This document shows positions 1 through 64,000 of a stretch of 64,000 bases of DNA, in pieces; positions within the stretch are counted from its first letter, which is position 1, and the number at the start of each line of letters is the position of its first letter. Source of the stretch: Clostridia bacterium (GTDB taxonomy: Bacteria > Bacillota > Clostridia > Oscillospirales > CAG-272); assembly GCA_017455905.1 (NCBI GenBank), contig JAFTLQ010000015.1, positions 964 through 64,963 on the forward strand, read 5' to 3'. The notes beneath the pieces were generated by a model. That model did no database searches, was not told where the DNA came from, and worked only from the letters and a program-made list of their open reading frames with translations. The position numbers were made by a program, and so were the translations under genes.

Positions 1-1
1 G

Positions 2-3000
2 TGGGGCACATCCACGGTCGTGACAGCGGCTACCTGTACGGGGAACGGCGTATCTCGCCATACGTGCGCACGTTGTAGCGTTACGGAAGAGTATGCTGTA
101 GAAGCACTCGGTCATTACGAAGTCACGGACCGCGCGGTAGCACCTACCTGTACGGCAACGGGTCTTACCGAGGGCAAGCACTGCTCGGTTTGCGGTACGA
201 TTCTTGTCGCACAGGAGACGGTGGATGCGCTTGGTCATACGGCCGGCGCGGATGCTACCTGTACGACGGCACAGATCTGTACGGTGTGTTCTTCTGTTTT
301 GACTCCTGCGCTTGGTCACACACCCGGTGCGGAGGCTACCTGCACGACGGCACAGATCTGTACGGTATGCGAGACCGTTCTTGTGCCTGCGCTCGGCCAC
401 GCATACGGCGAAATATCTATCGTTTGGACAGCAACACGGGCAACAGGTATGTCCTGTTATGCTGTCAGCACCTGTGCGCATGATACGGAATCCGATCACG
501 TGATCACCATTGCGGCTGAGGTGACGGAGGCTGTTACCGCAGATCCTTCGTGCGACGGTGAGGGTGTGCTGACGTATACGGCTTCCTTCAATGAATCAGC
601 GATTGCTGCCGCTCTGCCTGCCACCGGACTGACGGAGGAGCAGAAAACAACGATCACGCAGAGTTATACACAAGCGACCGGACTTTTGACGGACGCCAAG
701 CCGACGGAAACGGCGGCGATCGACGCGACGGGTCATAGCTACACAACCTCTGTAACGGCACCGACGTGTACGGCGGTTGGTTACACGACGTATACGTGTA
801 CGTGCGGTGAAAGCTATAAGAGCGATTACGTGGACGCTACCGGACACACCGTTACAGCGTTGGCGGCGGTAGCACCTACGTGCGATGAGGACGGCAAAAC
901 GGCCGGTTCTTGGTGCCCTGTTTGTCGCACTACGTTTGTGGAACAGCAGACGGTGGCGGCACTTGGCCACGATTACACGTCCGTTGTGACGAATCCCACT
1001 TGTACGGCCGGCGGTTACACGACGCACACCTGTACGGTTTGCTCAGCCAGCTACCGCGATCAAACGACGTATGCTACGGGTCACACACCAGGTGCCGCCG
1101 TTCGTGAAAACGAGGTAGCGGCTACCTGTACAACGAGCGGCTCGTACGATACGGTCATTACGTGCACCGTTTGTCGTGAGGAAATTTCTCGCGACACAAC
1201 GACGGTCCGTGCGCTCGGTCACAGCATCAGTGACGTAGCGTACGCATGGACGGATGACTACACGGCTTGTACGGCGACGGTTACGTGTCTGCGCGGTTGC
1301 GGCATGTCGGAAACAATCCAAGCGACCGTGACGAAGACGGTACGTGCGGCAACCTGTACGGACTCCGGTCTTATCACGTATAGAGCTACCTTTGGCGGAT
1401 TCAGCGGTGCGTCTGTCGCTGTTTCGACACAGACGGTTACCGGGATTCTTCCCGCTTTGGGACATGATCTGACCTTGATTCCTGCCGTTGCACCTTCGTG
1501 TACCGAAGACGGTTACACAGCCGGTATCGGTTGTGCTCGTTGTAAGTACATACATCAGGCTCGGACGGTTGATCCCGCTACGAGACACACCTATACCGCC
1601 ACAGTAACGTCCCCCACCTGCACCGAGGACGGATATACCACCTACACCTGTGCGGTGTGCAATGACAGCTACACGGCCGATGCCGTGAATGCTACCGGCC
1701 ACAATTATCAGGCGGTCGTAACGGCGGCGACCTGTACGACAGGCGGCTATACGACGTACACCTGTGCGGTGTGCGATGACAGCTACACGGCCGATGCCGT
1801 GAATGCTACCGGCCACGATTATCAGACGGTCGTAACTGCGCCTACTTGTACCGAGGACGGTTATACGACGTATACCTGTAAAAACGGTTGCGGTTACAGC
1901 TACACAGCAGATGTCACGGATAAGCTGCCGCACACGGTCGTTACCATCGCGGCTATTTCGCCGACCTGTACGACGAAGGGCGTAACCGAGGGCTCGTACT
2001 GCTCGATCTGCATGACGGTGCTGGTGGCTCAGATGCCTATCGACGCGCTCGGGCACAACGAAGTTGTTGATTCAGCCGTTGCTCCCAAGTGTACCGAAAC
2101 AGGTCTTACGGAAGGCTCGCACTGCGACAGATGTAATGAAGTCTTTACAGAACAAGAGGTCCTTCCCGCGCTCGGTCACACCGAGGTGATCGACGAGGCG
2201 GTCGCTCCCGATTGCACGAATACCGGTCTTTCCGAGGGTAAACACTGCTCGGTTTGTAACGATGTTTTGATTGCTCAAGAGATCGTTCCCGCACTCGGCC
2301 ACACCGAGGTGGTTGACGAGGCAGTGGCTCCCGGATGCCTTACCAACGGTAAAACCGAGGGTAAGCACTGCTCGGTTTGTGGACGCACGTTGGTAGCACA
2401 GGCACCTATAGCGGCTACCGGCCATTCCATTGTCGTTGATGCGGCGGTCACTCCCGACTGTGTCAACACCGGTCTTACCGAGGGCAGACACTGCACGGTG
2501 TGCGGTTACGTAGCACAGGCGCAGACGATCGTTCCTGCAAAGGGACATACCGAGGTGACCGACAAGGCTATCGCTGCTACCTGTACAGAAACGGGTCTTA
2601 CCGAGGGTAAGCACTGCTCGGTTTGTAATGAGGTTCTGGTAGCACAGACGGAGGTTGCCGCTCTTGGTCACACCGAAGTCATTGACGAGGCTGTCGATCC
2701 TACCTGTACGGAACCCGGTAAAACCGAGGGCTCGCACTGCGAAACCTGCGGTGAGGTCTTTGTGGCACAGGAGAGCATCGCGGCACTTGGACATACCTAT
2801 GAGTCTGTTGTAACGGCGGCGACCTGTACGACAGGCGGCTATACGACGTATACCTGCTCGGTTTGTTCGCACAGCTACGAGTCCGATCGTGTGGTAGCGT
2901 ACGGACATTCTTATGAGGCCGTTGTAACCGAGCCTACCTGTACAACCGGCGGTTATACAACACACACCTGCTCGCGCTGCAATGTCAGCTACCGCGATAC

Positions 3001-6000
3001 GTACGTAGTAGCTCTTGGTCATACCGAAGTCATTGACGAGGCAGTCGATCCTACCTGTACGAAAACAGGTCTTACGGAAGGCTCACACTGCGGCCGTTGC
3101 GGCGCGGTGCTTGCAGCACAGGTTGTTGTTTCAAAGCTTGACCACACCTACGTTGCCGAGGACGAGGCAACCATTGCGACGACGTGCGAGAGACGCGGTT
3201 ACCGTACCAACACCTGTACGGTGTGTGGCTACACCTACGAGACCCCGACGGGTGATTCCGTTGAGGAGCACATCGAGAAGTACCGCCAGTACCATGAGGC
3301 CAAGGCGCCGACGTATACGGCGGTCGGTTGGGAGGCGTACATTGACTGCCGCGCCTGCTCGTACACGGAGTACAAGGAGATCCCCATGCTGGAGGCAGGT
3401 ATCATCCGCGACTACGATCTCTTTATGAAGAATCTGCTTCTGCTGGAGGATCTGGCGTTCCGCTATGCCAAGGAGATGCCGGGTGTGGATCCGCTGAACC
3501 TTGTCATTAAGTACATTCGTACGGGCGTGGATCGCTACAATTCGGGCTCGTGGGGCATTATGGCCGGCTACGAGGACAAGGGCTTTGCCGACTTCGTATC
3601 GAAGTACGAGGACGATTACAATGCCAACCTCACTGAGGAGTCCGAGATGCTCACGGTCAGCTGGCTGAAGAATCTCGGCAACATCCAGCTGCCGAACGGA
3701 CAGGTGACCGACATCGGACACATGTTCGGTACGATGGACATTACCTATCACAACAACTACGGCGTCAATCACGCGGACGTCGCCGGTTGGGCGGGCGACC
3801 TGGTCGACCTGCTCAGCGTCAGCGACCAGTTCGGCGTGACGGCGACGACGTTTGAGGCGCTGGTCGCGGAGGTGCGCGAGAACTATCTGCTTCGCGGTAC
3901 GTTCCCCGAGGAGACCAAGGAGGGCTCGTTCAGCCTGACGGATATGTACGGCGACCTGGACGGCCTGTACGTGATGAACATGCTGCAGGCACAGTCGTAC
4001 GAGCAGGGTGACCTTACGCAGATCATCGAGGAATACTTCACCGAGGATCTGTCGGACGCGGACCGTGCGGCGTACTTCATCCGTACGCGTATGAACGGCG
4101 TCAGCCTGCGCTCGGCTCTGCGCGAGGCGGTGTACAATGCGTACACGGGCAACAAGGTCATTGCGACCCTGGAGGCTACGCGTGAGTTTGAGTCGGAGGA
4201 TCTTGAGACGCTGCGCCGTGCGTGCTGCTATGCCTTTGCGGATTACATCTGCGAGCTGGCAGGCGACTACGTCGGCTCGGTAGAGAACTCGTACTTTACG
4301 GTCTTTGAGTCGGAGAGCTCGACGCTGGCACCCGGCATTACGCAGGATCTCAAGAAGGCGACGAGCCGGGACGGCAAGCAGATGGTCTATTACATCGCGA
4401 CGGCTGACCTGACGCGCGACGACGTCAACATTTACGCCAACTACAAGGATAACGATCCGACCGAATGGGGCATGCAGCGCGTGCTGGATCAGGCGAACGC
4501 TGCACAGAACAAGTACGGCGACCCCGAGAGCGAATATTACATTCCCAACTACAACGTTATCGTTTCCATCAACGGCTCGGGCTACAACATGCAGACGGGT
4601 GAGCCGGGCGGCCTTTTGGTCATGAACGGCGTGGAATATCAATCCATCAACTCCAGCGGCTTCTTCGCCATCCTCAAGGACGGCACGCCGATGATCGGTA
4701 CGCAGGCGGATTACGCGATTTACAAGTCGCAGATCGCCGAGGGTATCGCCGGCTTCGGAAGCACGCTGATCAAGGACGGCAAGATCACCATCACCGGCAC
4801 GAGCGATTACTACAATCAGCGTGCCAGCCGTACGGCGGTCGGTATCACGCGTACCGGCAAGGTCGTGTTCATGGTTCTGGACGGCCGTCAGGAGCCCTTC
4901 TCCTGCGGCGGTAGTATGGAGGAGATCGCGCAGATCATGTTTGAGGCCGGCTGCGTGCAAGCGGTCAACCTCGACGGCGGCGGATCGACGACCTTCGTTG
5001 CTAAGGAAGAGGGCGCCGAGGAGCTGGCGGTCATCAACCGCCCGTCCGACGGCTTTGCCCGTTCGGTCAGTACCTCTTTGATCATGGTTTCGACGGCTCC
5101 GAGCTCGACGGCCTTTGATCACGCGGTGCTGGACACCGAGATGGATTATCTGACGGTCGGCACGTCGCTGACCGTGACGCCTTCCGGCGTCAGCGCGACG
5201 GGTAACGCCGCCGAGCTGCCCGAGGGATATACGTGGGCGGTATCCGACGGTACGATCGCGTCGATCGATGAAAACGGCGTCGTGACGGCGCTGGAAAACG
5301 GCGACGTCGACGTGCAGCTGATGCTGGGCGACGAGATCCTTGGTGAAAAGACGCTGCACGTGGTCGTGCCCGACACGATCTATTTCCCCAAGAGCAATAT
5401 TGATGCGGTCTACGGCGAAAAGGCCGAGCTGCCCGTCATTGCTCTGTACAATAACAAGCCCGTGGCCATTACGGCCGACGATCTCGGCTTTATGCTCAGT
5501 AATGAGAAGGCCGGTCATATGGAAGGCATCTACTTCATCGGTGACGAGGATGCGGGCATCAAGAAGCTGGTCATTACGGCGGTCCTCCTTGCCAACGAGG
5601 AGGTCGGCGCGAACGTCAACGTTTCGCTTTACAAGCAGGGCGAGAACTCCTTTGACTTCGATCAGGCGACGGGCGGTAACCGCGAGTTTGCCTGGTACCG
5701 CGACGTGTCCAACGCGACGACGGAGAACGGAAGTCTGTACGAGATCATCGATCCGAATAAGGATATGGTAACCTCCTACACCTTCGCCATCGACATGACG
5801 CAGATCCCGATCCCCGAGCAGCTGGCGGATCTGACGACGATGCTGCCCGGCGCTGACGTGGAGGGGGCATCTGCATGGACCTTCCTTTGCCAGCTGGCCG
5901 AGCGTGTCAGCGTGCTGACCGAGATCAAGGCGGTCATGCAGCTGGATCCGAGCGTCACGGTGGATTATTCCGAGGTCCAGCTGATCAACGAATATTTCGA

Positions 6001-9000
6001 GCTGGTCGATACGGTGCTTGACGAGGAGACGAACACGCTGACCATTACGCTTAAGTGGATTGACCAGACGCAAGCGATCGATGTGGAGACGGCCAATCCC
6101 CTGTGCATGCTTACCGGCATCAAGCTGACGCCGAAGGACGATGCGACCTGGAAGACGGGCGAGCAGCTGCCTCTGGTACACAGCGGTGAGGTCAGCTATG
6201 CGATCTATCTGCGTGCCAACGCGCTGTACACCTTCTCCGCTAAGGAAGAGAACCAGAAGATCTACGGTCTGAAGCCCTTCATCAATCCCGATAATGCTTC
6301 GGAAAAGGGCGGTTATTTCGAGTCCGTGTATGCGACCCTTGAGGATACGTACACGCTGTCCCGTGCCGTCAAGAACGGTTGGGTCATCGACGAGGGCGGT
6401 TATGCGTACTACGTGGACGGCACCAAGCTGACCGGCATTCAGTTGATCGACGGCTACTACTACAACTTGGGCGAAAACGGCATCAACGTCGGTAAGACCA
6501 AGTACACCGGTCTGTTTGAGGAGGACGGCGTTATCCGTTATTCTCAGTACGGTGAGGTAGCGGTCGGATGGCACATGATCAATAATGCATGGCACTACTT
6601 TGACGAGCAGACGGGCAACGCGTACGTCGGTGAGAAGACGATGGCTGTCGATGGCGCGACGATCACGTATCTGTTCGACGAGAACGGTCGTGTGACCGAG
6701 GACGTGTGGTATACCAACGCGAGCGGTCAGACCTATCGCTACTACGGTCCTTCCTACTACTATCGCCTTTGGAAGGATATTGACGGTGAAACCTACTTCT
6801 TCACCTACACCGGCCCTGTGGCCAAGGGTGTATACCCCATTCAGAACAACCCGCACGAGCCTATATACTATTATGTATTCCATCAGCAGACGGGTGAGCT
6901 GATCTCCATCTGTGACGGCTTCGTGACGCACAGCGACGGCAGAACGTATTACTATCCCACCTACGGCTCCGGCGCGATGCTGTACGGTTTGAACAAGATC
7001 GGTGACTACTATTACTACTTCGCTGCAAGCGGTGAGTACATGGGTCAAGTCCTGACGGGTGTCATCACGGTGCCTCCGTATGCATCTAACGGCATTCTGA
7101 CCTTTGACAAGACGCTGACCTTCCACGATACGCTGTGGTATGCGATCGATGAAAACGGCGAGCCGATCACCGAGATCGAGGACGTGACGTATCCGTTCTT
7201 CTATGAGCAGGGTGACAACACGTACTGTTATCTTGCGCCCGGTCAGCTTGCTTACGGTCTGCAGAAGATCGGTGATTACTACTACTACTTCTCGACGAGC
7301 TCGGGTGCTATGCGTACGGGTGAATACACCGTTGTATGGTATGCATCGAACGAACTTCTCACGAAGGATCACACCTTCCTCTTCGATGCGGAATACGGCT
7401 ACGCCGTGGATGAAAATGGCAACCCGCTGACCTCGCTCGACTTCGGCGAGGACGTACCGGTCGATCCCATCGATCCGCCGGTCGAACAGACGTATCCTGC
7501 CTTTATTGAGAAGGACGGCAAGGTGTATTACTACTTCTCGGAGGAGGCCCAAGCGTTTGGCTTCCAGAAGATCGGTGATTATTACTACTACTTCTCGACG
7601 AGCTCGGGTGCTATGCGTACGGGTGAATACACCGTTGTATGGTATGCATCGAACGAACTTCTCACGAAGGATCACACCTTCCTCTTCGATGCGGAATACG
7701 GCTACGCCGTGGATGAAAATGGTAACCCGCTGACCTCGCTCGACTTCGGCGAGGACGTACCGGTCGATCCCATCGATCCGCCGGATGAGCAGGAATATCC
7801 TGCCTTCCTTGAGAAGGACGGCAAGGTGTATTACTATCTTGCGAAGGATCGCGTGGCGACCGGCTGGTATACGATCGACGGTCAGTGGCATTACTTCGAC
7901 CAGACCACCGGTGCGGCGTACGTTGGCAAGCACACGGTGGACGTGGACGACATGCACATCGTGTACATCTTTGACGAGCACGGTATGGTGACCGCGGACG
8001 CTCTTGTGACGGATCCCGACGGGCAGACGCTTCTGTATAACGGTCCTGACCGTTACAGAAACGCTTGGATGACGGTCGATGAGGTAACGTATTACTTTAC
8101 CGACACGGGTGCGGCTGCATGCGGTGTATACGCCGTACAGAACGTCGGTGAGCCGGAGTACTCCTACGTCTTTGATCAGACGACGGGTGCATTGATCTCC
8201 ATCTGCGACGGTCTCGTGACGCACAGCGATGGTAAGACGTATTACTATCCCACCTACGGCTCCGATGAGACGGCTTGCGGTCTTACGAAGGTTGGTAATT
8301 ACTATTACTACTTCGACGAGAACGGCGTGGCTCTCACGGGCGAACAGATGGTGACGGTATTGGCATCGAACGGCAAACTGACCTTGCCGAAGACGATCAC
8401 CTTCGACGAGGAGAAGCTGTGGGCGATCGATGAGAACGGTCAGCCTCTGACGCATATTGCCGATGCACAGTATCCGCTCTTCTTTGAGGAGGAAGGCAAG
8501 CTCTATTATTACATTGCCGCAGGACAAAAGGCAAAGGGCTTCTATTCCATTGATGGTCAGTGGCATTACTTCGACCAGACCACCGGTGCCGTTTACGTTG
8601 GTAAGCAGACCGTCAAGGTCGGCTCGCTCTCTATCACGTACGTCTTTGACGAGCGCGGTATCGTGACCGAGGACGTCCTTGTGACGGGTACCGATGGCAA
8701 GACGTATCTGTATCACGGTCCCGACTGCTACAGAGACGCTTGGAAGTCGATCGACGGCGAGACGTACTACTTCAACTATACCGGTGCGATGGTCAAGGGC
8801 CTGTACCCTGTGCAGAATGCCGGTGAGCCGGAGTACTACTACGTCTTTGATCAGGCGACAGGTGCGCTGATCTCCATCTGTGACGGCTTCGTGACGCACA
8901 GCGACGGAAAGACGTATTACTATCCCACCTACGGCTCGGCAGCTGTGATGTACGGTCTTCATAAGATCGGTGATTACTATTACTACTTCGATTCCAACGG

Positions 9001-10237
9001 CGTTGCTCGCACGGGCGAGCAGACGATCCCTGCGTATGCGTCGAATGGCATTCTGACCTTGCCGAAGACGATCACCTTCGACGAGGAGAAGCTGTGGGCG
9101 ATCGATGAGAACGGCGAGCCGCTCACCAACATCGAGGATGTGACGTATCCGCTCTTCTTCGAGCAGGATGGAGTGACGTACTATTATCGCAAGGCGGATC
9201 GCGTAGTGACCGGCTGGTACGAGATCGACGGACGTTGGCATTACTTCGACAAGACGACCGGTGCGGCGTACGTTGGCAAGCATACGCTGAGCGTTGGCTC
9301 GGCGCGCGTGACCTTCGTCTTCGACGAGTACGGTATGGTAACGGAGGATGCCTGGTATGTCGATGCGGATGAGAAGACGTATCTGTATTACGGTCCCGAC
9401 TGTTACAGAAGCACTTGGAAGACGGTCGACGACGAGACGTACTACTTCAACTATGCCGGTGTGCTCGTTAAGGGCCTGTACCCTGTGCAGAACGACAATG
9501 AGCCGGAGTACTACTACGTCTTTGACCAGGCGACAGGTGCGCTGATCTCCATCTGCAACGGCTTCGTGACGCACAGCGACGGCACGACGTATTACTATCC
9601 CACCTACGGTGAGGCCTCGGTGGACTACGGTCTTAAGAAGATCGGTGACTACTATTATTACTTCGGCTCCAGCGGTGCGGCACACACGGGTGAGCAGACG
9701 ATCCCTGCGTATGCAGCGGGCGGTCTGTTGGAGACGTCGGTCGTGCTTCGCTTCGATCCGACGCAGCTGTATGCCGTCGATGAGGATGGCAATCCGCTGA
9801 CCTCGTTGTCCTTCGACTCGGAGAAAGAGCCGCCGAAGTTTGACGAATATCCTGCGTTCGTGGAGGTGGACGGTAAAACGTATTACTACCTCGATGAGGA
9901 TACCGTAGCCTACGGCTTCCAGAAGATCGGTGACTACTTCTACTACTTCTCCACGACGGATGGCGCTATGCGTACCGGTGAATACACGGTACAGGCTTAC
10001 ACGTCAAACGGTTACCTGGAGGAAGCGCGCGCCTTCTTCTTCCATGAAACGTACGGATACGCCATGGAAAAGGCCGACGGCGAGCCGATCACAGCGATCG
10101 AGCCTCTGCCCGAGGACGTACTGCAGGACGGCGTGGACCGGGTGCTTGGTGAGCCTATGCTGCTCGTGCTGATCTTTGTCAGCTGCGTGGGCATCTTCGT
10201 CGTCTGGGCATTCGTATTCAATAAGCGCTACCGTTGA
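2..10237 (+). CDS. giant multidomain cell-surface protein (5' end lies outside the window)
   Basis: The reading frame is already open at nt 2 ([14 protein letters not shown]...), so the track start at 20 is an internal codon. About two dozen ~35-38-aa Cys repeats (GH..V..PTCT..G.T...C..C) run up to ~nt 3250. [17 protein letters not shown]...[20 protein letters not shown]...[10 protein letters not shown] (~4380-5090) resembles the phosphodiester glycosidase (DUF2233/NAGPA-like) family. An Ig-like Big_2-like segment lies at ~5150-5370. From ~6400 there are many GW.YFD / KIGDYYYYF cell-wall-binding-type repeats in ~215-aa super-repeats. The C-terminal hydrophobic helix is [20 protein letters not shown] followed by NKRYR. 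A terminator follows the stop. Confidence 0.9.
7262..7784 (+). repeat. two near-identical 220-nt segments at a 303-nt offset inside the giant gene
   Basis: 7262-7481 and 7565-7784 differ at only a few positions (gattactac vs gattattac, ggcaaccc vs ggtaaccc). Both encode [73 protein letters not shown]. The off-frame track ORFs 7203-7430 and 7506-7733 are almost identical for the same reason. Confidence 0.9.
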
Positions 10238-10273
10238 TCGGTTTCGCTTATGATCTCTATCCCAAGATAAAGT

Positions 10274-10312
10274 GGGGCTGTCTCAAATGCAAATTTGAGA
10301 CAGCCCTTTTTA
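10274..10312 (+). terminator. intrinsic terminator of the giant surface-protein gene
   Basis: GGGGCTGTCTCAAA / TTTGAGACAGCCC stem followed by TTTTTAT, ~37 nt after the stop codon. Confidence 0.8.
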
Positions 10313-10441
10313 TCGTTCATCTGTGTCGACATTGTAAATTTTGTGTGAAAGCTTTGTTGAACGGCAAAAAACGATGGATTTGTTAAAAAAGTTTTTGTAG
10401 AATAAAATAAAAAACTCGGCGTGCCGGGGGAGAGGAGCCAT

Positions 10442-11983
10442 ATGCGTAAGCTTTGCCGCGTGTTGTTTTCCCGTTATGCGGTGTCCTTACTGTTCATCGT
10501 TGCGGACGTGCTGTTTTTGACGCTGCTCGCGTTGTATCTGTCCTCGTTGTTTCAAACGATCGCGCTTTTTTTGTTGCTTTTATTTGACGCGGTCATGCTA
10601 CTGCATTTGATCAACCGTGACACGGCCCCCGAAAACAAGCTGCCGTGGGCGGTGATCATACTGAGCCTTCCCGTTCTCGGGGCGCTGCTATATCATTTGT
10701 TTTTCAGCCGAAAGCTCTCCCGACGTGAGCGCAAGCATATGAAGGAGATGTCCGTCTTCCACCCCTCTGAGCCGGAGCATACCGCCCAGCTGGACGTGTT
10801 GGCAACGGAGGATGCCTCGGCGGCCGGCAAGGCGATGGCGATCCTTCGCGAGGACAAGCTGGCCATGGTCTACCGAGGGACCCGTGCGCGGTATTTTGAT
10901 GATGGACGTACCATGTTCGACGCGATGGTCGAGGATATCCGTGCGGCGAAACGGTATATCTTTATAGAAACCTTTATTCTGGAAGAGGGCGTCATGTGGG
11001 GGACCGTCCACGCCATTCTGAAGGAAAAGGTGGCGCAAGGCCTGCAGGTCCGTCTTCTCTACGACGATATCGGCTGTATGAAGACTCTTCCTCGGTATTA
11101 CGATCATAGCTTGCGTGCCGAAGGGATCGACGTGCACCGCTTTGCCCCCGTGTCGCCGCGCGTGACCGTTGCCCATAACAACCGCGATCACCGTAAGATC
11201 GTCGTCGTTGACGGTGAGGTCGCCTATACGGGCGGCATCAATTTTGCGGATGAATATATCCACGAGCGTATCCGCTTCGGCCATTGGAAGGATGGTGGTG
11301 TGCGTATAGAGGGGGAGGCGGTGGACGGCTTGCTTCGTCTCTTCTTAGTCAGCTACAATCTGACGACCTTTTCCATGCTGGATGCCGCAGCCTATCGGGC
11401 GTCGAACGAGTCTGTGCCGACCGTAGGGGACGATGGCTATTATATTCCGTTTGGCAGCGGTCCCGTGCCGCTATATGATGCGCCTGTCGGGAAGAACGCC
11501 TTTTTAAACATCATCTCGCAGGCCGAGCGGTACGTGTACGTCACGACGCCGTACCTGATCATGGATTTTGAGCTGACGCAGGCATTTTGCAACGCAGCCA
11601 AGCGCGGCGTCGACGTGCGTATCATGACGCCGCACGTTCCTGACAAGAAGCTTATCTTTCTTCTGACGCGCAGTGCCTATCCCTCCTTGATCGAAGCAGG
11701 GGTACGCATCTTTGAATACACACCTGGCTTTTTGCATGAAAAGCTGTTGGTGTCGGATGATCTGTATAGCATCGTTGGAACGATCAATCTTGATTACCGC
11801 AGCTTTGCGCATCACTTTGAGGACGCGGTGTGGATGTACCGCTCATCGGTCATCTCGGTTGCGCGCGACAGCTTCATGCAAGCGCAACAGGAGGCAAAGG
11901 AGATCGAAAAGGGTGATGTGCCGATGACCCTGTTCCAAAAGCTTCTTCGCAATATTATCCGTCTGTTTGCCCCTCTTTTGTAA
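10442..11983 (+). CDS. cls: cardiolipin synthase
   Basis: Two HKD phospholipase-D motifs (HNNRDHRKIVVVDGEVAYTGGINFADEY and FLHEKLLVSDDLYSIVGTINLDYRS) plus N-terminal TM helices. ATG 10442 is preferred over the track GTG 10421 because a GGGGGAGAGGAG Shine-Dalgarno lies at 10426-10437. Confidence 0.9.
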   Translation: MRKLCRVLFSRYAVSLLFIVADVLFLTLLALYLSSLFQTIALFLLLLFDAVMLLHLINRDTAPENKLPWAVIILSLPVLGALLYHLFFSRKLSRRERKHMKEMSVFHPSEPEHTAQLDVLATEDASAAGKAMAILREDKLAMVYRGTRARYFDDGRTMFDAMVEDIRAAKRYIFIETFILEEGVMWGTVHAILKEKVAQGLQVRLLYDDIGCMKTLPRYYDHSLRAEGIDVHRFAPVSPRVTVAHNNRDHRKIVVVDGEVAYTGGINFADEYIHERIRFGHWKDGGVRIEGEAVDGLLRLFLVSYNLTTFSMLDAAAYRASNESVPTVGDDGYYIPFGSGPVPLYDAPVGKNAFLNIISQAERYVYVTTPYLIMDFELTQAFCNAAKRGVDVRIMTPHVPDKKLIFLLTRSAYPSLIEAGVRIFEYTPGFLHEKLLVSDDLYSIVGTINLDYRSFAHHFEDAVWMYRSSVISVARDSFMQAQQEAKEIEKGDVPMTLFQKLLRNIIRLFAPLL

Positions 11984-11998
11984 ATAAAGCATGAAAAA

Positions 11999-12045
11999 AA
12001 CCACACGTATGCCAAGTAATGGCGTACGTGCGGTTTTGTTTTTTG
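11999..12045. terminator. bidirectional intrinsic terminator between convergent cls and MgtC-family genes
   Basis: ACCACACGTATGCC / GGCGTACGTGCGGT stem (one mismatch, one G-U), flanked by an A-run upstream and TTTTGTTTTTT downstream. Confidence 0.7.
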
Positions 12046-12051
12046 ACTATG

Positions 12052-12750
12052 TCAGATGGATTCAATGGCGAACAGTACGTAGTCCTCGGCCTCCAGGGCG
12101 TGAGCGACATCCTCGGGTGTTACGCGCACATCCTTTGAGGATACGTGAATGTTGGCCTCGATCCCCACGCTTTCGGACTTGCCGCTGCGCGGCGGAGTGA
12201 CTTGAATATCGGTGACGGTATAGCTCGCATGGAGGCGATCGATGGCTGTGCGTACCGACGCGGTATCGCGGATCTCCATATACATGCCGAAGCGGCTATA
12301 CCGCTTGGTAAGGCGGTATTCGATGCGATGCAGAATGGTGACGGTCAGAACGATAACGGCAAACGTGACCAGGGCACCGAGATAAAAGCCGGCGCCGAGG
12401 GCGATACCGATCGCCGCCGTGGCCCAAAGGCCGGCGGCCGTCGTCAGCCCCGTGATCTGAAAACGTCCCTTGAGTAGAATGGTTCCGACGCCGAGAAAGC
12501 CGATGCCCGAGATGACCTGCGCGCTGATGCGGGTGGGGTCGGTGGCCATGCCGCGCTCGTAGAGGTAGTAGCCGATCAGAGAGGTGAGGGTCGCACCGAT
12601 ACAGACGAGGATGTGCGTGCGCATACCGGCGGCACGCCCCTGCTTTCCTCGCTCGATGCCGATCACGCCGCCGACCAGCATCGCAAGCAGCAGGCGCAGA
12701 AGAATGCTGACAGCATGGAAGTCTTCCAGGTATGAAATAAATGCAGACAC
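12052..12750 (-). CDS. MgtC/SapB family membrane protein
   Basis: GGVIGIERGKQGRAAGMRTHILVCIGATL is typical of the MgtC family, with multiple TM helices and a C-terminal soluble domain. GTG start at 12750 is preceded by a GGAGACG SD. The track start at 12792 has no SD. Confidence 0.85.
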   Translation of the reverse strand: MSAFISYLEDFHAVSILLRLLLAMLVGGVIGIERGKQGRAAGMRTHILVCIGATLTSLIGYYLYERGMATDPTRISAQVISGIGFLGVGTILLKGRFQITGLTTAAGLWATAAIGIALGAGFYLGALVTFAVIVLTVTILHRIEYRLTKRYSRFGMYMEIRDTASVRTAIDRLHASYTVTDIQVTPPRSGKSESVGIEANIHVSSKDVRVTPEDVAHALEAEDYVLFAIESI

Positions 12751-12820
12751 GGTCGTCTCCTTTGTATGTTTATTACAGAGTATGCGCCGCATGTGCGGAG
12801 CGTCCGCCGTGCGGCATGCT

Positions 12821-13831
12821 TTACAGTATATCTGTTCCGATCGGCGTCAGGAAGCAGTCGTGAAATTCCTCGGCACTCTTACAGCGGGGAAGTGCCCACA
12901 TGATCTTGGCAACGGCGGCCTCGGTGGTCATATCGTACGCCTCGGGTAGATGGTGTATCTGCTTGATGCGCCGACCGACCTGATACACCGACATGTCGCT
13001 GCCCTCGTGCGGGACCTGCGTCGCGATGACGATGCGTACGCCGCGCTCGATCAACATACGGATCTTGTCGGAAAACTCGTCGTTGTCGTAAAAGGGAAGA
13101 CCTCCCACACCGAAGCTTTCGATGATCACCGCATGATAGTGCTCGGCTACGTAATCAAAGATATCGGCACGCATGCCGGGGATCAGCTTGATCACGATGA
13201 CCGACGGGTCAATGGTATCGTAGAAGCGAACGGGGCCTTGGATCGCCTCGCGGATATAGTAGCGAACGGCGCCGTCTCGAACAAAGCCGATGTCGGGATA
13301 GTCCATGCTGGAAAAGGCACGAAAGCTTTTCGTGTGCGTTTTTCTCGCGCGTGTGGCGGCAATGATCTTGCCGTTAAACACGATGTGAACGCCGCAGGCG
13401 TCGTCGTCGGAGGCATATAAAAAGGCAGCGGCCAGATTGTCTCTTGCGTCGGTGTCGCGCTGCTCGATGGGGATCTGCGCGCCCGTGAAGACGATCGGCT
13501 TCGGGCTGTTTTGCACGAGATAGTGAAGCAGAGCGGCGGCGTACGCCATGGTGTCGGTGCCGTGTGTGATCACGAAGCCGTCGTACGTGTTGTACGCTTC
13601 ACGGATATAGCGCGCGATATGAAGCCAATAGGCAGGCTTCATGTTGGTGCTGTCTAAGCGGTACAGCGATACGGTGCTGACAAAGCACCGCTGCTCTACC
13701 TCGGGTACGTGAGAGAGCAGGTGATCGGAGGCAAGGGTGGGTGCCAGTCCCTCCTCGCTGACGGAGGAGGCGATGGTGCCGCCCGTGCTGATGAGAAGGA
13801 TATGCTTTTTTCGATTGTCGGAGGGCGTCAT
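12821..13831 (-). CDS. ansA: type I L-asparaginase
   Basis: ILLISTGGTIAS (TGGTIA active-site motif) and HGTDTMAY. ATG 13831 (MTPSDNRKKHILL...) is preceded by AGGAGA. The track start at 13867 adds 12 unsupported residues. Confidence 0.9.
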   Translation of the reverse strand: MTPSDNRKKHILLISTGGTIASSVSEEGLAPTLASDHLLSHVPEVEQRCFVSTVSLYRLDSTNMKPAYWLHIARYIREAYNTYDGFVITHGTDTMAYAAALLHYLVQNSPKPIVFTGAQIPIEQRDTDARDNLAAAFLYASDDDACGVHIVFNGKIIAATRARKTHTKSFRAFSSMDYPDIGFVRDGAVRYYIREAIQGPVRFYDTIDPSVIVIKLIPGMRADIFDYVAEHYHAVIIESFGVGGLPFYDNDEFSDKIRMLIERGVRIVIATQVPHEGSDMSVYQVGRRIKQIHHLPEAYDMTTEAAVAKIMWALPRCKSAEEFHDCFLTPIGTDIL

Positions 13832-13946
13832 GCGGTAAATTCTCCTGTTGACTTGTGATAAACGCATCGGTATCGTATGGCCCTTAGTATATCACAACCG
13901 AGCGGTTTTGTCAATGATAGTGGGCAAAAATACGATAATTTTGCAA

Positions 13947-13988
13947 CAAAGCAGGCGATGGCTCGGTCACGGGCCATCGCCTGCTTTG
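13947..13988 (-). terminator. intrinsic terminator after rubredoxin gene
   Basis: Perfect CAAAGCAGGCGATGGC / GCCATCGCCTGCTTTG stem directly after the rubredoxin stop. On the minus strand it is followed by TTGTTGCAAAATT. Confidence 0.7.
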
Positions 13989-13991
13989 TTG

Positions 13992-14150
13992 TTACGCTTC
14001 GCTGAAGGTGTCCTTGCCAACGCCGCACAGCGGGCAGGTAAAATCCTCGGGCAGGTCTTCAAACGGTGTGCCGGGGGCAATACCGAGCTCGGGAGCGCCG
14101 AGCTCCTCGTTGTATTCCCAGCCGCAAGCGTCGCATACGTAGGTTTTCAT
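13992..14150 (-). CDS. rubredoxin
   Basis: Not in the ORF track (52 aa). It translates to MKTYVCDACGWEYNEELGAPELGIAPGTPFEDLPEDFTCPLCGVGKDTFSEA, with two CxxCG knuckles as in classic rubredoxin. An AAGGAGA SD lies upstream. Confidence 0.9.
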   Translation of the reverse strand: MKTYVCDACGWEYNEELGAPELGIAPGTPFEDLPEDFTCPLCGVGKDTFSEA

Positions 14151-14192
14151 GTGAGTATCTCCTTTGTGTTGTAATGTAGTTTGTGTATGTAT

Positions 14193-14954
14193 TTATCCAA
14201 GCAGGAAGTTCAAGGCAAGCATCAGGCAAAAGCCGATGAGGTGCGCATAGGTGGCTTCCCGTTCGTTTCCGTGTGCGTGTGTCTCGGGGATCATTTCGTC
14301 GCTGATGACGTACAGCATAGTGCCTCCCGCAAAGGCGAGGGCAAAGGGGAGAAGAGCGGTCGACAGACAAACGGCAAAATAGCCGATGAGCGTTCCGACG
14401 ATCTCAATGACGCCGGTGAGCAGAGCGATCGCCAATGTGCGTCTCCGACTCATGCCGGTCGACAGAAGCGGTGCGATGATGACCATGCCCTCCGGAATGT
14501 TCTGCAGAGCGATACCCCCGGCAACGGCGAGTGCCTGTACGGTGTTGCCGCTGCCAAAGCTGACACCCGCGGCAATGCCTTCGGGCAAATTGTGGATCGC
14601 GATGGCAATAACGAACAGCCAGCTTTTGTTTATACGGTCTCCGCTCGCAGGGTGATGCTCGGTATCGGACCCCGACAGCTTGTGCAAATGAGGCACCAAG
14701 CGGTCAATGAGGTTAAGACAAACGGCACCGGCAAGAACGCCGAGGATCGTGATAAGAATGGCACCCTTGCCCTCGCCGTAGGTCAGAGAAGGGAGGATCA
14801 GACCGACGGTCGCCGCAGCCAGCATGACGCCTGCCGCAAAGGACAGGGTGATATCGCTGCTTTTTTGCGACGGATGCTTGAATAGGAATCCGAGCAAGGC
14901 TCCGACGCCGGTCGCCGCACCGACCCCAAGGGCGGTCAGAAGTACGATCGTCAT
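14193..14954 (-). CDS. ZIP family metal (zinc/iron) transporter
   Basis: HNLPEGIAAG and LQNIPEGMVI motifs, polytopic membrane protein, AGGAGG SD before ATG 14954. Confidence 0.85.
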   Translation of the reverse strand: MTIVLLTALGVGAATGVGALLGFLFKHPSQKSSDITLSFAAGVMLAAATVGLILPSLTYGEGKGAILITILGVLAGAVCLNLIDRLVPHLHKLSGSDTEHHPASGDRINKSWLFVIAIAIHNLPEGIAAGVSFGSGNTVQALAVAGGIALQNIPEGMVIIAPLLSTGMSRRRTLAIALLTGVIEIVGTLIGYFAVCLSTALLPFALAFAGGTMLYVISDEMIPETHAHGNEREATYAHLIGFCLMLALNFLLG

Positions 14955-15056
14955 GTGTATGCCTCCTTGTGCTTGAAAGGTTTATGCCGATGACCGTCGG
15001 TCACCAACCGGCTATGCAGTCTTTCTATGTATAGAATAGCACGGATACGGCCGTTT

Positions 15057-15077
15057 GTCTGTTGAATTTTCAACAAA
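15057..15077. promoter_or_regulatory. candidate Crp/Fnr-family operator (box 1) upstream of the ZIP-rubredoxin operon
   Basis: gtctgttgaattttcaacaaa has the imperfect palindrome TGTTGA-ATTT-TCAACA. It is identical over 21 nt to 16883-16903. Confidence 0.5.
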
Positions 15078-15084
15078 GTGCGAA

Positions 15085-15783
15085 TTATTCCAAAATTTTT
15101 CCGTCGGTAGTGATGGTGACGACCTGCCACGGAATGAATTTGCCGCTCGCCTGCAGGGCACGCTTGACCGCGTGCTCAAGGCCACCGCAGCAGGGCACCT
15201 CCATGCGTACGACGGTCACGCTTTGTATGTTGTTGCTCGCGAGGATCTGCGTCAGCTTTTCCGCGTAATCTCCCTCGTCGAGCTTGGGACAGCCGATGAG
15301 GGTGATGTGCTTTCGGATAAAGTCCTTATGGAAGCTTCCGTAGGCATATGCGGTGCAGTCAGCGGCGATCAGCAGCTTGGCGCCGTCGAAATACGGCGCG
15401 TTGATCGGCACGAGCTTGATCTGACACGGCCACTGCATGAGCTGACTGCTCACGGTTGCCGATCGTTCCTCTGTCACGGGGGTGGCGTGTTCGAGCGTTC
15501 GTGCGCGCGAGCCGGGACAGGCACACGGCTTTGCATCCATCAAGGTCTGCTGCTTGGCCTTTCGAACCGCCTCCTCGTCGTAGGCAGCAGCTTCGCGTTC
15601 CTCAAACGTGATGGCATCGGCGTGACAGGCAGGCAGACAGTCGCCCAGCCCGTCGCAATAGTCCTCGCGCATGAGCTTGGCTTTTCCGTCTATGATGCGG
15701 ATAGCCCCCTCGTGGCAGGCGACGGCGCATGCGCCGCATCCGTCGCATTTGGATTCGTCAATGGTAATGATCCTTCGTTTCAT
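15085..15783 (-). CDS. 4Fe-4S dicluster domain (ferredoxin-like) protein
   Basis: CDGCGACAVAC and CDGLGDCLPAC ferredoxin-type Cys clusters at the N-terminus, with further Cys pairs (CACP, CPKL, VPCCGG) downstream. Confidence 0.8.
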   Translation of the reverse strand: MKRRIITIDESKCDGCGACAVACHEGAIRIIDGKAKLMREDYCDGLGDCLPACHADAITFEEREAAAYDEEAVRKAKQQTLMDAKPCACPGSRARTLEHATPVTEERSATVSSQLMQWPCQIKLVPINAPYFDGAKLLIAADCTAYAYGSFHKDFIRKHITLIGCPKLDEGDYAEKLTQILASNNIQSVTVVRMEVPCCGGLEHAVKRALQASGKFIPWQVVTITTDGKILE

Positions 15784-15795
15784 AGAAATCTCCTT

Positions 15796-16830
15796 TCAAA
15801 AGCATTTGCCGCTCTTGCAGTCCTCGGCGCGATCGCCGCGATAGCAGAGCTCGTTTTCGCATTGTCCGTATTTCGCGAAATGCACGAGGTTTTGTACCGT
15901 CGTTTCCGCGATGTTTTCCAGCGCCTCCTCCGTCAGAAAGGCTTGATGGGAGGTGACGATGACGTTAGGCATGGAGATGAGTCGGGCGAGCGTGTCGTCC
16001 TCCATGATGTGTCCCGAATTGTCCTCAAAGAATAGCTCCGACTCCTCCTCGTACACGTCGAGGCAGGCCGCACCTACCTGACGCGATTTGATGCCGTTCA
16101 GCAGAGCCTCGGTGTCGACCAGCGCACCGCGGGAGGTGTTGAGGATGACGACGCTGCGCTTGCACATGGCGAGGGTATCCTGGTTGATCATGTGGTAGGT
16201 CTCCTCTGTGAGAGGGCAGTGCAAGGAGAGAATGTCGCTGCTTGAAAACAGCTCGTCAAGTCCGACGTAGCGGATCGTATCGCCGTTGGCAAGGTCGTCG
16301 GCCGGATATTTATCGTAGGCCAGCACCCGCATACCGAAGCCGCGGCAGATGTCGATGAACACGCGGCCGATGCGTCCCGTACCGATGACGCCCACCGTCT
16401 TGCCGTGCAGATCAAAGCCCGTAAGTCCCGACAGGCTGAAATTGAAATCGCGGGAGCGGATATACGCCTTGTGGATGCGACGGATCGAGGTCAGAAGCAA
16501 GGCCATCGTGTGCTCGGCGACCGCATACGGCGAGTACGCGGGAACGCGCAGGACGTGCAGCTTGCCGTTTGCATACTTCATATCCACGTTGTTAAAGCCG
16601 GCACAGCGCAGCGCCAGCACGCGCACGTTCATGGATATCAGACGGTCAATGACGGCGGCGTTGACTGTGTCGTTGACAAAGGCGCAGACGCCGTCAAAGC
16701 CGCGCGCCAGCTCCACGGTATCCTCGTTCAGCTTGGTTTCAAAATATTTAAACGTCACGCCGTTTGCCTGTGCATGAGCGTTGAAGGATGGCAGATCGTA
16801 GGGCTTTGCGTCAAAAAAAGCAATGTTCAT
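15796..16830 (-). CDS. ldhA: D-lactate dehydrogenase / D-2-hydroxyacid dehydrogenase
   Basis: MNIAFFDAKPYD... N-terminus and GVIGTGRIGRVF NAD-binding motif. ATG 16830 is preceded by AGGAGG. The track start at 16923 adds 31 residues across the divergent promoter region. There is an unusual Cys-rich tail, CENELCYRGDRAEDCKSGKCF. Confidence 0.85.
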   Translation of the reverse strand: MNIAFFDAKPYDLPSFNAHAQANGVTFKYFETKLNEDTVELARGFDGVCAFVNDTVNAAVIDRLISMNVRVLALRCAGFNNVDMKYANGKLHVLRVPAYSPYAVAEHTMALLLTSIRRIHKAYIRSRDFNFSLSGLTGFDLHGKTVGVIGTGRIGRVFIDICRGFGMRVLAYDKYPADDLANGDTIRYVGLDELFSSSDILSLHCPLTEETYHMINQDTLAMCKRSVVILNTSRGALVDTEALLNGIKSRQVGAACLDVYEEESELFFEDNSGHIMEDDTLARLISMPNVIVTSHQAFLTEEALENIAETTVQNLVHFAKYGQCENELCYRGDRAEDCKSGKCF

Positions 16831-16882
16831 AGTAGAACCTCCTTGACTTTGTGATCTTATTGTACTATAATACGTATAGTTC

Positions 16883-16903
16883 GTCTGTTGAATTTTCAAC
16901 AAA
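16883..16903. promoter_or_regulatory. candidate Crp/Fnr-family operator (box 2) in the ldhA / crp-fnr divergent region
   Basis: Same 21-mer gtctgttgaattttcaacaaa as at 15057-15077. It lies between the ldhA start (16830, minus strand) and the regulator start (16915, plus strand). Confidence 0.5.
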
Positions 16904-16914
16904 AGGAGAAAAAA

Positions 16915-17574
16915 TTGAAACAATATCTATCGGTGCTGGCTGCCTGTCCCTTGTTCGCCGATATCGGTGAGGAGCAGCTGCTTCGCATGCTTGACTGTCT
17001 TGGGGCACGTGTGGCGTCGTTTGATAAAAAATATACGGTGATGGCCGAGGGCGCACCTGCGACGTACATCGGCATCGTTCTTTCGGGCTCGGTGCAGATC
17101 GTGCAGAACGATTATTACGGCAATCGGACGATCCTGAGCGTCGTACAGCCGCCGCAGGTGTTTGCCGAGGCCTTTGCCTGCGCACAAACGCCCGCCTTGC
17201 CCGTGACCGTCGTTGCCGATGAGCCGAGCGAGATCATGCTCCTTGATTGCCGACACGTGCTGCATACGTGTGAAAACAACTGCGGCTTTCATCAGCAGCT
17301 GATCTTTAATTTGATGAAGGATCTGGCCAACAAGACCGTTATCTTCCATCAGAAGATCGACATTACCTCCAAGCGCACGACGCGCGAAAAGCTGATGACC
17401 TATCTGATGCTACAGGCCAAGGAGGCGGGGAAGAGGAGCTTTGATATTCCCTTCGACCGTCAGGAGCTGGCCGACTATCTGGAGGTCGATCGAAGCGGTC
17501 TGTCCGCCGAGATCAGCAAGCTGCGCCGAGAGGGCGTGCTGGCCTGTCAAAAGCATCGGTTCACCCTGCTGTAA
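16915..17574 (+). CDS. Crp/Fnr family transcriptional regulator
   Basis: cNMP-binding-like N-terminal domain and C-terminal HTH (TREKLMTYLMLQA...RQELADYLEVDRSGLSAEISKLRREG). TTG 16915 follows an AAAGGAGA SD. The track start at 16888 lies inside the operator. Confidence 0.85.
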   Translation: MKQYLSVLAACPLFADIGEEQLLRMLDCLGARVASFDKKYTVMAEGAPATYIGIVLSGSVQIVQNDYYGNRTILSVVQPPQVFAEAFACAQTPALPVTVVADEPSEIMLLDCRHVLHTCENNCGFHQQLIFNLMKDLANKTVIFHQKIDITSKRTTREKLMTYLMLQAKEAGKRSFDIPFDRQELADYLEVDRSGLSAEISKLRREGVLACQKHRFTLL

Positions 17575-17782
17575 GGTATCGCGCAGGAGAAGGGCAGCGT
17601 GCCCGACGTCTTTCTTTCGCTTATTTTGAACCGAGAGGCGAATCCTTATGCGTCGACTGCTTGTCGGCAAAACGCACAAAATGAATACAACTATTTACAA
17701 AATACGACTGTATAGATCCCTATGACGGTGAAAACGATCGCCGCCTTGAACTATCATAGCCGGATCTGGCGAAACGGAGCAG

Positions 17783-18538
17783 ATGCCTATGTCAAAGATA
17801 CGAGAACGCTTACAAAGAGAAAAAAAGGAGACGGAGCTCCTTTTGCGATGCATTCCGACGACGGTGGTGACGCTGTTTGTCGTGAGTGTCATTTGCATGA
17901 ACCTTCTGGCAGAGAAGACGTTGGTACAGCTGCCGTGGATCGCTCTTGACGGCGGTATCCTGATCTCGTGGCTGTCATTTATGTGTATGGACGTCATCAC
18001 CAAGCACTTCGGTCCGGGTGCCTCCAATCGCATCTCCCTTTTGGCTGTCGGCATCAATCTTCTTACGTGCCTGATCTTCTTCGTCGCCGGATCGCTCCCC
18101 TCAAGCGCGGGGGATTATCGCGCATTCGACGGAATTTTTCGCGGCACGTGGTTCATTCTTTTGGGAAGCACCGTCGCGTTTCTCTCCTCCGCGGTCATCA
18201 ACAATATGCTCAACTTTTCGATCGGTCACGCGTTCAAGCGCAATCCCAACGGACGGCTTGCCTACGCCATGCGTGCCTACGTGTCGACCTTTATCGCTCA
18301 GTTCCTGGATAACCTGATCTTTTCGCTCATCGTGTTCGTCGGCTTTGCACCCATCTTTTGGGACGGATTCCATTGGACGGTGCTGCAATGCGTCATGTGT
18401 GCGCTGACGGGAGCAGTGGCGGAGCTTGTCATGGAGATCGCGTTTTCACCGATCGGATACCGCGTCGTGACCCGCTGGAGGGCGAACCATGTGGGGAAGG
18501 AATACCTTGATTTTGTGGCAAAGGAGAAGCAAGTATGA
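17783..18538 (+). CDS. yhhQ: queuosine precursor transporter (YhhQ/VUT, DUF165 family)
   Basis: LPWIALDGGILISWLSFMCMDVITKHFG and FIAQFLDNLIFSLIVF motifs, six TM helices. The start could be ATG 17783 or ATG 17789. Confidence 0.8.
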   Translation: MPMSKIRERLQREKKETELLLRCIPTTVVTLFVVSVICMNLLAEKTLVQLPWIALDGGILISWLSFMCMDVITKHFGPGASNRISLLAVGINLLTCLIFFVAGSLPSSAGDYRAFDGIFRGTWFILLGSTVAFLSSAVINNMLNFSIGHAFKRNPNGRLAYAMRAYVSTFIAQFLDNLIFSLIVFVGFAPIFWDGFHWTVLQCVMCALTGAVAELVMEIAFSPIGYRVVTRWRANHVGKEYLDFVAKEKQV

Positions 18539-19188
18539 AGATCTTGATCACGGGTACGACACAGGGCATCGGACGGGCAACGGCGGAGCGATTCCTTTCC
18601 GAAGGGCATACGGTGATCGGCATTGATCGACAGCCGCCGAGCATCACGCACGACCGCTACACGCACTACACGTGCGACGTTCGTGCATACGACGAGCTGC
18701 CCGACGTATGCGACGTCGACGTTCTCATCAACAACGCCGGCACGCAGAACGAGGCCGATATCGACGTCAATCTCAAGGCCCTGATCCATATCACGGAACG
18801 CTACGGCGTACAGCCGCACATCCGCGCCATTCTGCACATCGGGTCGGCGAGTGCCCATACGGGCGCGGAATTTCCCGAATACTGCGCCAGCAAGGGCGGC
18901 ATTCTCGCCTATACGAAAAACGTGGCGATGCGCGTCGCGCCCTACGGTGCGACCTGCAACAGCCTCGATCCCGGCGGCGTTCTCACGCCGCTCAATGCGT
19001 GCGTGATGAACGACCCCACCCTGTGGGCGCGCATCATGGACGAAACGCCCCTCAAGCGTTGGGCGACACCCGAGGAGATCGCGCAGTGGGCGTATTTCCT
19101 GACGGTGACGAATACCTTTTGCACAGGGCAGAGCATTTTGGTCGACGGCGGCGAATCCATCAATTATCACTTCGTCTGGAAGGATTAA
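18535..19188 (+). CDS. SDR family oxidoreductase
   Basis: ILITGTTQGIGRATAERF (TGxxxGIG), NNAG, and YCASKGG (YxxxK). The ATGA overlap with yhhQ suggests translational coupling. Confidence 0.85.
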   Translation: MKILITGTTQGIGRATAERFLSEGHTVIGIDRQPPSITHDRYTHYTCDVRAYDELPDVCDVDVLINNAGTQNEADIDVNLKALIHITERYGVQPHIRAILHIGSASAHTGAEFPEYCASKGGILAYTKNVAMRVAPYGATCNSLDPGGVLTPLNACVMNDPTLWARIMDETPLKRWATPEEIAQWAYFLTVTNTFCTGQSILVDGGESINYHFVWKD

Positions 19189-19417
19189 TCATCGCTGCCC
19201 CTTGACCGATAGCGTATGATCCATGAGAAAAAACAACAAATGTAAACTATTGTTGTGATATAGCGCACAAAAAGGTGTATACAAGGGATGAGCGCATGAA
19301 ATCAAACGTGATACAACGGAGGGAAGGAGAGGACCATGTCAACGTATAACGAGCTGATCAAAAACTTCAAAACATCCATTGAAGACAGAATTGACGAATT
19401 GAAAAAACGAGGTGATT

Positions 19418-19639
19418 ATGATGAATGAATCAACAATAAAATTCATTATTTCAAGAGTGATTGAAAATGACAAAGATGCGGCGGAAGAAGCGAAGCAAAA
19501 CAAAGCGGATGATTTCTACAAGGGGCGCAAAATGGCTTATTATGAAATTTTGGACACCATCAAAAACGAAATGGATGTAAGGGATGCAGATTTAAAACAA
19601 TTGGGTCTTGACATTGACCTTGAAAAAGAATTTCTATAA
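19418..19639 (+). CDS. hypothetical protein (AT-rich islet)
   Basis: ATG 19418 after a GAGGTGA SD, coiled-coil-like and acidic, followed by a terminator. A possible 30-aa ORF (19336-19428, MSTYNELIKNF...) overlaps its start. Confidence 0.55.
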   Translation: MMNESTIKFIISRVIENDKDAAEEAKQNKADDFYKGRKMAYYEILDTIKNEMDVRDADLKQLGLDIDLEKEFL

Positions 19640-19641
19640 AT

Positions 19642-19673
19642 AAGCACTTTGCAGTGATGCAGGGTGCTTTTTA
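19642..19673 (+). terminator. intrinsic terminator
   Basis: AAGCACTTTGCA / TGCAGGGTGCTT hairpin followed by TTTTT. Confidence 0.65.
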
Positions 19674-19693
19674 TGTAAAGAAAGAAAAAAGAA

Positions 19694-20032
19694 ATGGCAA
19701 AAGATGATTTTTTCAAGATCGTGTATGCACTGCTGACTGAATTGTACGCATGCAAGAAAGAAGGGTGCAAGGTCAACCCGCAGGACATAAGCCCGGAGCG
19801 CTTTGGAATCAATGAAGGCTACCTGTTAGACATTCTTGCAGAACTGCTGAATGAGGGCTATATAAAAGGCATTCTTATGCGTAAAACAAAAGGCACCGGA
19901 AGCTATTGTGTCGGTGGACTTGAAGACATCGACATCACCATGAAGGGCATTGAGTATTTGCAAGACAATTCCATGATGAATAAGGTGCGTAATATATTGC
20001 AGGAATTGAAAAACTTGATTCCCGGTATTTAA
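19694..20032 (+). CDS. YjcQ family (phage-associated) protein
   Basis: The overall pattern (..FGINEGYLLDILAELLNEGYIKG...ITMKGIEYLQDNSMMNK) resembles B. subtilis YjcQ-type prophage proteins. Confidence 0.6.
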   Translation: MAKDDFFKIVYALLTELYACKKEGCKVNPQDISPERFGINEGYLLDILAELLNEGYIKGILMRKTKGTGSYCVGGLEDIDITMKGIEYLQDNSMMNKVRNILQELKNLIPGI

Positions 20033-20040
20033 TTAAAACA

Positions 20041-20070
20041 AAGCATCCTACAAGAAAGGGTGCTTTTTTC
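20041..20070 (+). terminator. intrinsic terminator
   Basis: AAGCATCC / GGGTGCTT stem followed by TTTTTT. Confidence 0.65.
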
Positions 20071-20094
20071 ATGCCACAAAAGGAGTGATGCGGA

Positions 20095-20388
20095 TTGATT
20101 GAAATACACCGCTTCGATGGCGGAATAACAATGAAGGGTCATGCACACTATGCGGAACCGGGAAAAGATATTGTCTGCGCCGGTGTTTCCGCTTTGGTGC
20201 AGACCCTTATTCAGTCGATCGAGGAATTGACGGCAGACAAAATTCAATACAGTATGCAGCCGGGACCGGTTGACATAAAATTCAGGGATTTATCAGAGCA
20301 TGCGCAGCTTCTGGTGGATTCCTTTTTTGTTGGGATTGACATGATTGCAAGTGAATATCCCGACAATGTGAAACTGACCAAGCATTGA
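20095..20388 (+). CDS. Prp-like (ribosomal-processing cysteine protease family, DUF464) protein, stand-alone copy
   Basis: GHAHYAEPGKDIVCAGVSALVQT closely matches the Prp/YsxB signature (GHA...G.DIVCA.VS). TTG start after an AAAGGAG SD. It is not flanked by rplU/rpmA. Confidence 0.75.
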   Translation: MIEIHRFDGGITMKGHAHYAEPGKDIVCAGVSALVQTLIQSIEELTADKIQYSMQPGPVDIKFRDLSEHAQLLVDSFFVGIDMIASEYPDNVKLTKH

Positions 20389-20402
20389 TGTCATAAAAAG
20401 CT

Positions 20403-20654
20403 ATGGGAAACAAAAGACAAGCTAATCGGCGCGCGACGAAAGCAAAAGCGTATTTGCAACCGGATATTGATCGATCCACTGAGACTTGGCTTGGTCAATT
20501 GGAGCAGCGGCTTTCATATCACGTGTGGTTTTGCGGGCATTATCACGTAGATAAACCGATCGACAGAATTTGTATGATGTACCGCACCATTCGCCGGTTG
20601 CATCCGGGCACGGACGAGGAAGGGATGTGTCAAGCGGCGCGTGAATGCATATGA
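20403..20654 (+). pseudogene. C-terminal remnant of a phage-type metallophosphoesterase
   Basis: Only the C-terminal part is present, with WFCGHYHVDKPIDRI (GH.H motif). The N-terminal metal-binding motifs are absent in every frame upstream. Confidence 0.55.
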
Positions 20655-20718
20655 TGGAGAGTCAACGCGCGTTTTGTCCCTCTTGCGTACAGGGCTTTCG
20701 TTTGTTTTTCGGCGGCTG

Positions 20719-20747
20719 TTGAATTTTATAAATATATGTGATATAAT
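20719..20747 (+). promoter_or_regulatory. sigma-70-type promoter of the SDR gene
   Basis: TTGAAT (20719-20724), 17-nt spacer, TATAAT (20742-20747). The -35 region repeats 13 nt (ctgttgaatttt) of the Crp/Fnr-type boxes. Confidence 0.6.
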
Positions 20748-20776
20748 GTCTAAAAACCGTATAGGAGGGACGATCC

Positions 20777-21568
20777 TTGAAGGATATACTTATCACGGGT
20801 GCCTACGGCGGCATGGGACGTGCCACGGCCGAGGCGCTGAGCCGGCAGGGCTTTCGCGTATTTGCCCTTGACCGAGCCGTCGGGGAGGCACAGGAAACGA
20901 TCATTCCCATTGAGGCGGATATCACCTCTGAGCAGGCCGTGCGTGCCGCGATGGAGAAGGTGCGCTCGTATACCGATTCGCTGTGTGCGATTATACACTA
21001 TGCGGGCATTTATATGCTGGATTCGCTGGTCGAGATGGACGAGAGCAGTTTCCACCGTATCTTTGATATCAACGTCGGTGGCGTGTTTTTGGTGAATAAG
21101 ACGTTTTTGCCGCTTCTTTCGCGCGGCAGCCGTATTCTCATCACGACCAGCGAGCTTGCACCGCTGGATCCGCTCCCGTTCACGGGCATTTATGCCGTAA
21201 CCAAGGGGGCGTTAGACAAGTACGCGTATTCGCTGTGTATGGAGCTGCAGCTGCTCGGTATTTCGGTTTCCGTTCTCCGTGCGGGTGCGGTCGACACGGG
21301 CATGCTCGGCGCGTCGACCGATGCGCTGGACCGATTTTGCAAAAAGACTTCGCTCTATACCTGTAACGCCGACCACTTTCAACAGATCGTCAACCGTGTG
21401 GAGTCAAGATGCGTTCCGCCGGAGGCGATCGCCAAGAAGGCCATCCGCTTCCTCGGCAAGCGCCATCCCGCGTTTGCGTACAGCATCAATCGCAATCCGC
21501 TTCTCCTGCTTTTGAACGCTTTGCCAAAGCGGATGCAGCTTTGGGCGATCCGACTCGTTTTGCGATGA
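20777..21568 (+). CDS. SDR family oxidoreductase
   Basis: ILITGAYGGMGRATAEAL and the YAVTKGA (YxxxK) motif. TTG start after an AGGAGGG SD. Confidence 0.85.
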   Translation: MKDILITGAYGGMGRATAEALSRQGFRVFALDRAVGEAQETIIPIEADITSEQAVRAAMEKVRSYTDSLCAIIHYAGIYMLDSLVEMDESSFHRIFDINVGGVFLVNKTFLPLLSRGSRILITTSELAPLDPLPFTGIYAVTKGALDKYAYSLCMELQLLGISVSVLRAGAVDTGMLGASTDALDRFCKKTSLYTCNADHFQQIVNRVESRCVPPEAIAKKAIRFLGKRHPAFAYSINRNPLLLLLNALPKRMQLWAIRLVLR

Positions 21569-21670
21569 CGGCATGGGCTACTTTGCATTATTTGTAAATT
21601 ATTGTATGCAATTTCGCCGTATATTGGCCATAGTGTTGGCTTGATCCGCTATATATTACATACCTTTTTT

Positions 21671-21703
21671 CTCCGCGCCTTTATGTGAGGCGCGGAGCTT
21701 TTA
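21671..21703 (+). terminator. intrinsic terminator
   Basis: CTCCGCGCC / GGCGCGGAG stem followed by CTTTT. Confidence 0.65.
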
Positions 21704-21809
21704 TGTCTTTTTACCCATGACGCGCGGATGGTATTTGTCTGTGCCGTATGTCACTTAGTCTCGTGTCGGTCGGCGCCGCGCCTATCGTTGTGTTTTTGCG
21801 CAGAGGCTA

Positions 21810-21838
21810 TTGACAAGTTAATGCAGATGAACTATAAT
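21810..21838 (+). promoter_or_regulatory. consensus sigma-70 promoter upstream of the DUF5131/MarR cluster
   Basis: TTGACA (21810-21815), 17-nt spacer, TATAAT (21833-21838). Confidence 0.7.
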
Positions 21839-21937
21839 ATACACGTATAGTATCTATATAAACAATAGTCAATATATACATTAGAGAAACGGAAGGGTGC
21901 GGAGGAGGATCTTCGGTATCCTGTCAGGTGATAGGCG

Positions 21938-23138
21938 ATGAACAGAAACGACCGATCTTGGAACCCGTGGCACGGCTGCCGAAAATGCTCGGAGGGCTGT
22001 GCGAACTGCTATATGTTTTTCCTCGACAAAGCGAGGGACAGAGACGGCGGCGAGATCCACAAAAACAAGACCGACGCGAGCCTGCCGATCAAAAAAAGAT
22101 CGCCAGGGAAATTACAAAATAAAGCCCGGCGAATTCGTCCGTGTCTGCATGACCAGCGACTTCTTTCTCGAGGAGGCCGACGCATGGCGTGACGAAGCGT
22201 GGGCGATGATCCGACAGCGTCCCGACGTGACCTTCTCACTCCTGACGAAACGAGCGCATCGGATCAAGGACTGTCTGCCGGCCGATTGGGGCGACGGATG
22301 GGACAACGTGTTTCTGGCCGTATCCTGCGAAAATCAAGCAAGAGCCGACGAACGGATCCCGCTTTTGCTGGACGTCCCCGCCAAGCACAAATGGGTCAGT
22401 CTCAAGCCGTTTATCGGTGAGATCGACCTGGAAAGCTACTTGCAAACGGGGCAGATCGAGACCGTGCTGGCAGACGGTGAGAATTATGAAGGCATGCGTC
22501 CGCTTCACTACGAATGGGTCAAGCAGATATACGAGCAGTGTATCGCGCACCACGTCGAGTTCATCTTCGGACAGACGGGGAACGTATTCGTCAAGGACGG
22601 CAGGACCTACTACATCAAGGATCACACCACGCAGATCGATCAAGCCCTGGCATCGGGGCTGCAGAACCGATCGGGACGTGCAGAGGAGGAGAATACGCAC
22701 ATGACCAAGGAAGGTATTTACGAATTTATCCGCAGACAAAGGACCGCCTTTATATCGTCGGCGGGCGCGGACGGATATCCCGCGACGAGGGCTTTGATAC
22801 AGCCCGTGCTGATCCGTGGCAACGATATGTATTTTGCCACCTACACCTCGTCAAGAAAGGTGGCACATTACCGTCAAAACAGCAAGGCGTACGTGTATTT
22901 CTATGAAAAGGGACGAAGCTTTGCGGGTGTGGAGATCAAGGGGGATATGGTCGTCCTGACCGATCAGCCCACGAAGGACCGCTTTTGGAAGCCATTTTTT
23001 ACCCGCTCTTATAAAAAAGGTGTGACCGATCCCGACGATTGCATTTTGAAGTTCACGGGCTTTGAAGCGCAGTGGTTTACGGACCAGCGAACCGAGACGG
23101 TACCTTGTAAGGAGGCGAGGCGATGGACACGTATCTAA
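21938..23138 (+). pseudogene. DUF5131 (phage Gp37/Gp68 family) protein, frameshifted at an A7 run and continuous in frame with a PNPOx-like domain
   Basis: N-terminus MNRNDRSWNPWHGCRKCSEGCANCY is in frame 2 (track ORF 21938-22192). The rest (..GNYKIKPGEFVRVCMTSDFFLEEADAWR..) is in the frame of track ORF 21999-23138. Removing one A from AAAAAAA at 22091-22097 joins them as ...SLPIKKDRQGNYK.... Confidence 0.75.
22701..23138 (+). CDS. pyridoxamine 5'-phosphate oxidase-like (general stress protein 26-like) domain, either a separate protein or the C-terminal domain of the DUF5131 ORF
   Basis: MTKEGIYEFIRRQRTAFISSAGADGYPATRAL...YFATYTSSRKVAHYRQNSKAYVYFY fits PNPOx-like split-barrel proteins. It has its own GAGGAGGAG SD and ATG 22701, but no stop codon separates it from the upstream DUF5131 frame. 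Confidence 0.5.
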   Translation: MTKEGIYEFIRRQRTAFISSAGADGYPATRALIQPVLIRGNDMYFATYTSSRKVAHYRQNSKAYVYFYEKGRSFAGVEIKGDMVVLTDQPTKDRFWKPFFTRSYKKGVTDPDDCILKFTGFEAQWFTDQRTETVPCKEARRWTRI

Positions 23139-23539
23139 ATGCCAATATCGTGTTCTCCAAGTTTACAAGGGACTATATGGCGCTGAAAAAGGATCTGCCG
23201 ATCCGTCCCAGCGAGATGGGCGTGCTCAATATCCTTACGAAGCGTGAGGGAGACTATACGTCTCTCGCCATTGCCGAGCTTCTCGGCGTGTCCAAGTCGA
23301 TGATCGCGGCACACATTCAAGTGCTCCTCAAAAAGGGGTATATCTACAAGGAGGCATCCCTCGGCGACAAGCGTAGCTTTTACGTCCGACCGACGGAGAA
23401 GGCACGGGAACTTTCTGATGAATTTGAAGAAAAACAGACGAAATATCTAAAGACGATCGAGGCAAAGCTCGGGGCATCGGATTTTGCCGAGCTTATCCGC
23501 TTGCTTGACAAAACGCAAACTATACTTGACAAAATATAG
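23123..23539 (+). CDS. MarR family transcriptional regulator
   Basis: Winged-HTH pattern (PSEMGVLNILTKREGDYTSLAIAELLGVSKSMIAAHIQVLLKKGYIYKEASLGDKRSFYVRPTEKA). It overlaps the upstream ORF end by 16 nt. Confidence 0.85.
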   Translation: MDTYLNANIVFSKFTRDYMALKKDLPIRPSEMGVLNILTKREGDYTSLAIAELLGVSKSMIAAHIQVLLKKGYIYKEASLGDKRSFYVRPTEKARELSDEFEEKQTKYLKTIEAKLGASDFAELIRLLDKTQTILDKI

Positions 23540-23550
23540 GAAATATAACT

Positions 23551-24325
23551 GTGCAGAATACAGAGATCAATTATGCAATACCGTGGAATCCGTGGCACGG
23601 TTGTAAAAAAAGTTAGCCCCGGCTGTAAAAATTGTTTCGTTTATAAGATGGATAGACGCTACGGACGGGATACCACCATCATCGCCAAAGGTAAAACGAC
23701 CTATGAGCTGAAGGACAAGGATTGTCCTCCCGGCTCGCTCGTCAAGCTCTGCTTCTCCTCTGACTTCTTCATTGAAGAGGCGGACGAGTGGCGAGAGGGC
23801 TGCTGGGATTTCATAAGGCGCAGAAGAGACTGCATCTTTGTGACGACCACCAAGCGTCCCGAGCGCATCAAGGACTGCGTTCCCCCCGATTGGGGTGACG
23901 GCTGGGAGCATGTGCATATCAGTATATCCATTGAGAATCAGGAGATGGCAGACAAGCGCCTCACGGCCTTTTTTGCGGCTCCCGTCAAGCACCGCGAGGT
24001 GTTCTGCTCACCGCTTATCGCGCCGATCTCCTTGGGCAAGTATCTTGACACGGGGCTGATCAAATGCGTCAACGTCGGCGGCGAGATGTCCCCCAAGAAT
24101 GAGGTACGCCCCATCCTGTACGAATGGGTACGAGATCTGTTCCTTGAGGCGAAGGAACGCGGCATTGAGTTCTATTTCCATCAGTGCGGTTCTATGTTTA
24201 TGAAGGACGGCGTCAACATCGGCAAATGGAATCTTAACGACCAGATCGCGCGCGTCGAGGAAATTCAGCACGAGCTGGAAGCCTTGTACGGCGAAACGCC
24301 GAAGAGCGATCACAAGGGCTGCTGA
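23551..24325 (+). pseudogene. DUF5131 (phage Gp37/Gp68 family) protein, second paralog, frameshifted at an A7 run
   Basis: GTG 23551 gives MQNTEINYAIPWNPWHGCKK and then hits TAG. The track ORF 23573-24325 continues in another frame as ..VSPGCKNCF..LCFSSDFFIEEADEWR... Removing one A from AAAAAAA at 23605-23611 restores WNPWHGCKKVSPGCKNCF. Confidence 0.75.
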
Positions 24326-24398
24326 AATAGCGTATGAAACGTACGGCACGTTGACTGTGCCGTACGAGTGCATGCCGTAACAGACAAGGAGAGGAACC

Positions 24399-24812
24399 AT
24401 GCATAACGAAACGCTCACGTTTTATCCCGCACATCCATCGGGAGAAAAAACACATTTGATCGAAACGGTGGCTATGCCGATCCTTCGGCAGAACGCGCCC
24501 TTTGACGTACGGGCGCTGTGCAACGAGTTTGCCGCCGATGAGGAACGCTTTTACGCCACGTACGTCGACAAACGCTTCGAGATCACGGGGATCGCCAAGA
24601 CGGTCGGCCCCGACATTCATAACAAGCCGTCGCTCGAGATCTCCGATCGCGCGGACGGCCCGACCTATGCCCTCATGATATTCCCGACAGACGACCATTA
24701 CCGCAAGGTCAAGGTCGGCGACAGAGTAACGGTGCGCGCCAATTATCTTGTGATGAGCAATCACTACGGCACGGTAATGAAATATAGCGAGCTTGTCTCG
24801 GTAGAAGCATGA
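24399..24812 (+). CDS. hypothetical protein (possibly OB-fold)
   Basis: AAGGAGAGG SD and ATG. The pattern FEITGIAKTVG...VKVGDRVTVRANY weakly suggests an OB-fold/tRNA_anti-like domain. Confidence 0.55.
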   Translation: MHNETLTFYPAHPSGEKTHLIETVAMPILRQNAPFDVRALCNEFAADEERFYATYVDKRFEITGIAKTVGPDIHNKPSLEISDRADGPTYALMIFPTDDHYRKVKVGDRVTVRANYLVMSNHYGTVMKYSELVSVEA

Positions 24813-24914
24813 GTGAATCGATGCGGTGCTTGCGCTGATCGACCGTATTCTTGATAGATAAAAAGCCATCATGCGCCGATGTAGATCATAGCATCGATCA
24901 GGGAAGTATAAGCA

Positions 24915-26312
24915 ATGAATCAAAAAATGGAAACAAGTGTAGACAATCAATACAAAAAAATGACCGAAACTCCGGTGGCAAGGCTGATCATTACGCTTGG
25001 CATACCGACGACCATCAGTATGCTGATCACCAATATATACAACATGGCCGATTCGTATTTTGTCAGCCGGCTGCCGTCGATCAGCGCGGGCGGTGCCACG
25101 AGCGTTGTGTTTGGCATTATGTCCATTCTGCAAGCCTTTGGCTTTATGTTCGGACACGGTGCGGGCAGTAACATCAGCCGCATGCTCGGCAGCAAGCATG
25201 TGGAACGGGCGAGCACCTATGCCTCGACCGGCTTTTTCCTGGCACTCCTTTGCGGACTTGGCATCATGGCAGGAGGCCTCATTTTCCTTGAGCCCTTGAT
25301 GCGTCTTTTGGGAAGCACCGAAACCATCCTTCCGTACGCCATGAAATACGGCCGATGGATTCTGATCGCCGCTCCCGCGATGACGGCCAGCTGTGTGCTG
25401 AATAACATCCTTCGCTACGAGGGAAAAGCCATGCTGGCTATGATCGGCCTGACGACGGGCGGTATTCTGAATATAGCCCTGGACCCTCTGTTTATTTTTG
25501 CCTTTGATATGGGGATCGGCGGTGCAGGCCTTGCGACCGCCTTGTCGCAGTATATCTCATTCAGTATCCTCTTGTCGATGTTTTTGCGAAAGAAAACGCA
25601 GTCGAGGCTGTCGGTGCGTCGGATCGCAAGAGACTTCAAAACCGTCGGCGACATCGTCGTAACGGGTCTTCCCAGCTTTGCAAGGCAGGGGCTGAACAGC
25701 GTTTCCACGATGGTTCTTAACGCACAGGCAAAGCCCTTTGGAGATGCCGCAATCGCCGCTATGGGATACGTTGGCAGGACCTCCAGCCTTATTTTCAGTG
25801 TGGGTCTCGGTATCGGACAGGGCTTTCAGCCGGTGTCGGGATTTAACTACGGAGCAAAGAAATATTCGAGAGTCAAGAAGGGAACCTTGTTCACGCTTGG
25901 CTTTGGTATGGCACTGATCGGTATCATATCGGCGGTCTGCTTTGGATTCGCGCCGCAGATCATATCCCTCTTCCGCCCCGAAGCCGAGGTCATACAGATC
26001 GGTAGCGAGGCGCTCAGGCTTATGTGCGTATTTCTGCTGTTCCTTCCCATTTCCGTTGTCGGAACCATGCTGTTTCAGAGCATTGGAAAGAGCGTTCCCG
26101 CACTGATCCTTTCCTGCTTGCAGAGCGGAGCGGTGTTTATACCGCTGTGCCTCATCCTGCCGTACAGGTACGGGATTTTCGGAATCGAGATCTCACAGCC
26201 TATTGCGTACTTCACAGCGGCCCTCGTGTCTCTTCCGGTAACGCTTGTTTTTCTTAAACGCTTACCGAAGGACGAATCCCCCGATAAGGAGATAAAAAAT
26301 GAAATTGAATGA
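24915..26312 (+). CDS. MATE family efflux transporter
   Basis: 12-TM protein with the typical MATE N-terminus (TETPVARLIITLGIPTTISMLITNIYNMADSYFVSRL). The start could instead be ATG 24960. Confidence 0.85.
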   Translation: MNQKMETSVDNQYKKMTETPVARLIITLGIPTTISMLITNIYNMADSYFVSRLPSISAGGATSVVFGIMSILQAFGFMFGHGAGSNISRMLGSKHVERASTYASTGFFLALLCGLGIMAGGLIFLEPLMRLLGSTETILPYAMKYGRWILIAAPAMTASCVLNNILRYEGKAMLAMIGLTTGGILNIALDPLFIFAFDMGIGGAGLATALSQYISFSILLSMFLRKKTQSRLSVRRIARDFKTVGDIVVTGLPSFARQGLNSVSTMVLNAQAKPFGDAAIAAMGYVGRTSSLIFSVGLGIGQGFQPVSGFNYGAKKYSRVKKGTLFTLGFGMALIGIISAVCFGFAPQIISLFRPEAEVIQIGSEALRLMCVFLLFLPISVVGTMLFQSIGKSVPALILSCLQSGAVFIPLCLILPYRYGIFGIEISQPIAYFTAALVSLPVTLVFLKRLPKDESPDKEIKNEIE

Positions 26313-28644
26313 ACTGCCGATCAGTCAAACGGCAACCGTCACCCGTGTAGGCGGTGAGGGTGCTCTGCGACAGCATTTTTTGGATATGGGTGTGATCCCG
26401 AATGCGGATATTACGCTTGTAAAATATGCTCCGATGGGTGACCCCATGGAGTTTATGATACACGGGTATGAGTTGACACTTCGCGTGGCGGATGCCGACA
26501 AGATTGAGATCGAAAACGTACGGACCGTGACGGCGGACAGCGCCCAACCCGACCAGCGGAAAAAGAGCGCGCATCCCGGCCTTGGCGAGGGAGGAAAATA
26601 TCACGTCAAGAAGCATGAAGATCCCTTGCCCGACGGAACCGTCTTAACCTTTGCTCTGGCAGGCAATCAGAACTGCGGCAAGACCACGCTGTTCAATCAA
26701 CTGACAGGCTCCAATCAGCACGTAGGAAATTTCCCCGGTGTAACGGTCGACCGCAAGGACGGAGAGATCAAGGGAAGAAGCAAAACGCTGGTGACCGACC
26801 TGCCCGGCATTTATTCCTTGTCGCCGTATTCCGGTGAGGAGATCGTGACAAGAGATTTTCTGCTTCGTGAGAAGCCGACGTGTATCATCAATATCGTGGA
26901 TGCTACCAATATCGAACGAAACCTCTATTTGACGATGCAGCTTTTGGAATTGGATATTCCTATGGTGCTGGCGCTGAATATGATGGATGAACTCAGAGAT
27001 AACGGCGGTTCGGTCCTTGTCAATGAAATGGAGAATTTGCTCGGTATTCCCGTGATCCCGATCTCTGCCGCCAAAAATGAAGGCATCAACGAGCTGATCG
27101 AGCACGCGATCCACGTAGCCAAATATCAAGAAAGACCAGGCAGAAAGGACTTTTGCAGTGCGAAAGACCGCGGCGGCGTATTACATAGAGCGTTGCACGG
27201 CATTATGCACCTGATCGAGGATCATGCGAAGGCCGCCGATATTCCTCTGCGCTTTGCGGCAAGTAAGGTGGTCGAGGGTGACGCTCTGATCGTCGAAAGG
27301 CTGAAGCTTGACCGCAACGAAGAGGACATGATCGGCCATATCATCGAGCAAATGGAGCATGAGGGTGCCCTTGACCGTGCGGCGGCGATCGCACAGATGC
27401 GGTTTACCTTTATCCAAGAGGTGTGCAAGGAGACCGTCGTAAAGCCCCGCGAGAGTCGGGAGCACGCAAGAAGCCGTAAGATCGATAAGATCCTGACGGG
27501 AAAATACACGGCGATCCCTGCCTTTATCGGCATCATGGCGCTGGTCTTCTGGCTCACCTTCGATGTGATCGGTGCCTTCTTTCAGAACCTGCTGGATATG
27601 GGCATCTCCGCGCTGACCGAGCTGGTGGATCATGCCATGACCTCAGCCGGTGTCAATGAGGTGCTGCATTCCTTGATCATTGACGGTATTTTTATCGGTG
27701 TCGGAAGCGTTCTCAGCTTCCTGCCTATTATCGTTACGCTGTTTTTCTTCCTGTCATTTATGGAGGATAGCGGCTATATCGCTCGTGTGGCCTTTGTGAT
27801 GGATAAGCTGCTGAGAAAGATCGGTCTTTCCGGCAGAAGCATCGTGCCGATGCTGATCGGCTTCGGCTGTACGGTACCCGGCGTCATGGCAACGAGAACA
27901 TTGCCCTCGGAGCGTGACCGAAAGATGACGGTCCTGCTTACCCCGTTTATGAGCTGCACCGCCAAGCTTCCTATTTACGCCTTTTTTACCCATGCGTTTT
28001 TCCCCGAGCACGGTGCGCTCGTCATGATCTCGCTCTATGTGATCGGCATCGTTGTCGGCATCGGTGTCGCCTTCTTGCTGAAGGGAACCTTGTTTAAAGG
28101 CGAGCCGGTACCGTTTGTTATGGAGCTGCCGAATTATCGCATGCCGGGAGCCAAAAACGTCGCACGCTTGCTGTGGGATAAGGCTAAGGATTTTCTGCAA
28201 AGAGCCTTTACCGTTATCTTTTTGGCGTCCATTGTTATCTGGTTTTTGCAAACCTTTGATCTCAGACTGAACGTAGTAGCCGATCCGCAGAGCAGTATGT
28301 TGGCATGGATCTCGGGCTGTATCGCCCCCTTATTCAAGCCGGTCGGCTTCGGCGATTGGCGGATATCCACGGCGCTGATCTCCGGCTTTATGGCAAAGGA
28401 AAGCGTGGTATCCACGCTCAACGTCCTCTTTGGCTCGGTCGAAAGCCTTTTGGCGGTCCTCTCTCCCGTGGCGGCGCTGAGTCTGCTCGTATTTTGCCTG
28501 CTCTATACTCCCTGCGTGGCGGCCGTCGCCTCGGTCAAGCGGGAGCTTGGCGCACGATGGGCGGTCGGCGTTGTGGTCGGGCAGTGCGTGATTGCTTGGA
28601 TCGTTTCGTTCGTCGTTTATCAACTCGGGTGTCTGTTTGTATAA
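26299..28644 (+). CDS. feoB: ferrous iron transporter, FeoA-FeoB fusion
   Basis: The N-terminal FeoA SH3-like domain (VTRVGGEGALRQHFLDMGVIPNADITLV) is followed by the FeoB G-domain (ALAGNQNCGKTTLFNQLTG, DLPGIYSL) and the polytopic permease domain. Confidence 0.9.
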   Translation: MKLNELPISQTATVTRVGGEGALRQHFLDMGVIPNADITLVKYAPMGDPMEFMIHGYELTLRVADADKIEIENVRTVTADSAQPDQRKKSAHPGLGEGGKYHVKKHEDPLPDGTVLTFALAGNQNCGKTTLFNQLTGSNQHVGNFPGVTVDRKDGEIKGRSKTLVTDLPGIYSLSPYSGEEIVTRDFLLREKPTCIINIVDATNIERNLYLTMQLLELDIPMVLALNMMDELRDNGGSVLVNEMENLLGIPVIPISAAKNEGINELIEHAIHVAKYQERPGRKDFCSAKDRGGVLHRALHGIMHLIEDHAKAADIPLRFAASKVVEGDALIVERLKLDRNEEDMIGHIIEQMEHEGALDRAAAIAQMRFTFIQEVCKETVVKPRESREHARSRKIDKILTGKYTAIPAFIGIMALVFWLTFDVIGAFFQNLLDMGISALTELVDHAMTSAGVNEVLHSLIIDGIFIGVGSVLSFLPIIVTLFFFLSFMEDSGYIARVAFVMDKLLRKIGLSGRSIVPMLIGFGCTVPGVMATRTLPSERDRKMTVLLTPFMSCTAKLPIYAFFTHAFFPEHGALVMISLYVIGIVVGIGVAFLLKGTLFKGEPVPFVMELPNYRMPGAKNVARLLWDKAKDFLQRAFTVIFLASIVIWFLQTFDLRLNVVADPQSSMLAWISGCIAPLFKPVGFGDWRISTALISGFMAKESVVSTLNVLFGSVESLLAVLSPVAALSLLVFCLLYTPCVAAVASVKRELGARWAVGVVVGQCVIAWIVSFVVYQLGCLFV

Positions 28645-28655
28645 GGAAAAGTCAT

Positions 28656-28682
28656 GCGAACGGCGGCCTTCGCGCGTTTTTT
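28656..28682 (+). terminator. possible weak intrinsic terminator after feoB
   Basis: GC-rich hairpin GCGAA...TTCGC followed by GCGTTTTTT. Confidence 0.4.
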
Positions 28683-28762
28683 GCCAAAGGTCACCGTGCG
28701 CTGTTTCCCCTTGCTACGGGTCGGCATGCCCAAAAATATTAGATTCCATAAGGAGAATGATC

Positions 28763-29296
28763 ATGAACACTTTGTAAGCCCTTTACAGCAGACGGTCGAT
28801 CCGTAATTTTAACGGAGAAAGCATCACGGACAACGAGCTTAAGGAAATTTTGAGATCCGCGTATGCCGCCCCCGTTGGCCGTGCGATGTACGACACCTTG
28901 CATCTGACCGTCGTCAGCAACAAGGACGTGCTGACGGCGTGGGAAGCGCATATGGCAAAGGCGGTCGGAAACCCCGATCTGCATCCCTTTTACGGCGCGC
29001 CTACCGTCATTCTCGTATCCTCCGCTATGTCCTCTGCATCTGTGAATAACGTCGCCTTCTCCAACGCCGCGATCGTCGTTCACAATATGGCGATCGCCGC
29101 TACCGAGCTTGGCGTGGGCGCTTGCCACATCTGGGGTGCTGCCGGCATGCTGAACGGGAACGCCGAGATGATGACGGCGTTGCACATTCCCGAAGGCATG
29201 GTTCCTTGCTGTGCGATCGCACTCGGCCATTTTGACGGCACGTATACGCTCCGTGAGCTGGCGGAGGGCCGTATCCAAACGGATCATGTCCGTTAA
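28763..29296 (+). pseudogene. nitroreductase family protein with an in-frame TAA at codon 5
   Basis: AAGGAGA SD and ATG 28763 give MNTL, then TAA (28775-28777). The same frame continues ALYSRRSIRNFNGESITDNELKEILRSAYAAP..., a canonical nitroreductase N-terminus. The track ORF starts only at TTG 28850. Confidence 0.7.
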
Positions 29297-29312
29297 GCCT
29301 TGAGGTGATCGT

Positions 29313-30269
29313 ATGCCGACACTTGAACGTCTCGGGCTTGGCTGCATGGGCATGTCCTGCCGCCGAAATCCCGAAGCTTCCATAAAAACCATTCACGCCG
29401 CCCTTGACCGCGGCATAACGCTGTTCAATACGGGCGAGTTTTACAACGCGGGCGAGAGTGAAATGATCGTCGGTCAGGCGATGCGCGGTGTGCCGAGAGA
29501 CCGCTATTTTCTGTCGGTCAAGTTCGGCGTGCTGCCTCAGCCCGGCGGCGGTATCTACGGACTGGATAACAAGCCCTTCAACGTCAAAGGGCATCTGGCC
29601 TATTCGTTGGCACGGCTCGGCATGGACTACGTCGACCTGTATCAGCCGGCGCGGCAGGACACGGAAATTCCCGTCGAAGAGGTCGTGGGCGAGATAGCAA
29701 GGCTCGTTGAGGCCGGCTATGTTCGCCATATCGGTCTTTCGATGGTGGATGCCGAAACGCTTCGCCGTGCCTGTAAGGTGCACCCCATTCACACCGTAGA
29801 AATGTCGTATTCGCTGATCGACAGAGATATTGAAAGGGAGCTGATCGGCACCGCCAAGGAGCTTGGCGTAAGGGTGCTTGCCTTCGGTACGATCGGACAC
29901 GGACTGTTTGCCGACAACGTGCTGGAACGGTCGCAGAACGATCCCCGTCTGTCACGCGGTCTGCTTTCTCCCGAGCACCGAGAGACCAATTTGCCAATGA
30001 TCAAAGCCGTCAAGACGATCGCGGACGAAAAGGGCATCGGCCTTTCACAGCTCGCACTCGCTTGGTCGCTTGCAAAATACAATCACATGCAGAGCCTTGT
30101 CGGTACGACAGATCCCGCGCACCTAAAAAGTGCCGTCGATGCCTTGTCGGTCACGCTTTCCAAGGCGGATATCGAGCGCATCGAAGCCGCTATCCCCGCG
30201 GATGCGGTCCGTGGGAAGGGTATGAGAAATTTCCGCTTTACCAACGGGCAGATGTCGTTGGCAACATAA
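29313..30269 (+). CDS. aldo/keto reductase
   Basis: LGLGCMGMS, FNTGEFYNAGESE and HIGLS motifs typical of the AKR family. Confidence 0.85.
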   Translation: MPTLERLGLGCMGMSCRRNPEASIKTIHAALDRGITLFNTGEFYNAGESEMIVGQAMRGVPRDRYFLSVKFGVLPQPGGGIYGLDNKPFNVKGHLAYSLARLGMDYVDLYQPARQDTEIPVEEVVGEIARLVEAGYVRHIGLSMVDAETLRRACKVHPIHTVEMSYSLIDRDIERELIGTAKELGVRVLAFGTIGHGLFADNVLERSQNDPRLSRGLLSPEHRETNLPMIKAVKTIADEKGIGLSQLALAWSLAKYNHMQSLVGTTDPAHLKSAVDALSVTLSKADIERIEAAIPADAVRGKGMRNFRFTNGQMSLAT

Positions 30270-30414
30270 GATCGCATGTATGTCTAAGCGATAAGATCCG
30301 TTCGCTTGTCAAAACTTTTTTCAAAACCTCTTGATTTTTGTTCAAAAAAGCTATTGACTCTGTTATTCTAACAGGGTTTACAATAGGAGACATGCGAAAA
30401 TCGGAGGAGCATAC

Positions 30415-30558
30415 ATGGAACAAACAGTTTCTGCGTCCAATCCGCTCGGTACAGAGCGAATTGGCAAATTGATGGTACGCTTTGCCGTACCAAGTATTAT
30501 TGCTCTTGTTGTAAAAGCACATCACGGATCAGGTCTGGGGACTTGCCGAAAACTATGA
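30415..30558 (+). pseudogene. N-terminal remnant (~33 aa) of a MATE efflux transporter
   Basis: MEQTVSASNPLGTERIGKLMVRFAVPSIIALVV is a typical MATE N-terminus. Homology stops at ~30513 and the frame ends at 30558. SD GGAGGAG is present. Confidence 0.6.
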
Positions 30559-30745
30559 CCTTTGCCTTAATTCAAGCGAACTTGGTATATGCTGTCCGAT
30601 CGATCTGCGATCGGATGTCAAGCTGTTGGATGCCGTCGAGGCCGTGTACGGGACGAATGAGAAGGCGGAGATCATCGTATCCAATATGCTGCTTGATAAA
30701 TATCAGACCGGCACCAAGAAAAGCGAGCTTCAAAAAAGGATCTAA
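30515..30745 (+). pseudogene. orphan 3' gene fragment (unknown protein C-terminus, no start codon)
   Basis: An open frame without a start encodes ..GLAENYDLCLNSSELGICCPIDLRSDVKLLDAVEAVYGTNEKAEIIVSNMLLDKYQTGTKKSELQKRI, followed directly by a strong terminator. It abuts the MATE remnant. Confidence 0.4.
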
Positions 30746-30758
30746 ACAACCAACAATG

Positions 30759-30794
30759 AAAAAGCGATGAGATCGTTCGTCTCATCGCTTTTTG
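30759..30794. terminator. bidirectional intrinsic terminator
   Basis: AAAGCGATGAGA / TCTCATCGCTTT stem flanked by GAAAAA and TTTTT, between convergent units. Confidence 0.8.
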
Positions 30795-30815
30795 AATGCA
30801 AATGTAAAGGAATAT

Positions 30816-32114
30816 TTACTGCTGAGCCTTCTTCGCGAGATGCTCCTCTCGTGCGCTTCGGCGTCCTTCTTCCTTGATGTCTCCGGCCTTTGTCAGTGCG
30901 ATCTTGGTTAAGAACGGACCGACGATCTCATAGATCAATACGGCAAACAGGGTGATATTGCGGACAATGGCACCGTCGGGACCGAGCTCGGTGGCTTTGA
31001 TCGCCATACCGAGCGCCACGCCTGCCTGCGGGAGCAGGGTGATACCGAGATACTTGACGATGTTGGGATCGGATCCCACCATTTTTGCGCTGAGGCCTGC
31101 ACCGAAATATTTACCAATGGAGCGAGTGAGGATGTAGACGACGCCGATGACCACGACGGCCCAATCGGCAAAGACCGAAAGCTCCAGCTCCGCGCCGCTG
31201 ATGACGAAGAACAGAATGAGAACGGGGGTCGTCCATCGGTCGGCTCTCTCCATCAGCTCCTCGGAAACCTCGCAGAAGTTGCAGAACACGGTGCCAAGCA
31301 TCATGCAAGCAAGAAGAGAGGAAAAGCCGATATGCAGACCGATCGACGGGATCTCAAACTTCAAGCTGGAGATCGCGACGGTCAGCATAACGAAGGTAAC
31401 TGAGACCGCCATACGCTTGGAGCGAGAATGGAAATACCGTTCGCAAAGCGTGAAAAGCAATCCCATCACGAAGCCGAGCAGAAGCGACAGAACGATCTCA
31501 AGAATGGGATCAACAACGATGGAGATCACGTCCACGGTACCTGTATTCAGGGACTTTGCAATACCGAAGGAGATGGCAAAGACCACAAGTCCCACCGCAT
31601 CGTCCAGCGCAACAACAGGCAGAAGAACGTCGGTAACGGGTCCCTTTGCCTTATATTGCTTGACGACCATCAGCGTCGCCGCGGGGGCCGTGGCCGTTGC
31701 AACCGATGCAAGAACGATCGCCGCGGGGAGGGGAAGCTTATCCGGTATAATGAAATGCAAGGCGATCAAAGCGGCATCCACGACAACGGTCGTGATCAGG
31801 GCTTGCATGATACCGATAACGGTGGCTTGCTTACCTATTTTTTTCAGCTGGGAAAGCCTGAACTCGTTTCCCATGGAAAACGCGATAAAGCCAAGGGCCA
31901 GATCGGAGATGATACCAAATCCATCAAGTTGGTCTGCCGTGATACCGATTCCGGGAATACCGATGGCTCCGACAACAAAGGGACCGATCAGAACACCGGC
32001 GACCAGGTAGGCGGTAACGGCGGGGAGCTTTACTAATTTGGCAAGTCTCGATAGGAGAAGACCTGCCAGCAAAGCGATAGATAAACTCAAAAAGATACTG
32101 GCTGTTTGAGTCAT
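30816..32114 (-). CDS. cation:proton antiporter (CPA2 / Na+/H+ exchanger family)
   Basis: Polytopic protein with LPAVTAYLVAGVLIGPF, typical of Kef/NapA-type sodium/hydrogen exchanger family members. Confidence 0.85.
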   Translation of the reverse strand: MTQTASIFLSLSIALLAGLLLSRLAKLVKLPAVTAYLVAGVLIGPFVVGAIGIPGIGITADQLDGFGIISDLALGFIAFSMGNEFRLSQLKKIGKQATVIGIMQALITTVVVDAALIALHFIIPDKLPLPAAIVLASVATATAPAATLMVVKQYKAKGPVTDVLLPVVALDDAVGLVVFAISFGIAKSLNTGTVDVISIVVDPILEIVLSLLLGFVMGLLFTLCERYFHSRSKRMAVSVTFVMLTVAISSLKFEIPSIGLHIGFSSLLACMMLGTVFCNFCEVSEELMERADRWTTPVLILFFVISGAELELSVFADWAVVVIGVVYILTRSIGKYFGAGLSAKMVGSDPNIVKYLGITLLPQAGVALGMAIKATELGPDGAIVRNITLFAVLIYEIVGPFLTKIALTKAGDIKEEGRRSAREEHLAKKAQQ

Positions 32115-32344
32115 AACATATGCCTTCTTTCAAGTGAAATTCGATTACCTTAGCGTAGAATCATGCAGATGGGATGGGAGGGGCGTGCCTGTACTCTCAA
32201 ACAATATCTTAATGGTTGCGCTCAATTCATCGACTACTAATTATAGCACGTTCTCTTAAAAAAGTCTATTGTTTTTGTAAAAAAAATCAACGTTTTTGCA
32301 AAAAAAATTTAATAGTTTATTCATGGCTAGTTTGCGTTTTCGCC

Positions 32345-32386
32345 TTGGCAAACGCACAGCCCCGTGCTATAATCTAACCCGGTTAG
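32345..32386 (+). promoter_or_regulatory. promoter plus palindromic operator of the MarR-ABC exporter operon
   Basis: TTGGCA (32345-32350), 17-nt spacer, TATAAT (32368-32373), immediately followed by the inverted repeat CTAAC-CCG-GTTAG (32374-32386). Confidence 0.6.
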
Positions 32387-32409
32387 CTTTTTGGAGAAAG
32401 GAGAAATCA

Positions 32410-32859
32410 ATGGCAACGAAGGAGCAGATCGAATATATTGCGTATGAGCTTCCAAAGGCACATCCGGCGAATTTGCTGAAGATCATCAACGACTCCAATG
32501 CCGGTATCGGCTTTGTTTTAAAATTGCTTTATGCAGCTGAGGGAAACCGTTTGTCCGCCGGAGCGATCAGCGAGGCCATGTGCGTCAGCACGGCACGCGT
32601 CGCGGTGCTTCTGAAGAAAATGGAAGGCAAGGGCCTCATTGTTAGAGCAAGTGACAAAAACGATGCGCGTGTTACGATCGTCCGTCTTTCCGAGCAAGGC
32701 AAACAAGCGGCGAAGGAGATGCGAGATCGAATGCTGGATCACATTTCGGATGTGATCGATAGGATCGGCATGGAGAAGCTGGAGCAGTTCATCGCGCTTT
32801 CTGTGGAGGTCAAGGCGGCGATGGAGGAGGATTTTCCTCCCAAGCTAAGCGCTTCATGA
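32410..32859 (+). CDS. MarR family transcriptional regulator
   Basis: ATG 32410 after an AAAGGAGA SD. Winged HTH (LSAGAISEAMCVSTARVAVLLKKMEGKGLIVRASDKNDARVTIVRLSEQG). The track start at 32296 spans the promoter. Confidence 0.85.
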   Translation: MATKEQIEYIAYELPKAHPANLLKIINDSNAGIGFVLKLLYAAEGNRLSAGAISEAMCVSTARVAVLLKKMEGKGLIVRASDKNDARVTIVRLSEQGKQAAKEMRDRMLDHISDVIDRIGMEKLEQFIALSVEVKAAMEEDFPPKLSAS

Positions 32860-32953
32860 TGTAAAAACAAATCTGACCCATGACGGTTTCATTTTTTTGA
32901 CAAATATCGAATGAAGGTAACAAAACGTATATGTTTCACACAGGAGGATTGCT

Positions 32954-34711
32954 GTGTTTAAATTAATGAAGAAAATGCGTTGGCAGGATTGGTGCTACGC
33001 ATTGGTCTGCATTGCGTTTATCGTAGTGCAGGTCTGGCTGGACATGACCATGCCGGATTACATGAAAAAGATCACGAAGCTCATTGAAACGCCCGGCAGT
33101 AAGATGGCGGATATTTGGAGTGCGGGCGGCATGATGCTGCTGTGTTCGCTGGGAAGCGTGACGGCGGCCGTCATTACCGCGATCTTTTCCTCAAGGATCG
33201 GCAGTGATCTTGCCTTTACGCTTCGCGAAAGTCTCTTTAAGAAGGTACAGACCTTCTCGATGGAGGAGATCGGCAAGTTTTCGACCGCGAGCCTTATCAC
33301 CCGTTCCACCAATGACATTCAGCAGGTGCTGATGTTCATCGTGATGGGTCTGCAAATGCTCATCAAGGCGCCTGTGACGGCCATTTGGGCGATCTGCAAG
33401 ATTGCAGGTCAGCAGTGGCAGTGGTCGTTGGCTACGGCGATCGGTGTCGTCGTCGTGCTCGGTTTGGTCGGCATCTGTATTACGCTCGTGCTGCCTAAGG
33501 TCAGACGAATGCAAAAGCTGACCGATGACCTGAACCGCGTCACCCGTGAAAATCTGAGCGGCCTGCGCGTGGTCAGAGCCTACAACGCCGAAGCGTATCA
33601 GGAAAACAAATTTGAAGATGCGAACGAGCAGCTGACCAAAACGCAGCTGTTCCAGCAGAGAACCATGGCGTTTATGATGCCTACGATGATGCTCGTACAA
33701 AGTGGCTTGATGCTGGTCGTGTATTGGATCGGCGCGGCTCTACTGGGCGGAGCTAACATTCCCGAAAGACTTCCCTTGCTCGGTAATATGATGGTGTTCA
33801 GTCAGTACGGTATTATGATCGTCATGGCGTTTATGATGCTCGTCATGCCCTTTATGATGCTTCCGAGAGCCTCGGTGGCGGCCAAGCGTATCAACGCGGT
33901 GTTGGATACCGAGCCTACCATACATAACGGAAGGGAGACCGACGGCAAGGACGGCGTCTTGGGTGAGGTGGAATTTAAGAACGTCTCCTTCCGTTACCCC
34001 GATGCCGAGGAAGACGTGGTCCATGACATCTCCTTTACCGCAAAGAAGGGGGAGACGGTCGCCTTTATCGGCTCTACCGGCTGCGGAAAGAGCACTGTTA
34101 TCAACCTTGTTCCGCGCTTCTACGACGTGACCGAGGGCGAGGTGCTGGTGGACGGTGTCAACGTCAAGCAATATGACGAGCACGCGCTGCGCAATAAGAT
34201 CGCCTACGTTTCGCAAAGAGCGATCCTTTTCTCGGGAACGATTGCCTCGAACGTCGCTTACGGCGACAACGGAAAGCCCGCGCCTACGGCTGAGGAGATC
34301 GCCGACGCGGTCGATACGGCACAGGCAAGCGAGTTCGTTGAAGGACTTCCCGAGACGTATAACGGCTACGTCGCACAGGGCGGTACCAACTTCTCGGGCG
34401 GCCAGAAGCAGCGGTTGTCTATTGCCCGCGCTGTTGCGAGAAAGGCCGAGATCCTGATCTTTGACGACTCCTTCTCGGCGCTCGACTATAAGACGGATCG
34501 CGTTCTGCGCAAGACGCTGGATCGGAAATGCGGCGATGCTACGAGACTGATCGTGGCACAGCGTATCGGCACGATCCGCGATGCTGACAAGATCATCGTT
34601 CTCGACGAAGGACGTATGGTCGGTATCGGTACACATGAAGAACTGATGAGAGACTGTGAGGTCTATCAGCAGATCGCCCTTTCACAGCTTTCAAAGGAGG
34701 AGTTGGCGTAA
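32954..34711 (+). CDS. ABC transporter ATP-binding/permease protein (type I exporter half-transporter)
   Basis: Six-TM domain plus NBD with Walker A GSTGCGKST, signature FSGGQKQRLSIAR and Walker B ILIFDDSFSALD. Confidence 0.9.
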   Translation: MFKLMKKMRWQDWCYALVCIAFIVVQVWLDMTMPDYMKKITKLIETPGSKMADIWSAGGMMLLCSLGSVTAAVITAIFSSRIGSDLAFTLRESLFKKVQTFSMEEIGKFSTASLITRSTNDIQQVLMFIVMGLQMLIKAPVTAIWAICKIAGQQWQWSLATAIGVVVVLGLVGICITLVLPKVRRMQKLTDDLNRVTRENLSGLRVVRAYNAEAYQENKFEDANEQLTKTQLFQQRTMAFMMPTMMLVQSGLMLVVYWIGAALLGGANIPERLPLLGNMMVFSQYGIMIVMAFMMLVMPFMMLPRASVAAKRINAVLDTEPTIHNGRETDGKDGVLGEVEFKNVSFRYPDAEEDVVHDISFTAKKGETVAFIGSTGCGKSTVINLVPRFYDVTEGEVLVDGVNVKQYDEHALRNKIAYVSQRAILFSGTIASNVAYGDNGKPAPTAEEIADAVDTAQASEFVEGLPETYNGYVAQGGTNFSGGQKQRLSIARAVARKAEILIFDDSFSALDYKTDRVLRKTLDRKCGDATRLIVAQRIGTIRDADKIIVLDEGRMVGIGTHEELMRDCEVYQQIALSQLSKEELA

Positions 34712-36588
34712 TGGAAAAGAAGGAATATGAATTCGGTCAGGCGCAGCACAGACCCATGCGCCGCGGCCCGGGCGGTCCCGGAGGTCCCGGTGGACGAATG
34801 GGCAGAGCAGAGAAGCCCAAGGACTTGATAGGCACATGGAAAAAGCTGATCATGTATTGCCGCAAATATATTGTATTTATTGCCGTTGCACTCCTTTGTG
34901 CCATCGGCGGAACGGTGCTGACCCTGCTCGGCCCCGGTAAGCTGCAGGATATCACAGATTATATTACCGTGGGAATCCCAAACAAGGAAGGGCTTGTGGG
35001 AATCATTGATCTTGATGCGATCTTTACATTAGGCATTACGCTCGTATGCTTCTACGCGGCGAGCTGGATCCTCTCGGCGCTCCAAAGCTGGATCATGGCA
35101 ACTGTGACGCAAAGAGTCTCCAAATCCATGCGTCGGGATATTTCAAAAAAGATCAACCGACTTCCCATGTGGTATTATAATCGCACCACGACGGGCGACG
35201 TGCTTTCCCGCGTGACCAACGACGTCGATACCATCGGACAGTCGCTCCACCAAAGCGTCGGAACGCTCATTACCCAGATCGTACTGTTCTTCGGCAGCTT
35301 GATCATCATGCTGATCACCAACTGGATCATGGCGCTGACCGCCGTGGTGGCAACCTTCATCGGATTTGTTATCATGCTTTTGATCATGAGCCGAAGCCAG
35401 AAATATTTTACTCGCCAACAGCGTGACCTCGGTGCCATCAACGGACACGTGGAGGAGATCTACGCCGGTCACACCGTCGTAAAGGCATATAACGGCGAGG
35501 CGCAGGCGGAGGCAGAGTTTGACCGTCTCAATGCGAGCCTTCGCAGCAGCGGCTTCAAGGCGCACTGCCTGTCCGGCCTTATGATGCCTTTGATGACCTT
35601 TATCGGCAACTTTGCCTACGTGGCCGTCTGTATCGTCGGCGGTATGCTGGCAATCAACGGAAGCATCAGCCTTGGTGTCATCGCGGCGTTTATGCTGTAC
35701 GTTCGCTACTTTACACAGCCTCTGTCGCAGGTATCCCAGGCGATGCAGTCGCTTCAATCGGCCGCTGCCGCCGGCGAGCGTGTCTTTGAATTCCTCGAGG
35801 CCGAGGAGATGGCGGACGAAAGCCACAAGACCAAGAGCCTTGAAAACATCCGTGGCTCCGTTGAGTTCCGTCACGTCAAATTCGGCTATGAGGATTCCGA
35901 TAAGACCATCATCCACGATTTCTCCGCCGAGGCAAAGCCGGGACAGAAGATCGCGATCGTCGGTCCCACAGGTGCCGGAAAGACAACCATGGTTAACCTT
36001 TTGATGCGTTTCTACGAGCTGCAGGGCGGTGAGATCCTCATCGACGGCGTGTCCACCAAGGACGTCAAGCGCGAAAATGTGCACGATCAGTTCTGTATGG
36101 TCTTGCAGGATACGTGGCTGTTTGAAGGCACGGTGAGAGAAAACCTCGTGTATTCTACGCCCGATGTCTGCGATGAAAAGATCAAGGAGGCTTGCAAGGC
36201 CGTTGGCTTGCATCACTTCATCAAGACACTTCCCAACGGATATGATACCGTACTGACCGATCAGGTCAATCTGTCGCAGGGACAAAAGCAACAGCTGACC
36301 ATCGCCCGCGCGATGATCGCCGACAAGCCAATGCTCATCCTTGATGAGGCGACGAGTTCGGTCGATACGCGCACGGAATTGCAAATTCAGGACGCTATGG
36401 ATAAGCTGATGCGCGACCGGACGTCGTTTGTCATTGCGCACCGTCTGTCCACCATCAAGAATGCCAATCTGATCCTTGTTATGAAGGACGGCGATATTAT
36501 CGAGAGCGGAACCCATGAGGACTTGCTTGCCAAGGGCGGCTTCTACGCGGAGCTTTACAACAGCCAGTTCGAAGATGCGTCGGCATAA
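34711..36588 (+). CDS. ABC transporter ATP-binding/permease protein (heterodimer partner)
   Basis: Overlapping stop/start with the upstream gene. Walker A GPTGAGKTT, signature LSQGQKQQLTIAR, Walker B LILDEATSSVD. Confidence 0.9.
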   Translation: MEKKEYEFGQAQHRPMRRGPGGPGGPGGRMGRAEKPKDLIGTWKKLIMYCRKYIVFIAVALLCAIGGTVLTLLGPGKLQDITDYITVGIPNKEGLVGIIDLDAIFTLGITLVCFYAASWILSALQSWIMATVTQRVSKSMRRDISKKINRLPMWYYNRTTTGDVLSRVTNDVDTIGQSLHQSVGTLITQIVLFFGSLIIMLITNWIMALTAVVATFIGFVIMLLIMSRSQKYFTRQQRDLGAINGHVEEIYAGHTVVKAYNGEAQAEAEFDRLNASLRSSGFKAHCLSGLMMPLMTFIGNFAYVAVCIVGGMLAINGSISLGVIAAFMLYVRYFTQPLSQVSQAMQSLQSAAAAGERVFEFLEAEEMADESHKTKSLENIRGSVEFRHVKFGYEDSDKTIIHDFSAEAKPGQKIAIVGPTGAGKTTMVNLLMRFYELQGGEILIDGVSTKDVKRENVHDQFCMVLQDTWLFEGTVRENLVYSTPDVCDEKIKEACKAVGLHHFIKTLPNGYDTVLTDQVNLSQGQKQQLTIARAMIADKPMLILDEATSSVDTRTELQIQDAMDKLMRDRTSFVIAHRLSTIKNANLILVMKDGDIIESGTHEDLLAKGGFYAELYNSQFEDASA

Positions 36589-36597
36589 GGAGGAAGT

Positions 36598-37206
36598 ATG
36601 AGCTTTCAGTATATAACGATCGAACGTGAATACGGCAGCGGCGGCACGAACATTGCCCGCCGCCTGGCCGAGGCATGCGGAAAAGCCTGCTACGGAGAAG
36701 AGATCCTTGAGGCCGTAGCCCAAAAGCTGGACATTTCCGTTGAGCAAATTCAACGCTACGAGGAGTCTGTCAGCAACAGCTTTTTATACACGGCCTTTAT
36801 GATGCGCAGAGCACAAGAGGGCAACGCCGATATGCTTTCGGGAGAAGGTCATATATTTGTCGCGGAGCAGCAGCAGATCAAGCACCTGGCCGCGTCCGGC
36901 CCCGCTATATTTATCGGACACTGTGCGTCGGAGGCGCTCCGTGATCGGAGCGTTGTAAAGGTATTTATCCGCTGCTCGGACAGCGAACAAAAAGCCAAAC
37001 GCATTGCAGAGGATTACGGAATCGATCCGAAGCGCGTAGACAGCGTTCGCAATCGCTACGACAGCAAACGGGCGAAATATTATTATGCCAATACCACGCA
37101 GAAGTGGGAGGATCTAAAGAACTACGATATCGTTCTGGATTCCGCTAAGCTGGGTATTGATGGATGTGTGAACGCCTTGAAGGGGATTTTACAGGATGAC
37201 AACTAA
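36598..37206 (+). CDS. cytidylate kinase-like family protein
   Basis: ITIEREYGSGGTNIARRLAEACG is the typical N-terminus of the Cytidylate_kin2-type family. Confidence 0.75.
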   Translation: MSFQYITIEREYGSGGTNIARRLAEACGKACYGEEILEAVAQKLDISVEQIQRYEESVSNSFLYTAFMMRRAQEGNADMLSGEGHIFVAEQQQIKHLAASGPAIFIGHCASEALRDRSVVKVFIRCSDSEQKAKRIAEDYGIDPKRVDSVRNRYDSKRAKYYYANTTQKWEDLKNYDIVLDSAKLGIDGCVNALKGILQDDN

Positions 37207-37292
37207 CGCAAGGTAACGGCGAGCGGACGGCTCATGGGCGTATGCCTGTGAGCCGTCCGCGAGAGTAACCGTCGTTTCAGGAGGAAAAAACA

Positions 37293-40200
37293 TTGAAAGA
37301 CTATCGCGCAGGTATTGATATCGGTTCTACAACCGTCAAGCTTGTGGTACTGGATGATAACGATCATATGATCTACGGCAAATATCGCCGCCATCTTGCC
37401 CGTACGCAGGCGACGCTGAACGAGCTGTTGAAGGAAGCAAAGCAGCTACTCGGAGACTGCCGATTAAACGTAAGAATTACCGGTTCGGGTTCTATTAATC
37501 TCGGTAAGGCACTCGGCATTGATTTCGTACAAGAGGTCGTGGCGGTCGCCACCGCGCTCAAGCATGAAGCACCCCAAACCGACGTCGCTATTGAGCTTGG
37601 CGGAGAGGATGCCAAGATCATATACTTTACGGGCGGCTTGGAGGAACGAATGAACGGTGTCTGTGCCGGAGGCACGGGATCGTTTATCGACCAAATGGCG
37701 GCCCTTCTCCAAACGGACGACGCGGGGCTGAATCAAGCGGCAGAAGCCTATAAAGAGATATATCCGATCGCCGCTCGCTGCGGTGTGTTTGCCAAAACGG
37801 ACATTCAACCGCTCATCAACGAGGGAGCGACGACCGAGGATCTGGCCGCCTCTATTTTTCAAGCGGTGGTCAATCAAACCATATCGGGCCTTGCCTGCGG
37901 AAAGCCCATACGCGGCTGTGTTGCCTTCCTCGGCGGCCCGCTCCATTTCATGCCCGAGCTGAAGAAGGCGTTTATCCGCACATTGAAGCTCACGCCGGAG
38001 AATATCATCGATCCCGAGCAGTCGCATCTGTTTGCGGCCATGGGAGCGGCGCTGGAAGCGACCGACGAGCAAGGCACGGATATCGACGCGCTGATCCATC
38101 GTTTGGAATCGGGCGTTGAGATCGCCTTTGAAATGCAACGACTTGAACCGTTGTTTGCTACGGACGAGGAGTATGAGACGTTTACCAAGCGTCATGAGCG
38201 CGCGGTCTTGCCGAAGAGGGATCTTGCCACGTATACGGGCAAATGCTACCTCGGTATCGACGCGGGATCCACTACGACCAAAATGGCTCTTATCGGCGCC
38301 TCGGGCGAGCTTCTGTATTCCTTCTATGCCAACAATCAAGGCAATCCTATCGAAACTGCCAAGGCAGGAATCGCCGGATTGCAAAAAATTTTACCCTCGA
38401 CCGCGAAAATTGTCAGATCCTGTTCCACGGGATACGGAGAAGTCCTTTTGAAATCGGCGTTTTCGCTGGATGAGGGAGAGGTAGAAACGATCGCGCACTG
38501 TACGGCGGCGTCCTTCTTTGATCCCGACGTGGATTGCGTGCTGGATATCGGCGGCCAGGATATGAAGTGCATCAAGCTGAAGGGCGGCATGGTGGACACG
38601 ATCCTGCTCAACGAGGCCTGCTCGTCGGGATGCGGTTCGTTTATTGAAAACTTTGCCAATTCTCTCGGCTTCAGCGCACAAGACTTTGCCAAAGAGGCCT
38701 TATTCGCCAAAAATCCCGTAGATCTCGGTACGCGTTGTACCGTGTTCATGAACTCAAACGTCAAGCAGGCGCAAAAGGAAGGCGCGTCGGTTTCGGATAT
38801 TTCCGCGGGGCTTGCCTATTCGGTTATCAAAAACGCCCTGTTCAAGGTGATAAAATTAACCGATGCCAAGGATCTCGGTAAGCATATCGTCGTGCAGGGA
38901 GGAACCTTCCATAACAAAGCCGTACTGCGCGCCTTTGAAAAGGTCGCGGGTACGGAAGCCGTTTGCCCCGACATTTCGGGCCTGATGGGCGCGTTTGGCG
39001 CGGCTCTCATCGCCAAGCAGCACGATAACGGGGAAGAGTCGTCCATGCTTTCGCTTGACGAGATCATGACGCTTACCTATACCCAAACGAGCAGACGGTG
39101 CGGCGGTTGCGCCAACAACTGTATGTTGACGGTCAATACATTCCCCAACCAACGGCATCATATTTCTGGTAACCGTTGCGAAAAAGGAAGCGGAGGATCC
39201 GCGTCGGGTGCCAAGGGTGCCAACCTTATGGAATACAAGCGACAGCGCATGTTTGCGTACGAGCCGCTCTCCGAAAGCGAAGCGACGAGAGGCACGGTCG
39301 GCATACCGAGAGTTCTGAACATATATGAAAACTATCCGTTCTGGGCAACCTTCTTCAAGAAGCTCGGTATCCGCGCGGTGCTTTCTCCGTTCTCGGACAG
39401 ACGCATGTATGAGCTCGGTATGGAGTCCATTCCGTCCGAATCCGAATGCTATCCCGCCAAGCTCTCGCACGGCCACGTGGAGTGGCTGATCAAGCAGGGC
39501 ATTCAAACGATCTTCCACCCGTGTGTGTATTACGAGCATCAGGAAACCTCCAAAGCACAAAATCACTATAACTGCCCGATCGTCGTTTCCTACGCCGAGA
39601 ATTTGAAAAACAACGTCGAGGCCATCACCTCCGGAAAGGTGAAGTATATTCGCCCGTTCATGGCGTTCACAAGCGAAAAGTCGGTCGCCCATCGAATGGT
39701 CATGCTGTGCAAAAAGGAGTGGAACATACCCGAAAGGGAGGTACGAGAGGCGGTAAAGGCCGCCTGGCAGGAGCAGCTCAATGCCAAGGCCGACATACGC
39801 AAACAGGGCGCCAAGGTGCTTGCCGAGATGGAAGCTCGCCACGGCAAGGGCATCGTCCTGGCGGGGCGTCCGTATCATATTGATCCCGAGATCAATCACG
39901 GCATCCCCGAGTTGATCACGTCGTACGGACTTGACGTATTTACGGAGGATAGTCTTCCCATAGATTTTGACCCGTCAAGACCGGTGCGCGTGGTCGATCA
40001 GTGGGTCTATCACTCAAGACTGTATACCGCGGCCGAGTTCGTATGCAAAAGGAACGATCTTGAATTGATCCAGCTGAATTCCTTCGGCTGCGGCCTTGAC
40101 GCGGTGACGACCGATCAGGTGTGCGAGATACTTGAAAAGAGCAACAAGCTGTATACCGTGTTGAAGATCGACGAGGTGAACAATCTCGGTGCGGTCAGGA

Positions 40201-41519
40201 TCCGTATCCGAAGCCTCATGTCGGCTATGAGCCTGCGCGAGCAGAAAGGGATCCGAGCGATCCCCGCGCCGGCTGAGTATCACCGCACGGAATATACTAA
40301 GGCTATGCAGGAGGCTGCCTACACGATCATTGGTCCGCAAATGTCACCCATACATTTTGACATTCTTGAGCCTGTTTTCTCCAAGCACGGATACCATATC
40401 GTTATTTTGGACAACGATCATCGCGGTGTGATCGATACAGGCCTCAAATATGTCAACAACGATGCATGCTTCCCGTCGATCACCGTGGTCGGACAGATCA
40501 TGGATGCGGTGCTCTCGGGAAAATACGATACGAATCGGTTAGCGATTATGATGACGCAGACCGGCGGATGCTGTCGCGCGAGCAATTACGTCGCATTTAT
40601 TCGGCGCGCCCTTGATAAAGCCGGGTATTCGCATATACCTGTCATTTCCCTGAATGCCAACGGCATGGAGAAGAACGAGGGCTTTAAGCTATCGCCCTCG
40701 CTTCTGATGAGTGCCGTCCGCGCGCTCGTTTACGGCGATCTGCTGATGAAATGCCTTTACCGCGTGCGTCCGTACGAGCTTACCCCCGGCTCGGCTAATG
40801 CCTTGCACGCAAAGCTTCGTCAGATATGCATCGACTCTCTCGTTGATCCGAAGAGCCCGTACCGTTTCAAGACGGTATGCGAACAGATCGTCAAGGAGTT
40901 TGATGAATTCCCGATCGACGAGAACCTGCGCAAGCCGAGAGTCGGCGTCGTAGGCGAGATCCTCGTAAAGTATATGCCACTGGCGAACAATCACGTGGTC
41001 GAGCTGCTCGAAAAGGAAGGAGCCGAGGCGGTCGTTCCCGATATGATCGATTTCTTCCATTATAGCTTTTCCAAGGGCGCCTATCGGCACAGGTTTTACG
41101 GGACCTCCAAAACGGGAGAGATCGCAGCGAAGCTCGTTACGCGTGTGATCAATTGGGTGAGAAAGCCCGCCACCGATGCCTTAAGCCGAAGCAAGCGGTT
41201 CCATCCTCCCGTTCACATAAACGAGGTGGCGGACATGACGAAGCCCTTCTTATCTCTTGGAAATCAGTACGGAGAGGGATGGTTGCTTGCGGGTGAGATG
41301 CTTGAGTTGATAAAAAGCGGTGTCCCGAACATCATCTGTATACAGCCGTTTGCTTGCCTGCCCAACCACGTTCTCGGAAAAGGCGTTATAAAAAGATTAC
41401 GGGAAGCCTACCCGGAATCCAATATTGCCGCCGTCGACTACGACCCCGGTGCCAGTGAGGTCAACCAGCTGAACCGCATCAAGCTGATGCTGTCAACAGC
41501 AAAGGAAAGAATCAAATAA
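37293..41519 (+). CDS. acyl-CoA dehydratase activase-related protein (two BadF/BadG/BcrA/BcrD-type ATPase domains fused to a DUF2229-like region)
   Basis: Two actin-fold ATPase modules (GIDIGSTTVKLVVLD and GIDAGSTTTKMALIG, each with DIGGQD/ELGGED), followed by a ~750-aa C-terminal region typical of CoA-substrate-specific enzyme activase fusions. TTG start after a CAGGAGG SD. Confidence 0.8.
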   Translation: MKDYRAGIDIGSTTVKLVVLDDNDHMIYGKYRRHLARTQATLNELLKEAKQLLGDCRLNVRITGSGSINLGKALGIDFVQEVVAVATALKHEAPQTDVAIELGGEDAKIIYFTGGLEERMNGVCAGGTGSFIDQMAALLQTDDAGLNQAAEAYKEIYPIAARCGVFAKTDIQPLINEGATTEDLAASIFQAVVNQTISGLACGKPIRGCVAFLGGPLHFMPELKKAFIRTLKLTPENIIDPEQSHLFAAMGAALEATDEQGTDIDALIHRLESGVEIAFEMQRLEPLFATDEEYETFTKRHERAVLPKRDLATYTGKCYLGIDAGSTTTKMALIGASGELLYSFYANNQGNPIETAKAGIAGLQKILPSTAKIVRSCSTGYGEVLLKSAFSLDEGEVETIAHCTAASFFDPDVDCVLDIGGQDMKCIKLKGGMVDTILLNEACSSGCGSFIENFANSLGFSAQDFAKEALFAKNPVDLGTRCTVFMNSNVKQAQKEGASVSDISAGLAYSVIKNALFKVIKLTDAKDLGKHIVVQGGTFHNKAVLRAFEKVAGTEAVCPDISGLMGAFGAALIAKQHDNGEESSMLSLDEIMTLTYTQTSRRCGGCANNCMLTVNTFPNQRHHISGNRCEKGSGGSASGAKGANLMEYKRQRMFAYEPLSESEATRGTVGIPRVLNIYENYPFWATFFKKLGIRAVLSPFSDRRMYELGMESIPSESECYPAKLSHGHVEWLIKQGIQTIFHPCVYYEHQETSKAQNHYNCPIVVSYAENLKNNVEAITSGKVKYIRPFMAFTSEKSVAHRMVMLCKKEWNIPEREVREAVKAAWQEQLNAKADIRKQGAKVLAEMEARHGKGIVLAGRPYHIDPEINHGIPELITSYGLDVFTEDSLPIDFDPSRPVRVVDQWVYHSRLYTAAEFVCKRNDLELIQLNSFGCGLDAVTTDQVCEILEKSNKLYTVLKIDEVNNLGAVRIRIRSLMSAMSLREQKGIRAIPAPAEYHRTEYTKAMQEAAYTIIGPQMSPIHFDILEPVFSKHGYHIVILDNDHRGVIDTGLKYVNNDACFPSITVVGQIMDAVLSGKYDTNRLAIMMTQTGGCCRASNYVAFIRRALDKAGYSHIPVISLNANGMEKNEGFKLSPSLLMSAVRALVYGDLLMKCLYRVRPYELTPGSANALHAKLRQICIDSLVDPKSPYRFKTVCEQIVKEFDEFPIDENLRKPRVGVVGEILVKYMPLANNHVVELLEKEGAEAVVPDMIDFFHYSFSKGAYRHRFYGTSKTGEIAAKLVTRVINWVRKPATDALSRSKRFHPPVHINEVADMTKPFLSLGNQYGEGWLLAGEMLELIKSGVPNIICIQPFACLPNHVLGKGVIKRLREAYPESNIAAVDYDPGASEVNQLNRIKLMLSTAKERIK

Positions 41520-41628
41520 GAAACGATATTCCACGGCAGAATGCTTGCTTGCCCCTTGTCCGTTTCGTATGGGCTTTTCTCACCTCGAAAGAGCTTGGTC
41601 AATGAAAGGAGAAAGGTGAGAGAACCCA

Positions 41629-41657
41629 TTGAAATGTGCAAAAGAATGTGATATAAT
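41629..41657 (+). promoter_or_regulatory. sigma-70 promoter (extended -10) of ktrBA
   Basis: TTGAAA (41629-41634), 17-nt spacer, TGaTATAAT (41649-41657). Confidence 0.65.
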
Positions 41658-41696
41658 AGATGAAAAATCTATTGCAAAGCAAGCAGGGACGGATGT

Positions 41697-43058
41697 ATGG
41701 TTCGAAAAAGGAAGTTCACGTTATCGACGACGCAGATCATTCTGCTCAGCTTTTTGGTCACGATATTGATTGGAAGCGTTCTTTTGGCGCTCCCGATCAG
41801 CTCGGCCGACGGTAAGGCTATCCCTTACGTGGATGCGCTGTTTACTGCGACGACCTCCACCTGCGTGACGGGACTTGTCACGGTCCCCACCTTTTCCACT
41901 TGGAGCATCTTCGGTCAGATCGTTATCTTGATCTTAATACAGATCGGCGGTATTGGTGTGATCGCGATCATGTCGGGCTTTATGCTGCTTCTCAACCGGA
42001 AAATGGGCCTTGGCAATCGACTGCTCATTCAGGATGCATTCAATCTGAATACCCTGTCGGGACTTGCCAAATTCGTAAAGAACATTCTTTTGGGTACGCT
42101 TACCGTTGAGGGCGTCGGAGCACTGCTGTATATGTTGGTGTTTGTCCCTGCCTTCGGTGCGCGCGGGATATGGATATCCGTATTCAATTCCGTGTCTGCC
42201 TTTTGTAACGCCGGTATCGATATTATAGGAGAGAGTAGCCTGTGTGCCTATGCGACCAATCCCTTGGTCAATATCGTCACCGCCTCCCTGATCATTCTCG
42301 GCGGTATCGGATATATCGTTTGGTGGGATGTGTTTCGGGTGATTAAAAGCCGCACGCCACGCAACCGACGCGTGTTCCGACACTTGACGCTTCACAGCAA
42401 GATCGCCATCGTTTCGACCCTTTGTCTGATCTTTGGCGGCGCGCTCCTGATATTCGTGTTTGAGTATAACAACCCACAAACGATCGGGGATATGAATCTG
42501 TTTGATAAGCTTCAGGTATCTCTCTTTCAATCGATTACGACGAGAACGGCAGGCTTTGCCACAGTTCCGCAGGAAAACCTAACGGGAGCGTCCACGGTCG
42601 TATCGCTCGTGTTGATGTTCATCGGCGGCTCTCCCGTGGGAACGGCGGGCGGTGTCAAGACGGTGACCATCGTTGTGTTGTTGTGTTCTGCCCTTGCGAC
42701 CATCCGAAACAAGACGGGTGCTACGATATTCCAACGTCGGATCTCCGGCGGTTCCATTCGCAAGGCGGTGGCCGTGGTGGCGACCTTTTCGGCCGTTATG
42801 CTCACATCGATCATTCTGCTGGCGGCTGTTACCGATGCCCCGGTCATCGATATTGTCTATGAATCGGTCAGTGCAACGGCGACCGTTGGATTGTCAAAGA
42901 ATCTGACGGCTAGTCTGAGTGCGCTTGGAAAATGCATTATCATCGTTACGATGTACTTTGGCCGAGTTGGCCCGATATCCCTTGCCGTCGCCCTTGGCAG
43001 CAAGAAGGAAAATCAAAACGTGATATCCGAGCCAACGGAAGATATTAGTATTGGATAA
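41697..43058 (+). CDS. ktrB: TrkH/KtrB family potassium uptake membrane subunit
   Basis: Polytopic protein with repeated pore-loop motifs (TATTSTCVTGL, NAGIDIIG, TTRTAGF, TATVGLS). Confidence 0.85.
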   Translation: MVRKRKFTLSTTQIILLSFLVTILIGSVLLALPISSADGKAIPYVDALFTATTSTCVTGLVTVPTFSTWSIFGQIVILILIQIGGIGVIAIMSGFMLLLNRKMGLGNRLLIQDAFNLNTLSGLAKFVKNILLGTLTVEGVGALLYMLVFVPAFGARGIWISVFNSVSAFCNAGIDIIGESSLCAYATNPLVNIVTASLIILGGIGYIVWWDVFRVIKSRTPRNRRVFRHLTLHSKIAIVSTLCLIFGGALLIFVFEYNNPQTIGDMNLFDKLQVSLFQSITTRTAGFATVPQENLTGASTVVSLVLMFIGGSPVGTAGGVKTVTIVVLLCSALATIRNKTGATIFQRRISGGSIRKAVAVVATFSAVMLTSIILLAAVTDAPVIDIVYESVSATATVGLSKNLTASLSALGKCIIIVTMYFGRVGPISLAVALGSKKENQNVISEPTEDISIG

Positions 43059-43070
43059 AGGAGATCGAAT

Positions 43071-43721
43071 ATGCAAAAGAAGAAAACCTACGCGGTGTTT
43101 GGCCTTGGAAGATACGGCAGAGCCGTTGCGAAGGAGCTGGTGGAAAACGGGATGGAGGTCATTGCCGTCGATACCGACCAGAGCATCGTGAACGATGCCG
43201 CCGCTCATCTTCCGATCTGTAAATGCGCGGACGTGACCGATCCCGAGGTGATCGAGCGCCTTGGCATTGCGGATATCGATACGGTCGTCATTTGCATGGC
43301 AAGCAGGCTGGAAGCCAGTGTGATGGCGGTCACCCTGTGTAAGGAAGCCGGCGTCAAGACGGTCATTGCGAAATGCTCCAATGAGATGCAACAGAAAATT
43401 CTTCTTCGTGTGGGTGCGGACAAGGTCGTGTTCCCCGAAAATGAATCGGGCATCCGTCTGGCCAAGAATATGCTAAGCTCGGGCTTTATTGATATGATCT
43501 CCTTGTCCAAGGATGTGTCCATGGTGGAGATCGACGTAAAGGACGAGTGGATCGGCAAAAATCTGATCGATCTGAATCTGCGTAAAAAATACGGCTTCAA
43601 TATCGTGGCCATCAAAAAAGGCAACAAGGTCAACGTAAATATCAATCCCGAGCAGGTGCTTGATGCGGAAACCACGCTGATCGTTATTGCCAATACGGCA
43701 AAGCTTGCCCGTATAAACTAA
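43071..43721 (+). CDS. ktrA: TrkA/KtrA family potassium uptake regulatory subunit (RCK domain)
   Basis: YAVFGLGRYGRAVAKEL Rossmann motif, 216 aa, immediately downstream of ktrB. Confidence 0.85.
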   Translation: MQKKKTYAVFGLGRYGRAVAKELVENGMEVIAVDTDQSIVNDAAAHLPICKCADVTDPEVIERLGIADIDTVVICMASRLEASVMAVTLCKEAGVKTVIAKCSNEMQQKILLRVGADKVVFPENESGIRLAKNMLSSGFIDMISLSKDVSMVEIDVKDEWIGKNLIDLNLRKKYGFNIVAIKKGNKVNVNINPEQVLDAETTLIVIANTAKLARIN

Positions 43722-43735
43722 TACGTGTATGCCAA

Positions 43736-43764
43736 GAGGGCTGACCGTTTTTCGGTCAGCCCTC
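43736..43764 (+). terminator. strong hairpin after ktrA (probable terminator, poor U-tract)
   Basis: GAGGGCTGACCG / CGGTCAGCCCTC perfect 12-bp stem with a TTTTT loop. The downstream sequence is AAAATTTG. Confidence 0.5.
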
Positions 43765-43855
43765 AAAATTTGATGCGTCTTTGTAGATAGAATGCTTGCG
43801 TTTTGTCGAAAAAAGTGATATACTGTAAAAGTATAAGAAATAACAAGGAGAAGCT

Positions 43856-44569
43856 ATGTTTGACTTCAAAAATAAAATTGCCGTCGTAACAGGCGGCGCG
43901 AGAGGGATCGGCAAGTGCATCCGCGAGAGGTTCGAGGCGGCGGGTGCGACGGTCTGTGTCATTGACCTGATAGAAAACGACTATTTCGTGGGGGATCTTG
44001 CGGATCGGGCAACGCTTGAGCGATTTGCCGAGAAGGTGATCGCCGAACACGGCCACGTGGATTATCTCATCAACAACGCCGCGCCGAAGATGTGCGGCAT
44101 CACAAACGGCAGCTACGAGGACTTTGCATATGCATTGAAGGTCGGCGTGACAGCACCGTTTTATCTCTCCAAGCTCTTTGCCAATCACTTTGCCAAGGGC
44201 GCAAGCATCGTCAATATCTCGTCCTCCCGTGACCGTATGAGTCAGCCCGAGACCGAGAGCTACACGGCGGCGAAGGGAGGCATTTCCGCGCTGACACACG
44301 CCCTTGCGGTCAGTCTTGCGGGCAAGGTACGCGTTAATTCGATCTCGCCCGGCTGGATCGACAATAACTATACCGTATATGAGGGTGCGGACGCCGTTCA
44401 ACAGCCTGCGGGCAGAGTCGGCAATCCTCCCGACATTGCCAATATAGTGCTCTATCTCTGCTCGGATATGGCTGGCTTCATCACGGGCGAAAATATCTGT
44501 ATCGACGGCGGTATGACAAAGCAAATGATCTACCACGGAGACTGCGGATGGACGCTGAATGAAACGTAA
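43856..44569 (+). CDS. SDR family oxidoreductase (FabG-like)
   Basis: IAVVTGGARGIGKCI, NNAA and YTAAKGG motifs. Confidence 0.85.
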   Translation: MFDFKNKIAVVTGGARGIGKCIRERFEAAGATVCVIDLIENDYFVGDLADRATLERFAEKVIAEHGHVDYLINNAAPKMCGITNGSYEDFAYALKVGVTAPFYLSKLFANHFAKGASIVNISSSRDRMSQPETESYTAAKGGISALTHALAVSLAGKVRVNSISPGWIDNNYTVYEGADAVQQPAGRVGNPPDIANIVLYLCSDMAGFITGENICIDGGMTKQMIYHGDCGWTLNET

Positions 44570-44599
44570 ACTTTACAAAAGGACGTATTACGCGAAGAC

Positions 44600-45145
44600 A
44601 TGAGATTGATACAAGCGAGAAAGCTCGCCCACCGGATCAAGATACATCGGCTCTACCGAAAGGCGTTTCCTACGAATGAACGCAAGCCGTTTTTTATCAT
44701 CCGATCCATGCAAAAGAAAGGAAAGACAGACGTTTGGTATTTTGAAAAAGAGGGAGCCTTCGTCGGCTTCGCAACGACCATCAACGGAGGTGACCGGATC
44801 CTTTTGGACTACCTTGCGGTTGTCGAGAAGAAGCGAGGCAAGGGCATCGGAACGGACATGCTGAAGCTGCTTCGGACGCAGTACGAAGGGAAGGGCATTT
44901 TCCTTGAAATTGAACGGCCTTGCGCGGACGCTCCCAACGCAGAGGAACGCATCCGACGAAAGCAGTTTTACCTCTCGTGCGGAATGAAGGAGTTGAATGT
45001 CTCTGCCCGTGTATTCGGTGTTGACATGGAGCTTTTAGGCTGGGATTGCGTAATGGATTACGAGGATTACCGCTTGTTTTATCGGGATAACTACAGCGAA
45101 TTTGCCGCCGAGCATATTCAGCGTTGTGACGGCGATTCCATCTAA
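44600..45145 (+). CDS. GNAT family N-acetyltransferase
   Basis: LAVVEKKRGKGIGTDMLKLL (acetyl-CoA binding Q/RxxGxG/A-type motif). Confidence 0.8.
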   Translation: MRLIQARKLAHRIKIHRLYRKAFPTNERKPFFIIRSMQKKGKTDVWYFEKEGAFVGFATTINGGDRILLDYLAVVEKKRGKGIGTDMLKLLRTQYEGKGIFLEIERPCADAPNAEERIRRKQFYLSCGMKELNVSARVFGVDMELLGWDCVMDYEDYRLFYRDNYSEFAAEHIQRCDGDSI

Positions 45146-45185
45146 GTGTCGGAACGAAAGATGAAGGGCAGAAGGGAGATAACTC

Positions 45186-46049
45186 ATGATTTTGCAAACA
45201 AAACGTCTCATTCTGCGCCCTTGGCGCGAGGATGATGCAGAAGAATTATATAAATACGCGAGCGACCCGGAGGTAGGCCCACCTGCCGGATGGCAACCGC
45301 ACACGAGTGTGGAGAATAGCCGAGAGATCTTTCGGGGCGCGCTGTCTGCGCCCGAGACCTATGCCGTTTGTCTCAAAGAGAACGGTAAACCTATTGGCAG
45401 CATTGGACTACATCGTAACGACCTTGCGGAGCAGGACGATGAATACGAGCTTGGCTATTGGATCGGCAAGACCTTCTGGGGGCAGGGCCTCATTCCCGAA
45501 GCCTCGCGCGAGATGCTTCGCCACGCCTTTGAAGATCTCGGCATAAATAGAGTTTGGTGCGGTTATTACGACGGCAACATCAAAAGCCGTCGTGTGCAGG
45601 AAAAGCTCGGCTTTGTCTATCATCATACCACTGAAGGACTTGCGGTCAAGCAAATGAACGAGATTCGCACAGGTCATGTGATGCTGATGACGAGAGAAAC
45701 GTGGGAGAAAGAACAATATTTTGCCGATTATGAAGTATGCACTGAGAATGATGTGTCTGAAATAACTGCAAAAGGCATAGCCCTAAAAAACGAAATGTTT
45801 ATCGATTTTGAAGAATGCACGAAGATGTGGGCAAAAATGAACGATGTAGAACAATCAAAATGCATTGGTGAAAGAGATATCGAGGATTTAAGCTTCACGT
45901 TTTACACTCTGCCGAAATCCATTATGATTAAATTCCTTGAAAAAGGAAGGTTTGTGGAGTTTCTTTCGAAGAATAATGTTCACAGACGTTTTCACAATTT
46001 GCAAAACAAGATTGTTGAGTTTGGATATAGAACTTTCGATATGACCTAA
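45186..46049 (+). CDS. GNAT (RimJ/RimL-like) N-acetyltransferase with a ~110-aa AT-rich C-terminal extension (probable chimeric ORF)
   Basis: [30 protein letters not shown]...[17 protein letters not shown] is a complete RimJ-like GNAT ending near ...[11 protein letters not shown] (~45715). The ORF then runs on into visibly AT-rich DNA to 46049. Confidence 0.7.
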
Positions 46050-46071
46050 TGGAATATTTCCGTTTGGCAGA

Positions 46072-46668
46072 GTGACAAATAAGAATTTGAAAGGGAGGTA
46101 TTGTCATGGATATCACATGACGGCCTCCGATATCAGCGACGGAGAGCTTGCGGAAGCAAGAGGGAGAGCCGCAAAGAACAATGTGCAGCTTCCATTTGTA
46201 AAGACAGACTTCTGTGCTTTATCGGAGACCTTCAGAGAACCGTTTGACGTTGTGATCTGCATGGATAACGCACTGCCGCATATGCTCACAAAGAGTGCGT
46301 TGGAGGCGGCAATCAAAAGTATCACAAATCAGATCACAGATGGCGGTATGTTTGTTGCCAGTATCCGAGATTATGATGCGTTGCTTATGGATAAGCCGCC
46401 ATATTCACCCCCTTATATCCATAAGACTGACAAAGGGCAAAGAGTATCTTTTCAAACATGGGTCTGGGACGGCGAGCATTACAAGCTGACGCAGTATATC
46501 ATTGATGATGAAGGAACTCTGCAGATCAGTAAATTCGACTGCGAATACAGAGCAATACGCAGAGAAGAGCTGACAAGCTTGCTGGTTGCGAATGGCTGTC
46601 GTGAGGTGGTATGGAAGTTCCCGGAAGAAACAGGATTCTATCAGCCGATCGTAATAGCAAAGAAATAA
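46072..46668 (+). pseudogene. class I SAM-dependent methyltransferase lacking the N-terminal SAM-binding motif I (5'-truncated)
   Basis: ..HMTASDISDGELAEARGRA...FDVVICMDNALPHML...GGMFVASIRDYD matches the post-motif-I part of small MTases. No GxGxG motif or credible start/SD lies upstream. Confidence 0.6.
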
Positions 46669-46707
46669 CAGAAGAAAACATCAAATGAGAATTTGTAAGG
46701 CGGTTTT

Positions 46708-47181
46708 ATGAAAAGGGTAACAAGTGTAGGAATACTTTTAGCGGTGCTGGCTGCGGCTCTCTATGCCATCAACGCTCCTTTTTCGAAGCTACTGCTCGAT
46801 TATATGCCCTCTACACTGATGGCAGGATTTTTGTATCTTGGCGCAGGGCTGGGGATGGGTATTATCGCTTTGTTCAGAAGATTCAAAAATGCTGAGCGAA
46901 CGGAAGAAAAAATAACGAAAGCAGACCTGCCGTACACGGTGGCTATGATAATTCTCGACATTGCTGCCCCGATTTTCTTGCTCCTTGGACTTTCGTACAC
47001 CTCTGCGGCAAACGCCTCGCTTCTCAACAATTTTGAAATCGTAGCTACGGCACTTATCGCATTGGTAATTTTCAAAGAGAAAATTAGCCCAAGACTGTGG
47101 CTTGGTATTCTGTTCGTTACAGTTTCCTGTGCGCTCCTCTCAATTGAGGATATAGCAAGTTGCAGAAAAGCTGTCGCTTGA
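46708..47181 (+). pseudogene. DMT/EamA family transporter, first half only (3'-truncated)
   Basis: One EamA domain (5 TM helices, ~150 aa), whereas the family normally has two. Homology ends near LLSIED (~47150) and a stop follows after a short unrelated tail. Confidence 0.55.
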
Positions 47182-47185
47182 ACGA

Positions 47186-47833
47186 AACGCTCCGTTTAAT
47201 CGCTCGGATTTTTTTGAAGACTATGTTGATCTGTGCGATTATCAACTTGATAGAGCTGTTCCAAAGGAAAGCAAAATCATCACGAGCGATGGCGTTTTTG
47301 AAAAGGTACTGGATATTCGTCGTATCAATGATGGCATAGACAGCAAACGATTCGACTTGATTGATGAATACATCGCAGAAAACAGCCCTAATGCTGAGCC
47401 TAATCAACTACGCGGATTAGACGATTATGATAGGTGGAAACGCGTGAGTGATATGAGAAACAGAAATCGCAGTCAATCTCGTTTCTTGAAAGAAAACCTG
47501 ATGCGGAATATTCAAGAGCGCTCAAATGGCGAAAGTGCTTTGTCGTATTTCGTTGACTCAATTCAGGAGAAGGCGCTATATCTTTTGGATGAGCCTGAAA
47601 ACAGTTTATCTCCTCAAAATCAATTGCAACTGAAATATTTTATTGAAGATTCAGTAAGAAATTTTGGTTGTCAGTTTGTTATTTCTACACACTCACCGTT
47701 CTTGCTCTCTCTTAGAGGCGCACATATATACAACATAGATGAAACACCGCCTACGGAGAGAAAATGGACAGAGCTTGATTGCGTAAAAGTGTATCATGAT
47801 TTCTTTGTTGAGCAAAGTGATAAATTTAATTAA
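47186..47833 (+). pseudogene. AAA/ABC-like ATPase C-terminal fragment (5'-truncated, no Walker A)
   Basis: The frame is open from 47156 without a start. It contains YLLDEPENSLSP (Walker B/D-loop type) and ISTHSPFLL (H-loop type), but the N-terminal P-loop region is absent. Confidence 0.55.
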
Positions 47834-48319
47834 TTGAAAGCGATCTATCCTCCCGTCGGTGAATACGGGAAGCAAGGGTGAGCATCATAAAAATTCGTCT
47901 TATTCTGTCTTTTTAGCGCTGTTTATTGACGTTTAGTGATACCTATTACATATAGATCACTTTGTTATACAAAAGTGACAGAAGTTGACTTTTGCCAAAT
48001 GGTAAAAACCCTTTTTTGCGGACGCTTTTTGCTCGTTTTGACTTCTCAAGCACACAAAAGTTGTCAAAACGCGCTCTTTGCGCTCTTATCTCCGTGTACT
48101 CCGGTTCTGTTTATGGTCAAAGATGTGGTCAAATCCAAGTACCGAATGATTGATATGTGGTCACGAAATCCCAAAAAGCGCAAGCTGCTTTCGGGGTGCC
48201 CCCGAAGATAAGAAAACGCAAAAATCATGTGATAAACATACCGCCATCAGAGAAGAAACGCACCAACCGCCACATGTGGTCAGCCGTGCAGAAAAAAAGA
48301 TAAACATGTGGTTAGGCTA

Positions 48320-48348
48320 TTGATAAAATTCCAAAAACATGTTATAAT
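48320..48348 (+). promoter_or_regulatory. consensus extended -10 promoter of the candidate ncRNA
   Basis: TTGATA (48320-48325), 17-nt spacer, TGtTATAAT (48340-48348). Confidence 0.7.
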
Positions 48349-48354
48349 GCGTTT

Positions 48355-48670
48355 GCGCTATATGCGTCGTCGACCTGCTCCTATGCGAGAATGCGGCAAA
48401 ATACTAACACTCTTGTATGAGACGTGACTGTGTCTCTTAACACTATTGGTAGAGGGCTTATCCTTAAAGTTTAACACAGGTTGGTGCGTTTGTAAGTTTG
48501 ACACCGTAACGCCTGAGCCAAAATTAGTCAAGATAGGGCACGTGACACGAAAGTGCATCACGATATGCAGCCTGTATGTAAATGTTAGTTTAAGACAGGT
48601 GACGAAATGTTTAAATGACGTGAACGGAACTTACATCCCCGAACCGTTAGGTTCGGGGGCTTTTTATTTT
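48355..48670 (+). ncRNA. candidate orphan non-coding RNA (~310 nt), class unknown
   Basis: It lies between a near-perfect promoter and a strong intrinsic terminator. There is no SD-preceded ORF on the plus strand. Several local hairpins are present (GAGAC-N8-GTCTC at ~48421-48438, CCTGT-N19-ACAGG at ~48571-48599). I could not match it to any RNA family from memory. Confidence 0.45.
48637..48670 (+). terminator. intrinsic terminator of the candidate ncRNA
   Basis: CCCCGAACC / GGTTCGGGG stem, GTTA loop, then GCTTTTTATTTT. Confidence 0.85.
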
Positions 48671-48697
48671 CTCGGGTTGTTGCATTTTAACTCTTGC

Positions 48698-48721
48698 GAA
48701 GGGCTTTGTCAAGCCCTTTTC
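48698..48721 (+). terminator. second (tandem) terminator
   Basis: GAAGGGCTT / AAGCCCTTT stem, TGTC loop, followed by TTTT. Confidence 0.6.
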
Positions 48722-48899
48722 GCCGTTTGTTTGCTACTCGTCGGTCGAGCACGACGAGCTTAACGCAAATAGTTGCTACGATTTGGTCGCGCGCAAATTG
48801 TGACGCAAGGAGTCGCATCCGTAATAGCGGTATGCAAGGCCCCTTGAAAATAAAAATCAGCACTCAGAATTTGATATGCAGTAAACAAAGAAAACGGGT

Positions 48900-49430
48900 T
48901 CAGCCGTTGATGCCGTAAGCGCCCGTCAGAGGATCCTTGAAAATGCCGATTTCAGGCGTTGCGAAGGTGAACACAACGAACAGAACGGCAATTATGCAGA
49001 GAACGGCAAAAGCAATCTTGGGTGATTTGCACGCTGTCGTTCCATTGTTAAACTGCCGCGTTTCGTAGATATATGCAATCACAGCAGAAACAAAGAAATT
49101 CGCGATGTTGATCCAATCAGGCGACCGACCGATCACGCCGTTGTAGGTATAAAAGAGAACAGGAATAAGGACAAGGCCGAGAAGTGCGCCTTTTAACTTA
49201 ACGCACCAAAATTCTTCACGATCCTTGAAGAAAAAGCTCTGCACAATAGCAAAGATGAACATCGGCCAAAAGAGCAGCTTCATGTGCTCCCACGTGGATT
49301 CGTTCACGCCCGAAAAGGGCGCGACCCATGCAGATCCGCCTGTCCAATCGTATAAAAAATGTAGTAGCGTACCGGCGAGCGACGTTACCGCAAAGCCCAT
49401 CAGCTGCCACAAACCTATTGATCGTTTCAT
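48900..49430 (-). CDS. DUF6512-like membrane protein
   Basis: LLHFLYDWTGGSAWVAPFSGVNESTWEHMKLLFWPMF pattern as I recall it for the DUF6512 family, with 5 TM helices. Confidence 0.7.
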   Translation of the reverse strand: MKRSIGLWQLMGFAVTSLAGTLLHFLYDWTGGSAWVAPFSGVNESTWEHMKLLFWPMFIFAIVQSFFFKDREEFWCVKLKGALLGLVLIPVLFYTYNGVIGRSPDWINIANFFVSAVIAYIYETRQFNNGTTACKSPKIAFAVLCIIAVLFVVFTFATPEIGIFKDPLTGAYGING

Positions 49431-49483
49431 AGTCCCACCTCGGAATATTTATTTTTAAAAAGTATATTCAAAGATAGGACTTT

Positions 49484-49663
49484 CTATTCTTCGTTTGTTT
49501 CTGCCCGTTCCTCGCACAAGCTTCGCTGTGTTGCAATCGTCGCTAGTGTATCACCGAGCTGTACAAAAACGGTGGCAAGCAATGTAATTTCGTCGACGGA
49601 TAGTTTGCATGAAATCGCATTAGCGAGTGCGGTCACAGCAGAGGTCAGTTCAAGTGAGTTCAT
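49484..49663 (-). CDS. small DUF6774-like protein (59 aa)
   Basis: Not in the track (<60 aa). It encodes MNSLELTSAVTALANAISCKLSVDEITLLATVFVQLGDTLATIATQRSLCEERAETNEE, with an AAGAGGTGA SD upstream, in the same orientation as and upstream of the DUF6512-like gene. Confidence 0.6.
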   Translation of the reverse strand: MNSLELTSAVTALANAISCKLSVDEITLLATVFVQLGDTLATIATQRSLCEERAETNEE

Positions 49664-49746
49664 TGCATATCACCTCTTTATATGATATGCGAAAAACGAA
49701 GAAAAGCAAACGCATTCGAACCCACCGCCATGTTCATATATTACGG

Positions 49747-49775
49747 TTGAAAAAGGACGAAAATTATGGTATAAT
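49747..49775 (+). promoter_or_regulatory. consensus promoter at the start of the long untranslated region upstream of the recombinase operon
   Basis: TTGAAA (49747-49752), 17-nt spacer, TATAAT (49770-49775). Confidence 0.6.
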
Positions 49776-50069
49776 ATAACCCCTAAAAACAAAAAGAGCA
49801 GGCGAACCTGCTCAAAACAACTCAATATTTACCCCAAAAGTAAGCATAAGCAAAAAATATCAAGTGTCCATAACTTGAATCTGTTATGAACACTCGATAT
49901 GCCAAACTAGATATTTCTTGATACGCCATAATTTATGCACCAAAAGGGTAGTATAATTTCACGGTGCAACCACCCCCAAAAAGGTAGTTTTCGAGGTGTT
50001 ATTTTTGCATTTCGCTCATTCATAAAAAATTATCAATTCCATTCTCTACTAATACATTATAGCAGCCGA

Positions 50070-50101
50070 GTCAGGGTCAAAATAGGGCCTTGACTTTTTT
50101 T
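50070..50101 (+). terminator. intrinsic terminator/attenuator immediately upstream of the recombinase operon
   Basis: GTCAGGG / CCTTGAC stem (one G-U) followed by TTTTTTT. It ends 25 nt before the GGAGG SD of the first operon gene. Confidence 0.55.
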
Positions 50102-50138
50102 CGTTTTAGAGTGATAGATATAAGCGGAGGTGAACGAA

Positions 50139-50333
50139 ATGAAACGAAAAGATGCAGAGGCTGAAACAAGATACCGCCTGGGCAACTTCATTATGCTCAA
50201 TCTTTACAAGCAGGGCGTAATTACAAGAGAACAGTATCTTGAGATACGGGATAGGCTGATAGACGAATACAAGCCTGTCATTGGAGAATTAGAAAGGGGG
50301 CTACCGTGGATACTAGACGAGTTAGAAAAGTAA
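50139..50333 (+). CDS. small recombinase-associated protein (hypothetical)
   Basis: GGAGG SD with 8-nt spacing to ATG 50139. It overlaps the recombinase start by 28 nt. Confidence 0.6.
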   Translation: MKRKDAEAETRYRLGNFIMLNLYKQGVITREQYLEIRDRLIDEYKPVIGELERGLPWILDELEK

Positions 50334-51742
50334 CTGTTATCCCAGCAATAAAGCCGTTAGAGGCTTTGAGAAAAAAGAAAAGGGTAGCAGCTTATGCTCG
50401 TGTTTCAACGGGTTCTAGAGAGCAGGAAACGAGCTTAGTGGCACAGAGAGAATACTACGAGAAGCTGATTCGGAATAACGAGGAGTGGCTTTACGTAGAT
50501 GTTTATTACGATGATGGAATATCAGGTCTATCATTTAGGAATCGAGAGGGATTTAATCAAATGATTGCGGATGCTCTCGACGGCAGGATAGATTTGATCT
50601 TGACGAAATCACTGTCACGATTTGCTCGAAACACGGTGGATACATTGACAACTATACGCAAGCTCAAAGATGCGGGAGTAGAGGTGTTCTTCGAAAAGGA
50701 AAACATCTATACTATGGATGCCAAGGGAGAGTTCCTTATTACGCTTATGAGTAGCCTTGCCCAAGAGGAGAGCAGATCCATTTCTGAAAATATCACTTGG
50801 GGCAAAAGAAAACATTTTGCTGATGGCAAATATGAGGTGGCGTTTGCTATGTTTTGGGGCTATGAGAAAGGTGACGATGTTGTTCAAATGATTATCAACG
50901 AAGAGCAGGCCCCTATAGTTAAACTCATATATACCTTGTTTCTCGGTGGGCACTCGTCATACGGAATAGCTGCTATTTTGGATAATTTACAGATACCAAT
51001 TATGTGCGGGGACAAAGGTTGGTGTGCTTCTACAATAGAAAGCATTTTATCTAATGAGAAGTACAAGGGTGATGCGCTATTGCAGAAAAGCTATACGGTT
51101 GATTATCTAACAAAAAAGATGAAAAAGAATGAAGGGGAGGTGCCCCAGTATTATTTGGAAAAAGTTCATCCCGCTATTGTCTCCGATGATGTCTTCGCTT
51201 TGACACAGGAAATGCTTCAAGAGCGAAGAATGAGAGGAGATAAATATTATAGCGGGACCGACCCGTTTTCATCGAAAGTGATTTGTCCCAATTGCGGGGA
51301 TACATATGGAAAAAAGCCTTCTCACAAATACGTGGATAATTTGCTTTATTACTCACAGTTCTGGGTGTGCAAATCGTATTATAAGAAGAAATGCGGGTCC
51401 CCAAAGATAAGAGACGAAATAGTATGCGGCTATTTCCGCCTGGCGTTAGTACAATTATTTACTGATTATAATGATGTAATAGAGTATTGTAAAAAAACAG
51501 TGCTAGACTATTATGGCGAAGTGCCCCAGCATTATGTAGAAGATTTATTATATGACTTATCCCGGAACAATTACCGAGATTGGTGGATAGAAAGGCTCAT
51601 TCGAGTTCTCCTTGTGCGAGTAGAAGTGTCTATGCACCACAGACTGACATATTGCTTCATTGACGGGAGCAGACGGAATTTTGAATATCAACCTCGAAAC
51701 GACAGAATGTTGAAAACACCAGATGAACGTAAGAAACAATAG
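50306..51742 (+). CDS. large serine recombinase
   Basis: RVAAYARVSTGSREQETSLVAQREYY (catalytic Ser motif), DLILTKSLSRFARN, a recombinase domain, and a zinc ribbon (CPNCGDTYGKK...WVCKSYYKKKCGSP). GTG start after an AGGGGG SD. Confidence 0.9.
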   Translation: MDTRRVRKVTVIPAIKPLEALRKKKRVAAYARVSTGSREQETSLVAQREYYEKLIRNNEEWLYVDVYYDDGISGLSFRNREGFNQMIADALDGRIDLILTKSLSRFARNTVDTLTTIRKLKDAGVEVFFEKENIYTMDAKGEFLITLMSSLAQEESRSISENITWGKRKHFADGKYEVAFAMFWGYEKGDDVVQMIINEEQAPIVKLIYTLFLGGHSSYGIAAILDNLQIPIMCGDKGWCASTIESILSNEKYKGDALLQKSYTVDYLTKKMKKNEGEVPQYYLEKVHPAIVSDDVFALTQEMLQERRMRGDKYYSGTDPFSSKVICPNCGDTYGKKPSHKYVDNLLYYSQFWVCKSYYKKKCGSPKIRDEIVCGYFRLALVQLFTDYNDVIEYCKKTVLDYYGEVPQHYVEDLLYDLSRNNYRDWWIERLIRVLLVRVEVSMHHRLTYCFIDGSRRNFEYQPRNDRMLKTPDERKKQ

Positions 51743-51757
51743 AACGGAGGAATGCTT

Positions 51758-52063
51758 ATGAAATTAACAGAAAAAGATAAAAAGAGAATTGAAAATATGA
51801 GAAAAGGGGGATTTGGTTATAGGAGAATCGCTAGATTTTTAGGATTAAGCACAGACGCGGTAAAATACTATATTGAAAAAAACAATGGAAATATAAAAAT
51901 CGAAGTCACAGGAATCACATTGAAGGATATATGCCCAAATTGTTGTGCTCCAGTGGTTCAAACGCCGCACAAACGAAGAAAAATTTATTGTAGCGATAAG
52001 TGCAGATTGCAAGCATGGCATCGGTATCATTATGAATCAAAAAAGGAGAAGCCTGAAGAATGA
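51758..52063 (+). CDS. small HTH + C-terminal Cys4 zinc-ribbon DNA-binding protein (paralog A)
   Basis: LTEKDKKRIENMRKGGFGYRRIARFLGLSTDAVKYYIEKN (sigma-70 region-4/LuxR-like HTH) and CPNCCAPVVQTPHKRRKIYCSDKCRLQAWH. GGAGG SD 7 nt before ATG 51758. Confidence 0.7.
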   Translation: MKLTEKDKKRIENMRKGGFGYRRIARFLGLSTDAVKYYIEKNNGNIKIEVTGITLKDICPNCCAPVVQTPHKRRKIYCSDKCRLQAWHRYHYESKKEKPEE

Positions 52064-52371
52064 TGACACGAAAGGAAAAACAAAGAATTCAGATGTTGCG
52101 AAAGTTTGGCTTTAGTTATCCGCAAGTGGCTCGGCTGATGGATATAAATGTTAGCACAATTAAATCTTATTGCAGAAGATACGGTTTTGCCGATACGGAT
52201 CTTGAAAGTTCAGGTTTTTGCAAAATGTGTAGGACACCAATAACGCAAACTCCTCATACAAAAAAGAAAGAGTTTTGTGGCAATAACTGTAGAGTAAAAT
52301 GGTTTTATCACAAAAAGAAATTAGTAACTGAACTGGAAGCTGAATTAAATGAGAATTTCGATGATGAATAA
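52060..52371 (+). CDS. small HTH + C-terminal Cys4 zinc-ribbon DNA-binding protein (paralog B)
   Basis: Same architecture as paralog A (KEKQRIQMLRKFGFSYPQVARLMDINVSTIKSYCRR ... CKMCRTPITQTPHTKKKEFCGNNCRVKWFYH). ATGA overlap with paralog A. Confidence 0.7.
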   Translation: MMTRKEKQRIQMLRKFGFSYPQVARLMDINVSTIKSYCRRYGFADTDLESSGFCKMCRTPITQTPHTKKKEFCGNNCRVKWFYHKKKLVTELEAELNENFDDE

Positions 52372-52394
52372 ATACTGTGAGAGGGAGACGGGCA

Positions 52395-52805
52395 TCATTC
52401 TTCGAGGTTGTCGGGGTTCTTCAGATAAATCGGTATCCTCGCATTCTTAAAGCCGAAGTGCAGCCAAACCTCACCTTCGGAGGATGCATCAATATCAAAG
52501 GTATCTGCTAAGGAGATGGCTTCGGCTATCTCCTTGCATCCGTAGAAGCTATATACCCAATCCTTGACCATTAAAGACATCCCCGTTCCCAGCAACTCGT
52601 CAAACACGATTTTATGTTCTGCATCGGGGGACTCTTTATGTATGACCTCAAGAATGCGGTCTATAGCTTTGGTAGCGCGGGGATAGTTTACGGGATGAAC
52701 CATCCACATATTGGTCTTGGGGAGCTTGTCCGCCCACTCACGAATCAAGCCGAGAATGGCTTCTTCCTCTGGGGAAGTGTACTCAAAATCTTCGTTCATA
52801 ATCAA
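52395..52805 (-). CDS. hypothetical protein
   Basis: 136-aa ORF, 4-nt ATGA overlap with the upstream minus-strand gene. No motif recognised. Confidence 0.6.
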   Translation of the reverse strand: MIMNEDFEYTSPEEEAILGLIREWADKLPKTNMWMVHPVNYPRATKAIDRILEVIHKESPDAEHKIVFDELLGTGMSLMVKDWVYSFYGCKEIAEAISLADTFDIDASSEGEVWLHFGFKNARIPIYLKNPDNLEE

Positions 52806-53152
52806 ACCTCCTCGTTTTTCTTAAGAGCTTTGAATAGCTCTTTTCTTTTTTGTCTGCAAGCGGGGCAACGTTTCGGCTCCGAAAGTTTGCGTTCCTCATA
52901 GTATTTTTGCTCTCCGCCTGTAAAGAGGAACGTTTCGCCACAGTCGCAGCACACGATCTTTTTCTTCTTTCTCTTGTGCTTCTTTGGGGCTTCGGGTTTT
53001 ACCTCAACAACCTTGGTGGTTACGAGATAGATCTTGCTTCCTACTTCCTGTGTGACTCGGTAAATAGGTGTGTGTTCGTTCTCCTGCTGGCGGAGCGCAA
53101 AACGCTCCTCGATGATTTCCATGTTGTCCTCAAAATACTTTGCAAAACTCAT
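52802..53152 (-). CDS. zinc-ribbon (zf-trcl-like) domain protein
   Basis: CCDCGETFLFTGGEQKYYEERKLSEPKRCPACRQKRK matches the CxxCG..F.F...EQ.FY....PKRC..CR pattern of the probable zinc-ribbon family. A lysine-rich linker precedes it. Confidence 0.7.
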   Translation of the reverse strand: MSFAKYFEDNMEIIEERFALRQQENEHTPIYRVTQEVGSKIYLVTTKVVEVKPEAPKKHKRKKKKIVCCDCGETFLFTGGEQKYYEERKLSEPKRCPACRQKRKELFKALKKNEEV

Positions 53153-53229
53153 TTTTTCTGTCTCCTTTTTTTGTTTTTATAGCGTTGTAGAGTGGGGGGC
53201 GTGTAGATAGCTGTGACGGTTGGTGTGCG

Positions 53230-53640
53230 GGGGTACATATAAATAGCAGAGGTGTGTACCCCCTTATATATAGTAACGGCGTACAACCTCCTAAATATAT
53301 AGGGACGGTGTGTAACTGCTTATATAGACCTAGGGGACAACCGTCTGCTAATATATGTACTCGCTGTTCGGTGTTGCGAAATAATGTACTCACTGTTGCG
53401 TCCTCCTTTTTTATATGTAACCACTGTTGCATTTTCGCTTATATATGTACTCACTGTCAACCTCCTTATATAGGGAACAGCGGTCAACCCCTTTATATAG
53501 CGTTGGGTGTTAGACTCTTTTGTTATAGTACCGTAGCCGACAACCCCCAGTTATATAGCCGTTGCCCCGCGCCGTTATAATAGCAAAAGACGCAACCCCC
53601 TCTGCTGTAGTAGCAAAAGGTGTGACCCCTATATATAGGG
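53230..53640. repeat. array of ~15 degenerate direct repeats, period ~25-31 bp (mean ~28), each with a C-rich block followed by a TTATATAG-like core
   Basis: TATATA-type cores lie near 53240, 53267, 53296, 53322, 53352, 53383, 53413, 53443, 53468, 53495, 53525, 53553, 53578, 53607 and 53632. Example units: gtcaacctccTTATATAGggaac, gtcaaccccTTTATATAGcgttg, gacaacccccagTTATATAGccg, gtgtacccccTTATATATAGtaac. A sub-family TATATGTACTCACTGTTGC lies at 53349-53460. Confidence 0.85.
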
Positions 53641-53650
53641 TAAAATCATT

Positions 53651-53692
53651 AACCCCCTTTTGCGGCACTAACATAAGAGTGAAAAGGGGGTT
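53651..53692. repeat. perfect 11-bp inverted repeat capping the repeat array
   Basis: AACCCCCTTTT (53651-53661) and AAAAGGGGGTT (53682-53692), separated by 20 nt. Confidence 0.85.
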
Positions 53693-53852
53693 ACAGACTA
53701 TTCAGTTGATATGCGCCTCTAAAAGTCGGTAAAAACCGACAACTTTTTGCAAGGTGATGCGAAAATACGACAACTCGGCATTTACAAATAGCGGGATGTG
53801 TGATATAATAAAAGCACAGAATGCAGAAATATTTAGTTTGGAGGCAAATTAC

Positions 53853-54383
53853 ATGGTAAAAGCGCCTATCACAAAAGAATATAAAACGCTAGAGGAAATC
53901 AAAAGAATGATCGAGCTTGAAGATGATTTCCATGATGCCGAATTGATGGATATCGCCATCAAGAACGGTGATGCTTGGTTTGGGATTTGGCAATATGGTC
54001 ATCGTTTCACGTTTGCTTGCCGAGAAATTATGAACCTTGAAATGAATATGGACCTAAAACTGGTAAGTCTGTATGAAGTAGATATAAAGCAATGTGAAGA
54101 TGGTGTAGAACTAACCTTTGACGAGGTGGGAGTTGTTATTAAAGCGAAAGAAGTCATATTAGAGGAGCTAATTCTTCCCAAGGATTATGAGCTATCGGAT
54201 GAGGAGAAAACGGCAATTAAGACGAAAATAGAAGCTCCCGATGTATATGTCAAATGCCCTCGATGTGGCGGGGAATTGCACTACAACAAGAAGTTCGATT
54301 TAATCGATGTTCGTTGCTATTCGGATGGCTGTATAAAATCGTCGTATTTGTTATGCGATGAAGAAGTGGAGGACGTAAAATGA
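53853..54383 (+). CDS. hypothetical protein with C-terminal zinc ribbon
   Basis: GGAGG SD and ATG 53853 (the track start at 53754 lacks an SD). CPRCGGELHYNKKFDLIDVRCYSDGC near the C-terminus. Confidence 0.65.
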   Translation: MVKAPITKEYKTLEEIKRMIELEDDFHDAELMDIAIKNGDAWFGIWQYGHRFTFACREIMNLEMNMDLKLVSLYEVDIKQCEDGVELTFDEVGVVIKAKEVILEELILPKDYELSDEEKTAIKTKIEAPDVYVKCPRCGGELHYNKKFDLIDVRCYSDGCIKSSYLLCDEEVEDVK

Positions 54384-54697
54384 AGAAAAAGGGATATAGC
54401 CGTGAAGGTTTGTTTGGAAATATCAATCATTATGATGAAAGAGGCAGGAAAGTGGGACAGAGTCGCCCTGGTTTCTTCGGAGGTTACAACCACTACGATG
54501 AAAATGGAAAAAAGGTAGGGCGTAGCTCTCCTGGCTTGTTTGGTGGCTACAATCACTATGATGAACATGGTAATAGGAGTGGTAGAACCAGTCCCGGATT
54601 ATTTGGAAATCTAAATCATTATGATGAACACGGCAGAAGAACGGGAACCAGTACCCACGGCTTGTTTGGCGGCTTTAACCATAAGGGTAAGAAATAA
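54380..54697 (+). CDS. Gly/His-rich tandem-repeat protein (five ~20-aa GLFGG.NHYDE.G...G.S repeats)
   Basis: GLFGNINHYDERGRKVGQSRP / GFFGGYNHYDENGKKVGRSSP / GLFGGYNHYDEHGNRSGRTSP / GLFGNLNHYDEHGRRTGTSTH / GLFGGFNHKGKK. ATGA overlap with the upstream gene. Confidence 0.65.
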   Translation: MKKKGYSREGLFGNINHYDERGRKVGQSRPGFFGGYNHYDENGKKVGRSSPGLFGGYNHYDEHGNRSGRTSPGLFGNLNHYDEHGRRTGTSTHGLFGGFNHKGKK

Positions 54698-54711
54698 AGT
54701 GAGGGAAAGAA

Positions 54712-55707
54712 ATGAAATCGAATGAAAAATACAACCGAATTCGCCCTTTGAAGATTTGGGAGATCTTGCAGAGAGAAACAGATGAAGACCATCCTATGGG
54801 AACCGAGGAACTCCGTGCGAAACTGTTGGAGTGTGGAATTGAAGCACATAGGACCACCATTTATGAGGACATTAAGCTCCTCAATGAATGTGGTTATGAG
54901 ATTATGTCCCGTAGAGGTCGAAGCAACCAGTATTACGTGATGGACAGAAGTTTCTCTAATCCGGAGATTCATATTCTTTTAGATGCAGTTCAGGCTGCAA
55001 GCTTTATTACAGACAAAAAGACAGCCGAGCTTGTTGACAAAATCGCTCAGTTGGCAGGTAGCCAAAAGGGGCTTGTCTTGAAAAAGAACATCGTCCAGTT
55101 TAACACCGCAAAAAGCTCCAACGAAAGTATTTATTATAACGTTAATGAAATAGTATCTGCCATTAACAGCAGACGAAAGATCATCTTCCTTTACTTCGAT
55201 TACGATAACAATCACAATCGTGTGTACCGTAAGGATGGACATCACTATGTTGTAAGTCCTTATGCCACCGTTTTTGATGATGGACATTACTATCTTGTGA
55301 TTTACGACAAGCGTTACAACAAGATGACAAACTACCGCATCGACCGTATGGACAAAGTGGAGATCATCGAAGAGCTTGCAGACATGCCGCCCGAGGAGAT
55401 GCAGTTTGATATTGCCAATTACAAGAAATCTCTTTTCGGAATGTTTTCGGGAGAGACCACAGCGGTAACGATTGAAGCACACCGCACCTTAGTGGATGCT
55501 ATCTTCGATCTCTTTGGTGAGAGAACAAGAATTATCTCCAACGGAGAAGAGACCGTGCGTTTTACCGTCGATGTTCAGGTGAGTGCGTTGTTCTTTGGCT
55601 GGTGTTGCTCGTTTGGAGAGAAGGTCAAACTGCTCGGTCCCGCTAACATCATTGAGCAATTGAAAGAGTACAACGAAACAATTAAGAATCAATACGAGGA
55701 GAACTGA
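54712..55707 (+). CDS. WYL domain-containing transcriptional regulator (N-terminal HTH)
   Basis: HTH (IWEILQRETDEDHPMGTEELRAKLLECGIEAHRTTIYEDIKLL) plus a WYL-type core (IIFLYFDYD...YVVSPYATVFDDGHYYLVIYDKRYNKMTNYRIDRMDKVEII). Confidence 0.8.
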   Translation: MKSNEKYNRIRPLKIWEILQRETDEDHPMGTEELRAKLLECGIEAHRTTIYEDIKLLNECGYEIMSRRGRSNQYYVMDRSFSNPEIHILLDAVQAASFITDKKTAELVDKIAQLAGSQKGLVLKKNIVQFNTAKSSNESIYYNVNEIVSAINSRRKIIFLYFDYDNNHNRVYRKDGHHYVVSPYATVFDDGHYYLVIYDKRYNKMTNYRIDRMDKVEIIEELADMPPEEMQFDIANYKKSLFGMFSGETTAVTIEAHRTLVDAIFDLFGERTRIISNGEETVRFTVDVQVSALFFGWCCSFGEKVKLLGPANIIEQLKEYNETIKNQYEEN

Positions 55708-56126
55708 TGGATAAGAAGATAAGATTCCGCAGAGGCTTATATTGTTTCTTCCTTGGCATCGATATTTTCTTTGGCGTACTGACACTGATTTTTCTATTCG
55801 TGTTTCCTCCGATTGGATTGATTGGCGTGGCGGTTACAGTGCTATATGCGTTGGTTGCAATATCTATTAAGCAATCTCTTGGCGGAAAGAAGCCGATATT
55901 CGATTTGTTTCGAGAAGGCACGAAAACCTGTGGGAAATGTAAACATACATTTGCAAAGAAAGAGCATTTGACCTGTCCTCACTGTGCGCGGGTAAGAGAA
56001 TTTAAACGCAAATATGCGGAAATTATAAAAAGCAAAACACCGCCACCGAAGGATGAGGAGCACGATGATTTCTGGGAAGAACTTGGTACATTAATGTTGA
56101 TTGATTCGCTATTTGATGATCTATAA
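55707..56126 (+). CDS. membrane protein (2 TM helices) with cytoplasmic Cys4 zinc ribbon
   Basis: YCFFLGIDIFFGVLTLIFLFVF / IGLIGVAVTVLYALVAI helices, then CGKCKHTFAKKEHLTCPHC. TGATG overlap with the WYL gene. Confidence 0.65.
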   Translation: MDKKIRFRRGLYCFFLGIDIFFGVLTLIFLFVFPPIGLIGVAVTVLYALVAISIKQSLGGKKPIFDLFREGTKTCGKCKHTFAKKEHLTCPHCARVREFKRKYAEIIKSKTPPPKDEEHDDFWEELGTLMLIDSLFDDL

Positions 56127-56149
56127 AAATACGATGGAAGGAGGCACCT

Positions 56150-57283
56150 ATGGAAAACGCATTGTGGAATGGAAAATTATATACCGCTGCGGAAATAGCG
56201 GATTCGTATGAATTGGAAAAGAGTATAAGGAAGGCAAGCGGAAGGAAAGAGCTGAGATGCCCGGATGCAGATTGCCCCAGTCCTGTTTTGAGATATTGTC
56301 ATGGTGAAATCAAGAGTGCCTTCTTTGCTCACCTCGATAATTGTACATGCGATTACGCTGAGTTCGATAAAGAGAACACGCAGTTGATGCGAAAGGTGAA
56401 ACGCACCATATACGAGAGCTTTGTTGCACAGGGATATGATGTGCAGTTGGAAGTGAAGCTGTTACCTAGGCACTATACGCATCTGCTGTTTACTATGTCC
56501 ACGGGCAAGAAAATAGCTGTAGAGCTGGGAACACAGAGAACGACCGCCAATAGGATAGATTACCTTTCGGAGCAATATGAGAGAATCGGTGTTGATGTAA
56601 AATGGATCGTAATTAGCAACTCGCAAACACCGGTTAAAGAGAACGAAACATTCTTTATTAAACGGTATCTCTTGAACGAGAGCAAACGAAAAGATATTCT
56701 AGTCTTAAATTGGGATGGGACCGAGATTACACAGTACATAGTAGACCCCAATAAATATCTTTATAGGGGAAACAGCATATATTCTGAAAATTACCCTGAA
56801 ATATACTCAGAAACGGCGGGGCTAGAATTGTTAGCTTTTGAAGAAGATGAGTTGACTATTCGGGGCTTCCATTCGAGATATAACGAATGGTTGATACGCA
56901 AGCGTGCTGCATTTGACAAGAAATTGACTCAAATGGCGGAGGAAGCAGCGTTGCGTGAAAAGCGTATGCGTGAACGTCAAGAAGAGTATGAAAGACAAGA
57001 GCGTGAACGTGCCGCTAGGGCAAGGACGTTGCCTCCCATCATAGCAAGCCGCCCCAGCACATCCTATTCAAGGCCTTCCACTCCGAGTATGTCTTATGAG
57101 GCAAGGAGAGAAAGCATTCTTCATCGAATGGACCAACAAACAGAACAGGTGCGAGATTCAACGGGCGCACGTTGGATTAGATGCGAACTTTGTGGCAGCG
57201 TGGAGACTGAAGATAAGTTTTGGTCCTATGGCGGTGCAAACCACGTAAACCTCGGAACTTGTTATAAGTGTGGCAAGAAATAA
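56150..57283 (+). CDS. CoiA-like (competence protein CoiA family nuclease-like) protein with coiled-coil and C-terminal zinc ribbon
   Basis: The N-terminus (ALWNGKLYTAAEI...LRCPDADCPSPVLRYCHGEIKSAFFAHL) follows the CoiA pattern (A..G..i.A...CP.C...v....G....HFAH). There is an EEAALREKRMRERQEEYERQERERAARA coiled coil, and the protein ends with CELCGS...CYKCGKK. Confidence 0.5.
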   Translation: MENALWNGKLYTAAEIADSYELEKSIRKASGRKELRCPDADCPSPVLRYCHGEIKSAFFAHLDNCTCDYAEFDKENTQLMRKVKRTIYESFVAQGYDVQLEVKLLPRHYTHLLFTMSTGKKIAVELGTQRTTANRIDYLSEQYERIGVDVKWIVISNSQTPVKENETFFIKRYLLNESKRKDILVLNWDGTEITQYIVDPNKYLYRGNSIYSENYPEIYSETAGLELLAFEEDELTIRGFHSRYNEWLIRKRAAFDKKLTQMAEEAALREKRMRERQEEYERQERERAARARTLPPIIASRPSTSYSRPSTPSMSYEARRESILHRMDQQTEQVRDSTGARWIRCELCGSVETEDKFWSYGGANHVNLGTCYKCGKK

Positions 57284-57301
57284 AGGCGAGAGGTAAGTGC
57301 T

Positions 57302-57607
57302 ATGAAAAAATGGATATCATATAAAGCTGGCTCTTCAATCGGTGGCTTAGGCTCCGAAAACGGAACGATTCTTTACGATGAGGAGTTTGATGGTGGATGT
57401 CGTATAACAATGGAGAAGTGTCCCAGGTATTATGCAATTACCTGTGGTGTGTATGGCTCAATGGTCCATACGGTATTCCGTGGTGCTGATGATGCCAAGG
57501 ATACGTATGATGCTATGAAGCTGGAGCTTGGAAAGTTTATGACTTCCGCAACAAACGAAAACGAAGAAGCTGAATTTTACGAATATTTTTGCGATAAATA
57601 TGTTTGA
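57302..57607 (+). CDS. hypothetical protein
   Basis: 101-aa ORF with tight operon spacing. No motif recognised. Confidence 0.55.
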   Translation: MKKWISYKAGSSIGGLGSENGTILYDEEFDGGCRITMEKCPRYYAITCGVYGSMVHTVFRGADDAKDTYDAMKLELGKFMTSATNENEEAEFYEYFCDKYV

Positions 57608-57620
57608 AAAGGAGTAGATT

Positions 57621-59237
57621 ATGTACATCATTGCGGACGTCGAGTGGGTTCAGAACAAAGAGAATAAACAAAGTCCCACGCAGCTGTCCGCTGTTCGTGT
57701 GGACAACAACTGGAATATAGTAGATGAGTTTTCGTCTTATATACGACCAATGGACGCTTCATTCCACGATTGGAAGCACGTCGCATATGCAGGCGGAAAG
57801 CCTGATGACTTCCTGTATGCACGAAACTGTCATAATGTTTTTACTGCCTTTAACAACTGGGTTGGAGAGGACACTATCTGTTGGTGGTATATCCCATCCC
57901 GTGATTTACACGCATTTATAAATAAAATCGTACTGAAGATTAAAAACACCAAACCATCAAAGATACTCAGTGAATATATGCTTGGCTTCTTGGACGGGCA
58001 GGGATATGTGAAGGGCAGTGCTTACAAATTGGCAAGGGCACGAAATATTGACGTTCCCGAACTGGAGCACGACTCAAGAAACGATGTTATAGCCATTGTG
58101 AATTTGCTAAAAGGAGTAGGCTTTCCTCAAGAGGCGTTGCTTGAACCTCCGATAAAGCCAGAGCCAAAGTTTAATCACCCCAAGAGCGATATGTTAGAAT
58201 ATCAATATGATGTTACTCACGCATTGCTTCATAAAAAAGGGTGTCCGCACATTCCCGAAGGAGCGGATATGCTCGGCTTTAGCACGCTCTTGGGTGCAGT
58301 AAGAAAGGGCTATAAGGCTTGTGCTTGCGTAAGAGAAGAACTTCGCCTTGCTAAGCGTGAAAAGGTACTTGATGAAATAAGCAGGTCGCAATACACATTT
58401 ATGTATGCGGAACACGGTTCAATCTTCCATCGACACGATTGTGGCTTACTTCATAATGCTCATCATGTACTCGGAACTATAAAATACGATACGATCATTA
58501 AAAAAGGATTGCGCCCGTGCAAGGTATGTAATCCTTCTCCCGAAGATGAGTATAGACCGCTTTTAATCCAGCAAAGAATCGCAACAATGAAGACTCCCAA
58601 GCTGGCAAAGCGTAGCCTTACACGCTCCGAAATGACGGCGATGACTAGACTACAACAATCGCAAAAGGAGCGTTATTCGGGTGTTTTACATACTGATATG
58701 ACCAAACAGGAAAAGGACGATTTGTTCACGCTTACACAACCGGGTTTTGGATTTTTTGCTGCGAGAGGCTACCAAAACTTCCATACACGCAATTGCAGCA
58801 GATTGGTAGGTAAGAGCAATATTCGAGGCTTTGATACTTTCTCTCACGCTTGTCGTGCCGGATACACTCCTTGCAAATATTGCAAGCCTAATGAAAAACA
58901 AAATATCGTTGTGTCGATTCCGATAGATAACAAGGTGAGGACCGATGAAACAATTGAGGATTTGTCGGTATTGTGCGAACAATATGGTTATCCGCATCGC
59001 TATCGCAAAGGTAATTTTGAGTTGGAGACAGCGGTAGGCAAGTGGATTATCCATACGGGGGATAGACCAGTTACTGTAGAACACATAAATCTTGCAAAAA
59101 AGCCTAATTGCGAGACTTACCATAAACAGCATCGCATTTTCCTATCAATGCTCGATGCGTTACGGTACATACATAGGCACGATAGCGAATTGAAAGGAGA
59201 CAGCGAAGAGAATGCAGGAACAGATGAAGTTGTTTAG
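57621..59237 (+). CDS. DEDD (DnaQ-like) 3'-5' exonuclease domain protein with three Ada-like zinc-binding modules
   Basis: YIIADVEW (Exo I DxE) and EHDSRNDVIAIVNLL (Exo III HxxxxD), followed by three repeats of the H..xC...(~25 aa)...G(Y/L).xC..C.P pattern: LHKKGCPHI..RKGYKACACV, FHRHDCGLL..KKGLRPCKVCNP and FHTRNCSRL..RAGYTPCKYCKP. Confidence 0.5.
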   Translation: MYIIADVEWVQNKENKQSPTQLSAVRVDNNWNIVDEFSSYIRPMDASFHDWKHVAYAGGKPDDFLYARNCHNVFTAFNNWVGEDTICWWYIPSRDLHAFINKIVLKIKNTKPSKILSEYMLGFLDGQGYVKGSAYKLARARNIDVPELEHDSRNDVIAIVNLLKGVGFPQEALLEPPIKPEPKFNHPKSDMLEYQYDVTHALLHKKGCPHIPEGADMLGFSTLLGAVRKGYKACACVREELRLAKREKVLDEISRSQYTFMYAEHGSIFHRHDCGLLHNAHHVLGTIKYDTIIKKGLRPCKVCNPSPEDEYRPLLIQQRIATMKTPKLAKRSLTRSEMTAMTRLQQSQKERYSGVLHTDMTKQEKDDLFTLTQPGFGFFAARGYQNFHTRNCSRLVGKSNIRGFDTFSHACRAGYTPCKYCKPNEKQNIVVSIPIDNKVRTDETIEDLSVLCEQYGYPHRYRKGNFELETAVGKWIIHTGDRPVTVEHINLAKKPNCETYHKQHRIFLSMLDALRYIHRHDSELKGDSEENAGTDEVV

Positions 59238-60522
59238 TGGAACAGCAGTAAAAATGCAATTGATATCCAACGGTCTTTGTTACGGTCCATGTCCTATGGT
59301 CAATGATGAAGTTGAACAGCGGATTACCATTACCCCTACGCATATATGGGTAAGCAGATATCAGTATGGCGACGGCTTGAACTACGAATTGCTCCAAAAA
59401 TTCAATGGCCGCATTGCACGTGAAAACGGTGAAGCAATCCTTGCTGAAGTCGCAGCTTATTTCAGTGATGAGAATCATATAGTGCCTTTTGCTACCGATG
59501 TTGGTAGTTGGGAATTGGTCCTGACCAATGAAGAAGGGGAGAAATACCGCTTCTTCGGTTCCTTGATTTCGCTAGATGCCGCATTAGATAACATTTGTGA
59601 TGTCATTAGAGAACGTTTGGATATGCCTTTTCTGTACCTGTTTAATGGTGATGACAAGCAAGACAGAATTGATAGGATCACAATCGAATATAGTCGGGTA
59701 ACCAAAATTAAGCCCAATCCTACGCATAATGTTGATTATGAATATGTTACTTGGAATTATTCTGAGAAGGTCACACTTGATAGAGAGACCGAGACATTGG
59801 AGTATTTCAGGCGAATTGGCACAGAGTGCGATACGACCTGGAAATATCATGTGGATGGCGGGATTTCAACCTTTTTGGATGAAACGGAAGTTGAGCTGTT
59901 CGATGACATCGAGGGTAATCCTCCCGAAGCCATTGATGACCCAATGGAGACAAAGAACTACCGTATTACAATCGAGTTTGCTCATATGCCAGATAAGGTC
60001 ATTACTGGTAGTTATGATCGTTTGAGTCTCCCAAGAAAATGGGCTAAATTCGCAAGAGACTTAAAAAAGTTTATGCAGTTTTACGGTGAGGGGGAAATCC
60101 TTGATCGTAGGTACTACGAAGCAATAAAGCAATGTCCTGGTGATATTATTTATCTTTCGGTTACCTTTGGTGAGCACGGAAAAAGGTACTATTATCACAC
60201 CGATAACAATGAAATCAAAGTTGGTGACTGGGTTGTAGTTCCTGTTGGAAACGATGGCAAAGAGCGCATAGTAAAGGTTGAAAAGAAGGAATATTTCCGC
60301 GAGGATAATGTCCCAATGCCTTTATCGCGGGTAAAGAGTGTAATCGAAGTCTTTATTCCGCCCGAAGATGATGAGGAAGCACTTGATTGTCCAGTGCTAA
60401 AAAAGATGATAACTATGGATGAATGTTTGGATCATTGTGAGCGCGGCTTTGATGTTGCAAGCGATGAGGAATCTGAACAATGCGACCTTATTTGCGAAAA
60501 ATGTCGATATTTCGAAGATTGA
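59212..60522 (+). CDS. hypothetical protein (436 aa) with Cys-rich C-terminus
   Basis: AAAGGAGA SD upstream of ATG 59212. Overlaps the preceding gene by 26 nt. C-terminal CPVLKK..CLDHCERG...CDLICEKC. Confidence 0.6.
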   Translation: MQEQMKLFSGTAVKMQLISNGLCYGPCPMVNDEVEQRITITPTHIWVSRYQYGDGLNYELLQKFNGRIARENGEAILAEVAAYFSDENHIVPFATDVGSWELVLTNEEGEKYRFFGSLISLDAALDNICDVIRERLDMPFLYLFNGDDKQDRIDRITIEYSRVTKIKPNPTHNVDYEYVTWNYSEKVTLDRETETLEYFRRIGTECDTTWKYHVDGGISTFLDETEVELFDDIEGNPPEAIDDPMETKNYRITIEFAHMPDKVITGSYDRLSLPRKWAKFARDLKKFMQFYGEGEILDRRYYEAIKQCPGDIIYLSVTFGEHGKRYYYHTDNNEIKVGDWVVVPVGNDGKERIVKVEKKEYFREDNVPMPLSRVKSVIEVFIPPEDDEEALDCPVLKKMITMDECLDHCERGFDVASDEESEQCDLICEKCRYFED

Positions 60523-60537
60523 GAAGGGTATAAAGCG

Positions 60538-60927
60538 ATGAAAAAAGAAACATTGAAACAAATGCTTGATATGAGCAAGGATGAAAAGACCGCAGCGGAA
60601 GTCATTGAGATGATAAAAAACTACGAGGATCAGTATGAAGATGGCACTGATGGAACCACCATCAAGCTACGCGTTTTCAAAGGTCCCGATGGAAAGGTAG
60701 TAACAGAAATATGTTCACTTTTGGAGTATCGTGACATTTCCAAAATGAACTTGGAAGAGCTACGTGCTTATTACGAGGAGTTGGAAGATCAATTTGACGA
60801 AGTGTCGGGTGATGAGCCTGAAGATGAGGATTCCGATGAATATGATGAGTGGGAAGATCTGTTTTCGGAGCTTGAGGATGAGATGGAAGCCGTAAAGGAT
60901 AGAATTGATGAATTGGAAAAGAGGTAA
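60538..60927 (+). CDS. highly acidic small protein
   Basis: The C-terminal half is dominated by D/E (EELEDQFDEVSGDEPEDEDSDEYDEWEDLFSELEDEMEAVKDRIDELE). Confidence 0.6.
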   Translation: MKKETLKQMLDMSKDEKTAAEVIEMIKNYEDQYEDGTDGTTIKLRVFKGPDGKVVTEICSLLEYRDISKMNLEELRAYYEELEDQFDEVSGDEPEDEDSDEYDEWEDLFSELEDEMEAVKDRIDELEKR

Positions 60928-60933
60928 CACATA

Positions 60934-61746
60934 ATGACAATTGAAACCTTAAAAGAAAAAGTAAAAGAAATAGTAGAAAAAATCGATATTGAAACATATC
61001 CCGAAATTCACGATTATCTTACCGCAATTTTGGAAGATAGTATTTATGAGGATACAGCATATGAGGTATCCGCCGTTGTTTATAACTGCGATAAGAAAGA
61101 AGTTCTCCCCCAGGAAATAGCAGATCTTTTGATAGAGATTTATGAGGATGAACTCAAAGCAAAGAATCACGATGCGATTTGTGACTATGGCTCTCTCTAT
61201 TACACAGGACGCATCGGTGAGCAGAACTATGAGAAAGCCGTTTATTATTATGATATGGCGGCAAAGCTCGGAAACCGTCAAGCACAAGAAAACCTTGGCT
61301 ATTGCTACTACTATGGTCGCACGGGAGTCGTGGATTATGAGAAGGCGTTCCATTATTTTGTAAAGGGTGCTCTTGACAATCACCTTATTTCTCTTTATAA
61401 AATCGGTGATATGTACAAGAATGGCTATTACGTGGAAAAGGATGAAAACGAAGCATATTGCATTTATCACCATTGCTTAATAGGCTTGAATGAGATAAAC
61501 ACACCTATTCTTGGCGCTGACGTTCATATTCGTATAGCTGATTGCCATTTCAACGGCATCGGTGTAAAGAAAAATGCAGCCATTGCACTTGAACACTATC
61601 AAATTGCAGAACGTCTTTATTGGATTCGCTTGCAAGAGGGTGATTTCTTGATTAAGAAGCAATATGAGCGTTCCATTGAAATGCAAGCAAAAGCGCGAGA
61701 GGAAATGAAGAAAGATCTTCCCGGATTCGCATGGGTGAATAGCTAA
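60934..61746 (+). CDS. Sel1-like (TPR-family) repeat protein
   Basis: Repeats of the form YEKAVYYYDMAAKLGNRQAQENLGYCYYYG and YEKAFHYFVKGALDNHLISLYKIGDMYKNG. Confidence 0.7.
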   Translation: MTIETLKEKVKEIVEKIDIETYPEIHDYLTAILEDSIYEDTAYEVSAVVYNCDKKEVLPQEIADLLIEIYEDELKAKNHDAICDYGSLYYTGRIGEQNYEKAVYYYDMAAKLGNRQAQENLGYCYYYGRTGVVDYEKAFHYFVKGALDNHLISLYKIGDMYKNGYYVEKDENEAYCIYHHCLIGLNEINTPILGADVHIRIADCHFNGIGVKKNAAIALEHYQIAERLYWIRLQEGDFLIKKQYERSIEMQAKAREEMKKDLPGFAWVNS

Positions 61747-61759
61747 CCGAGGTGGAAAT

Positions 61760-62140
61760 ATGATTATAGAAAGAAAATACGTACCTTTTTGTACGCTGAT
61801 AAATCGTGACCAGGAAGCAGGGGCAATATTTGAGAAGGCATTTAATGAATCGTATCCCCCGGAGGACAGAGAGCGCATATGGGCTATGCTGATGCCTCAG
61901 TGTCTCTTTGAAAGGGATATGGGTTGGTGTTTTAGCAAGCTCGGGGATGTAATAGAGGGCTTTGAAAAACTCGACCAGGACAAGCCCTATGATAACGGAT
62001 TATCGTATAAGGATGTTAATGAGACTAGAATTGTTTCCCGTGGGGAAGATGGTCTTGTTTTACATCTAATTTGTCGCTTTGATGGAATTTACAATATTGT
62101 AAAAATAGTCGAATTTGATGATGAAAGTGAAAAGCAGTGA
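61760..62140 (+). CDS. hypothetical protein
   Basis: 126-aa ORF in operon context. Confidence 0.55.
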   Translation: MIIERKYVPFCTLINRDQEAGAIFEKAFNESYPPEDRERIWAMLMPQCLFERDMGWCFSKLGDVIEGFEKLDQDKPYDNGLSYKDVNETRIVSRGEDGLVLHLICRFDGIYNIVKIVEFDDESEKQ

Positions 62141-62504
62141 CATAGTTGTTATGGCTGAAGAGCCGATTTCTGAAAGGACTCCAGAAGAAATTAGAGATTA
62201 TTTCGCTAACAAAAAAACCGAGCAGGACCTAGCAGATGCCTTTGCAATCACTAGCAATGAATTCTTTTGGGTTGCCGACAACATATACGATTATGAGGAA
62301 GGCACTCCCGAGCATAAAACAGCCTGCGAGATTACCGATGGGTGGGGTGCTCTTATGGATGAATATGAAGAAAGAATATTTGAGATTTTGACCAGTGAGG
62401 GCGTAACTATTCCGGCAAGTGCTCAAATTAGAGTGCTAATACCATTCATGTCTAGGAATGGGTATAGAGACGCTAATGGCTGGTGGATAAAAGACGGTCA
62501 GTAA
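62115..62504 (+). CDS. hypothetical protein
   Basis: 129-aa ORF overlapping the previous gene. The start is uncertain (ATG 62115-62123 cluster or ATG 62151). Confidence 0.55.
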   Translation: MMMKVKSSDIVVMAEEPISERTPEEIRDYFANKKTEQDLADAFAITSNEFFWVADNIYDYEEGTPEHKTACEITDGWGALMDEYEERIFEILTSEGVTIPASAQIRVLIPFMSRNGYRDANGWWIKDGQ

Positions 62505-62571
62505 ACAAAGGAGGTAGCGTGTATGCTAAGGTGCTCTGACAAGTCATGTAGTTTTAGTTGAGGAACCCAAA

Positions 62572-62793
62572 ATGCCTAATTTGAATGATTATCACGCATA
62601 TAAAAGTACAAGTGGTGGCGGTAGCAGTTCTGGTAAAGGCACAGGCTTTGGCTGTGGTGGATGGACTGTAATCGTCATAGTTGCGGCTTTGCTAATATTT
62701 TTTGTCGCTGATGGTGCAAGCTGGGATGCCATAGATACACTTTTAGGCCTAGGACTTATTGCGTTTTTGATAGCGAAAACATTGTTTAGATAA
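62572..62793 (+). CDS. small Gly-rich membrane protein
   Basis: STSGGGSSSGKGTGFGCGG followed by two hydrophobic helices. GAGGAA SD. Confidence 0.55.
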   Translation: MPNLNDYHAYKSTSGGGSSSGKGTGFGCGGWTVIVIVAALLIFFVADGASWDAIDTLLGLGLIAFLIAKTLFR

Positions 62794-62897
62794 TGCATTT
62801 TGATAATGCTTGAAGCTGCCATGTTAGAAATCTCTATGAATATTATAAAAATGATTATAAAAATTCGACAATAATAGTGCTATCGCAACATTTTTCA

Positions 62898-62926
62898 TTG
62901 ACAGAACCGCTTATTTATGATATAAT
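62898..62926 (+). promoter_or_regulatory. consensus sigma-70 promoter of the XRE gene
   Basis: TTGACA (62898-62903), 17-nt spacer, TATAAT (62921-62926). Confidence 0.7.
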
Positions 62927-62983
62927 ATAAGTTATCTATTTATATTAGTGGAAAAGCGGACTTTTCTGCGTGGAGGATGTATT

Positions 62984-63184
62984 ATGGTTAGCTATAAAAA
63001 ACTCTGGAAGTTGTTAATCGACAGAGATCTCAAAAAGAAAGATTTGGCAAGAATAGCTGATTTAAGTACCTATACCATTCAAAAATTAAATCGCAACGAG
63101 AATGTCAATACAGACACTCTCACCAAGATATGCAAAGCGTTGAATTGTACTTTCGATGATATTTTGGACATTGTTGAAGATTAA
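62984..63184 (+). CDS. XRE family helix-turn-helix transcriptional regulator
   Basis: LWKLLIDRDLKKKDLARIADLSTYTIQKLNRNENVNTDTLTKICKALNCTFDDIL is a typical Cro/C1-type HTH. GGAGGA SD before ATG 62984. Confidence 0.8.
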   Translation: MVSYKKLWKLLIDRDLKKKDLARIADLSTYTIQKLNRNENVNTDTLTKICKALNCTFDDILDIVED

Positions 63185-63208
63185 CTTTCGGAAAGGGGGA
63201 TCACTGCT

Positions 63209-64000
63209 ATGAGTGATAATGTAAATAGAAAACAAGAATTCCGAAAGTGGCTTGATGAAAATGGCGTCAGAAATCCTGCACCGGCATTGATTTTGCAATC
63301 TATGGATGAAGCCTCGGAGTACGCATATAAGCGAAAAATGATAAGCAATAGCTTCTGGGAAATTGAAAATTCTAGTGATTTTAACGCAGTTAGAGCTAAA
63401 TTGTTGGGAATGCGGCTTTTCAGATTGATTCATCGAAATGCAGCTTCGATTCTTGATAAATCCTGGAAATACTATGTTTCGTTTTTGGATGATGAAGTGC
63501 AACGAAATAGTAGGATAAGTGACGCTCCGCAGAACGAGTTGACATCCAGTTCATCTTCATCGGATGAATCTGTAGATATGACAAGTGCCACAGAGATTAG
63601 ATATGATTCGGTGGATGAGCATCATATTCTTCATGCAGATAGTGAAATTTCGGATGATTTAGGTGAAACAGAGCAAACGACCGAATTTATGATTCGTAAA
63701 AGTGTGGATAAGTCATTATTGCGAGCAGGAATGACGATTCCTAAAGCATACGCAGAAAAGCTGATGGAGCTTCTTGGTGTTGATTTGCAAAAAGGAGAGA
63801 AGTGCTCTATTGAAGTTTTACTTGAAGATGTTGTCTATGAAGCTTATTTGGTAAGCGTTAACTTCTCGGAAAAGTATGAAGATGTCTTTATGCTTCAAAT
63901 CCGGTATTCGGCGTCCAGTCCATTGTGTAATAGGTTAAACGATATTTTTGTTGATATTGGACATGATGCGACAGAGAAAGCAAATGAAGATTACATAGAA
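63209..64000 (+). CDS. hypothetical protein, 3' end outside the window
   Basis: Not in the track because no stop lies within the window. AAAGGGGGA SD and ATG 63209. I read 264 codons with no stop (MSDNVNRKQEFRKWLDENG...SSSSSSDES...IEVLLEDVVYEAYLVSVNFSEKYEDVFMLQIRY...). Confidence 0.6.
   Translation, partial: MSDNVNRKQEFRKWLDENGVRNPAPALILQSMDEASEYAYKRKMISNSFWEIENSSDFNAVRAKLLGMRLFRLIHRNAASILDKSWKYYVSFLDDEVQRNSRISDAPQNELTSSSSSSDESVDMTSATEIRYDSVDEHHILHADSEISDDLGETEQTTEFMIRKSVDKSLLRAGMTIPKAYAEKLMELLGVDLQKGEKCSIEVLLEDVVYEAYLVSVNFSEKYEDVFMLQIRYSASSPLCNRLNDIFVDIGHDATEKANEDYIE

Follow-up and report, generated by a model that had tools for sequence, protein, structure and literature searches.

A candidate family of structured noncoding RNAs carried as an accessory gene cassette in gut Clostridia

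What does a stretch of bacterial DNA produce when it carries a promoter, a terminator, and no evident gene between them? The question is posed by a coding desert of ~1 kb (47834-48900) in a 64,000-nucleotide stretch of clostridial DNA, hereafter the window, for which the original prediction had proposed an orphan, independently transcribed, and novel noncoding RNA in AT-rich surroundings. The desert itself is borne out, with its lower G+C content, and the predicted RNA gains support from homologues, from covariation, and from the lack of both a matching Rfam family and a conserved reading frame. The immediate neighborhood contains decayed genes in the form of ATPase and EamA fragments. The 5′ neighbor is a remnant of an AAA_15/AAA_21 ATPase, homologues of which occur in many unrelated contexts, with homology ending at 47853-47887. 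The nearby serine-recombinase element that had also been pointed out exists, insofar as 1.6 kb separate the RNA from the start of a downstream serine-recombinase gene; its linkage to the RNA did not hold up, as no homologue of the RNA occurs in 80 viral loci whose serine recombinases share 50-56% identity with that of the window.

The predicted transcription unit (Table 1) begins with the sigma-70-type promoter originally described (TTGATA-N17-TGtTATAAT), which scores 11/12 plus the TG in a promoter scan and places the predicted RNA start at ~48355. It ends with the strong terminator likewise described, to which a terminator scan assigned 10 pairs (7 G-C). Promoter and terminator alone are not beyond chance, the same scan having found five promoter-like sites against 3.6 expected and three terminator-like sites against 2.0 expected; they acquire significance because their positions are conserved in three lineages. 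A TTGACA-like −35 and a TATAAT-like −10 lie equidistant from the RNA body in L179, L196, L197, L195, and the human-gut loci, with differing spacers. Within the ruminant lineage, the middle pair of the terminator changes from A-U (window) to G-C (L179) and U-A (L196), and L195 and the human-gut lineage carry unrelated terminator hairpins at the homologous position. Judged by its sequence, the unit has the makings of a stand-alone small RNA gene, with its own predicted promoter and Rho-independent terminator at conserved positions. The "tandem terminators" originally proposed reduce to a single one: the second hairpin (48698-48721) is real but was not called by the terminator scan and belongs to the flank, where it carries the −35 of a minus-strand promoter-like site. 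Its sequence lies outside the conserved unit and is conserved in two loci that are devoid of the RNA (L129 and L132), and L123 and L149 have a comparable site, TTGACA-17-TACAAT, ahead of the repeat region.

Table 1. Predicted features of the RNA locus and its flanks, in window coordinates
Feature	Position	Strand	Details
Upstream non-coding repeat region	47871-48317		Four ACATGTGGTCA-like repeats (48121-32, 48153-64, 48272-83, 48304-15); outside the RNA
Sigma-70-type promoter, extended −10	48320-48348	+	TTGATA 48320-25; 17-nt spacer with terminal TG 48340-41; TATAAT 48343-48
Predicted RNA, ~315 nt (316)	48355-48670	+	Conserved unit
5′ hairpin	48355-48367	+	GCGC-UAUAU-GCGU; read by eye
Three-way junction	48393-48443	+	Closing helix GCG 48393-95 / CAC 48441-43 (RNAalifold)
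Hairpin P1a	48396-99/48413-16	+	Loop holds conserved AUAC.A
Hairpin P1b (GAGAC/GTCTC)	48419-23/48432-36	+	RNAalifold
Central domain	48455-48519	+	P2 48455-58/48516-19; P3 48477-80/48512-15; P4 48482-86/48502-06
Pseudoknot 5′ strand	48492-48498	+	GUAAGUU; in P4 apical loop, pairs with 48628-34
Invariant bulged GNRA hairpin	48541-48562	+	CGUGA-CAC-GAAA-GUG-CA-UCACG
Hairpin P6	48570-48600	+	GCCUGU/ACAGGU, stem 48570-75/48595-600; variable loop
Pseudoknot 3′ strand	48628-48634	+	AACUUAC; directly upstream of terminator
Intrinsic terminator, predicted	48637-48670	+	9-bp stem CCCCGAACC, loop GTTA, GGTTCGGGG (to 48658), then T-run CTTTTTATTTT
Flank hairpin (48698-48721) and minus-strand promoter-like site	48684-48721	-	TTGACA-17-TAAAAT, 48712 to 48684, 11/12

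Homologous loci, which the original prediction had suggested looking for, do exist, with conserved sequence, promoter, and terminator and with compensatory pair changes. They comprise three lineages, namely, ruminant-gut contigs (89-97% identity), one intermediate contig (L195; 82% over the core), and 13 human-gut contigs (66% over the core), with nhmmer E-values of 1.9e-84 (L179), 1.2e-36 (L195), and ~1e-14 to 1e-16 (the 13 human-gut loci). The metagenome homologues were retrieved with a 20-mer from the invariant GNRA hairpin. Homology to other loci spans 48317-48671; in every lineage it is bounded by the −35 and the terminator T-run, the flanks being unrelated (L179, L196, L197, L195, and human-gut loci), and all recovered copies share one orientation. 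BLASTN of 47850-48900 against phage and plasmid collections gave no match, nor did viral-contig scans with a 19-mer and with the invariant 20-mer, and the core 20-mer is absent from the first 200 of the 408 supplementary files of Fremin & Bhatt (2021). The Rfam scan of the window, also recommended at the outset, returned no family at its gathering threshold. As delineated by sequence, the RNA belongs to a family that had not been curated before, found in gut Clostridia of ruminants and humans, and its carrier hosts are probably Oscillospiraceae.

Comparison across the lineages shows a conserved multi-helix fold, as predicted from the alignment, which consists of a 5′ hairpin, a three-way junction, a pseudoknotted central domain, a GNRA hairpin, and a further hairpin, with conservation extending over ~190 nt. 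A hairpin occupies the 5′ position in all lineages, with a sequence that differs each time (by eye, GCGCA/UGCGC in M and GUAAU/AUUAC in H). In the three-way junction, the junction sequence CUUAA is conserved, and helices 1-3 exhibit 1, 2, and 5 pairs changed on both sides. Both internal hairpins that had been noticed in the window are present, each with compensatory changes: GAGAC/GTCTC (P1b) in five of six pairs, and CCTGT/ACAGG, part of P6 (helix 8, 100% paired), in four of six. The TAACACT direct repeat is present as well. The central domain, in which helices 4-6 (P2-P4) have 100% pairing and two-sided changes in 2, 1, and 1 pairs, respectively, displays the invariant unpaired blocks CC-UUAAAGUUU(A/G)ACAC and GCGUUU..AAGUUUGAC. 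The 7-bp pseudoknot is paired in 77/77 cells, with two pairs changed on both sides and slid controls reaching 9-52%; the human-gut lineage has UGAAGUU/AACUUCA instead. The GNRA hairpin is identical across all lineages, bar one change of G-C to G·U in L005, and conserved blocks GUGAC(G/C)AA and GUUUAAAUG lie 3′ of P6. The window copy carries a C-A mismatch at 48394/48442, a pair that is C-G in 9 of 10 sequences, and departs from all the other copies at 48442 and 48461, both of them invariant or nearly so elsewhere; it could be mildly degenerate. Two potential links to tRNA were discarded: the similarity of 48447-55 to tRNA-Pro is a 9-mer that depends on a window-specific substitution, and for binding of the T-loop or tRNA elbow by two AAGUUU(A/G)AC blocks, one of the two is engaged in the pseudoknot.

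To gauge the fold, the curated structure of 43 nested pairs was compared with 500 shuffles and with slid alignments. It is paired in 98.6% of cells, versus 83.5% when shuffled (none of the 500 reaching 98.6%) and 28-46% when slid, and includes 16 pairs changed on both sides, versus 1-4 when slid. RNAalifold predicts 51 pairs, 17 of which are compensatory. Because the covariation set contains ~3 independent lineages and its 13 human-gut copies are near-identical, most of the "compensatory" cells go back to a handful of events, and significance is overstated by the shuffle control when the sequences are related. Folding energy does not stand out, with MFE z-scores of −1.06 (window) and −0.53 (L184). 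Several G·U pairs would be C·A if read from the other strand, which therefore assigns the RNA to the plus strand.

The unit has a patchy distribution. In one locus, L129, the counterparts of 48317 and ~48680 are joined, so that both flanks are kept and 48318-~48672 is missing, and the unit occurs in unrelated flanks in L179, L191, L195, L196, and L197. The syntenic loci L200-L204, from relatives of the human-gut host, are without the RNA, their neighboring LUD-domain protein being 84, 77, and 68% identical; 80 DUF6512 loci of related MAGs likewise match the flanking regions alone, with no copy of the RNA. This LUD-domain neighbor at the human-gut loci is a lactate-utilization-family protein. 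The sequence comparisons show the predicted RNA gene to behave as an accessory cassette, present or absent as a whole promoter-to-terminator unit between otherwise homologous loci, and such variation of the entire unit, delimited by its promoter and terminator, is as expected of a moron-type cassette. We also considered an invertible promoter, as a 13-nt perfect inverted repeat (48256-68/48479-91) flanks the promoter, and rejected it: the repeat is window-specific, one arm is a strand of a conserved RNA helix, and every recovered copy has the same orientation.

The flank upstream of the ruminant-lineage copies suggests a possible vehicle. The motif ATGTGGTYA has five matches in the 64 kb, four of the five within 192 nt, versus 0.7 expected, and the non-coding repeat region (Table 1) is homologous to L129, L123, L149, and L099, with 48079-48164 being 96.5% identical to L129. 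A 45-nt 3′ fragment of tRNA-Pro is found in seven loci (L111, L115, L120, L123, L149, L175, and L179); it adjoins the homologue of the repeat region in L123 and L149 and TGGTCA repeats in L179, where it lies ~0.8 kb downstream of the RNA, and L108 holds an intact tRNA-Pro. The window, L179, L196, and L197 all have the repeat region on the upstream side of the RNA, and in the ruminant lineage, window included, the RNA sits 40-190 nt inside the repeat-bearing region. By its sequence, this region looks like the att-proximal end, bearing arm-type sites, of a tRNA-Pro(GGG)-targeting family of integrative elements. The arm-site idea was suggested by provirus L007, in which five TGTGGTCA repeats lie between a tRNA end and a putative integrase gene (read by eye); L007 emerged from a repeat-pair scan of viral contigs whose other matches were mostly due to chance and in coding DNA. 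The window contains neither a tRNA nor the tRNA-Pro fragment, and its annotated part (~45-52 kb) contains no tyrosine integrase. The human-gut copies have no mobile-element signs within a few kb and no tRNA within several kb. The repeats were also considered as DnaA boxes or iterons, a notion dismissed on finding no consensus match and no replication genes.

Could the conserved unit be something other than an independent RNA gene? A decayed protein gene or a small protein, encoded by the 105-aa ORF at 48446-48763 or by ORFs of the P0121 type, appears very improbable. Gene callers do put ORFs of 150-190 aa across the homologous DNA, with products 68-92% identical, and decayed genes lie nearby. 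However, the predicted products that cover the RNA region (P0121-P0128) read through the terminator and diverge completely just after it, and the window has an in-frame stop at the point where P0121-type ORFs continue. No reading frame is common to the window, L195, and the human-gut lineage: the longest stop-free plus-strand frames, 29 aa in L195 and 46 aa in L184, are in differing frames, and the conserved core carries indels of 1-2 nt. The ORFs of the desert have no Pfam match, and a protein search started from the human-gut antisense ORF recovered near-identical matches only. As had been asserted of the window, no ORF preceded by a Shine-Dalgarno sequence lies within the unit, and none is conserved across the lineages; the decayed protein-gene remnant, which would have undone the original prediction, is not seen. 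The compensatory changes and G·U pairs argue for selection on RNA. We likewise give very little credence to a cis-regulatory leader or riboswitch whose terminator would be the expression platform for a downstream gene. The pseudoknot 3′ strand abuts the terminator, and the complexity is comparable to that of a riboswitch aptamer, but in three of five contexts, namely, the window (DUF6512), L195, and all human-gut loci, the following gene is convergent, consistent with the earlier contention that this is not a 5′ leader. The same-strand ORFs of L179 and L191 are ~290-300 nt downstream and unrelated in sequence to each other, so that no regulated same-strand gene directly follows, and homology always ends at the T-run.

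It also seems highly unlikely that the conserved stretch works at the DNA level, whether as an origin, as a portion of a recombination or attachment site, or as a small non-autonomous mobile element. The adjoining clustered repeats that resemble recombinase arm sites, and a presence/absence polymorphism with sharp boundaries, would suit such an element; yet no terminal inverted repeats or target-site duplications are seen at these boundaries, which coincide with promoter and terminator, the human-gut copies are without neighboring repeats, and covariation preserves RNA pairing that includes G·U, meaningless in duplex DNA. Somewhat more weight, while still unlikely, falls on a conventional base-pairing small RNA, in which single-stranded CCCUUAAAG or GUUUAAAUG would pair with mRNAs, for instance at Shine-Dalgarno regions, and regulate translation, the helices serving stability. 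Small RNAs are commonly carried by mobile elements and prophages. The RNA's own promoter and terminator, the lack of a common neighbor gene, and several invariant unpaired blocks, one of them C-rich, all fit. Against this, typical Firmicutes small RNAs are far simpler than an RNA of 315 nt that combines a pseudoknot and an invariant GNRA hairpin with at least 8 conserved helices, and conservation is spread over ~190 nt as opposed to one seed.

The reading that we consider likely as a whole is that of a stand-alone structured noncoding RNA gene, carried as an accessory cassette in an element-end setting, and acting in trans through its fold. Transcription would start at the RNA's own extended −10 promoter and end at its own intrinsic terminator. 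The ruminant-lineage copies would sit just inside the att-proximal end of a tRNA-Pro-targeting integrative element, and the RNA would in that case count as a mobile-element "moron". Its architecture suggests action in trans via its three-dimensional structure, which might self-associate or provide a protein or ligand with a scaffold or partner; action by fold appears most likely, and a simple antisense regulator or a cis leader less likely. A bolder proposal, which we find doubtful though worth stating, envisions a new class of ornate RNA that acts as a ribozyme, works as a machine binding ligands or proteins, or self-assembles into particles akin to ROOL and GOLLD. It would spread among gut Clostridia as a pared-down promoter-RNA-terminator cassette located at the ends of tRNA-targeting integrative elements and would function in element-host conflict or tRNA biology, with cow-rumen-1 being only its most conserved fragment.

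Large, intricately folded bacterial RNAs of unknown function are rare and have repeatedly led to unusual biochemistry, such as ribozymes, RNA-guided nucleases, and RNA cages. The present RNA occurs in abundant, uncultured gut Clostridia of livestock and humans, has a predicted pseudoknotted fold, and seems to be mobile as an RNA gene on its own; annotation pipelines call spurious 150-190-aa proteins across it. If confirmed, it would add a new family to RNA databases, probably re-define the cow-rumen-1 motif as part of a larger RNA, and offer a clean case of a mobile element with structured RNA cargo.

Among known RNAs, a weak resemblance of the central hairpin is to cow-rumen-1, a 61-nt hairpin motif (Rfam RF02946; Weinberg et al. 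2017, PMC5737381), and the window's relatives likewise come from ruminant-gut samples. Scores of the cow-rumen-1 model (25.9 bits for the window, 21.5 for L184, and 17.3 for L195) fall short of the gathering score of 53.4, and in each case the model aligns to the homologous hairpin (48474-48537, 3532-3599, and 585-650, respectively). Shared features are an outer helix (CA..GG / CC..G) plus an inner helix, the apical loop GUU..AG.UUGAC, the UAA internal loop, and the end of the tail (AGAGG/AGGG). The model pairs map to P3 and P4 without non-canonical flags, and UAA and UGAC are matched in three lineages, so that both helices, which are supported by covariation, the UAA internal loop, and a UUGAC-type apical loop are all in place. 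The cow-rumen-1 tail CCGGACA.GAUCGAAG is absent here; relative to CCGGACA-GAUCGAAGAGG, there are only scattered matches (CC..A...UC.A..AGG). The cow-rumen-1 consensus had no match in any locus by nhmmer or BLAST, and a viral scan with its conserved tail matched only the coding sequence of a called ORF. Compared through model and consensus sequence, a 61-nt hairpin stands against a ~315-nt multi-domain RNA, whose central hairpin is probably a distant relative of cow-rumen-1.

Broader parallels are found in other orphan RNAs and in mobile gene cargo. ROOL and GOLLD are similarly orphan, complex-folded RNAs first found in rumen or environmental data, but their covariance models have no match at E<=10 in 47700-49000 and none at gathering scores in the window, their sizes are ~580 and ~800 nt versus ~315 nt, and neither sequence nor structural homology is seen. 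As to setting, the RNA here lies by a putative tRNA-Pro element end, next to a prophage in one lineage, and at ordinary chromosomal positions in another. Prophage morons offer a parallel in organization, being autonomous promoter-gene-terminator units variably present among homologous element sequences; classic morons encode proteins, and known element-borne small RNAs are mostly short antisense regulators, whereas the cargo here would be a large structured RNA in a putative carrier element. With raiA and OLE, large orphan RNAs of Firmicutes, the RNA shares its phylum, stand-alone transcription, many conserved nucleotides, a pseudoknotted fold, and a function that is unknown or partly known (in part PMC5737381). 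It differs from them in having no Rfam match and in its mode of inheritance, which is more stable for raiA and OLE and patchy and cassette-like for the RNA described here.

The unit between 48320 and 48670 of the window is, as far as comparison with its relatives can tell, a stand-alone structured noncoding RNA gene belonging to a family without Rfam curation. The original prediction of an orphan candidate RNA gene is supported by a conserved unit with conserved boundaries, by covariation, and by the noncoding nature of the sequence. Both the promoter and the strong terminator that it had named are present (see table). A scan of the region returned five promoter-like sites against 3.6 expected and three terminator-like sites against 2.0 expected, and one site of each kind at this locus is within chance expectation; the case for an RNA gene therefore depends on cross-sequence comparison. 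As had been claimed, no open reading frame (ORF) with a ribosome-binding site was found between promoter and terminator, the sole long ORF (48446-48763, TTG start) running across the terminator. The sequence likewise contains the two internal hairpins and the TAACACT repeat, the minimum-free-energy z-score of the window RNA is unremarkable (-1.06), and an Rfam scan of the whole 64-kb window at gathering thresholds gave no match to a known RNA family.

Sequence searches recovered homologous loci. Contigs with an identical DUF6512 neighbour, the downstream gene on the opposite strand, derive from ruminant-gut metagenomes and are 98.9-100% identical across the RNA region. The upstream ORF (47357-47833), which covers the 3' portion of a gene for a small AAA_15/AAA_21 ATPase, was rejected as a route to the RNA: its homologues occur in many unrelated contexts, and homology stops at 47853-47887. 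Nothing resembling the RNA was found in 80 viral loci with related serine recombinases. It was a protein query with a spurious 105-aa ORF that opened the way to homologues, in the form of eight predicted "proteins" of 150-190 aa (P0121-P0128) that have the translation of 48362-48660 in common and diverge completely just past the terminator. These entries are annotation artefacts, a misannotation in public protein collections by gene callers translating across the RNA gene and its terminator. In the DNA of L179, L196 and L197, which together with L191 and the window form a ruminant lineage, the alignment spans the -35 element to the T-run at ~89-94% overall identity, and the flanks are unrelated to those of the window. 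Scanning metagenomes with an invariant 20-mer yielded 16 loci. Apart from one chance match, these are the window-type copy L191, an intermediate form (L195; identity 82% for the core and 49% for the 5' part) and 13 human-gut contigs, nearly identical among themselves (66% and 39%, respectively). The human-gut form is hosted by a prevalent, uncultured member of the Clostridia, and the LUD-domain (lactate-utilization-family) protein beside its RNA has its nearest named relatives in Flintibacter and Pseudoflavonifractor.

All lineages have, at equal distance from the body, a -35 element like TTGACA and a -10 element like TATAAT; the spacers differ. They also share an RNA body of ~300 nt and an intrinsic terminator at the matching place. 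The middle pair of the terminator varies among A-U, G-C and U-A inside the ruminant lineage, and the terminator hairpins of L195 and the human-gut lineage are unrelated sequences. No reading frame is common to the lineages, the longest plus-strand stretches free of stops being of 29 and 46 codons and lying in different frames; the conserved core carries 1-2-nt indels between lineages; and the window has a stop codon at a point where the frame of its close relatives stays open. A coding gene or its recognisable remnant, the alternative against which the original prediction was to be checked, is therefore excluded. The window copy and the identical L001-L004 depart from every other ruminant-type copy at 48442, 48451 and 48461; two of these positions are otherwise invariant or near-invariant, one change gives a C-A mismatch in the junction helix, and the three substitutions may reflect mild degeneration.

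RNAalifold predicted 51 pairs from ten distinct sequences, 17 with compensatory changes. In a curated set of 43 nested pairs, 98.6% of cells are paired, compared to 83.5% in shuffles (0 of 500 reaching the observed value) and 28-46% when the structure is slid by 1-3 columns; pairs changed on both sides number 16, compared to 14.0 and 1-4, in a sample of only about three independent lineages, which explains the few compensatory events, and with a shuffle control that ignores relatedness between sequences. In the two hairpins singled out originally, 5/6 and 4/6 pairs are changed on both sides, which supports each of them. A pseudoknot spotted by eye joins GUAAGUU (48492-48498) in the apical loop of the central hairpin to AACUUAC (48628-48634), directly before the terminator; the human-gut strands are UGAAGUU and AACUUCA, and re-alignment left 77 of 77 cells paired with two pairs changed on both sides (slid controls, 9-52%). 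Several G·U pairs point to the plus strand as the functional one. A perfect 13-nt inverted repeat (48256-48268 / 48479-48491) brackets the promoter, one arm being the 5' strand of the central helices P3/P4; the upstream arm falls in a stretch missing from L129 and unaligned in L179, and no contig shows the inverted orientation between the repeats.

Features of the RNA unit and its flanks (window positions unless a comparison locus is named)
Feature	Position	Strand	Basis or remark
Promoter: TTGATA, 17-nt spacer with TG at its end, TATAAT	48320-48325 / 48343-48348	+	scan, 11/12 plus TG
Terminator: CCCCGAACC-GTTA-GGTTCGGGG, then CTTTTTATTTT	48637-48658, then T-run	+	sequence and scan
Bulged GNRA hairpin	48541-48562		invariant part of RNA
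AAGUUU(A/G)AC(A/G)C, two copies			invariant part of RNA
GUGAC(G/C)AA			invariant part of RNA
GUUUAAAUG, palindromic core			invariant part of RNA
Promoter-like TTGACA-17-TAAAAT	48684-48712	-	scan, 11/12; -35 in right-flank hairpin; conserved in L129, L132
Conserved noncoding region with TGTGGTCA repeats	47871-48317, core 48079-48164; L123 5515-5800; L149 120-575; L129 2385-2755		

Across loci the RNA has no constant gene neighbour, and the next downstream gene is convergent in the window, L195 and the human-gut loci; the RNA is therefore not a leader, as the opposite-strand gene had originally been taken to indicate. In L129, homologues of the left (47871-48317) and right (~48680-48720 / 48833-48894) window flanks meet with no RNA unit between them, and L132 has the right-flank homologue only. 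The RNA is also missing from the syntenic loci of the human-gut host's relatives, and a profile search of all 198 loci found no additional copies. By this comparison the unit is patchily present, dispensable and cassette-like. The hairpin at 48698-48721, put forward as its second terminator, belongs instead to the right flank, being conserved in L129 and L132, both without the RNA. The minus-strand promoter-like site has a similar counterpart in L123 and L149, ahead of their repeat region; in the window, transcription from it would run into the RNA gene in antisense orientation, making convergent transcription possible. In a relative of the human-gut host (L203/L204, 3106-3290), the syntenic spacer holds a TTGACT-17-TATAAT promoter-like site, similar in its -10 region to the human-gut RNA promoter (AAAACATAATATAAT); a terminator hairpin comes almost immediately after it, and the RNA body is missing.

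The left flank contains four ACATGTGGTCA-like repeats; four of the five matches in 64 kb cluster inside a 192-nt stretch (0.7 expected). Between the window and L129 the 86-nt core of this flank shows 96.5% identity, compared to only ~72% for the DNA of the neighbouring protein gene. The counterpart of this flank in L123, L149 and others adjoins a 45-nt tRNA-Pro(GGG) 3' fragment (anticodon loop to CCA) and then a terminator, and in L108 an intact tRNA-Pro adjoins DUF6512. Repeats with a tRNA 3' fragment are what an att junction with arm-type sites classically looks like in integrative elements that target tRNAs, and we infer such a junction here. No integrase is linked to it, the tRNA fragment is gone from the window copy, and the human-gut copies have no repeat/tRNA-Pro context of such kind. 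On the strand equivalent to the minus strand of the window, the relatives show a TTGACA-17-TACAAT promoter, ~200 nt, the 45-nt fragment and the terminator, and the region could alternatively give rise to an RNA with a tRNA 3' half at its end. In the window, L179, L196 and L197, the RNA promoter follows the repeat region at 40-190 nt; given an att junction, the ruminant-lineage RNA would therefore come first among the genes within the end of the element.

Several further features were seen. An IMG/VR provirus (L007, 7380-7570) has five tandem (A/C)(T/G)GTGGTCA repeats of 11-nt period next to a tRNA 3' end, with, by the look of the sequence, a putative integrase gene on the other side, and is an independent example of the repeat as a probable arm-type site. 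L197 (130-260, 650-921) holds a second promoter-to-terminator unit of ~80 nt between repeat region and RNA gene and, downstream on the other strand, tRNA-like 3' ends not called by ARAGORN, one with an anticodon-loop-like TTTTAAC that could give a UUA anticodon. Also uncalled by ARAGORN is a tRNA-like sequence in L149 (170-300, reverse strand), inserted between promoter and repeat region, with T-arm-like GTTGGTTTGACTCCAAC and anticodon-loop-like CTTATAA. At 46708-47833 of the window, two truncated genes abut, a single-domain EamA ORF (157 aa) and the ATPase gene, 5'-truncated and frame-disrupted (homology 47160-47887; intact relatives ~268 aa), one of whose homologues lies in an integrative element (L097) that has two tyrosine integrases. 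A phage-region ORF (54407-54681) has three repeats spaced 63-126 nt encoding a GLFG..NHYDE.G motif, and in positions 1-10100 there are families of long in-frame repeats, with periods of 123, 303 and 675 nt, of a kind typical for giant surface proteins.

Taken together, the most likely reading is an accessory RNA that acts in trans and is carried as a cassette running from promoter to terminator. In the window, the cassette would sit at a decayed integrative-element end, and the RNA would be made from its own promoter, ended at its own terminator and act in trans through its fold.

The only Rfam similarity is to cow-rumen-1 (48474-48537; 25.9 bits, E=0.0022 for a 1.3-kb search), with 21.5 bits in the human-gut L184 and 17.3 bits in L195 at the homologous hairpin; all three scores are far under the 53.4-bit threshold and do not support membership of that family. 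Because the same homologous place is matched repeatedly, loop and UAA features are held in common, and the source is ruminant, comparison through the Rfam model suggests distant homology, and a sister branch may have cow-rumen-1 as its best-conserved portion. In setting and style, the closest analogues are ROOL and GOLLD, which are located near tRNAs, in prophages or elsewhere (PMC5737381); they show no model match and are at least twice the size of this RNA.

Follow-up and report, generated by a model that had tools for sequence, protein, structure and literature searches.

We describe a conserved array of degenerate direct repeats that lies in a divergent intergenic region of the 64,000-nucleotide stretch of DNA analysed here (the window) and recurs in related mobile defence islands of gut Oscillospiraceae. 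The array comprises 15 units arranged head to tail on the plus strand (53230..53662) and is non-coding and non-RNA in character. It is linked to a pair of small genes, which encode a zf_Tbcl protein (PF13451) and an acidic 136-aa protein without family match (p136). The data fit a series of independent protein-binding sites in which selection would act on two short blocks. Our preferred reading, which we hold tentatively and at somewhat less than an even chance, is that the array would be a multi-operator nucleoprotein platform of this gene pair, with binding as our proposal.

First, the periodic architecture of the region is well supported. The units measure 24-34 bp, span ~430 bp in total and have a mean core-to-core period of 27.9 bp, with unit starts at approximately 53236, 53263, 53292, 53319, 53349, 53379, 53410, 53438, 53465, 53492, 53522, 53550, 53574, 53605 and 53629. 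The initial annotation had reported about 15 degenerate repeats of ~28 bp in the gap between the start of the zf_Tbcl gene (53152, minus strand) and the start of a divergent operon (53853, plus strand), together with a tighter sub-family in the middle of the array, and all of this was borne out; the sub-family (TATATGTACTCACTGTTGC, 'type B') corresponds to units 5-8 (53349..53464, plus strand) and is also present in the distant relative L156. The periodicity likewise stands against a shuffled background, as the array holds 109 4-mer matches at lags of 25-31 compared with 15.5 +/- 5.4 in dinucleotide-preserving shuffles, a count reached by 0 of 500 shuffles. The second harmonic (lags 52-60) is of equal strength, and the array is the highest-scoring periodicity tile of the whole 64-kb window. 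Tandem Repeats Finder reported nothing on the array because the units are too degenerate, and a repeat-family search recovered five families (D1-D5) with spacings of 27-30 bp. All window occurrences of TATATAG (7/7), TTATATAG (4/4) and AACCCCC (3/3) fall inside the array.

Alignment of the units with MAFFT and a Gibbs sampler resolved the unit motif as the bipartite TTATATAG-N~11-(G)YCAACCCC. When a bipartite position weight matrix (PWM) composed of the core and the C-block, with a gap of 2-9 bp, was scanned over both strands of the 64-kb window, the top 13 matches were all located within the array, and in the related loci (~200 kb scanned) matches clustered in the homologous arrays only. The distance from a core to its downstream C-block is tight (10-13 bp), that from the C-block to the next core floats from 0 to 5 or more bp, and the units vary in length as given above; together these properties form the pattern expected of independent binding sites, and not of a folded RNA or a coding repeat. 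A coding repeat was also rejected because the period is not a multiple of three and indels of 14-32 nt among the relatives leave no ORF preserved. CRISPR arrays consist of near-identical repeats of 23-50 bp that alternate with unique spacers of comparable length and adjoin cas genes or a leader. The view that the array is not a CRISPR holds as well, since the units are contiguous and 60-80% alike, lack spacers and have no cas genes beside them; no Cas family was found near the array beyond generic WYL and DEDDh accessory models. Inspection by eye for a dif/Xer-like 28-bp site, sporulation-sigma promoters, an IHF site or Chi clusters gave no consensus match.

Second, comparison of orthologous arrays suggests that the two blocks are maintained. 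Part of the variation is what a neutral or near-neutral minisatellite would leave behind, in which tandem duplications of the -10-like TATA core near the zf_Tbcl promoter had drifted and been inherited by linkage without function: whole units are gained or lost between relatives, including single-unit changes among the window, L006, L003, L001 and L007; the array diverges faster than its surroundings, its segments being 60-97% identical among relatives compared with 85-98% in the flanking genes; and the promoter-proximal TTTATAGCG resembles the unit core. We nevertheless regard a minisatellite as unlikely, given that the information of the motif resides in two blocks separated by spacers that differ between paralogous units, and that orthologous arrays agree more closely in their 8-nt cores than elsewhere (0.84 compared with 0.74, a difference reached by 0 of 421 circular shifts of the mask). 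Moreover, orthologous units keep their individuality, which argues against concerted homogenisation, and both site types persist in relatives whose protein identity has fallen to 52% and whose remaining intergenic sequence can no longer be aligned.

Third, the distribution of the array among its relatives (L numbers denote related loci) singles out the zf_Tbcl/p136 pair. Full arrays, with 11-15 cores counted per locus, lie beside the gene pair in the window, L006, L007, L001, L145 and L155, with zf_Tbcl upstream and p136 next to it where the contig reaches (L006 and L007 end inside or just beyond zf_Tbcl). Two distant relatives, L146 and L156, retain 5-7 units next to zf_Tbcl proteins of 73% and 52% identity and p136 proteins of 59% and 45% identity. 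An array is present in all five other contexts in which both genes occur (L001, L145, L146/147, L155 and L156), across identities of 52-97% for zf_Tbcl and 45-95% for p136 and always in the same orientation relative to zf_Tbcl, and L151-154, which encode a zf_Tbcl protein of 56% identity and no p136 homologue, have no array. Among the genes tested, only zf_Tbcl and p136 adjoin every one of the longer arrays; an array can be present without the recombinase, without the HTH-Zn paralogs, without WYL or the 176-aa protein, and whatever the cargo. The left neighbours of full arrays vary (a recombinase module, ClpP with a phosphatase, an AAA_14 ATPase, host genes), and so does the right-hand cargo, which is 176-aa/WYL/BREX in most cases; L155 carries DUF4238 and restriction-modification genes there, together with proteins of 283 and 600 aa. 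Shortened arrays of 3, 3 and 4-6 units were found in L009, L010 (both records being Oscillospiraceae MAGs) and L135, respectively, with the 176-aa operon on one side and an unrelated left flank on the other.

The conservation of the array in syntenic elements, which the initial annotation had proposed as a check, was thereby confirmed, and so was its suggestion that an array of this size is no ordinary operator. Of the binders that it had considered, a small Zn-ribbon protein of the element provides the best fit to the co-occurrence, as the array travels with zf_Tbcl and its 136-aa partner. The WYL regulator fits poorly, since arrays occur without a WYL gene in L146, L155 and L156, and L003 combines a full array with a 173-aa gene that is not followed by a WYL gene; the two HTH-Zn paralogs are disfavoured in the same way by their absence from all five other contexts. 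L146 and L156 are informative in this respect, as they carry both site types without the 176-aa, WYL and HTH-Zn genes, and their units score 15-18 against window units (shuffled null, 7-8 +/- 1.3) despite a DNA identity of only 65-71% in the zf gene. The 136-aa protein belongs to a rare family, with 45 representative clusters among 1.84 billion; we recovered 36 homologue clusters for zf_Tbcl and only 11 for the 176-aa protein. Protein searches of viral and metagenome contigs yielded no relatives, a 17-mer search of the same contigs gave chance matches only, and a search of viral contigs with the bipartite pattern returned 10 chance matches and no arrays.

The array lies 3.2 kb inside a large-serine-recombinase element, whose left end (TATAGCAGCCGAGTCAGGG..., 50058..50091, plus strand) was mapped against L005, a 99% identical element at another insertion site within a DNA-methylase ORF; the left-end sequence reads TATAGCAGCCGAG.... 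From this end, the gene order is SHOCT_2, the recombinase (50306-51742), two HTH-Zn paralogs, p136 (52395..52805, minus strand) and zf_Tbcl (52802..53152, minus strand), which overlap by 4 nt, the array, a sigma-70 promoter and the 176-aa operon. This operon begins with a 176-aa protein with a C-terminal Zn ribbon (53853..54383, plus strand), followed by a 105-aa repeat protein, the WYL regulator (54712-55707) and others, and past the window the same element encodes BrxP, BrxC and PglZ, that is, a type 4 BREX system. Two contigs reach well past the window: ena:ERZ28018951:k141_459494 by roughly 20 kb, and ERZ28654356 scaffold_423 as a 92-kb scaffold whose start falls within the element. The G+C content is ~42% from ~45 kb of the window onward and ~55% in host DNA. 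A megablast comparison of the element with phage and plasmid collections gave no match.

Such an excisable element raises the question of whether the repeats might be iterons, belonging to a replication origin or a copy-control locus that comes into play once the element has excised as a circle. Origin iterons are several same-orientation repeats of ~17-22 bp, usually in helical phase (~22 bp), with a cognate Rep gene nearby. The array resembles those of R6K gamma, P1 incC/incA, RK2 oriV and the SaPI ori, where ~5-15 same-orientation intergenic repeats of ~20 bp or more are degenerate outside their core, and its many repeats of about that kind (~20-30 bp), its AT-rich cores and its intergenic position within an excisable element would suit such a role. 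We consider it improbable. Neither the 14 kb of the element that falls within the window, nor a further ~12.7 kb reached via L123 and L129, nor the other array-bearing loci contained a recognisable initiator, primase, helicase or helicase loader, and the constant partners are the 116-aa and 136-aa proteins only. L001 does contain a weak match, just above threshold, to the PriA 3'-DNA-binding domain, 4 kb from its array. Unlike at iteron origins, moreover, no Rep initiator was recognised near the arrays; inspection of 53100-53900 by eye showed no DnaA boxes, TTATCCACA-like box or separate AT-rich unwinding tract. The period (27.9 bp) is irregular and, as the initial annotation had remarked, out of step with the helical repeat, and the arrays of L155 and L156 sit in apparent chromosomal islands that adjoin housekeeping genes.

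A related idea draws on the gene layout: the array could be a centromere-like site for partition, comparable to parC, parH or sopC, to which a small adaptor protein binds. Type Ib/II par loci consist of a direct-repeat array upstream of a small autoregulated two-gene operon, which in par loci encodes an NTPase (ParA/ParM/TubZ) plus an adaptor, and the direct repeats here likewise precede a small two-gene operon. In contrast to a partition locus, this operon encodes a 116-aa zinc-finger protein and an acidic 136-aa protein without NTPase motifs or family matches, and at none of the array loci did the genes that we searched include a recognisable ParA-, ParM- or TubZ-type NTPase (the small genes of the window directly, other loci via precomputed Pfam annotation). 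As the element is also integrated and not a plasmid, we regard a partition function as most improbable.

Further sequence elements lie at the two ends of the array. The initial annotation had described the array as capped by an 11-bp inverted repeat; the repeat itself (AACCCCCTTTT, 53651-53661, and AAAAGGGGGTT, 53682-92, with a 20-nt spacer) is exact, yet it is part of the promoter module of the 176-aa operon and not of the array. This assignment follows from its absence in L146 and L156, where the 176-aa operon is also missing, and from a deletion in L155 that has taken out the inverted repeat together with unit 15 and the first CGACAACT repeat but has left 13 units and the promoter. The arms are conserved, and the arm substitutions in L001, L005/6, L135 and L145 are uncompensated. 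The setting recalls that of BrxR/WYL operators, with a WYL gene and BREX downstream in a mobile defence island and an 11-bp inverted repeat upstream; however, BrxR R-boxes are single 10-11-bp inverted-repeat pairs with a 5-bp spacer at or after the promoter (PMC9122601). The inverted repeat described here differs from them in its 20-bp spacer and its location ~100 bp upstream of the -35 hexamer (89 bp by our count), and the array differs in being composed of direct repeats and in occurring without a WYL gene (L146, L155 and L156).

Between the inverted repeat and the 176-aa operon, two CGACAACT direct repeats (AAAAACCGACAACT and AAAATACGACAACT, 31 bp apart; 53731..53775, plus strand) lie just upstream of the -35 hexamer of a sigma-70-type promoter and are a probable operator; a 'terminator-like' hairpin (53725-53740) overlaps the first of them and shows no covariation. 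The promoter (TTTACA-17-TATAAT with TG; 53781..53809, plus strand) matches at 11 of 12 positions, serves the 176-aa/WYL operon, is conserved in all relatives and is reused before a different cargo in L155. At the opposite, zf_Tbcl end, a pair of inverted C-blocks absent from the initial annotation (GGGGGTACA, 53229-37, and TGTACCCCC, 53255-63) flanks the first core, and L146 and L156 both retain the GTGCGGGGGT block. A minus-strand TATAAA (53176..53181), which is itself a unit-type core (TTTATAGCG), lies ~24 nt before the zf_Tbcl start codon and is the putative -10 of the zf_Tbcl/136-aa operon. A promoter scan for this operon gave no convincing -35; apart from the 53781 promoter, the scan returned one weak, non-conserved minus-strand site and nothing else. 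Sigma-70 promoters inside the units were considered and rejected, as no more than 9-11 bp separate the TTGAC-like from the TATAA-like blocks on the minus strand.

A further set of explanations places the function of the array in RNA or transcription, namely as a ToxI-like type III antitoxin, a protein sponge, the 5' leader of zf_Tbcl or a series of tandem non-sigma-70 promoters. ToxI repeats are near-identical, number 2-5.5 copies and fold into a defined pseudoknot; a terminator and then the endoribonuclease toxin follow them, and a single promoter transcribes repeats and toxin together. Like them, the array consists of ~30-nt head-to-tail repeats without spacers before a gene on a defence-rich element. 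Unlike them, it has 15 degenerate units, too variable in length for a processed antitoxin, no match to ToxN, AbiQ or CptN, and an independent strong promoter between itself and the downstream gene. Folding z-scores of -2.5 (plus strand) and -4.0 (minus strand) are modest signs of structure, and the zf_Tbcl fold could equally bind RNA. These points are offset by our searches for a conserved RNA, in which Rfam 15 gave no match at gathering score (best sub-threshold E = 0.44) and RNAalifold returned a penalising covariation term of +5.3 with 2 of 104 predicted pairs compensatory; the repeat-derived RNA suggested by the initial annotation is therefore not upheld. As for unusual promoters, CAACCCCC-TTATATA-G resembles the layout of a T7-type promoter and each unit ends in TATA-G after a specificity-like block, but no toxin or RNA polymerase gene was recognised, and the units of L146 would run into a convergently oriented gene at its 3' end. 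Taken together, we rate these RNA and transcription roles as very unlikely.

Several observations connect the cores with the ends and breakpoints of the islands, and they suggest a reading in which large serine recombinases would use the TATA cores as secondary (pseudo-att) crossover sites, or a recombination complex would dock there, and the array would be a place where islands truncate, join and exchange cargo. The left end of the element starts with TATAGCAG, which is identical to the core of unit 1, and the breakpoints of two independent shortened arrays, those of L009 and L010, both fall within the core of unit 13 at a distance of 6-8 bp from each other, the former array adjoining a 43-codon 3' fragment of a sporulation-type (sigK-like) sigma gene beside spoVAD/AE. 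Moreover, one and the same array and promoter can be followed by different cargo at different loci, L005 is 99.2% identical left of the array and 96.9% right of it, and two units of L146 face each other across a shared TATATA, which gives a 42-bp near-palindrome. The att site of a large serine recombinase consists of two inverted half-sites of ~20-25 bp around a central dinucleotide. A half-site, as known from the LI/A118 integrase-att structures, is similar in size to a ~24-bp unit, which has its AT block on the inside and a further block on the outside, and the array shares with att sites this half-site length, an AT-rich, TA-containing inner block and the TATAGCAG of the element end. The coincidences at the left end and in unit 13, with the contrast across the array of L005, hint that a recombinase has acted on the cores, as an attL x core deletion would.

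On the other hand, the units are direct tandem copies and not inverted, the outer block is absent from the true left end, which past TATAGC scores poorly with the unit PWM (below the top 40 of the window), and the motif does not track the recombinase, as it is unchanged beside a recombinase of only 36% identity in L146, and L001, L145, L155 and L156 have no homologue of the window recombinase within the retrieved DNA. The more specific idea that a unit equals a recombinase half-site gained no support from the PWM beyond the core, and none of the retrieved DNA contained the left end a second time in inverted orientation. Overall, we consider recombination sites a rather unlikely explanation of the array. 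A bolder variant, which we put forward as an improbable idea, combines the array, zf_Tbcl and p136 into an undescribed platform at the edge of Oscillospiraceae defence islands, where TATA|G cores would be the recombination points for swapping cargo operons or truncating islands and the outward promoter would express the attached cargo; if true, this would be a functional analogue of the integron platform built from different parts.

Returning to the preferred reading, in which the array is a nucleoprotein platform of the zf_Tbcl/136-aa module, we suggest the following model. The array would act in cis as an iteron-like 'super-operator' of the divergent zf_Tbcl gene and its overlapping 136-aa partner, and each unit would provide one asymmetric bipartite site with the AT-rich core TTATATAG and, ~11 bp downstream, the C-rich YCAACCCC, with a second site type (TATATGTACTCAC) occupying the middle of the array. 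The zf_Tbcl protein, alone or together with the 136-aa protein, may bind these units cooperatively. The resulting tract of ~430 bp would subject the zf_Tbcl/136-aa promoter, in which a unit core forms the putative -10, to autoregulation and might at the same time dampen or insulate the strong outward cargo promoter (53781-53809) that serves the WYL/BREX-side genes. Both the identity of the binder and the effect of binding are what we infer here. The protein features are in line with this idea: zf_Tbcl carries an invariant K/R-rich linker (KKHKRKKKK in the window) and a CxxC/CxxC finger, which makes it, judged from its sequence, a plausible candidate nucleic-acid binder.

Some observations sit less easily with a platform of this kind. 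The arrays of 3-6 units in L009, L010 and L135 persist without an adjacent zf_Tbcl gene, the co-occurrence may partly reflect the physical linkage of an upstream region with its gene, 15 sites over 430 bp far exceed what autoregulation usually needs, and a conserved host factor could be the binder instead. Furthermore, no DNA-binding fold was demonstrable from the zf_Tbcl or 176-aa models: the predicted zf_Tbcl model (pLDDT 79) gave no significant structural match, the AlphaFold model of the 176-aa protein (pLDDT 66) had no significant Foldseek match against the PDB, and sequence searches against the PDB were uninformative. PHROGs, NCBIfam, PADLOC and relaxed Pfam searches returned nothing for the 136-aa protein, the 176-aa protein or the N-terminal part of zf_Tbcl, and a full-text literature search for PF13451 found no paper.

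Among known systems, the nearest functional analogues would be the heptads bound by the ribbon-helix-helix (RHH) protein omega of pSM19035/inc18, the centromere-operators of ParR and ParG, that is, parC (R1, pSK41) and parH (TP228), and the origin iterons discussed above. In the omega, ParR and ParG systems, many short direct repeats precede a small autoregulated operon of a mobile element, a small protein binds them cooperatively, and the extended nucleoprotein structure controls nearby promoters. The array presented here would, by analogy, resemble them in its series of direct repeats and its small neighbouring operon; it differs in that its units are longer (24-34 bp compared with 7-20 bp), bipartite, asymmetric, irregular and of two types, and in that the candidate binder is a treble-clef zinc finger and not an RHH protein, with no partition NTPase recognised. 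The array is best filed with the iteron and operator arrays, attached to an uncharacterised protein pair.

Finally, a bipartite site of ~24 bp that is repeated 15 times is an unusual architecture. If the array is a platform of the zf_Tbcl/136-aa pair, it would offer a first functional handle on PF13451 (zf_Tbcl) and would also bear on the rare 136-aa family. If the breakpoints in the cores were made by a recombinase, the array would explain how islands exchange their cargo or become immobilised. The cargoes seen so far include type 4 BREX and restriction-modification (with DUF4238), among others, and, if our reading is true, the array would add a second, non-WYL regulatory layer to the mobile defence islands of abundant gut Clostridia.

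The array lies within a large-serine-recombinase element whose left end, at window 50058, reads TATAGCAGCCGAGTCAGGG..., followed inward by SHOCT_2 and a 478-aa recombinase (window 50058-51742). In the related locus L005, a 99% identical copy of this element sits inside an N6 DNA-methylase ORF, and the element is therefore mobile, now or in the recent past, with low target specificity. To the left of the element, window 45000-50057 is a low-G+C stretch which carries two GNAT acetyltransferase genes, a methyltransferase gene, DUF6512 and DUF6774 genes, and fragments of EamA (46708-47181) and AAA_21 (47357-47833) genes, and which is possibly a remnant of an older island. One ORF in the high-G+C host portion of the window is very long, encoding 3405 aa (window 20-10237).

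To the right of the array, a strongly conserved promoter module (window 53725-53809) comprises two CGACAACT direct repeats at a distance of 31 bp and, after them, TTTACA-17-TATAAT, which has a TG upstream. A terminator-like hairpin overlaps the first CGACAACT repeat, and no covariation was found in this hairpin. The same promoter module precedes unrelated cargo in the related locus L155. In the window, a 105-aa protein (54380-54697) consists of about 4.5 tandem copies of a 21-aa repeat, GLFGGYNHYDExGxKxGxSxP, with a weak RHS/YD-repeat match; it is also present in L009 and in part in L001 and L010, and was undetected in the other array-bearing loci. Further cargo of the element, past the window end, was found on the related contigs L123 (11450-20381) and L129, and includes an HTH_26 gene, a 1020-aa protein that matched no family, BrxP (778 aa), BrxC (1380 aa) and PglZ. 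BrxP, BrxC and PglZ represent a type 4 BREX system, and the WYL regulator lies about 8 kb upstream of this system.

In the distant relative L146 (9821-9865), two array units are arranged head to head around a single common TATATA core, and together they make up a near-palindrome of 42 bp, GGGGGTTGCAAACCGCCC-TATATA-GGAACGGCAGTCAACCCC. In L005, an assembler gap of 100 N (3945-4044) coincides exactly with units 1-8, and identity to the window is 99.2% to the left of this gap and 96.9% to its right; the array in L005 may be a mosaic boundary or may be heterogeneous within the sample. Finally, the shortened array of L009 directly adjoins a 3' fragment, 43 codons long, of a gene for a sporulation-type sigma factor (9597-9730, ...TQREIALQLGISRSYVSRIEKSALEKL) that neighbours spoVAD/spoVAE, and it looks as if a relative of the window element has interrupted a sigK-type gene there in a skin-like manner.

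Follow-up and report, generated by a model that had tools for sequence, protein, structure and literature searches.

An array of exchangeable gene cassettes around a WYL regulator gene, adjoining type 4 BREX, as a candidate cargo slot of a mobile element

Does a dense run of thirteen genes around a WYL-type regulator, carried on a mobile element, encode a single conflict machine, or is it a site at which exchangeable genes come under one regulated promoter? The question is posed by a 64-kb stretch of DNA (the window) from a gut Clostridia-type bacterium, in which the original prediction had placed a WYL-centred candidate defence or anti-defence operon. The array is a patchwork of exchangeable cassettes beside BREX and not one multi-protein machine, and we put at roughly 0.55 the probability that it is one transcription unit serving as a slot, on an integrative mobile element, whose variable cargo is made up of conflict genes. 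An ORF check of the window finds all thirteen genes (o1 to o13) on the forward strand between 53853 and 62793 with a coding fraction of 0.981, in keeping with the tight packing first described, and a public metagenome contig equals the window base for base across 16.4 kb. The junctions reported earlier stand for ATGA shared by o1 and o2 (54380–54383), TGATG shared by o3 and o4 (55705–55709), where the o4 start codon overlaps the o3 stop codon, and the 26-nt overlap of o7 and o8. The o11/o12 overlap measures 23 nt or 26 nt according to the o12 start chosen (ATG 62118 or TTG 62115), and the remaining intergenic gaps are 6–23 nt except for 67 nt ahead of o13. The assumed o1 start at ATG 53853 holds, since it agrees with the promoter position and public gene calls; a longer ORF from GTG 53754 was rejected because it would run into the promoter.

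The promoter-operator region of the array spans 53725–53809. Two operator-like imperfect palindromes, both 19-nt, lie on the forward strand at 53725–53744 (GTCGGTAAAAACCGACAAC) and 53756–53775 (GATGCGAAAATACGACAAC), the second set 31 nt further downstream, directly against the −35 element of a forward-strand promoter at 53781–53809 (−35 TTTACA, 17-nt spacer, extended −10 TGTGATATAAT). This sigma-70-like site (11/12) is the second-best match on the forward strand of the 52.3–64 kb interval; the best (62898–62926, 12/12 consensus) lies upstream of an XRE gene, serves the next transcription unit and lacks the WYL operator motif, and the two sites flank the array on both sides. Within the window the operator motif has a single site, the array promoter. 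Eight other WYL arrays keep palindrome 1 upstream in both position and sequence, and the dual operator and the promoter, with TTTACAA and TGNGGTATAAT, are retained in all nine, whose WYL proteins are 64–87% identical, regardless of the gene that follows; the cargo of the other eight is almost wholly different. The thirteen genes are probably transcribed from this one promoter under the control of a WYL-type regulator.

That regulator, o3 (54712–55707), has an HTH-WYL-WCX domain order (Pfam HTH_11 1.5e-5, WYL 2.3e-11, WCX 1.8e-3; PADLOC WYL model 3.9e-26) and 1837 relatives at E<=1e-20. Its closest solved relative is DriD (E ~1e-5), similar in sequence over the WYL and WCX part; sequence-detectable similarity among solved structures is confined to DriD constructs and other WYL-domain chains, and neither CapW nor BrxR was detected by sequence search at E<=0.001. 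The domain order is nonetheless that of CapW, BrxR and DriD, and palindromic sites adjoin the promoter of the o3 gene as reported for BrxR, whereas two operators spaced 31 nt apart distinguish the o3 array from these systems. CapW and BrxR are both released from DNA by ssDNA (PMC13622015). By analogy with CapW, BrxR and DriD, o3 would bind the operators beside the −35 element and auto-repress the operon, and ssDNA arising from foreign-DNA processing or DNA damage may release it. Identification of o3 as BrxR in the strict sense was rejected, because the WYL gene lies 7 kb from BREX, which has its own, operator-free promoter.

Most of the proteins encoded around o3 are small, and six of them (o1, o6, o8, o9, o11 and o12) have a pI of 4.1–4.7. 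The acidic o1 (53853–54383, 176 aa) ends in a CxxC...CxxC zinc-ribbon-like motif and has no homolog in any related array compared; the basic o2 (54380–54697, 105 aa) is built from a 22-aa Gly/His/Tyr-Asp repeat, present about 4.5 times, and has sub-threshold YD/RHS-repeat similarity, and no homolog outside this array appeared in the comparisons made. One long hydrophobic stretch is present in each of o4 (55707–56126, 139 aa), a membrane anchor with a zinc ribbon and acidic tail, and o13 (62572–62793, 73 aa), a membrane helix behind a Gly-rich N-terminus. No function is assigned to o6 (57302–57607, 101 aa). The large uncharacterised family of o8 (59212–60522, 436 aa) usually has o9 (60538–60927, 129 aa) as its neighbour, a very acidic protein (pI 4.09, D+E 44/129 residues) with a coiled-coil tail. 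A Sel1-repeat protein (o10, 60934–61746, 270 aa; Pfam 3.3e-24) is followed by the paired acidic proteins o11 (61760–62140, 126 aa) and o12 (62118–62504, 128 aa).

Two of the products are predicted to be DNA-directed enzymes. The first, o5 (56150–57283, 377 aa), is a putative divergent CoiA-like nuclease of the PD-(D/E)xK type that has zinc fingers at both termini as well as a coiled coil. The CoiA-like label given earlier applies to its family and not to o5 taken singly, which falls under the Pfam CoiA cut-off (E 0.013, 16.1 bits against 20.3), whereas CoiA_N matches 15 of 17 family members and CoiA_nuc 12 (best 1.9e-7), in the correct order. The D...E-x-K residues are conserved in the alignment, matches to PD-(D/E)xK nuclease structures are weak, and a 50-residue helix and C-terminal zinc ribbon are additional. 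Unlike the CoiA competence protein, o5 is unlinked to competence genes. PADLOC gives no match to o5; a CoiA-domain protein is a validated anti-phage gene in E. coli (Vassallo et al. 2022, PMC9519451). The second, o7 (57621–59237, 538 aa), had been described as a DEDD exonuclease with three Ada-like zinc modules. RNase_T (1.9e-5) and Ada_Zn_binding (6.4e-8) matches bear out the outline, but the modules are His-Cys3 rather than Cys4 and the conserved Exo II aspartate is absent from a family with invariant Exo I and Exo III residues. Residues 1–175 adopt a predicted DnaQ/DEDDh fold (TM-score 0.76 to 8h2f, with Cap18 7t2s also matched; PADLOC CRISPR-associated DEDDh model 5.6e-5). This fold is shared with Cas2-DEDDh and CBASS Cap18, from which o7 differs by the missing aspartate and by fusion to the three His-Cys3 modules and a conserved C-terminal domain (~430–521). 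No description of this architecture was found in Pfam, the PDB or the literature. One o7 relative adjoins an Ssp-like phosphorothioation system.

Whether these proteins form one system can be judged from their distribution over 42 loci in genomes, 80 in metagenomes and about 12 related arrays, the last including few truly independent variants (~10). A tight operon with overlapping start and stop codons behind a single conserved regulated promoter is what one new defence or anti-defence system of all 13 genes would present. However, homologs of the genes are mostly scattered and co-occur in pairs or triplets at most, so a single module, as once proposed, is not supported. Arrays headed by an orthologous WYL gene (55–87% identity) carry mostly different cargo, and only WYL–o4, o5–o6, o8–o9, o11–o12 and, loosely, o4/o7/o9 persist as blocks. 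The closest sister array (L139/L140, 94–99% identical) lacks o10, a contig otherwise 99.9% identical has a nonsense mutation in o5, and o1 and o2 were not found elsewhere in the loci compared. Relatives of o5 have no conserved neighbour family at the 41 other genome loci, just one of which holds another array ORF within 10 kb, the WYL gene; at the 80 metagenome loci with o7 relatives other array genes are almost never present. As far as such sequence comparison reaches, the strong thirteen-gene form is largely refuted, and we consider it very improbable.

Individual arrays illustrate the mosaic. L047 combines WYL (87%), a different RNase_T, o5 (81%), o6 (74%) and o13 (66%) before unrelated genes; L054 has WYL (86%), o7 (64%), o11 (89%) and o12 (80%) among unrelated genes; and L141 runs from a serine recombinase through RNase_T, WYL (75%), o4 and a SWIM protein to an LlaJI system. 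The gene o4 directly follows WYL in L051, L141 and L142, and is coupled to it in four of 11 array variants, the window counted. It might belong with o7, o9 and often o8 to a smaller nuclease-based module under WYL control for which the other genes are passengers, a reading we find rather doubtful. L051 has o4, o7 and o9 together (62–76% identity) after WYL (73%), followed by XRE and a type IIG restriction–modification (R-M) system; L142 carries RNase_T, WYL (76%), o4, three other genes, o8 (77%) and o9 (76%), then MmeI/Eco57I-type genes; and L057/L105 have two copies of o4 with o8, o9 and o7 at only 39–45%, beside HsdR-like and DUF262 genes. The stable ~540-aa architecture of o7, with its many invariant residues, would likewise suit such a module. 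Yet the members also occur apart from one another: L054 has WYL–o7 without o4, o8 or o9, L142 lacks o7, o4, o8 and o9 are all missing from about 75 of the 80 o7 loci in metagenomes, and gene order differs from locus to locus.

What the cargo is for is a separate matter. As originally stated, no named system is recognisable: PADLOC matches none, and for the 13 proteins and the sister-array cassettes tested it reports no known defence protein beyond generic WYL and DEDDh models, an observation that weighs against a conflict slot. It would suit an array for counter-defence and establishment, whose cassettes would serve to inhibit the immunity of the host or to process DNA of the element itself, an alternative that we hold to be a minor but genuine possibility. 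The operon would then fire transiently on entry into a repressor-free cell and shut off once o3 accumulates, and a repressor gene within an auto-repressed operon fits such zygotic induction. DNA-mimic anti-restriction proteins are small and acidic, as are most products here, array gene turnover is very fast, and one sister array comes directly after conjugative-element genes for relaxase, primase and coupling protein. Sister arrays also carry Macro, ADP-ribosylglycohydrolase, MBL-fold, peptide deformylase and GNAT genes (in L166, with WYL at 64%, a PLD-type nuclease, Macro, peptide deformylase and GNAT), of which the first four look more like counter-defence or detoxification than like a conflict slot. 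Against this, some WYL-headed arrays begin with restriction-type nucleases (RE_NgoFVII/PLD, Endonuclease_1), no anti-defence family was recognised, and PHROGs matches were to function-unknown families only. Relatives of o5 are mostly solitary genes in variable chromosomal or island neighbourhoods, one of them between an N6_N4 methylase/ResIII R-M pair and McrBC, and no full-length relative was found in IMG/VR.

The kinship of o3 with DriD also recalls regulons of the DriD and PafBC kind, which answer to DNA damage or stress; in such a regulon WYL would sense damage ssDNA and induce nucleases for repair or processing with no role in conflict, the operon having merely been acquired by mobile elements. 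Some DEDD exonuclease accompanies the WYL gene in seven of 11 array variants (the window, L047, L051, L054, L141, L142 and L164). Two orthologous WYL operons sit amid housekeeping genes, one with only an RNase_T exonuclease and two small genes (L164), the other with a large Endonuclease_1 protein (L168); these settings are compatible with a damage regulon too, which weighs against a conflict slot. For the family as a whole we judge such a regulon improbable, given that extreme cargo turnover, location on recombinase, prophage-like and conjugative elements, and constant R-M or BREX adjacency are atypical of repair regulons.

The setting of the array is that of a mobile element with defence genes, as the original prediction had anticipated. 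Its backbone comprises a SHOCT_2 gene and a large serine recombinase (50130–51742, forward strand), and L166 has the same SHOCT/recombinase/HTH backbone at 50–55% identity with a different WYL array. Immediately downstream, an XRE-type HTH_26 regulator (62984–63184, forward strand) heads a unit that continues with the start of a 1020-aa gene without assigned function (63209–64000, forward strand) and, past the window, BrxP (E 1e-248), BrxC (4e-77) and PglZ (2e-22). The type 4 BREX assignment rests on these three genes, the available sequence stopping before BrxL. Type 4 BREX (brxPCZL) confers phosphorothioate DNA modification and is enriched in gut bacteria (PMC12914056); here, in contrast, an extra 1020-aa gene precedes BrxP, and the array is a neighbour with a separate promoter and regulator. 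Restriction systems likewise follow sister arrays. In SXT elements every hotspot 5 region has a WYL gene, next to which the defence systems vary (bioRxiv 10.1101/2020.12.16.423150), and the parallel with SXT/R391 extends to a conserved WYL gene as the mark of one fixed slot in an integrative element, to BREX in the same island and to varying cargo, the window and L166 sharing SHOCT, serine recombinase, HTH and WYL and not cargo. The array differs in its Firmicute host and serine-recombinase backbone, in the position of the WYL gene as third gene within the operon, in a BREX with its own XRE regulator and promoter, in a cargo that is a long run of small uncharacterised genes with no recognisable system, and in its occurrence also on a prophage-like element, on a conjugative element and in chromosomes.

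Our results favour a model in which the dual-operator promoter and the o3 gene, the sole constant part of the array family, would form the fixed part of a cargo slot. Behind this promoter, at least seven cassettes (o1–o2, o5–o6, o7, o8–o9, o10, o11–o12 and o13) can be exchanged one without another, two of them supplying the candidate DNA-directed enzymes and the others small, mostly acidic or membrane proteins. Cargo expression would be regulated separately from the adjoining XRE-headed phosphorothioation system. Held in such a slot, the cargo may serve conflicts between mobile element, phage and host, in which the nucleases would attack DNA as it enters.

The thirteen plus-strand ORFs of the cluster (o1-o13, 53853-62793) had been predicted to form a single module, and our comparisons argue against this. 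Anchored on o5 (a CoiA-like protein), o7 (a DnaQ-fold protein with zinc modules) and o3 (the WYL-domain regulator, here the WYL gene), they show genes that do not travel together, and we favour a view of the cargo as conflict genes independent of one another. What is supported of the original prediction is a probably WYL-controlled set of uncharacterised, putative conflict genes embedded in a defence island. Re-examination of ORFs and junctions also reproduced the thirteen genes and their tight packing, with a coding density of 98.1%, an ATGA joining o1 and o2 at 54380, a TGATG joining o3 and o4 at 55705-55709, overlaps of 26 nt at 59212 and 23-26 nt at 62115/62118, and other intergenic gaps of 6-23 nt with the exception of 67 nt ahead of o13. 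A public gut metagenome contig is identical to the window across 16.4 kb and its public gene calls agree with these ORFs. Judged by gene spacing, an integron-like cassette array is not supported, as overlaps and gaps of 6-23 nt are too tight to hold attC-like sites.

Upstream DNA can be aligned across nine arrays headed by orthologous WYL genes. In all nine, a pair of imperfect palindromes (GTNGCNAAAAACCGACAAC type), with a start-to-start spacing of 31 nt, abuts a -35 element (TTTACAA) that is followed by an extended -10 (TGNGGTATAAT). In the window these operator-like palindromes lie on the plus strand at 53725-53744 and 53756-53775, and the promoter, located by both a sigma-70-like match and the upstream alignment, at 53781-53809 on the same strand, 44 nt upstream of the o1 ATG. 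It is one of the top two sigma-70-like sites on the plus strand of 52.3-64 kb, which flank the cluster; the other, at 62898-62926, has a 12/12 consensus match and precedes an XRE-type regulator gene. The promoter-operator is kept whatever gene comes first, be it o1 in the window, RNase_T in L141 and L142, DUF4926 in L166 or the WYL gene itself elsewhere, and the 64-kb window has no further copy of the palindrome motif, and none at the XRE/BREX promoter in particular. By analogy with BrxR, this is the signature that would be expected for an auto-regulated operon with the regulator binding beside the -35.

The o3 protein has the domain order HTH-WYL-WCX, with an N-terminal winged HTH (Pfam HTH_11, 1.5e-5) and a central WYL domain (2.3e-11) both exceeding their cut-offs, and a C-terminal WCX domain under its cut-off (1.8e-3; 19 bits versus 23.9). 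Its only sequence-detectable solved relatives come from DriD constructs and other WYL-domain chains (E ~1e-5). The WYL and WCX region is alignable to that of DriD, itself an ssDNA-binding protein, and a conserved Y-R-x-D-R-M stretch of o3 aligns with W-R-L-D-R-M of DriD. An identity as BrxR sensu stricto is rejected, given that 7 kb separate o3 from the XRE gene downstream and that the BREX has its own XRE regulator and a 12/12 promoter devoid of the operator motif. A repeat search covering 53100-53900, 5' of the ORFs, encompassed a further array of ~10-12 TATATA-centred boxes (such as CCCCCTTATATATAG) spaced at 27-30 nt (53230-53645), within which lies the palindrome CCCTATATATAGGG at 53627-53640. 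This array occupies the divergent region from a treble-clef gene to the WYL operators and resembles a set of iterons, a centromere or a row of operators. It is missing from the other WYL arrays, for which reason a conserved role in the switch was rejected.

Cargo differs among the WYL-headed sister arrays. The closest WYL gene (L047, 87% identity) is accompanied by a different RNase_T, o5, o6, five other genes, o13, peptide deformylase, an MBL-fold protein and an ADP-ribosylglycohydrolase+Macro gene, and the next (L054, 86%) by o7, two others, o11, o12, peptide deformylase, ADP-ribosylglycohydrolase, HIRAN and a second WYL pair. Shorter strings are found at 82% (L162; two small genes, a second WYL pair and an AAA protein, adjoining polysaccharide synthesis genes) and 77% (L164; RNase_T and two small genes, with housekeeping genes on either side). 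L142 (76%) runs RNase_T, WYL, o4 (a membrane zinc-ribbon protein), three others, o8, o9, two others and MmeI/Eco57I-type genes within a prophage-like element bearing Gp157, AAA_24 and a helicase, while L141 (75%) has a serine recombinase, RNase_T, WYL, o4, a SWIM protein and an LlaJI system. In L051 (73%) the string o4, o7, o9, XRE, methylase and type IIG enzyme is placed directly 3' of a conjugative element's relaxase, primase and coupling-protein genes. The most divergent WYL genes are joined by an RE_NgoFVII/PLD nuclease, Macro, peptide deformylase and GNAT (L166, 64%), and, in a chromosomal context, by genes for a 195-aa protein and a large Endonuclease_1 protein (L168, 55%). The nearest sister, L139/L140 (o8 94%, o9 99%), is missing o10. 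A recurrent pair of WYL-domain proteins (~420 aa and ~303 aa), absent from the window, closes or follows several of these arrays (L051 18873-21036, L054 18501-20668 and L162 11946-14122) and may be a PafBC-like two-protein regulator.

The o5 anchor comprised 41 other loci (23-70% identity) in genomes sampled at one per species, among them Clostridia MAGs, Desulfosporosinus and Thermincola. Within 10 kb of these relatives none of the other twelve ORFs was found, save a WYL gene at one locus. Surroundings were variable, with no competence neighbourhood and no conserved neighbour family across the 41 loci; those contexts annotated in detail were a mobile element or a defence island, and one relative (59%) is bounded by an N6_N4 methylase/ResIII pair on one side and McrBC on the other. 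The o7 anchor comprised 80 metagenome loci (30-48% identity), most of which represent one widespread human-gut element without other window genes, where the o7 relative is preceded by serine recombinase and XRE genes, with metallophosphoesterase genes flanking it. The gene order in this element (L059-L131, for example L080 6831-13857) is resolvase, serine recombinase, XRE, a 216-aa protein, the o7 relative (~39%), metallophosphoesterase, a 213-aa protein and a second metallophosphoesterase, and ImmA/XRE and Y-family polymerase genes lie nearby. Neither o1 nor o2 has a homologue in any compared locus. The units that last are WYL-o4, o5-o6, o8-o9 and o11-o12, with a looser recurrence of o4/o7/o9, with or without o8, which includes L057/L105 (39-45% identity) beside HsdR-like and DUF262 genes. 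Co-occurrence in a common order across distant genomes, as of a single multi-gene system, was absent from all comparisons.

The setting of the cluster is a defence island carried by a mobile element, as seen from the serine recombinase upstream and the probable type 4 BREX downstream. G+C content drops from ~54-57% to ~40-44% near 45-46 kb, and 5' of the cluster a SHOCT_2 gene and the large serine recombinase are joined by a pair of small HTH/zinc-ribbon genes and by two genes on the minus strand, one of which encodes a treble-clef zinc domain. The low-G+C region begins ~5 kb ahead of the recombinase, where 45000-50100 contains a methyltransferase-like ORF, an EamA-like membrane ORF, a truncated AAA_21/AAA_15 ATPase (47357-47833), DUF6512 and DUF6774; these genes could be left over from a different element or belong to the real left part of the cluster's own. 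The two HTH/zinc-ribbon genes are 103-aa paralogues located 3' of the recombinase (51752-52371), and may be detached recombinase C-terminal modules, since their counterpart in L166 (7155-7589) sits within a longer 660-aa recombinase ORF. A scan of the window for a tRNA as integration target found none, and a near-identity DNA search of plasmids and phages with 50-64 kb returned no match.

Downstream come XRE (62984-63184) and, running past the window end on the public contig, a 1020-aa protein without a domain, BrxP (PADLOC, 1.3e-248), BrxC (3.6e-77) and a PglZ-like protein (PglZ at its N-terminus, 1.8e-22). On brxP, brxC and pglZ these genes probably form a type 4 BREX, in sequence that stops short of any brxL. 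The XRE-headed unit lies at 62898-64000 in the window and 10001-20201 in L137, and such modules are common, the XRE protein being present in 90 blocks of the public collection. Comparison of L139 7298-9592 with L137 13290-15626 gives 71% identity for BrxP, against 99% for BrxC and 97% for the 1020-aa protein, in BREX modules that are otherwise 97-99% identical, which suggests that the PAPS-reductase/DUF4007 component has been swapped. Type 4 BREX produces phosphorothioate DNA in gut bacteria (PMC12914056). The closest analogue of the cluster is hotspot 5 of the SXT ICEs, where every element retains a WYL gene beside interchangeable defence systems (bioRxiv 10.1101/2020.12.16.423150). As there, backbone and regulator are common to the window and L166 (SHOCT 50%, recombinase 55%, HTH 38-45%, WYL 64%) and the cargo is unrelated, leaving a variable slot. 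Unlike SXT hotspot 5, the cluster belongs to a different host phylum, has a serine-recombinase backbone, places the regulator inside the operon and carries many small uncharacterised genes, and the adjacent BREX is regulated separately.

The o5 protein is a divergent CoiA-like protein. The earlier description as CoiA-like and nuclease-like stands at family level, with CoiA_nuc matches in 12 of 17 members (best 1.9e-7) and CoiA_N matches in 15; the window protein itself is sub-threshold (CoiA_nuc E 0.013, 16.1 bits with a cut-off of 20.3; CoiA_N E 0.09). Across the 17 sequences D73 and K103 are invariant and E101 nearly so, giving the D...E-x-K residues of PD-(D/E)xK nucleases, and Foldseek matches to the AlphaFold model (pLDDT 83.5), which were weak, were nearly all to this nuclease class. 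An IMG/VR scan with o5 recovered N-terminal zinc-finger fragments only. In L002 (8530-9663, equivalent to window 56150-57283), 99.9% identical over 15.4 kb, codon 127 of o5 changes from GGA to TGA at an invariant glycine (G127); the nuclease may be dispensable or impose a cost, or else the change may reflect an assembly or population variant.

The prediction of o7 as a DEDD exonuclease with three Ada-like zinc modules was right as to the fold and the number of modules. The AlphaFold model (pLDDT 86) has an N-terminal DnaQ/DEDDh fold (TM-score 0.74-0.76 to DnaQ targets; 8h2f 0.76) in which D6, E8, H150 and D155 are invariant. The Exo II region of the o7 family lacks a conserved aspartate, so that the DEDD motif is incomplete, whereas the canonical exonucleases of sister arrays do retain it. 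All three zinc modules in the middle of the protein read H-x3-C...C-x(1-2)-C and the third matches the Pfam Ada zinc domain (6.4e-8), but with histidine in place of the methyl-acceptor cysteine they depart from the Cys4 of Ada, whose own zinc domain recognises methyl-phosphotriesters. The C-terminal domain is strongly conserved and without an assigned type; we suspect that it may be a His-Me finger, on the basis of a predicted strand-strand-helix at 484-532 together with H488, N490 and H501. When the o7 model was searched with Foldseek in PDB and BFVD, the exonuclease domain alone was recognised; a PDB sequence search with the o5 profile, o7 and o8 gave no meaningful match, and a literature search on DUF6233 found nothing. 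An o7 relative lies just 5' of a phosphorothioate system in two independent lineages, those of the window and of L056 (34% identity, Ssp-like system). This could be read as o7, with or without o4, o8 and o9, being a backbone-reading nuclease whose His-Cys3 modules sense modified or unmodified phosphates, acting as the missing restriction partner or an antagonist of phosphorothioate systems, type 4 BREX and Ssp among them. We consider this very improbable; with 2 lineages only among all o7 loci, the linkage is rejected as a general rule.

The remaining proteins offer few domains. The Sel1 prediction for o10 was confirmed by three repeats in Pfam (E 3.3e-24), and membrane helices are present in o4 and o13. 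o9 is very acidic (pI 4.1), and o1, o6, o8, o11 and o12 are likewise acidic. o8 has no recognisable domain and belongs to a family of 1185 cluster representatives at E<=1e-3 (243 at E<=1e-30), with zero relatives in an IMG/VR scan; Pfam searches of ten sister-array cassettes and longer o8 relatives also gave no domains. The o2 protein (54380-54697) consists of ~4.5 copies of the 22-aa unit G-L-F-G-G-Y-N-H-Y-D-E-x-G-x-x-x-G-R-S-x-P, with YD/RHS-repeat matches below threshold, and the L054 sister array has an RHS/YD-shell toxin gene upstream. None of the system-specific models of PADLOC 2.0 matched the cluster, where generic WYL and DEDDh models alone were hit and o1, o2, o4-o6 and o8-o13 were without match. 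PHROGs and NCBIfam returned nothing specific for the ORFs, in keeping with the initial view that this is no named system.

CapW and BrxR are repressors that are released from their operators by ssDNA binding to the WYL domain, and in Vibrio the natural cue for release is restricted phage infection (PMC13622015). By analogy, o3 would repress the 53781 promoter through the two palindromes, and ssDNA produced when foreign DNA is attacked, when DNA is damaged or when DNA enters the cell would lift this repression and lead to expression of the entire o1-o13 string. For the cargo nucleases we lean towards a role in defence: o5 relatives are solitary island genes, one of them with an R-M system on one side and McrBC on the other, a protein with a CoiA domain has been validated as a defence gene (PMC9519451), and restriction-type nucleases come directly after the WYL gene in L166 and L168. 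Many of the small acidic proteins, together with the Macro, ADP-ribosylglycohydrolase and MBL genes of the sister arrays, may instead represent zygotically induced counter-defence.

The WYL gene and its two-operator promoter constitute a portable regulatory unit for gut Firmicutes that marks a fast-changing cargo slot. Scanning for this unit should uncover many uncharacterised genes of conflict between bacteria, phages and plasmids, and a comparable hotspot approach proved productive for SXT hotspot 5 and the P2/P4 hotspots. Our analysis highlights widespread uncharacterised families, namely the o7 architecture, the o8 family, the WYL-coupled o4 and the solitary CoiA-like o5, in an array that adjoins a type 4 BREX phosphorothioation system. 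It also urges caution in genome scans, as overlapping genes in a tight operon are not necessarily one machine.
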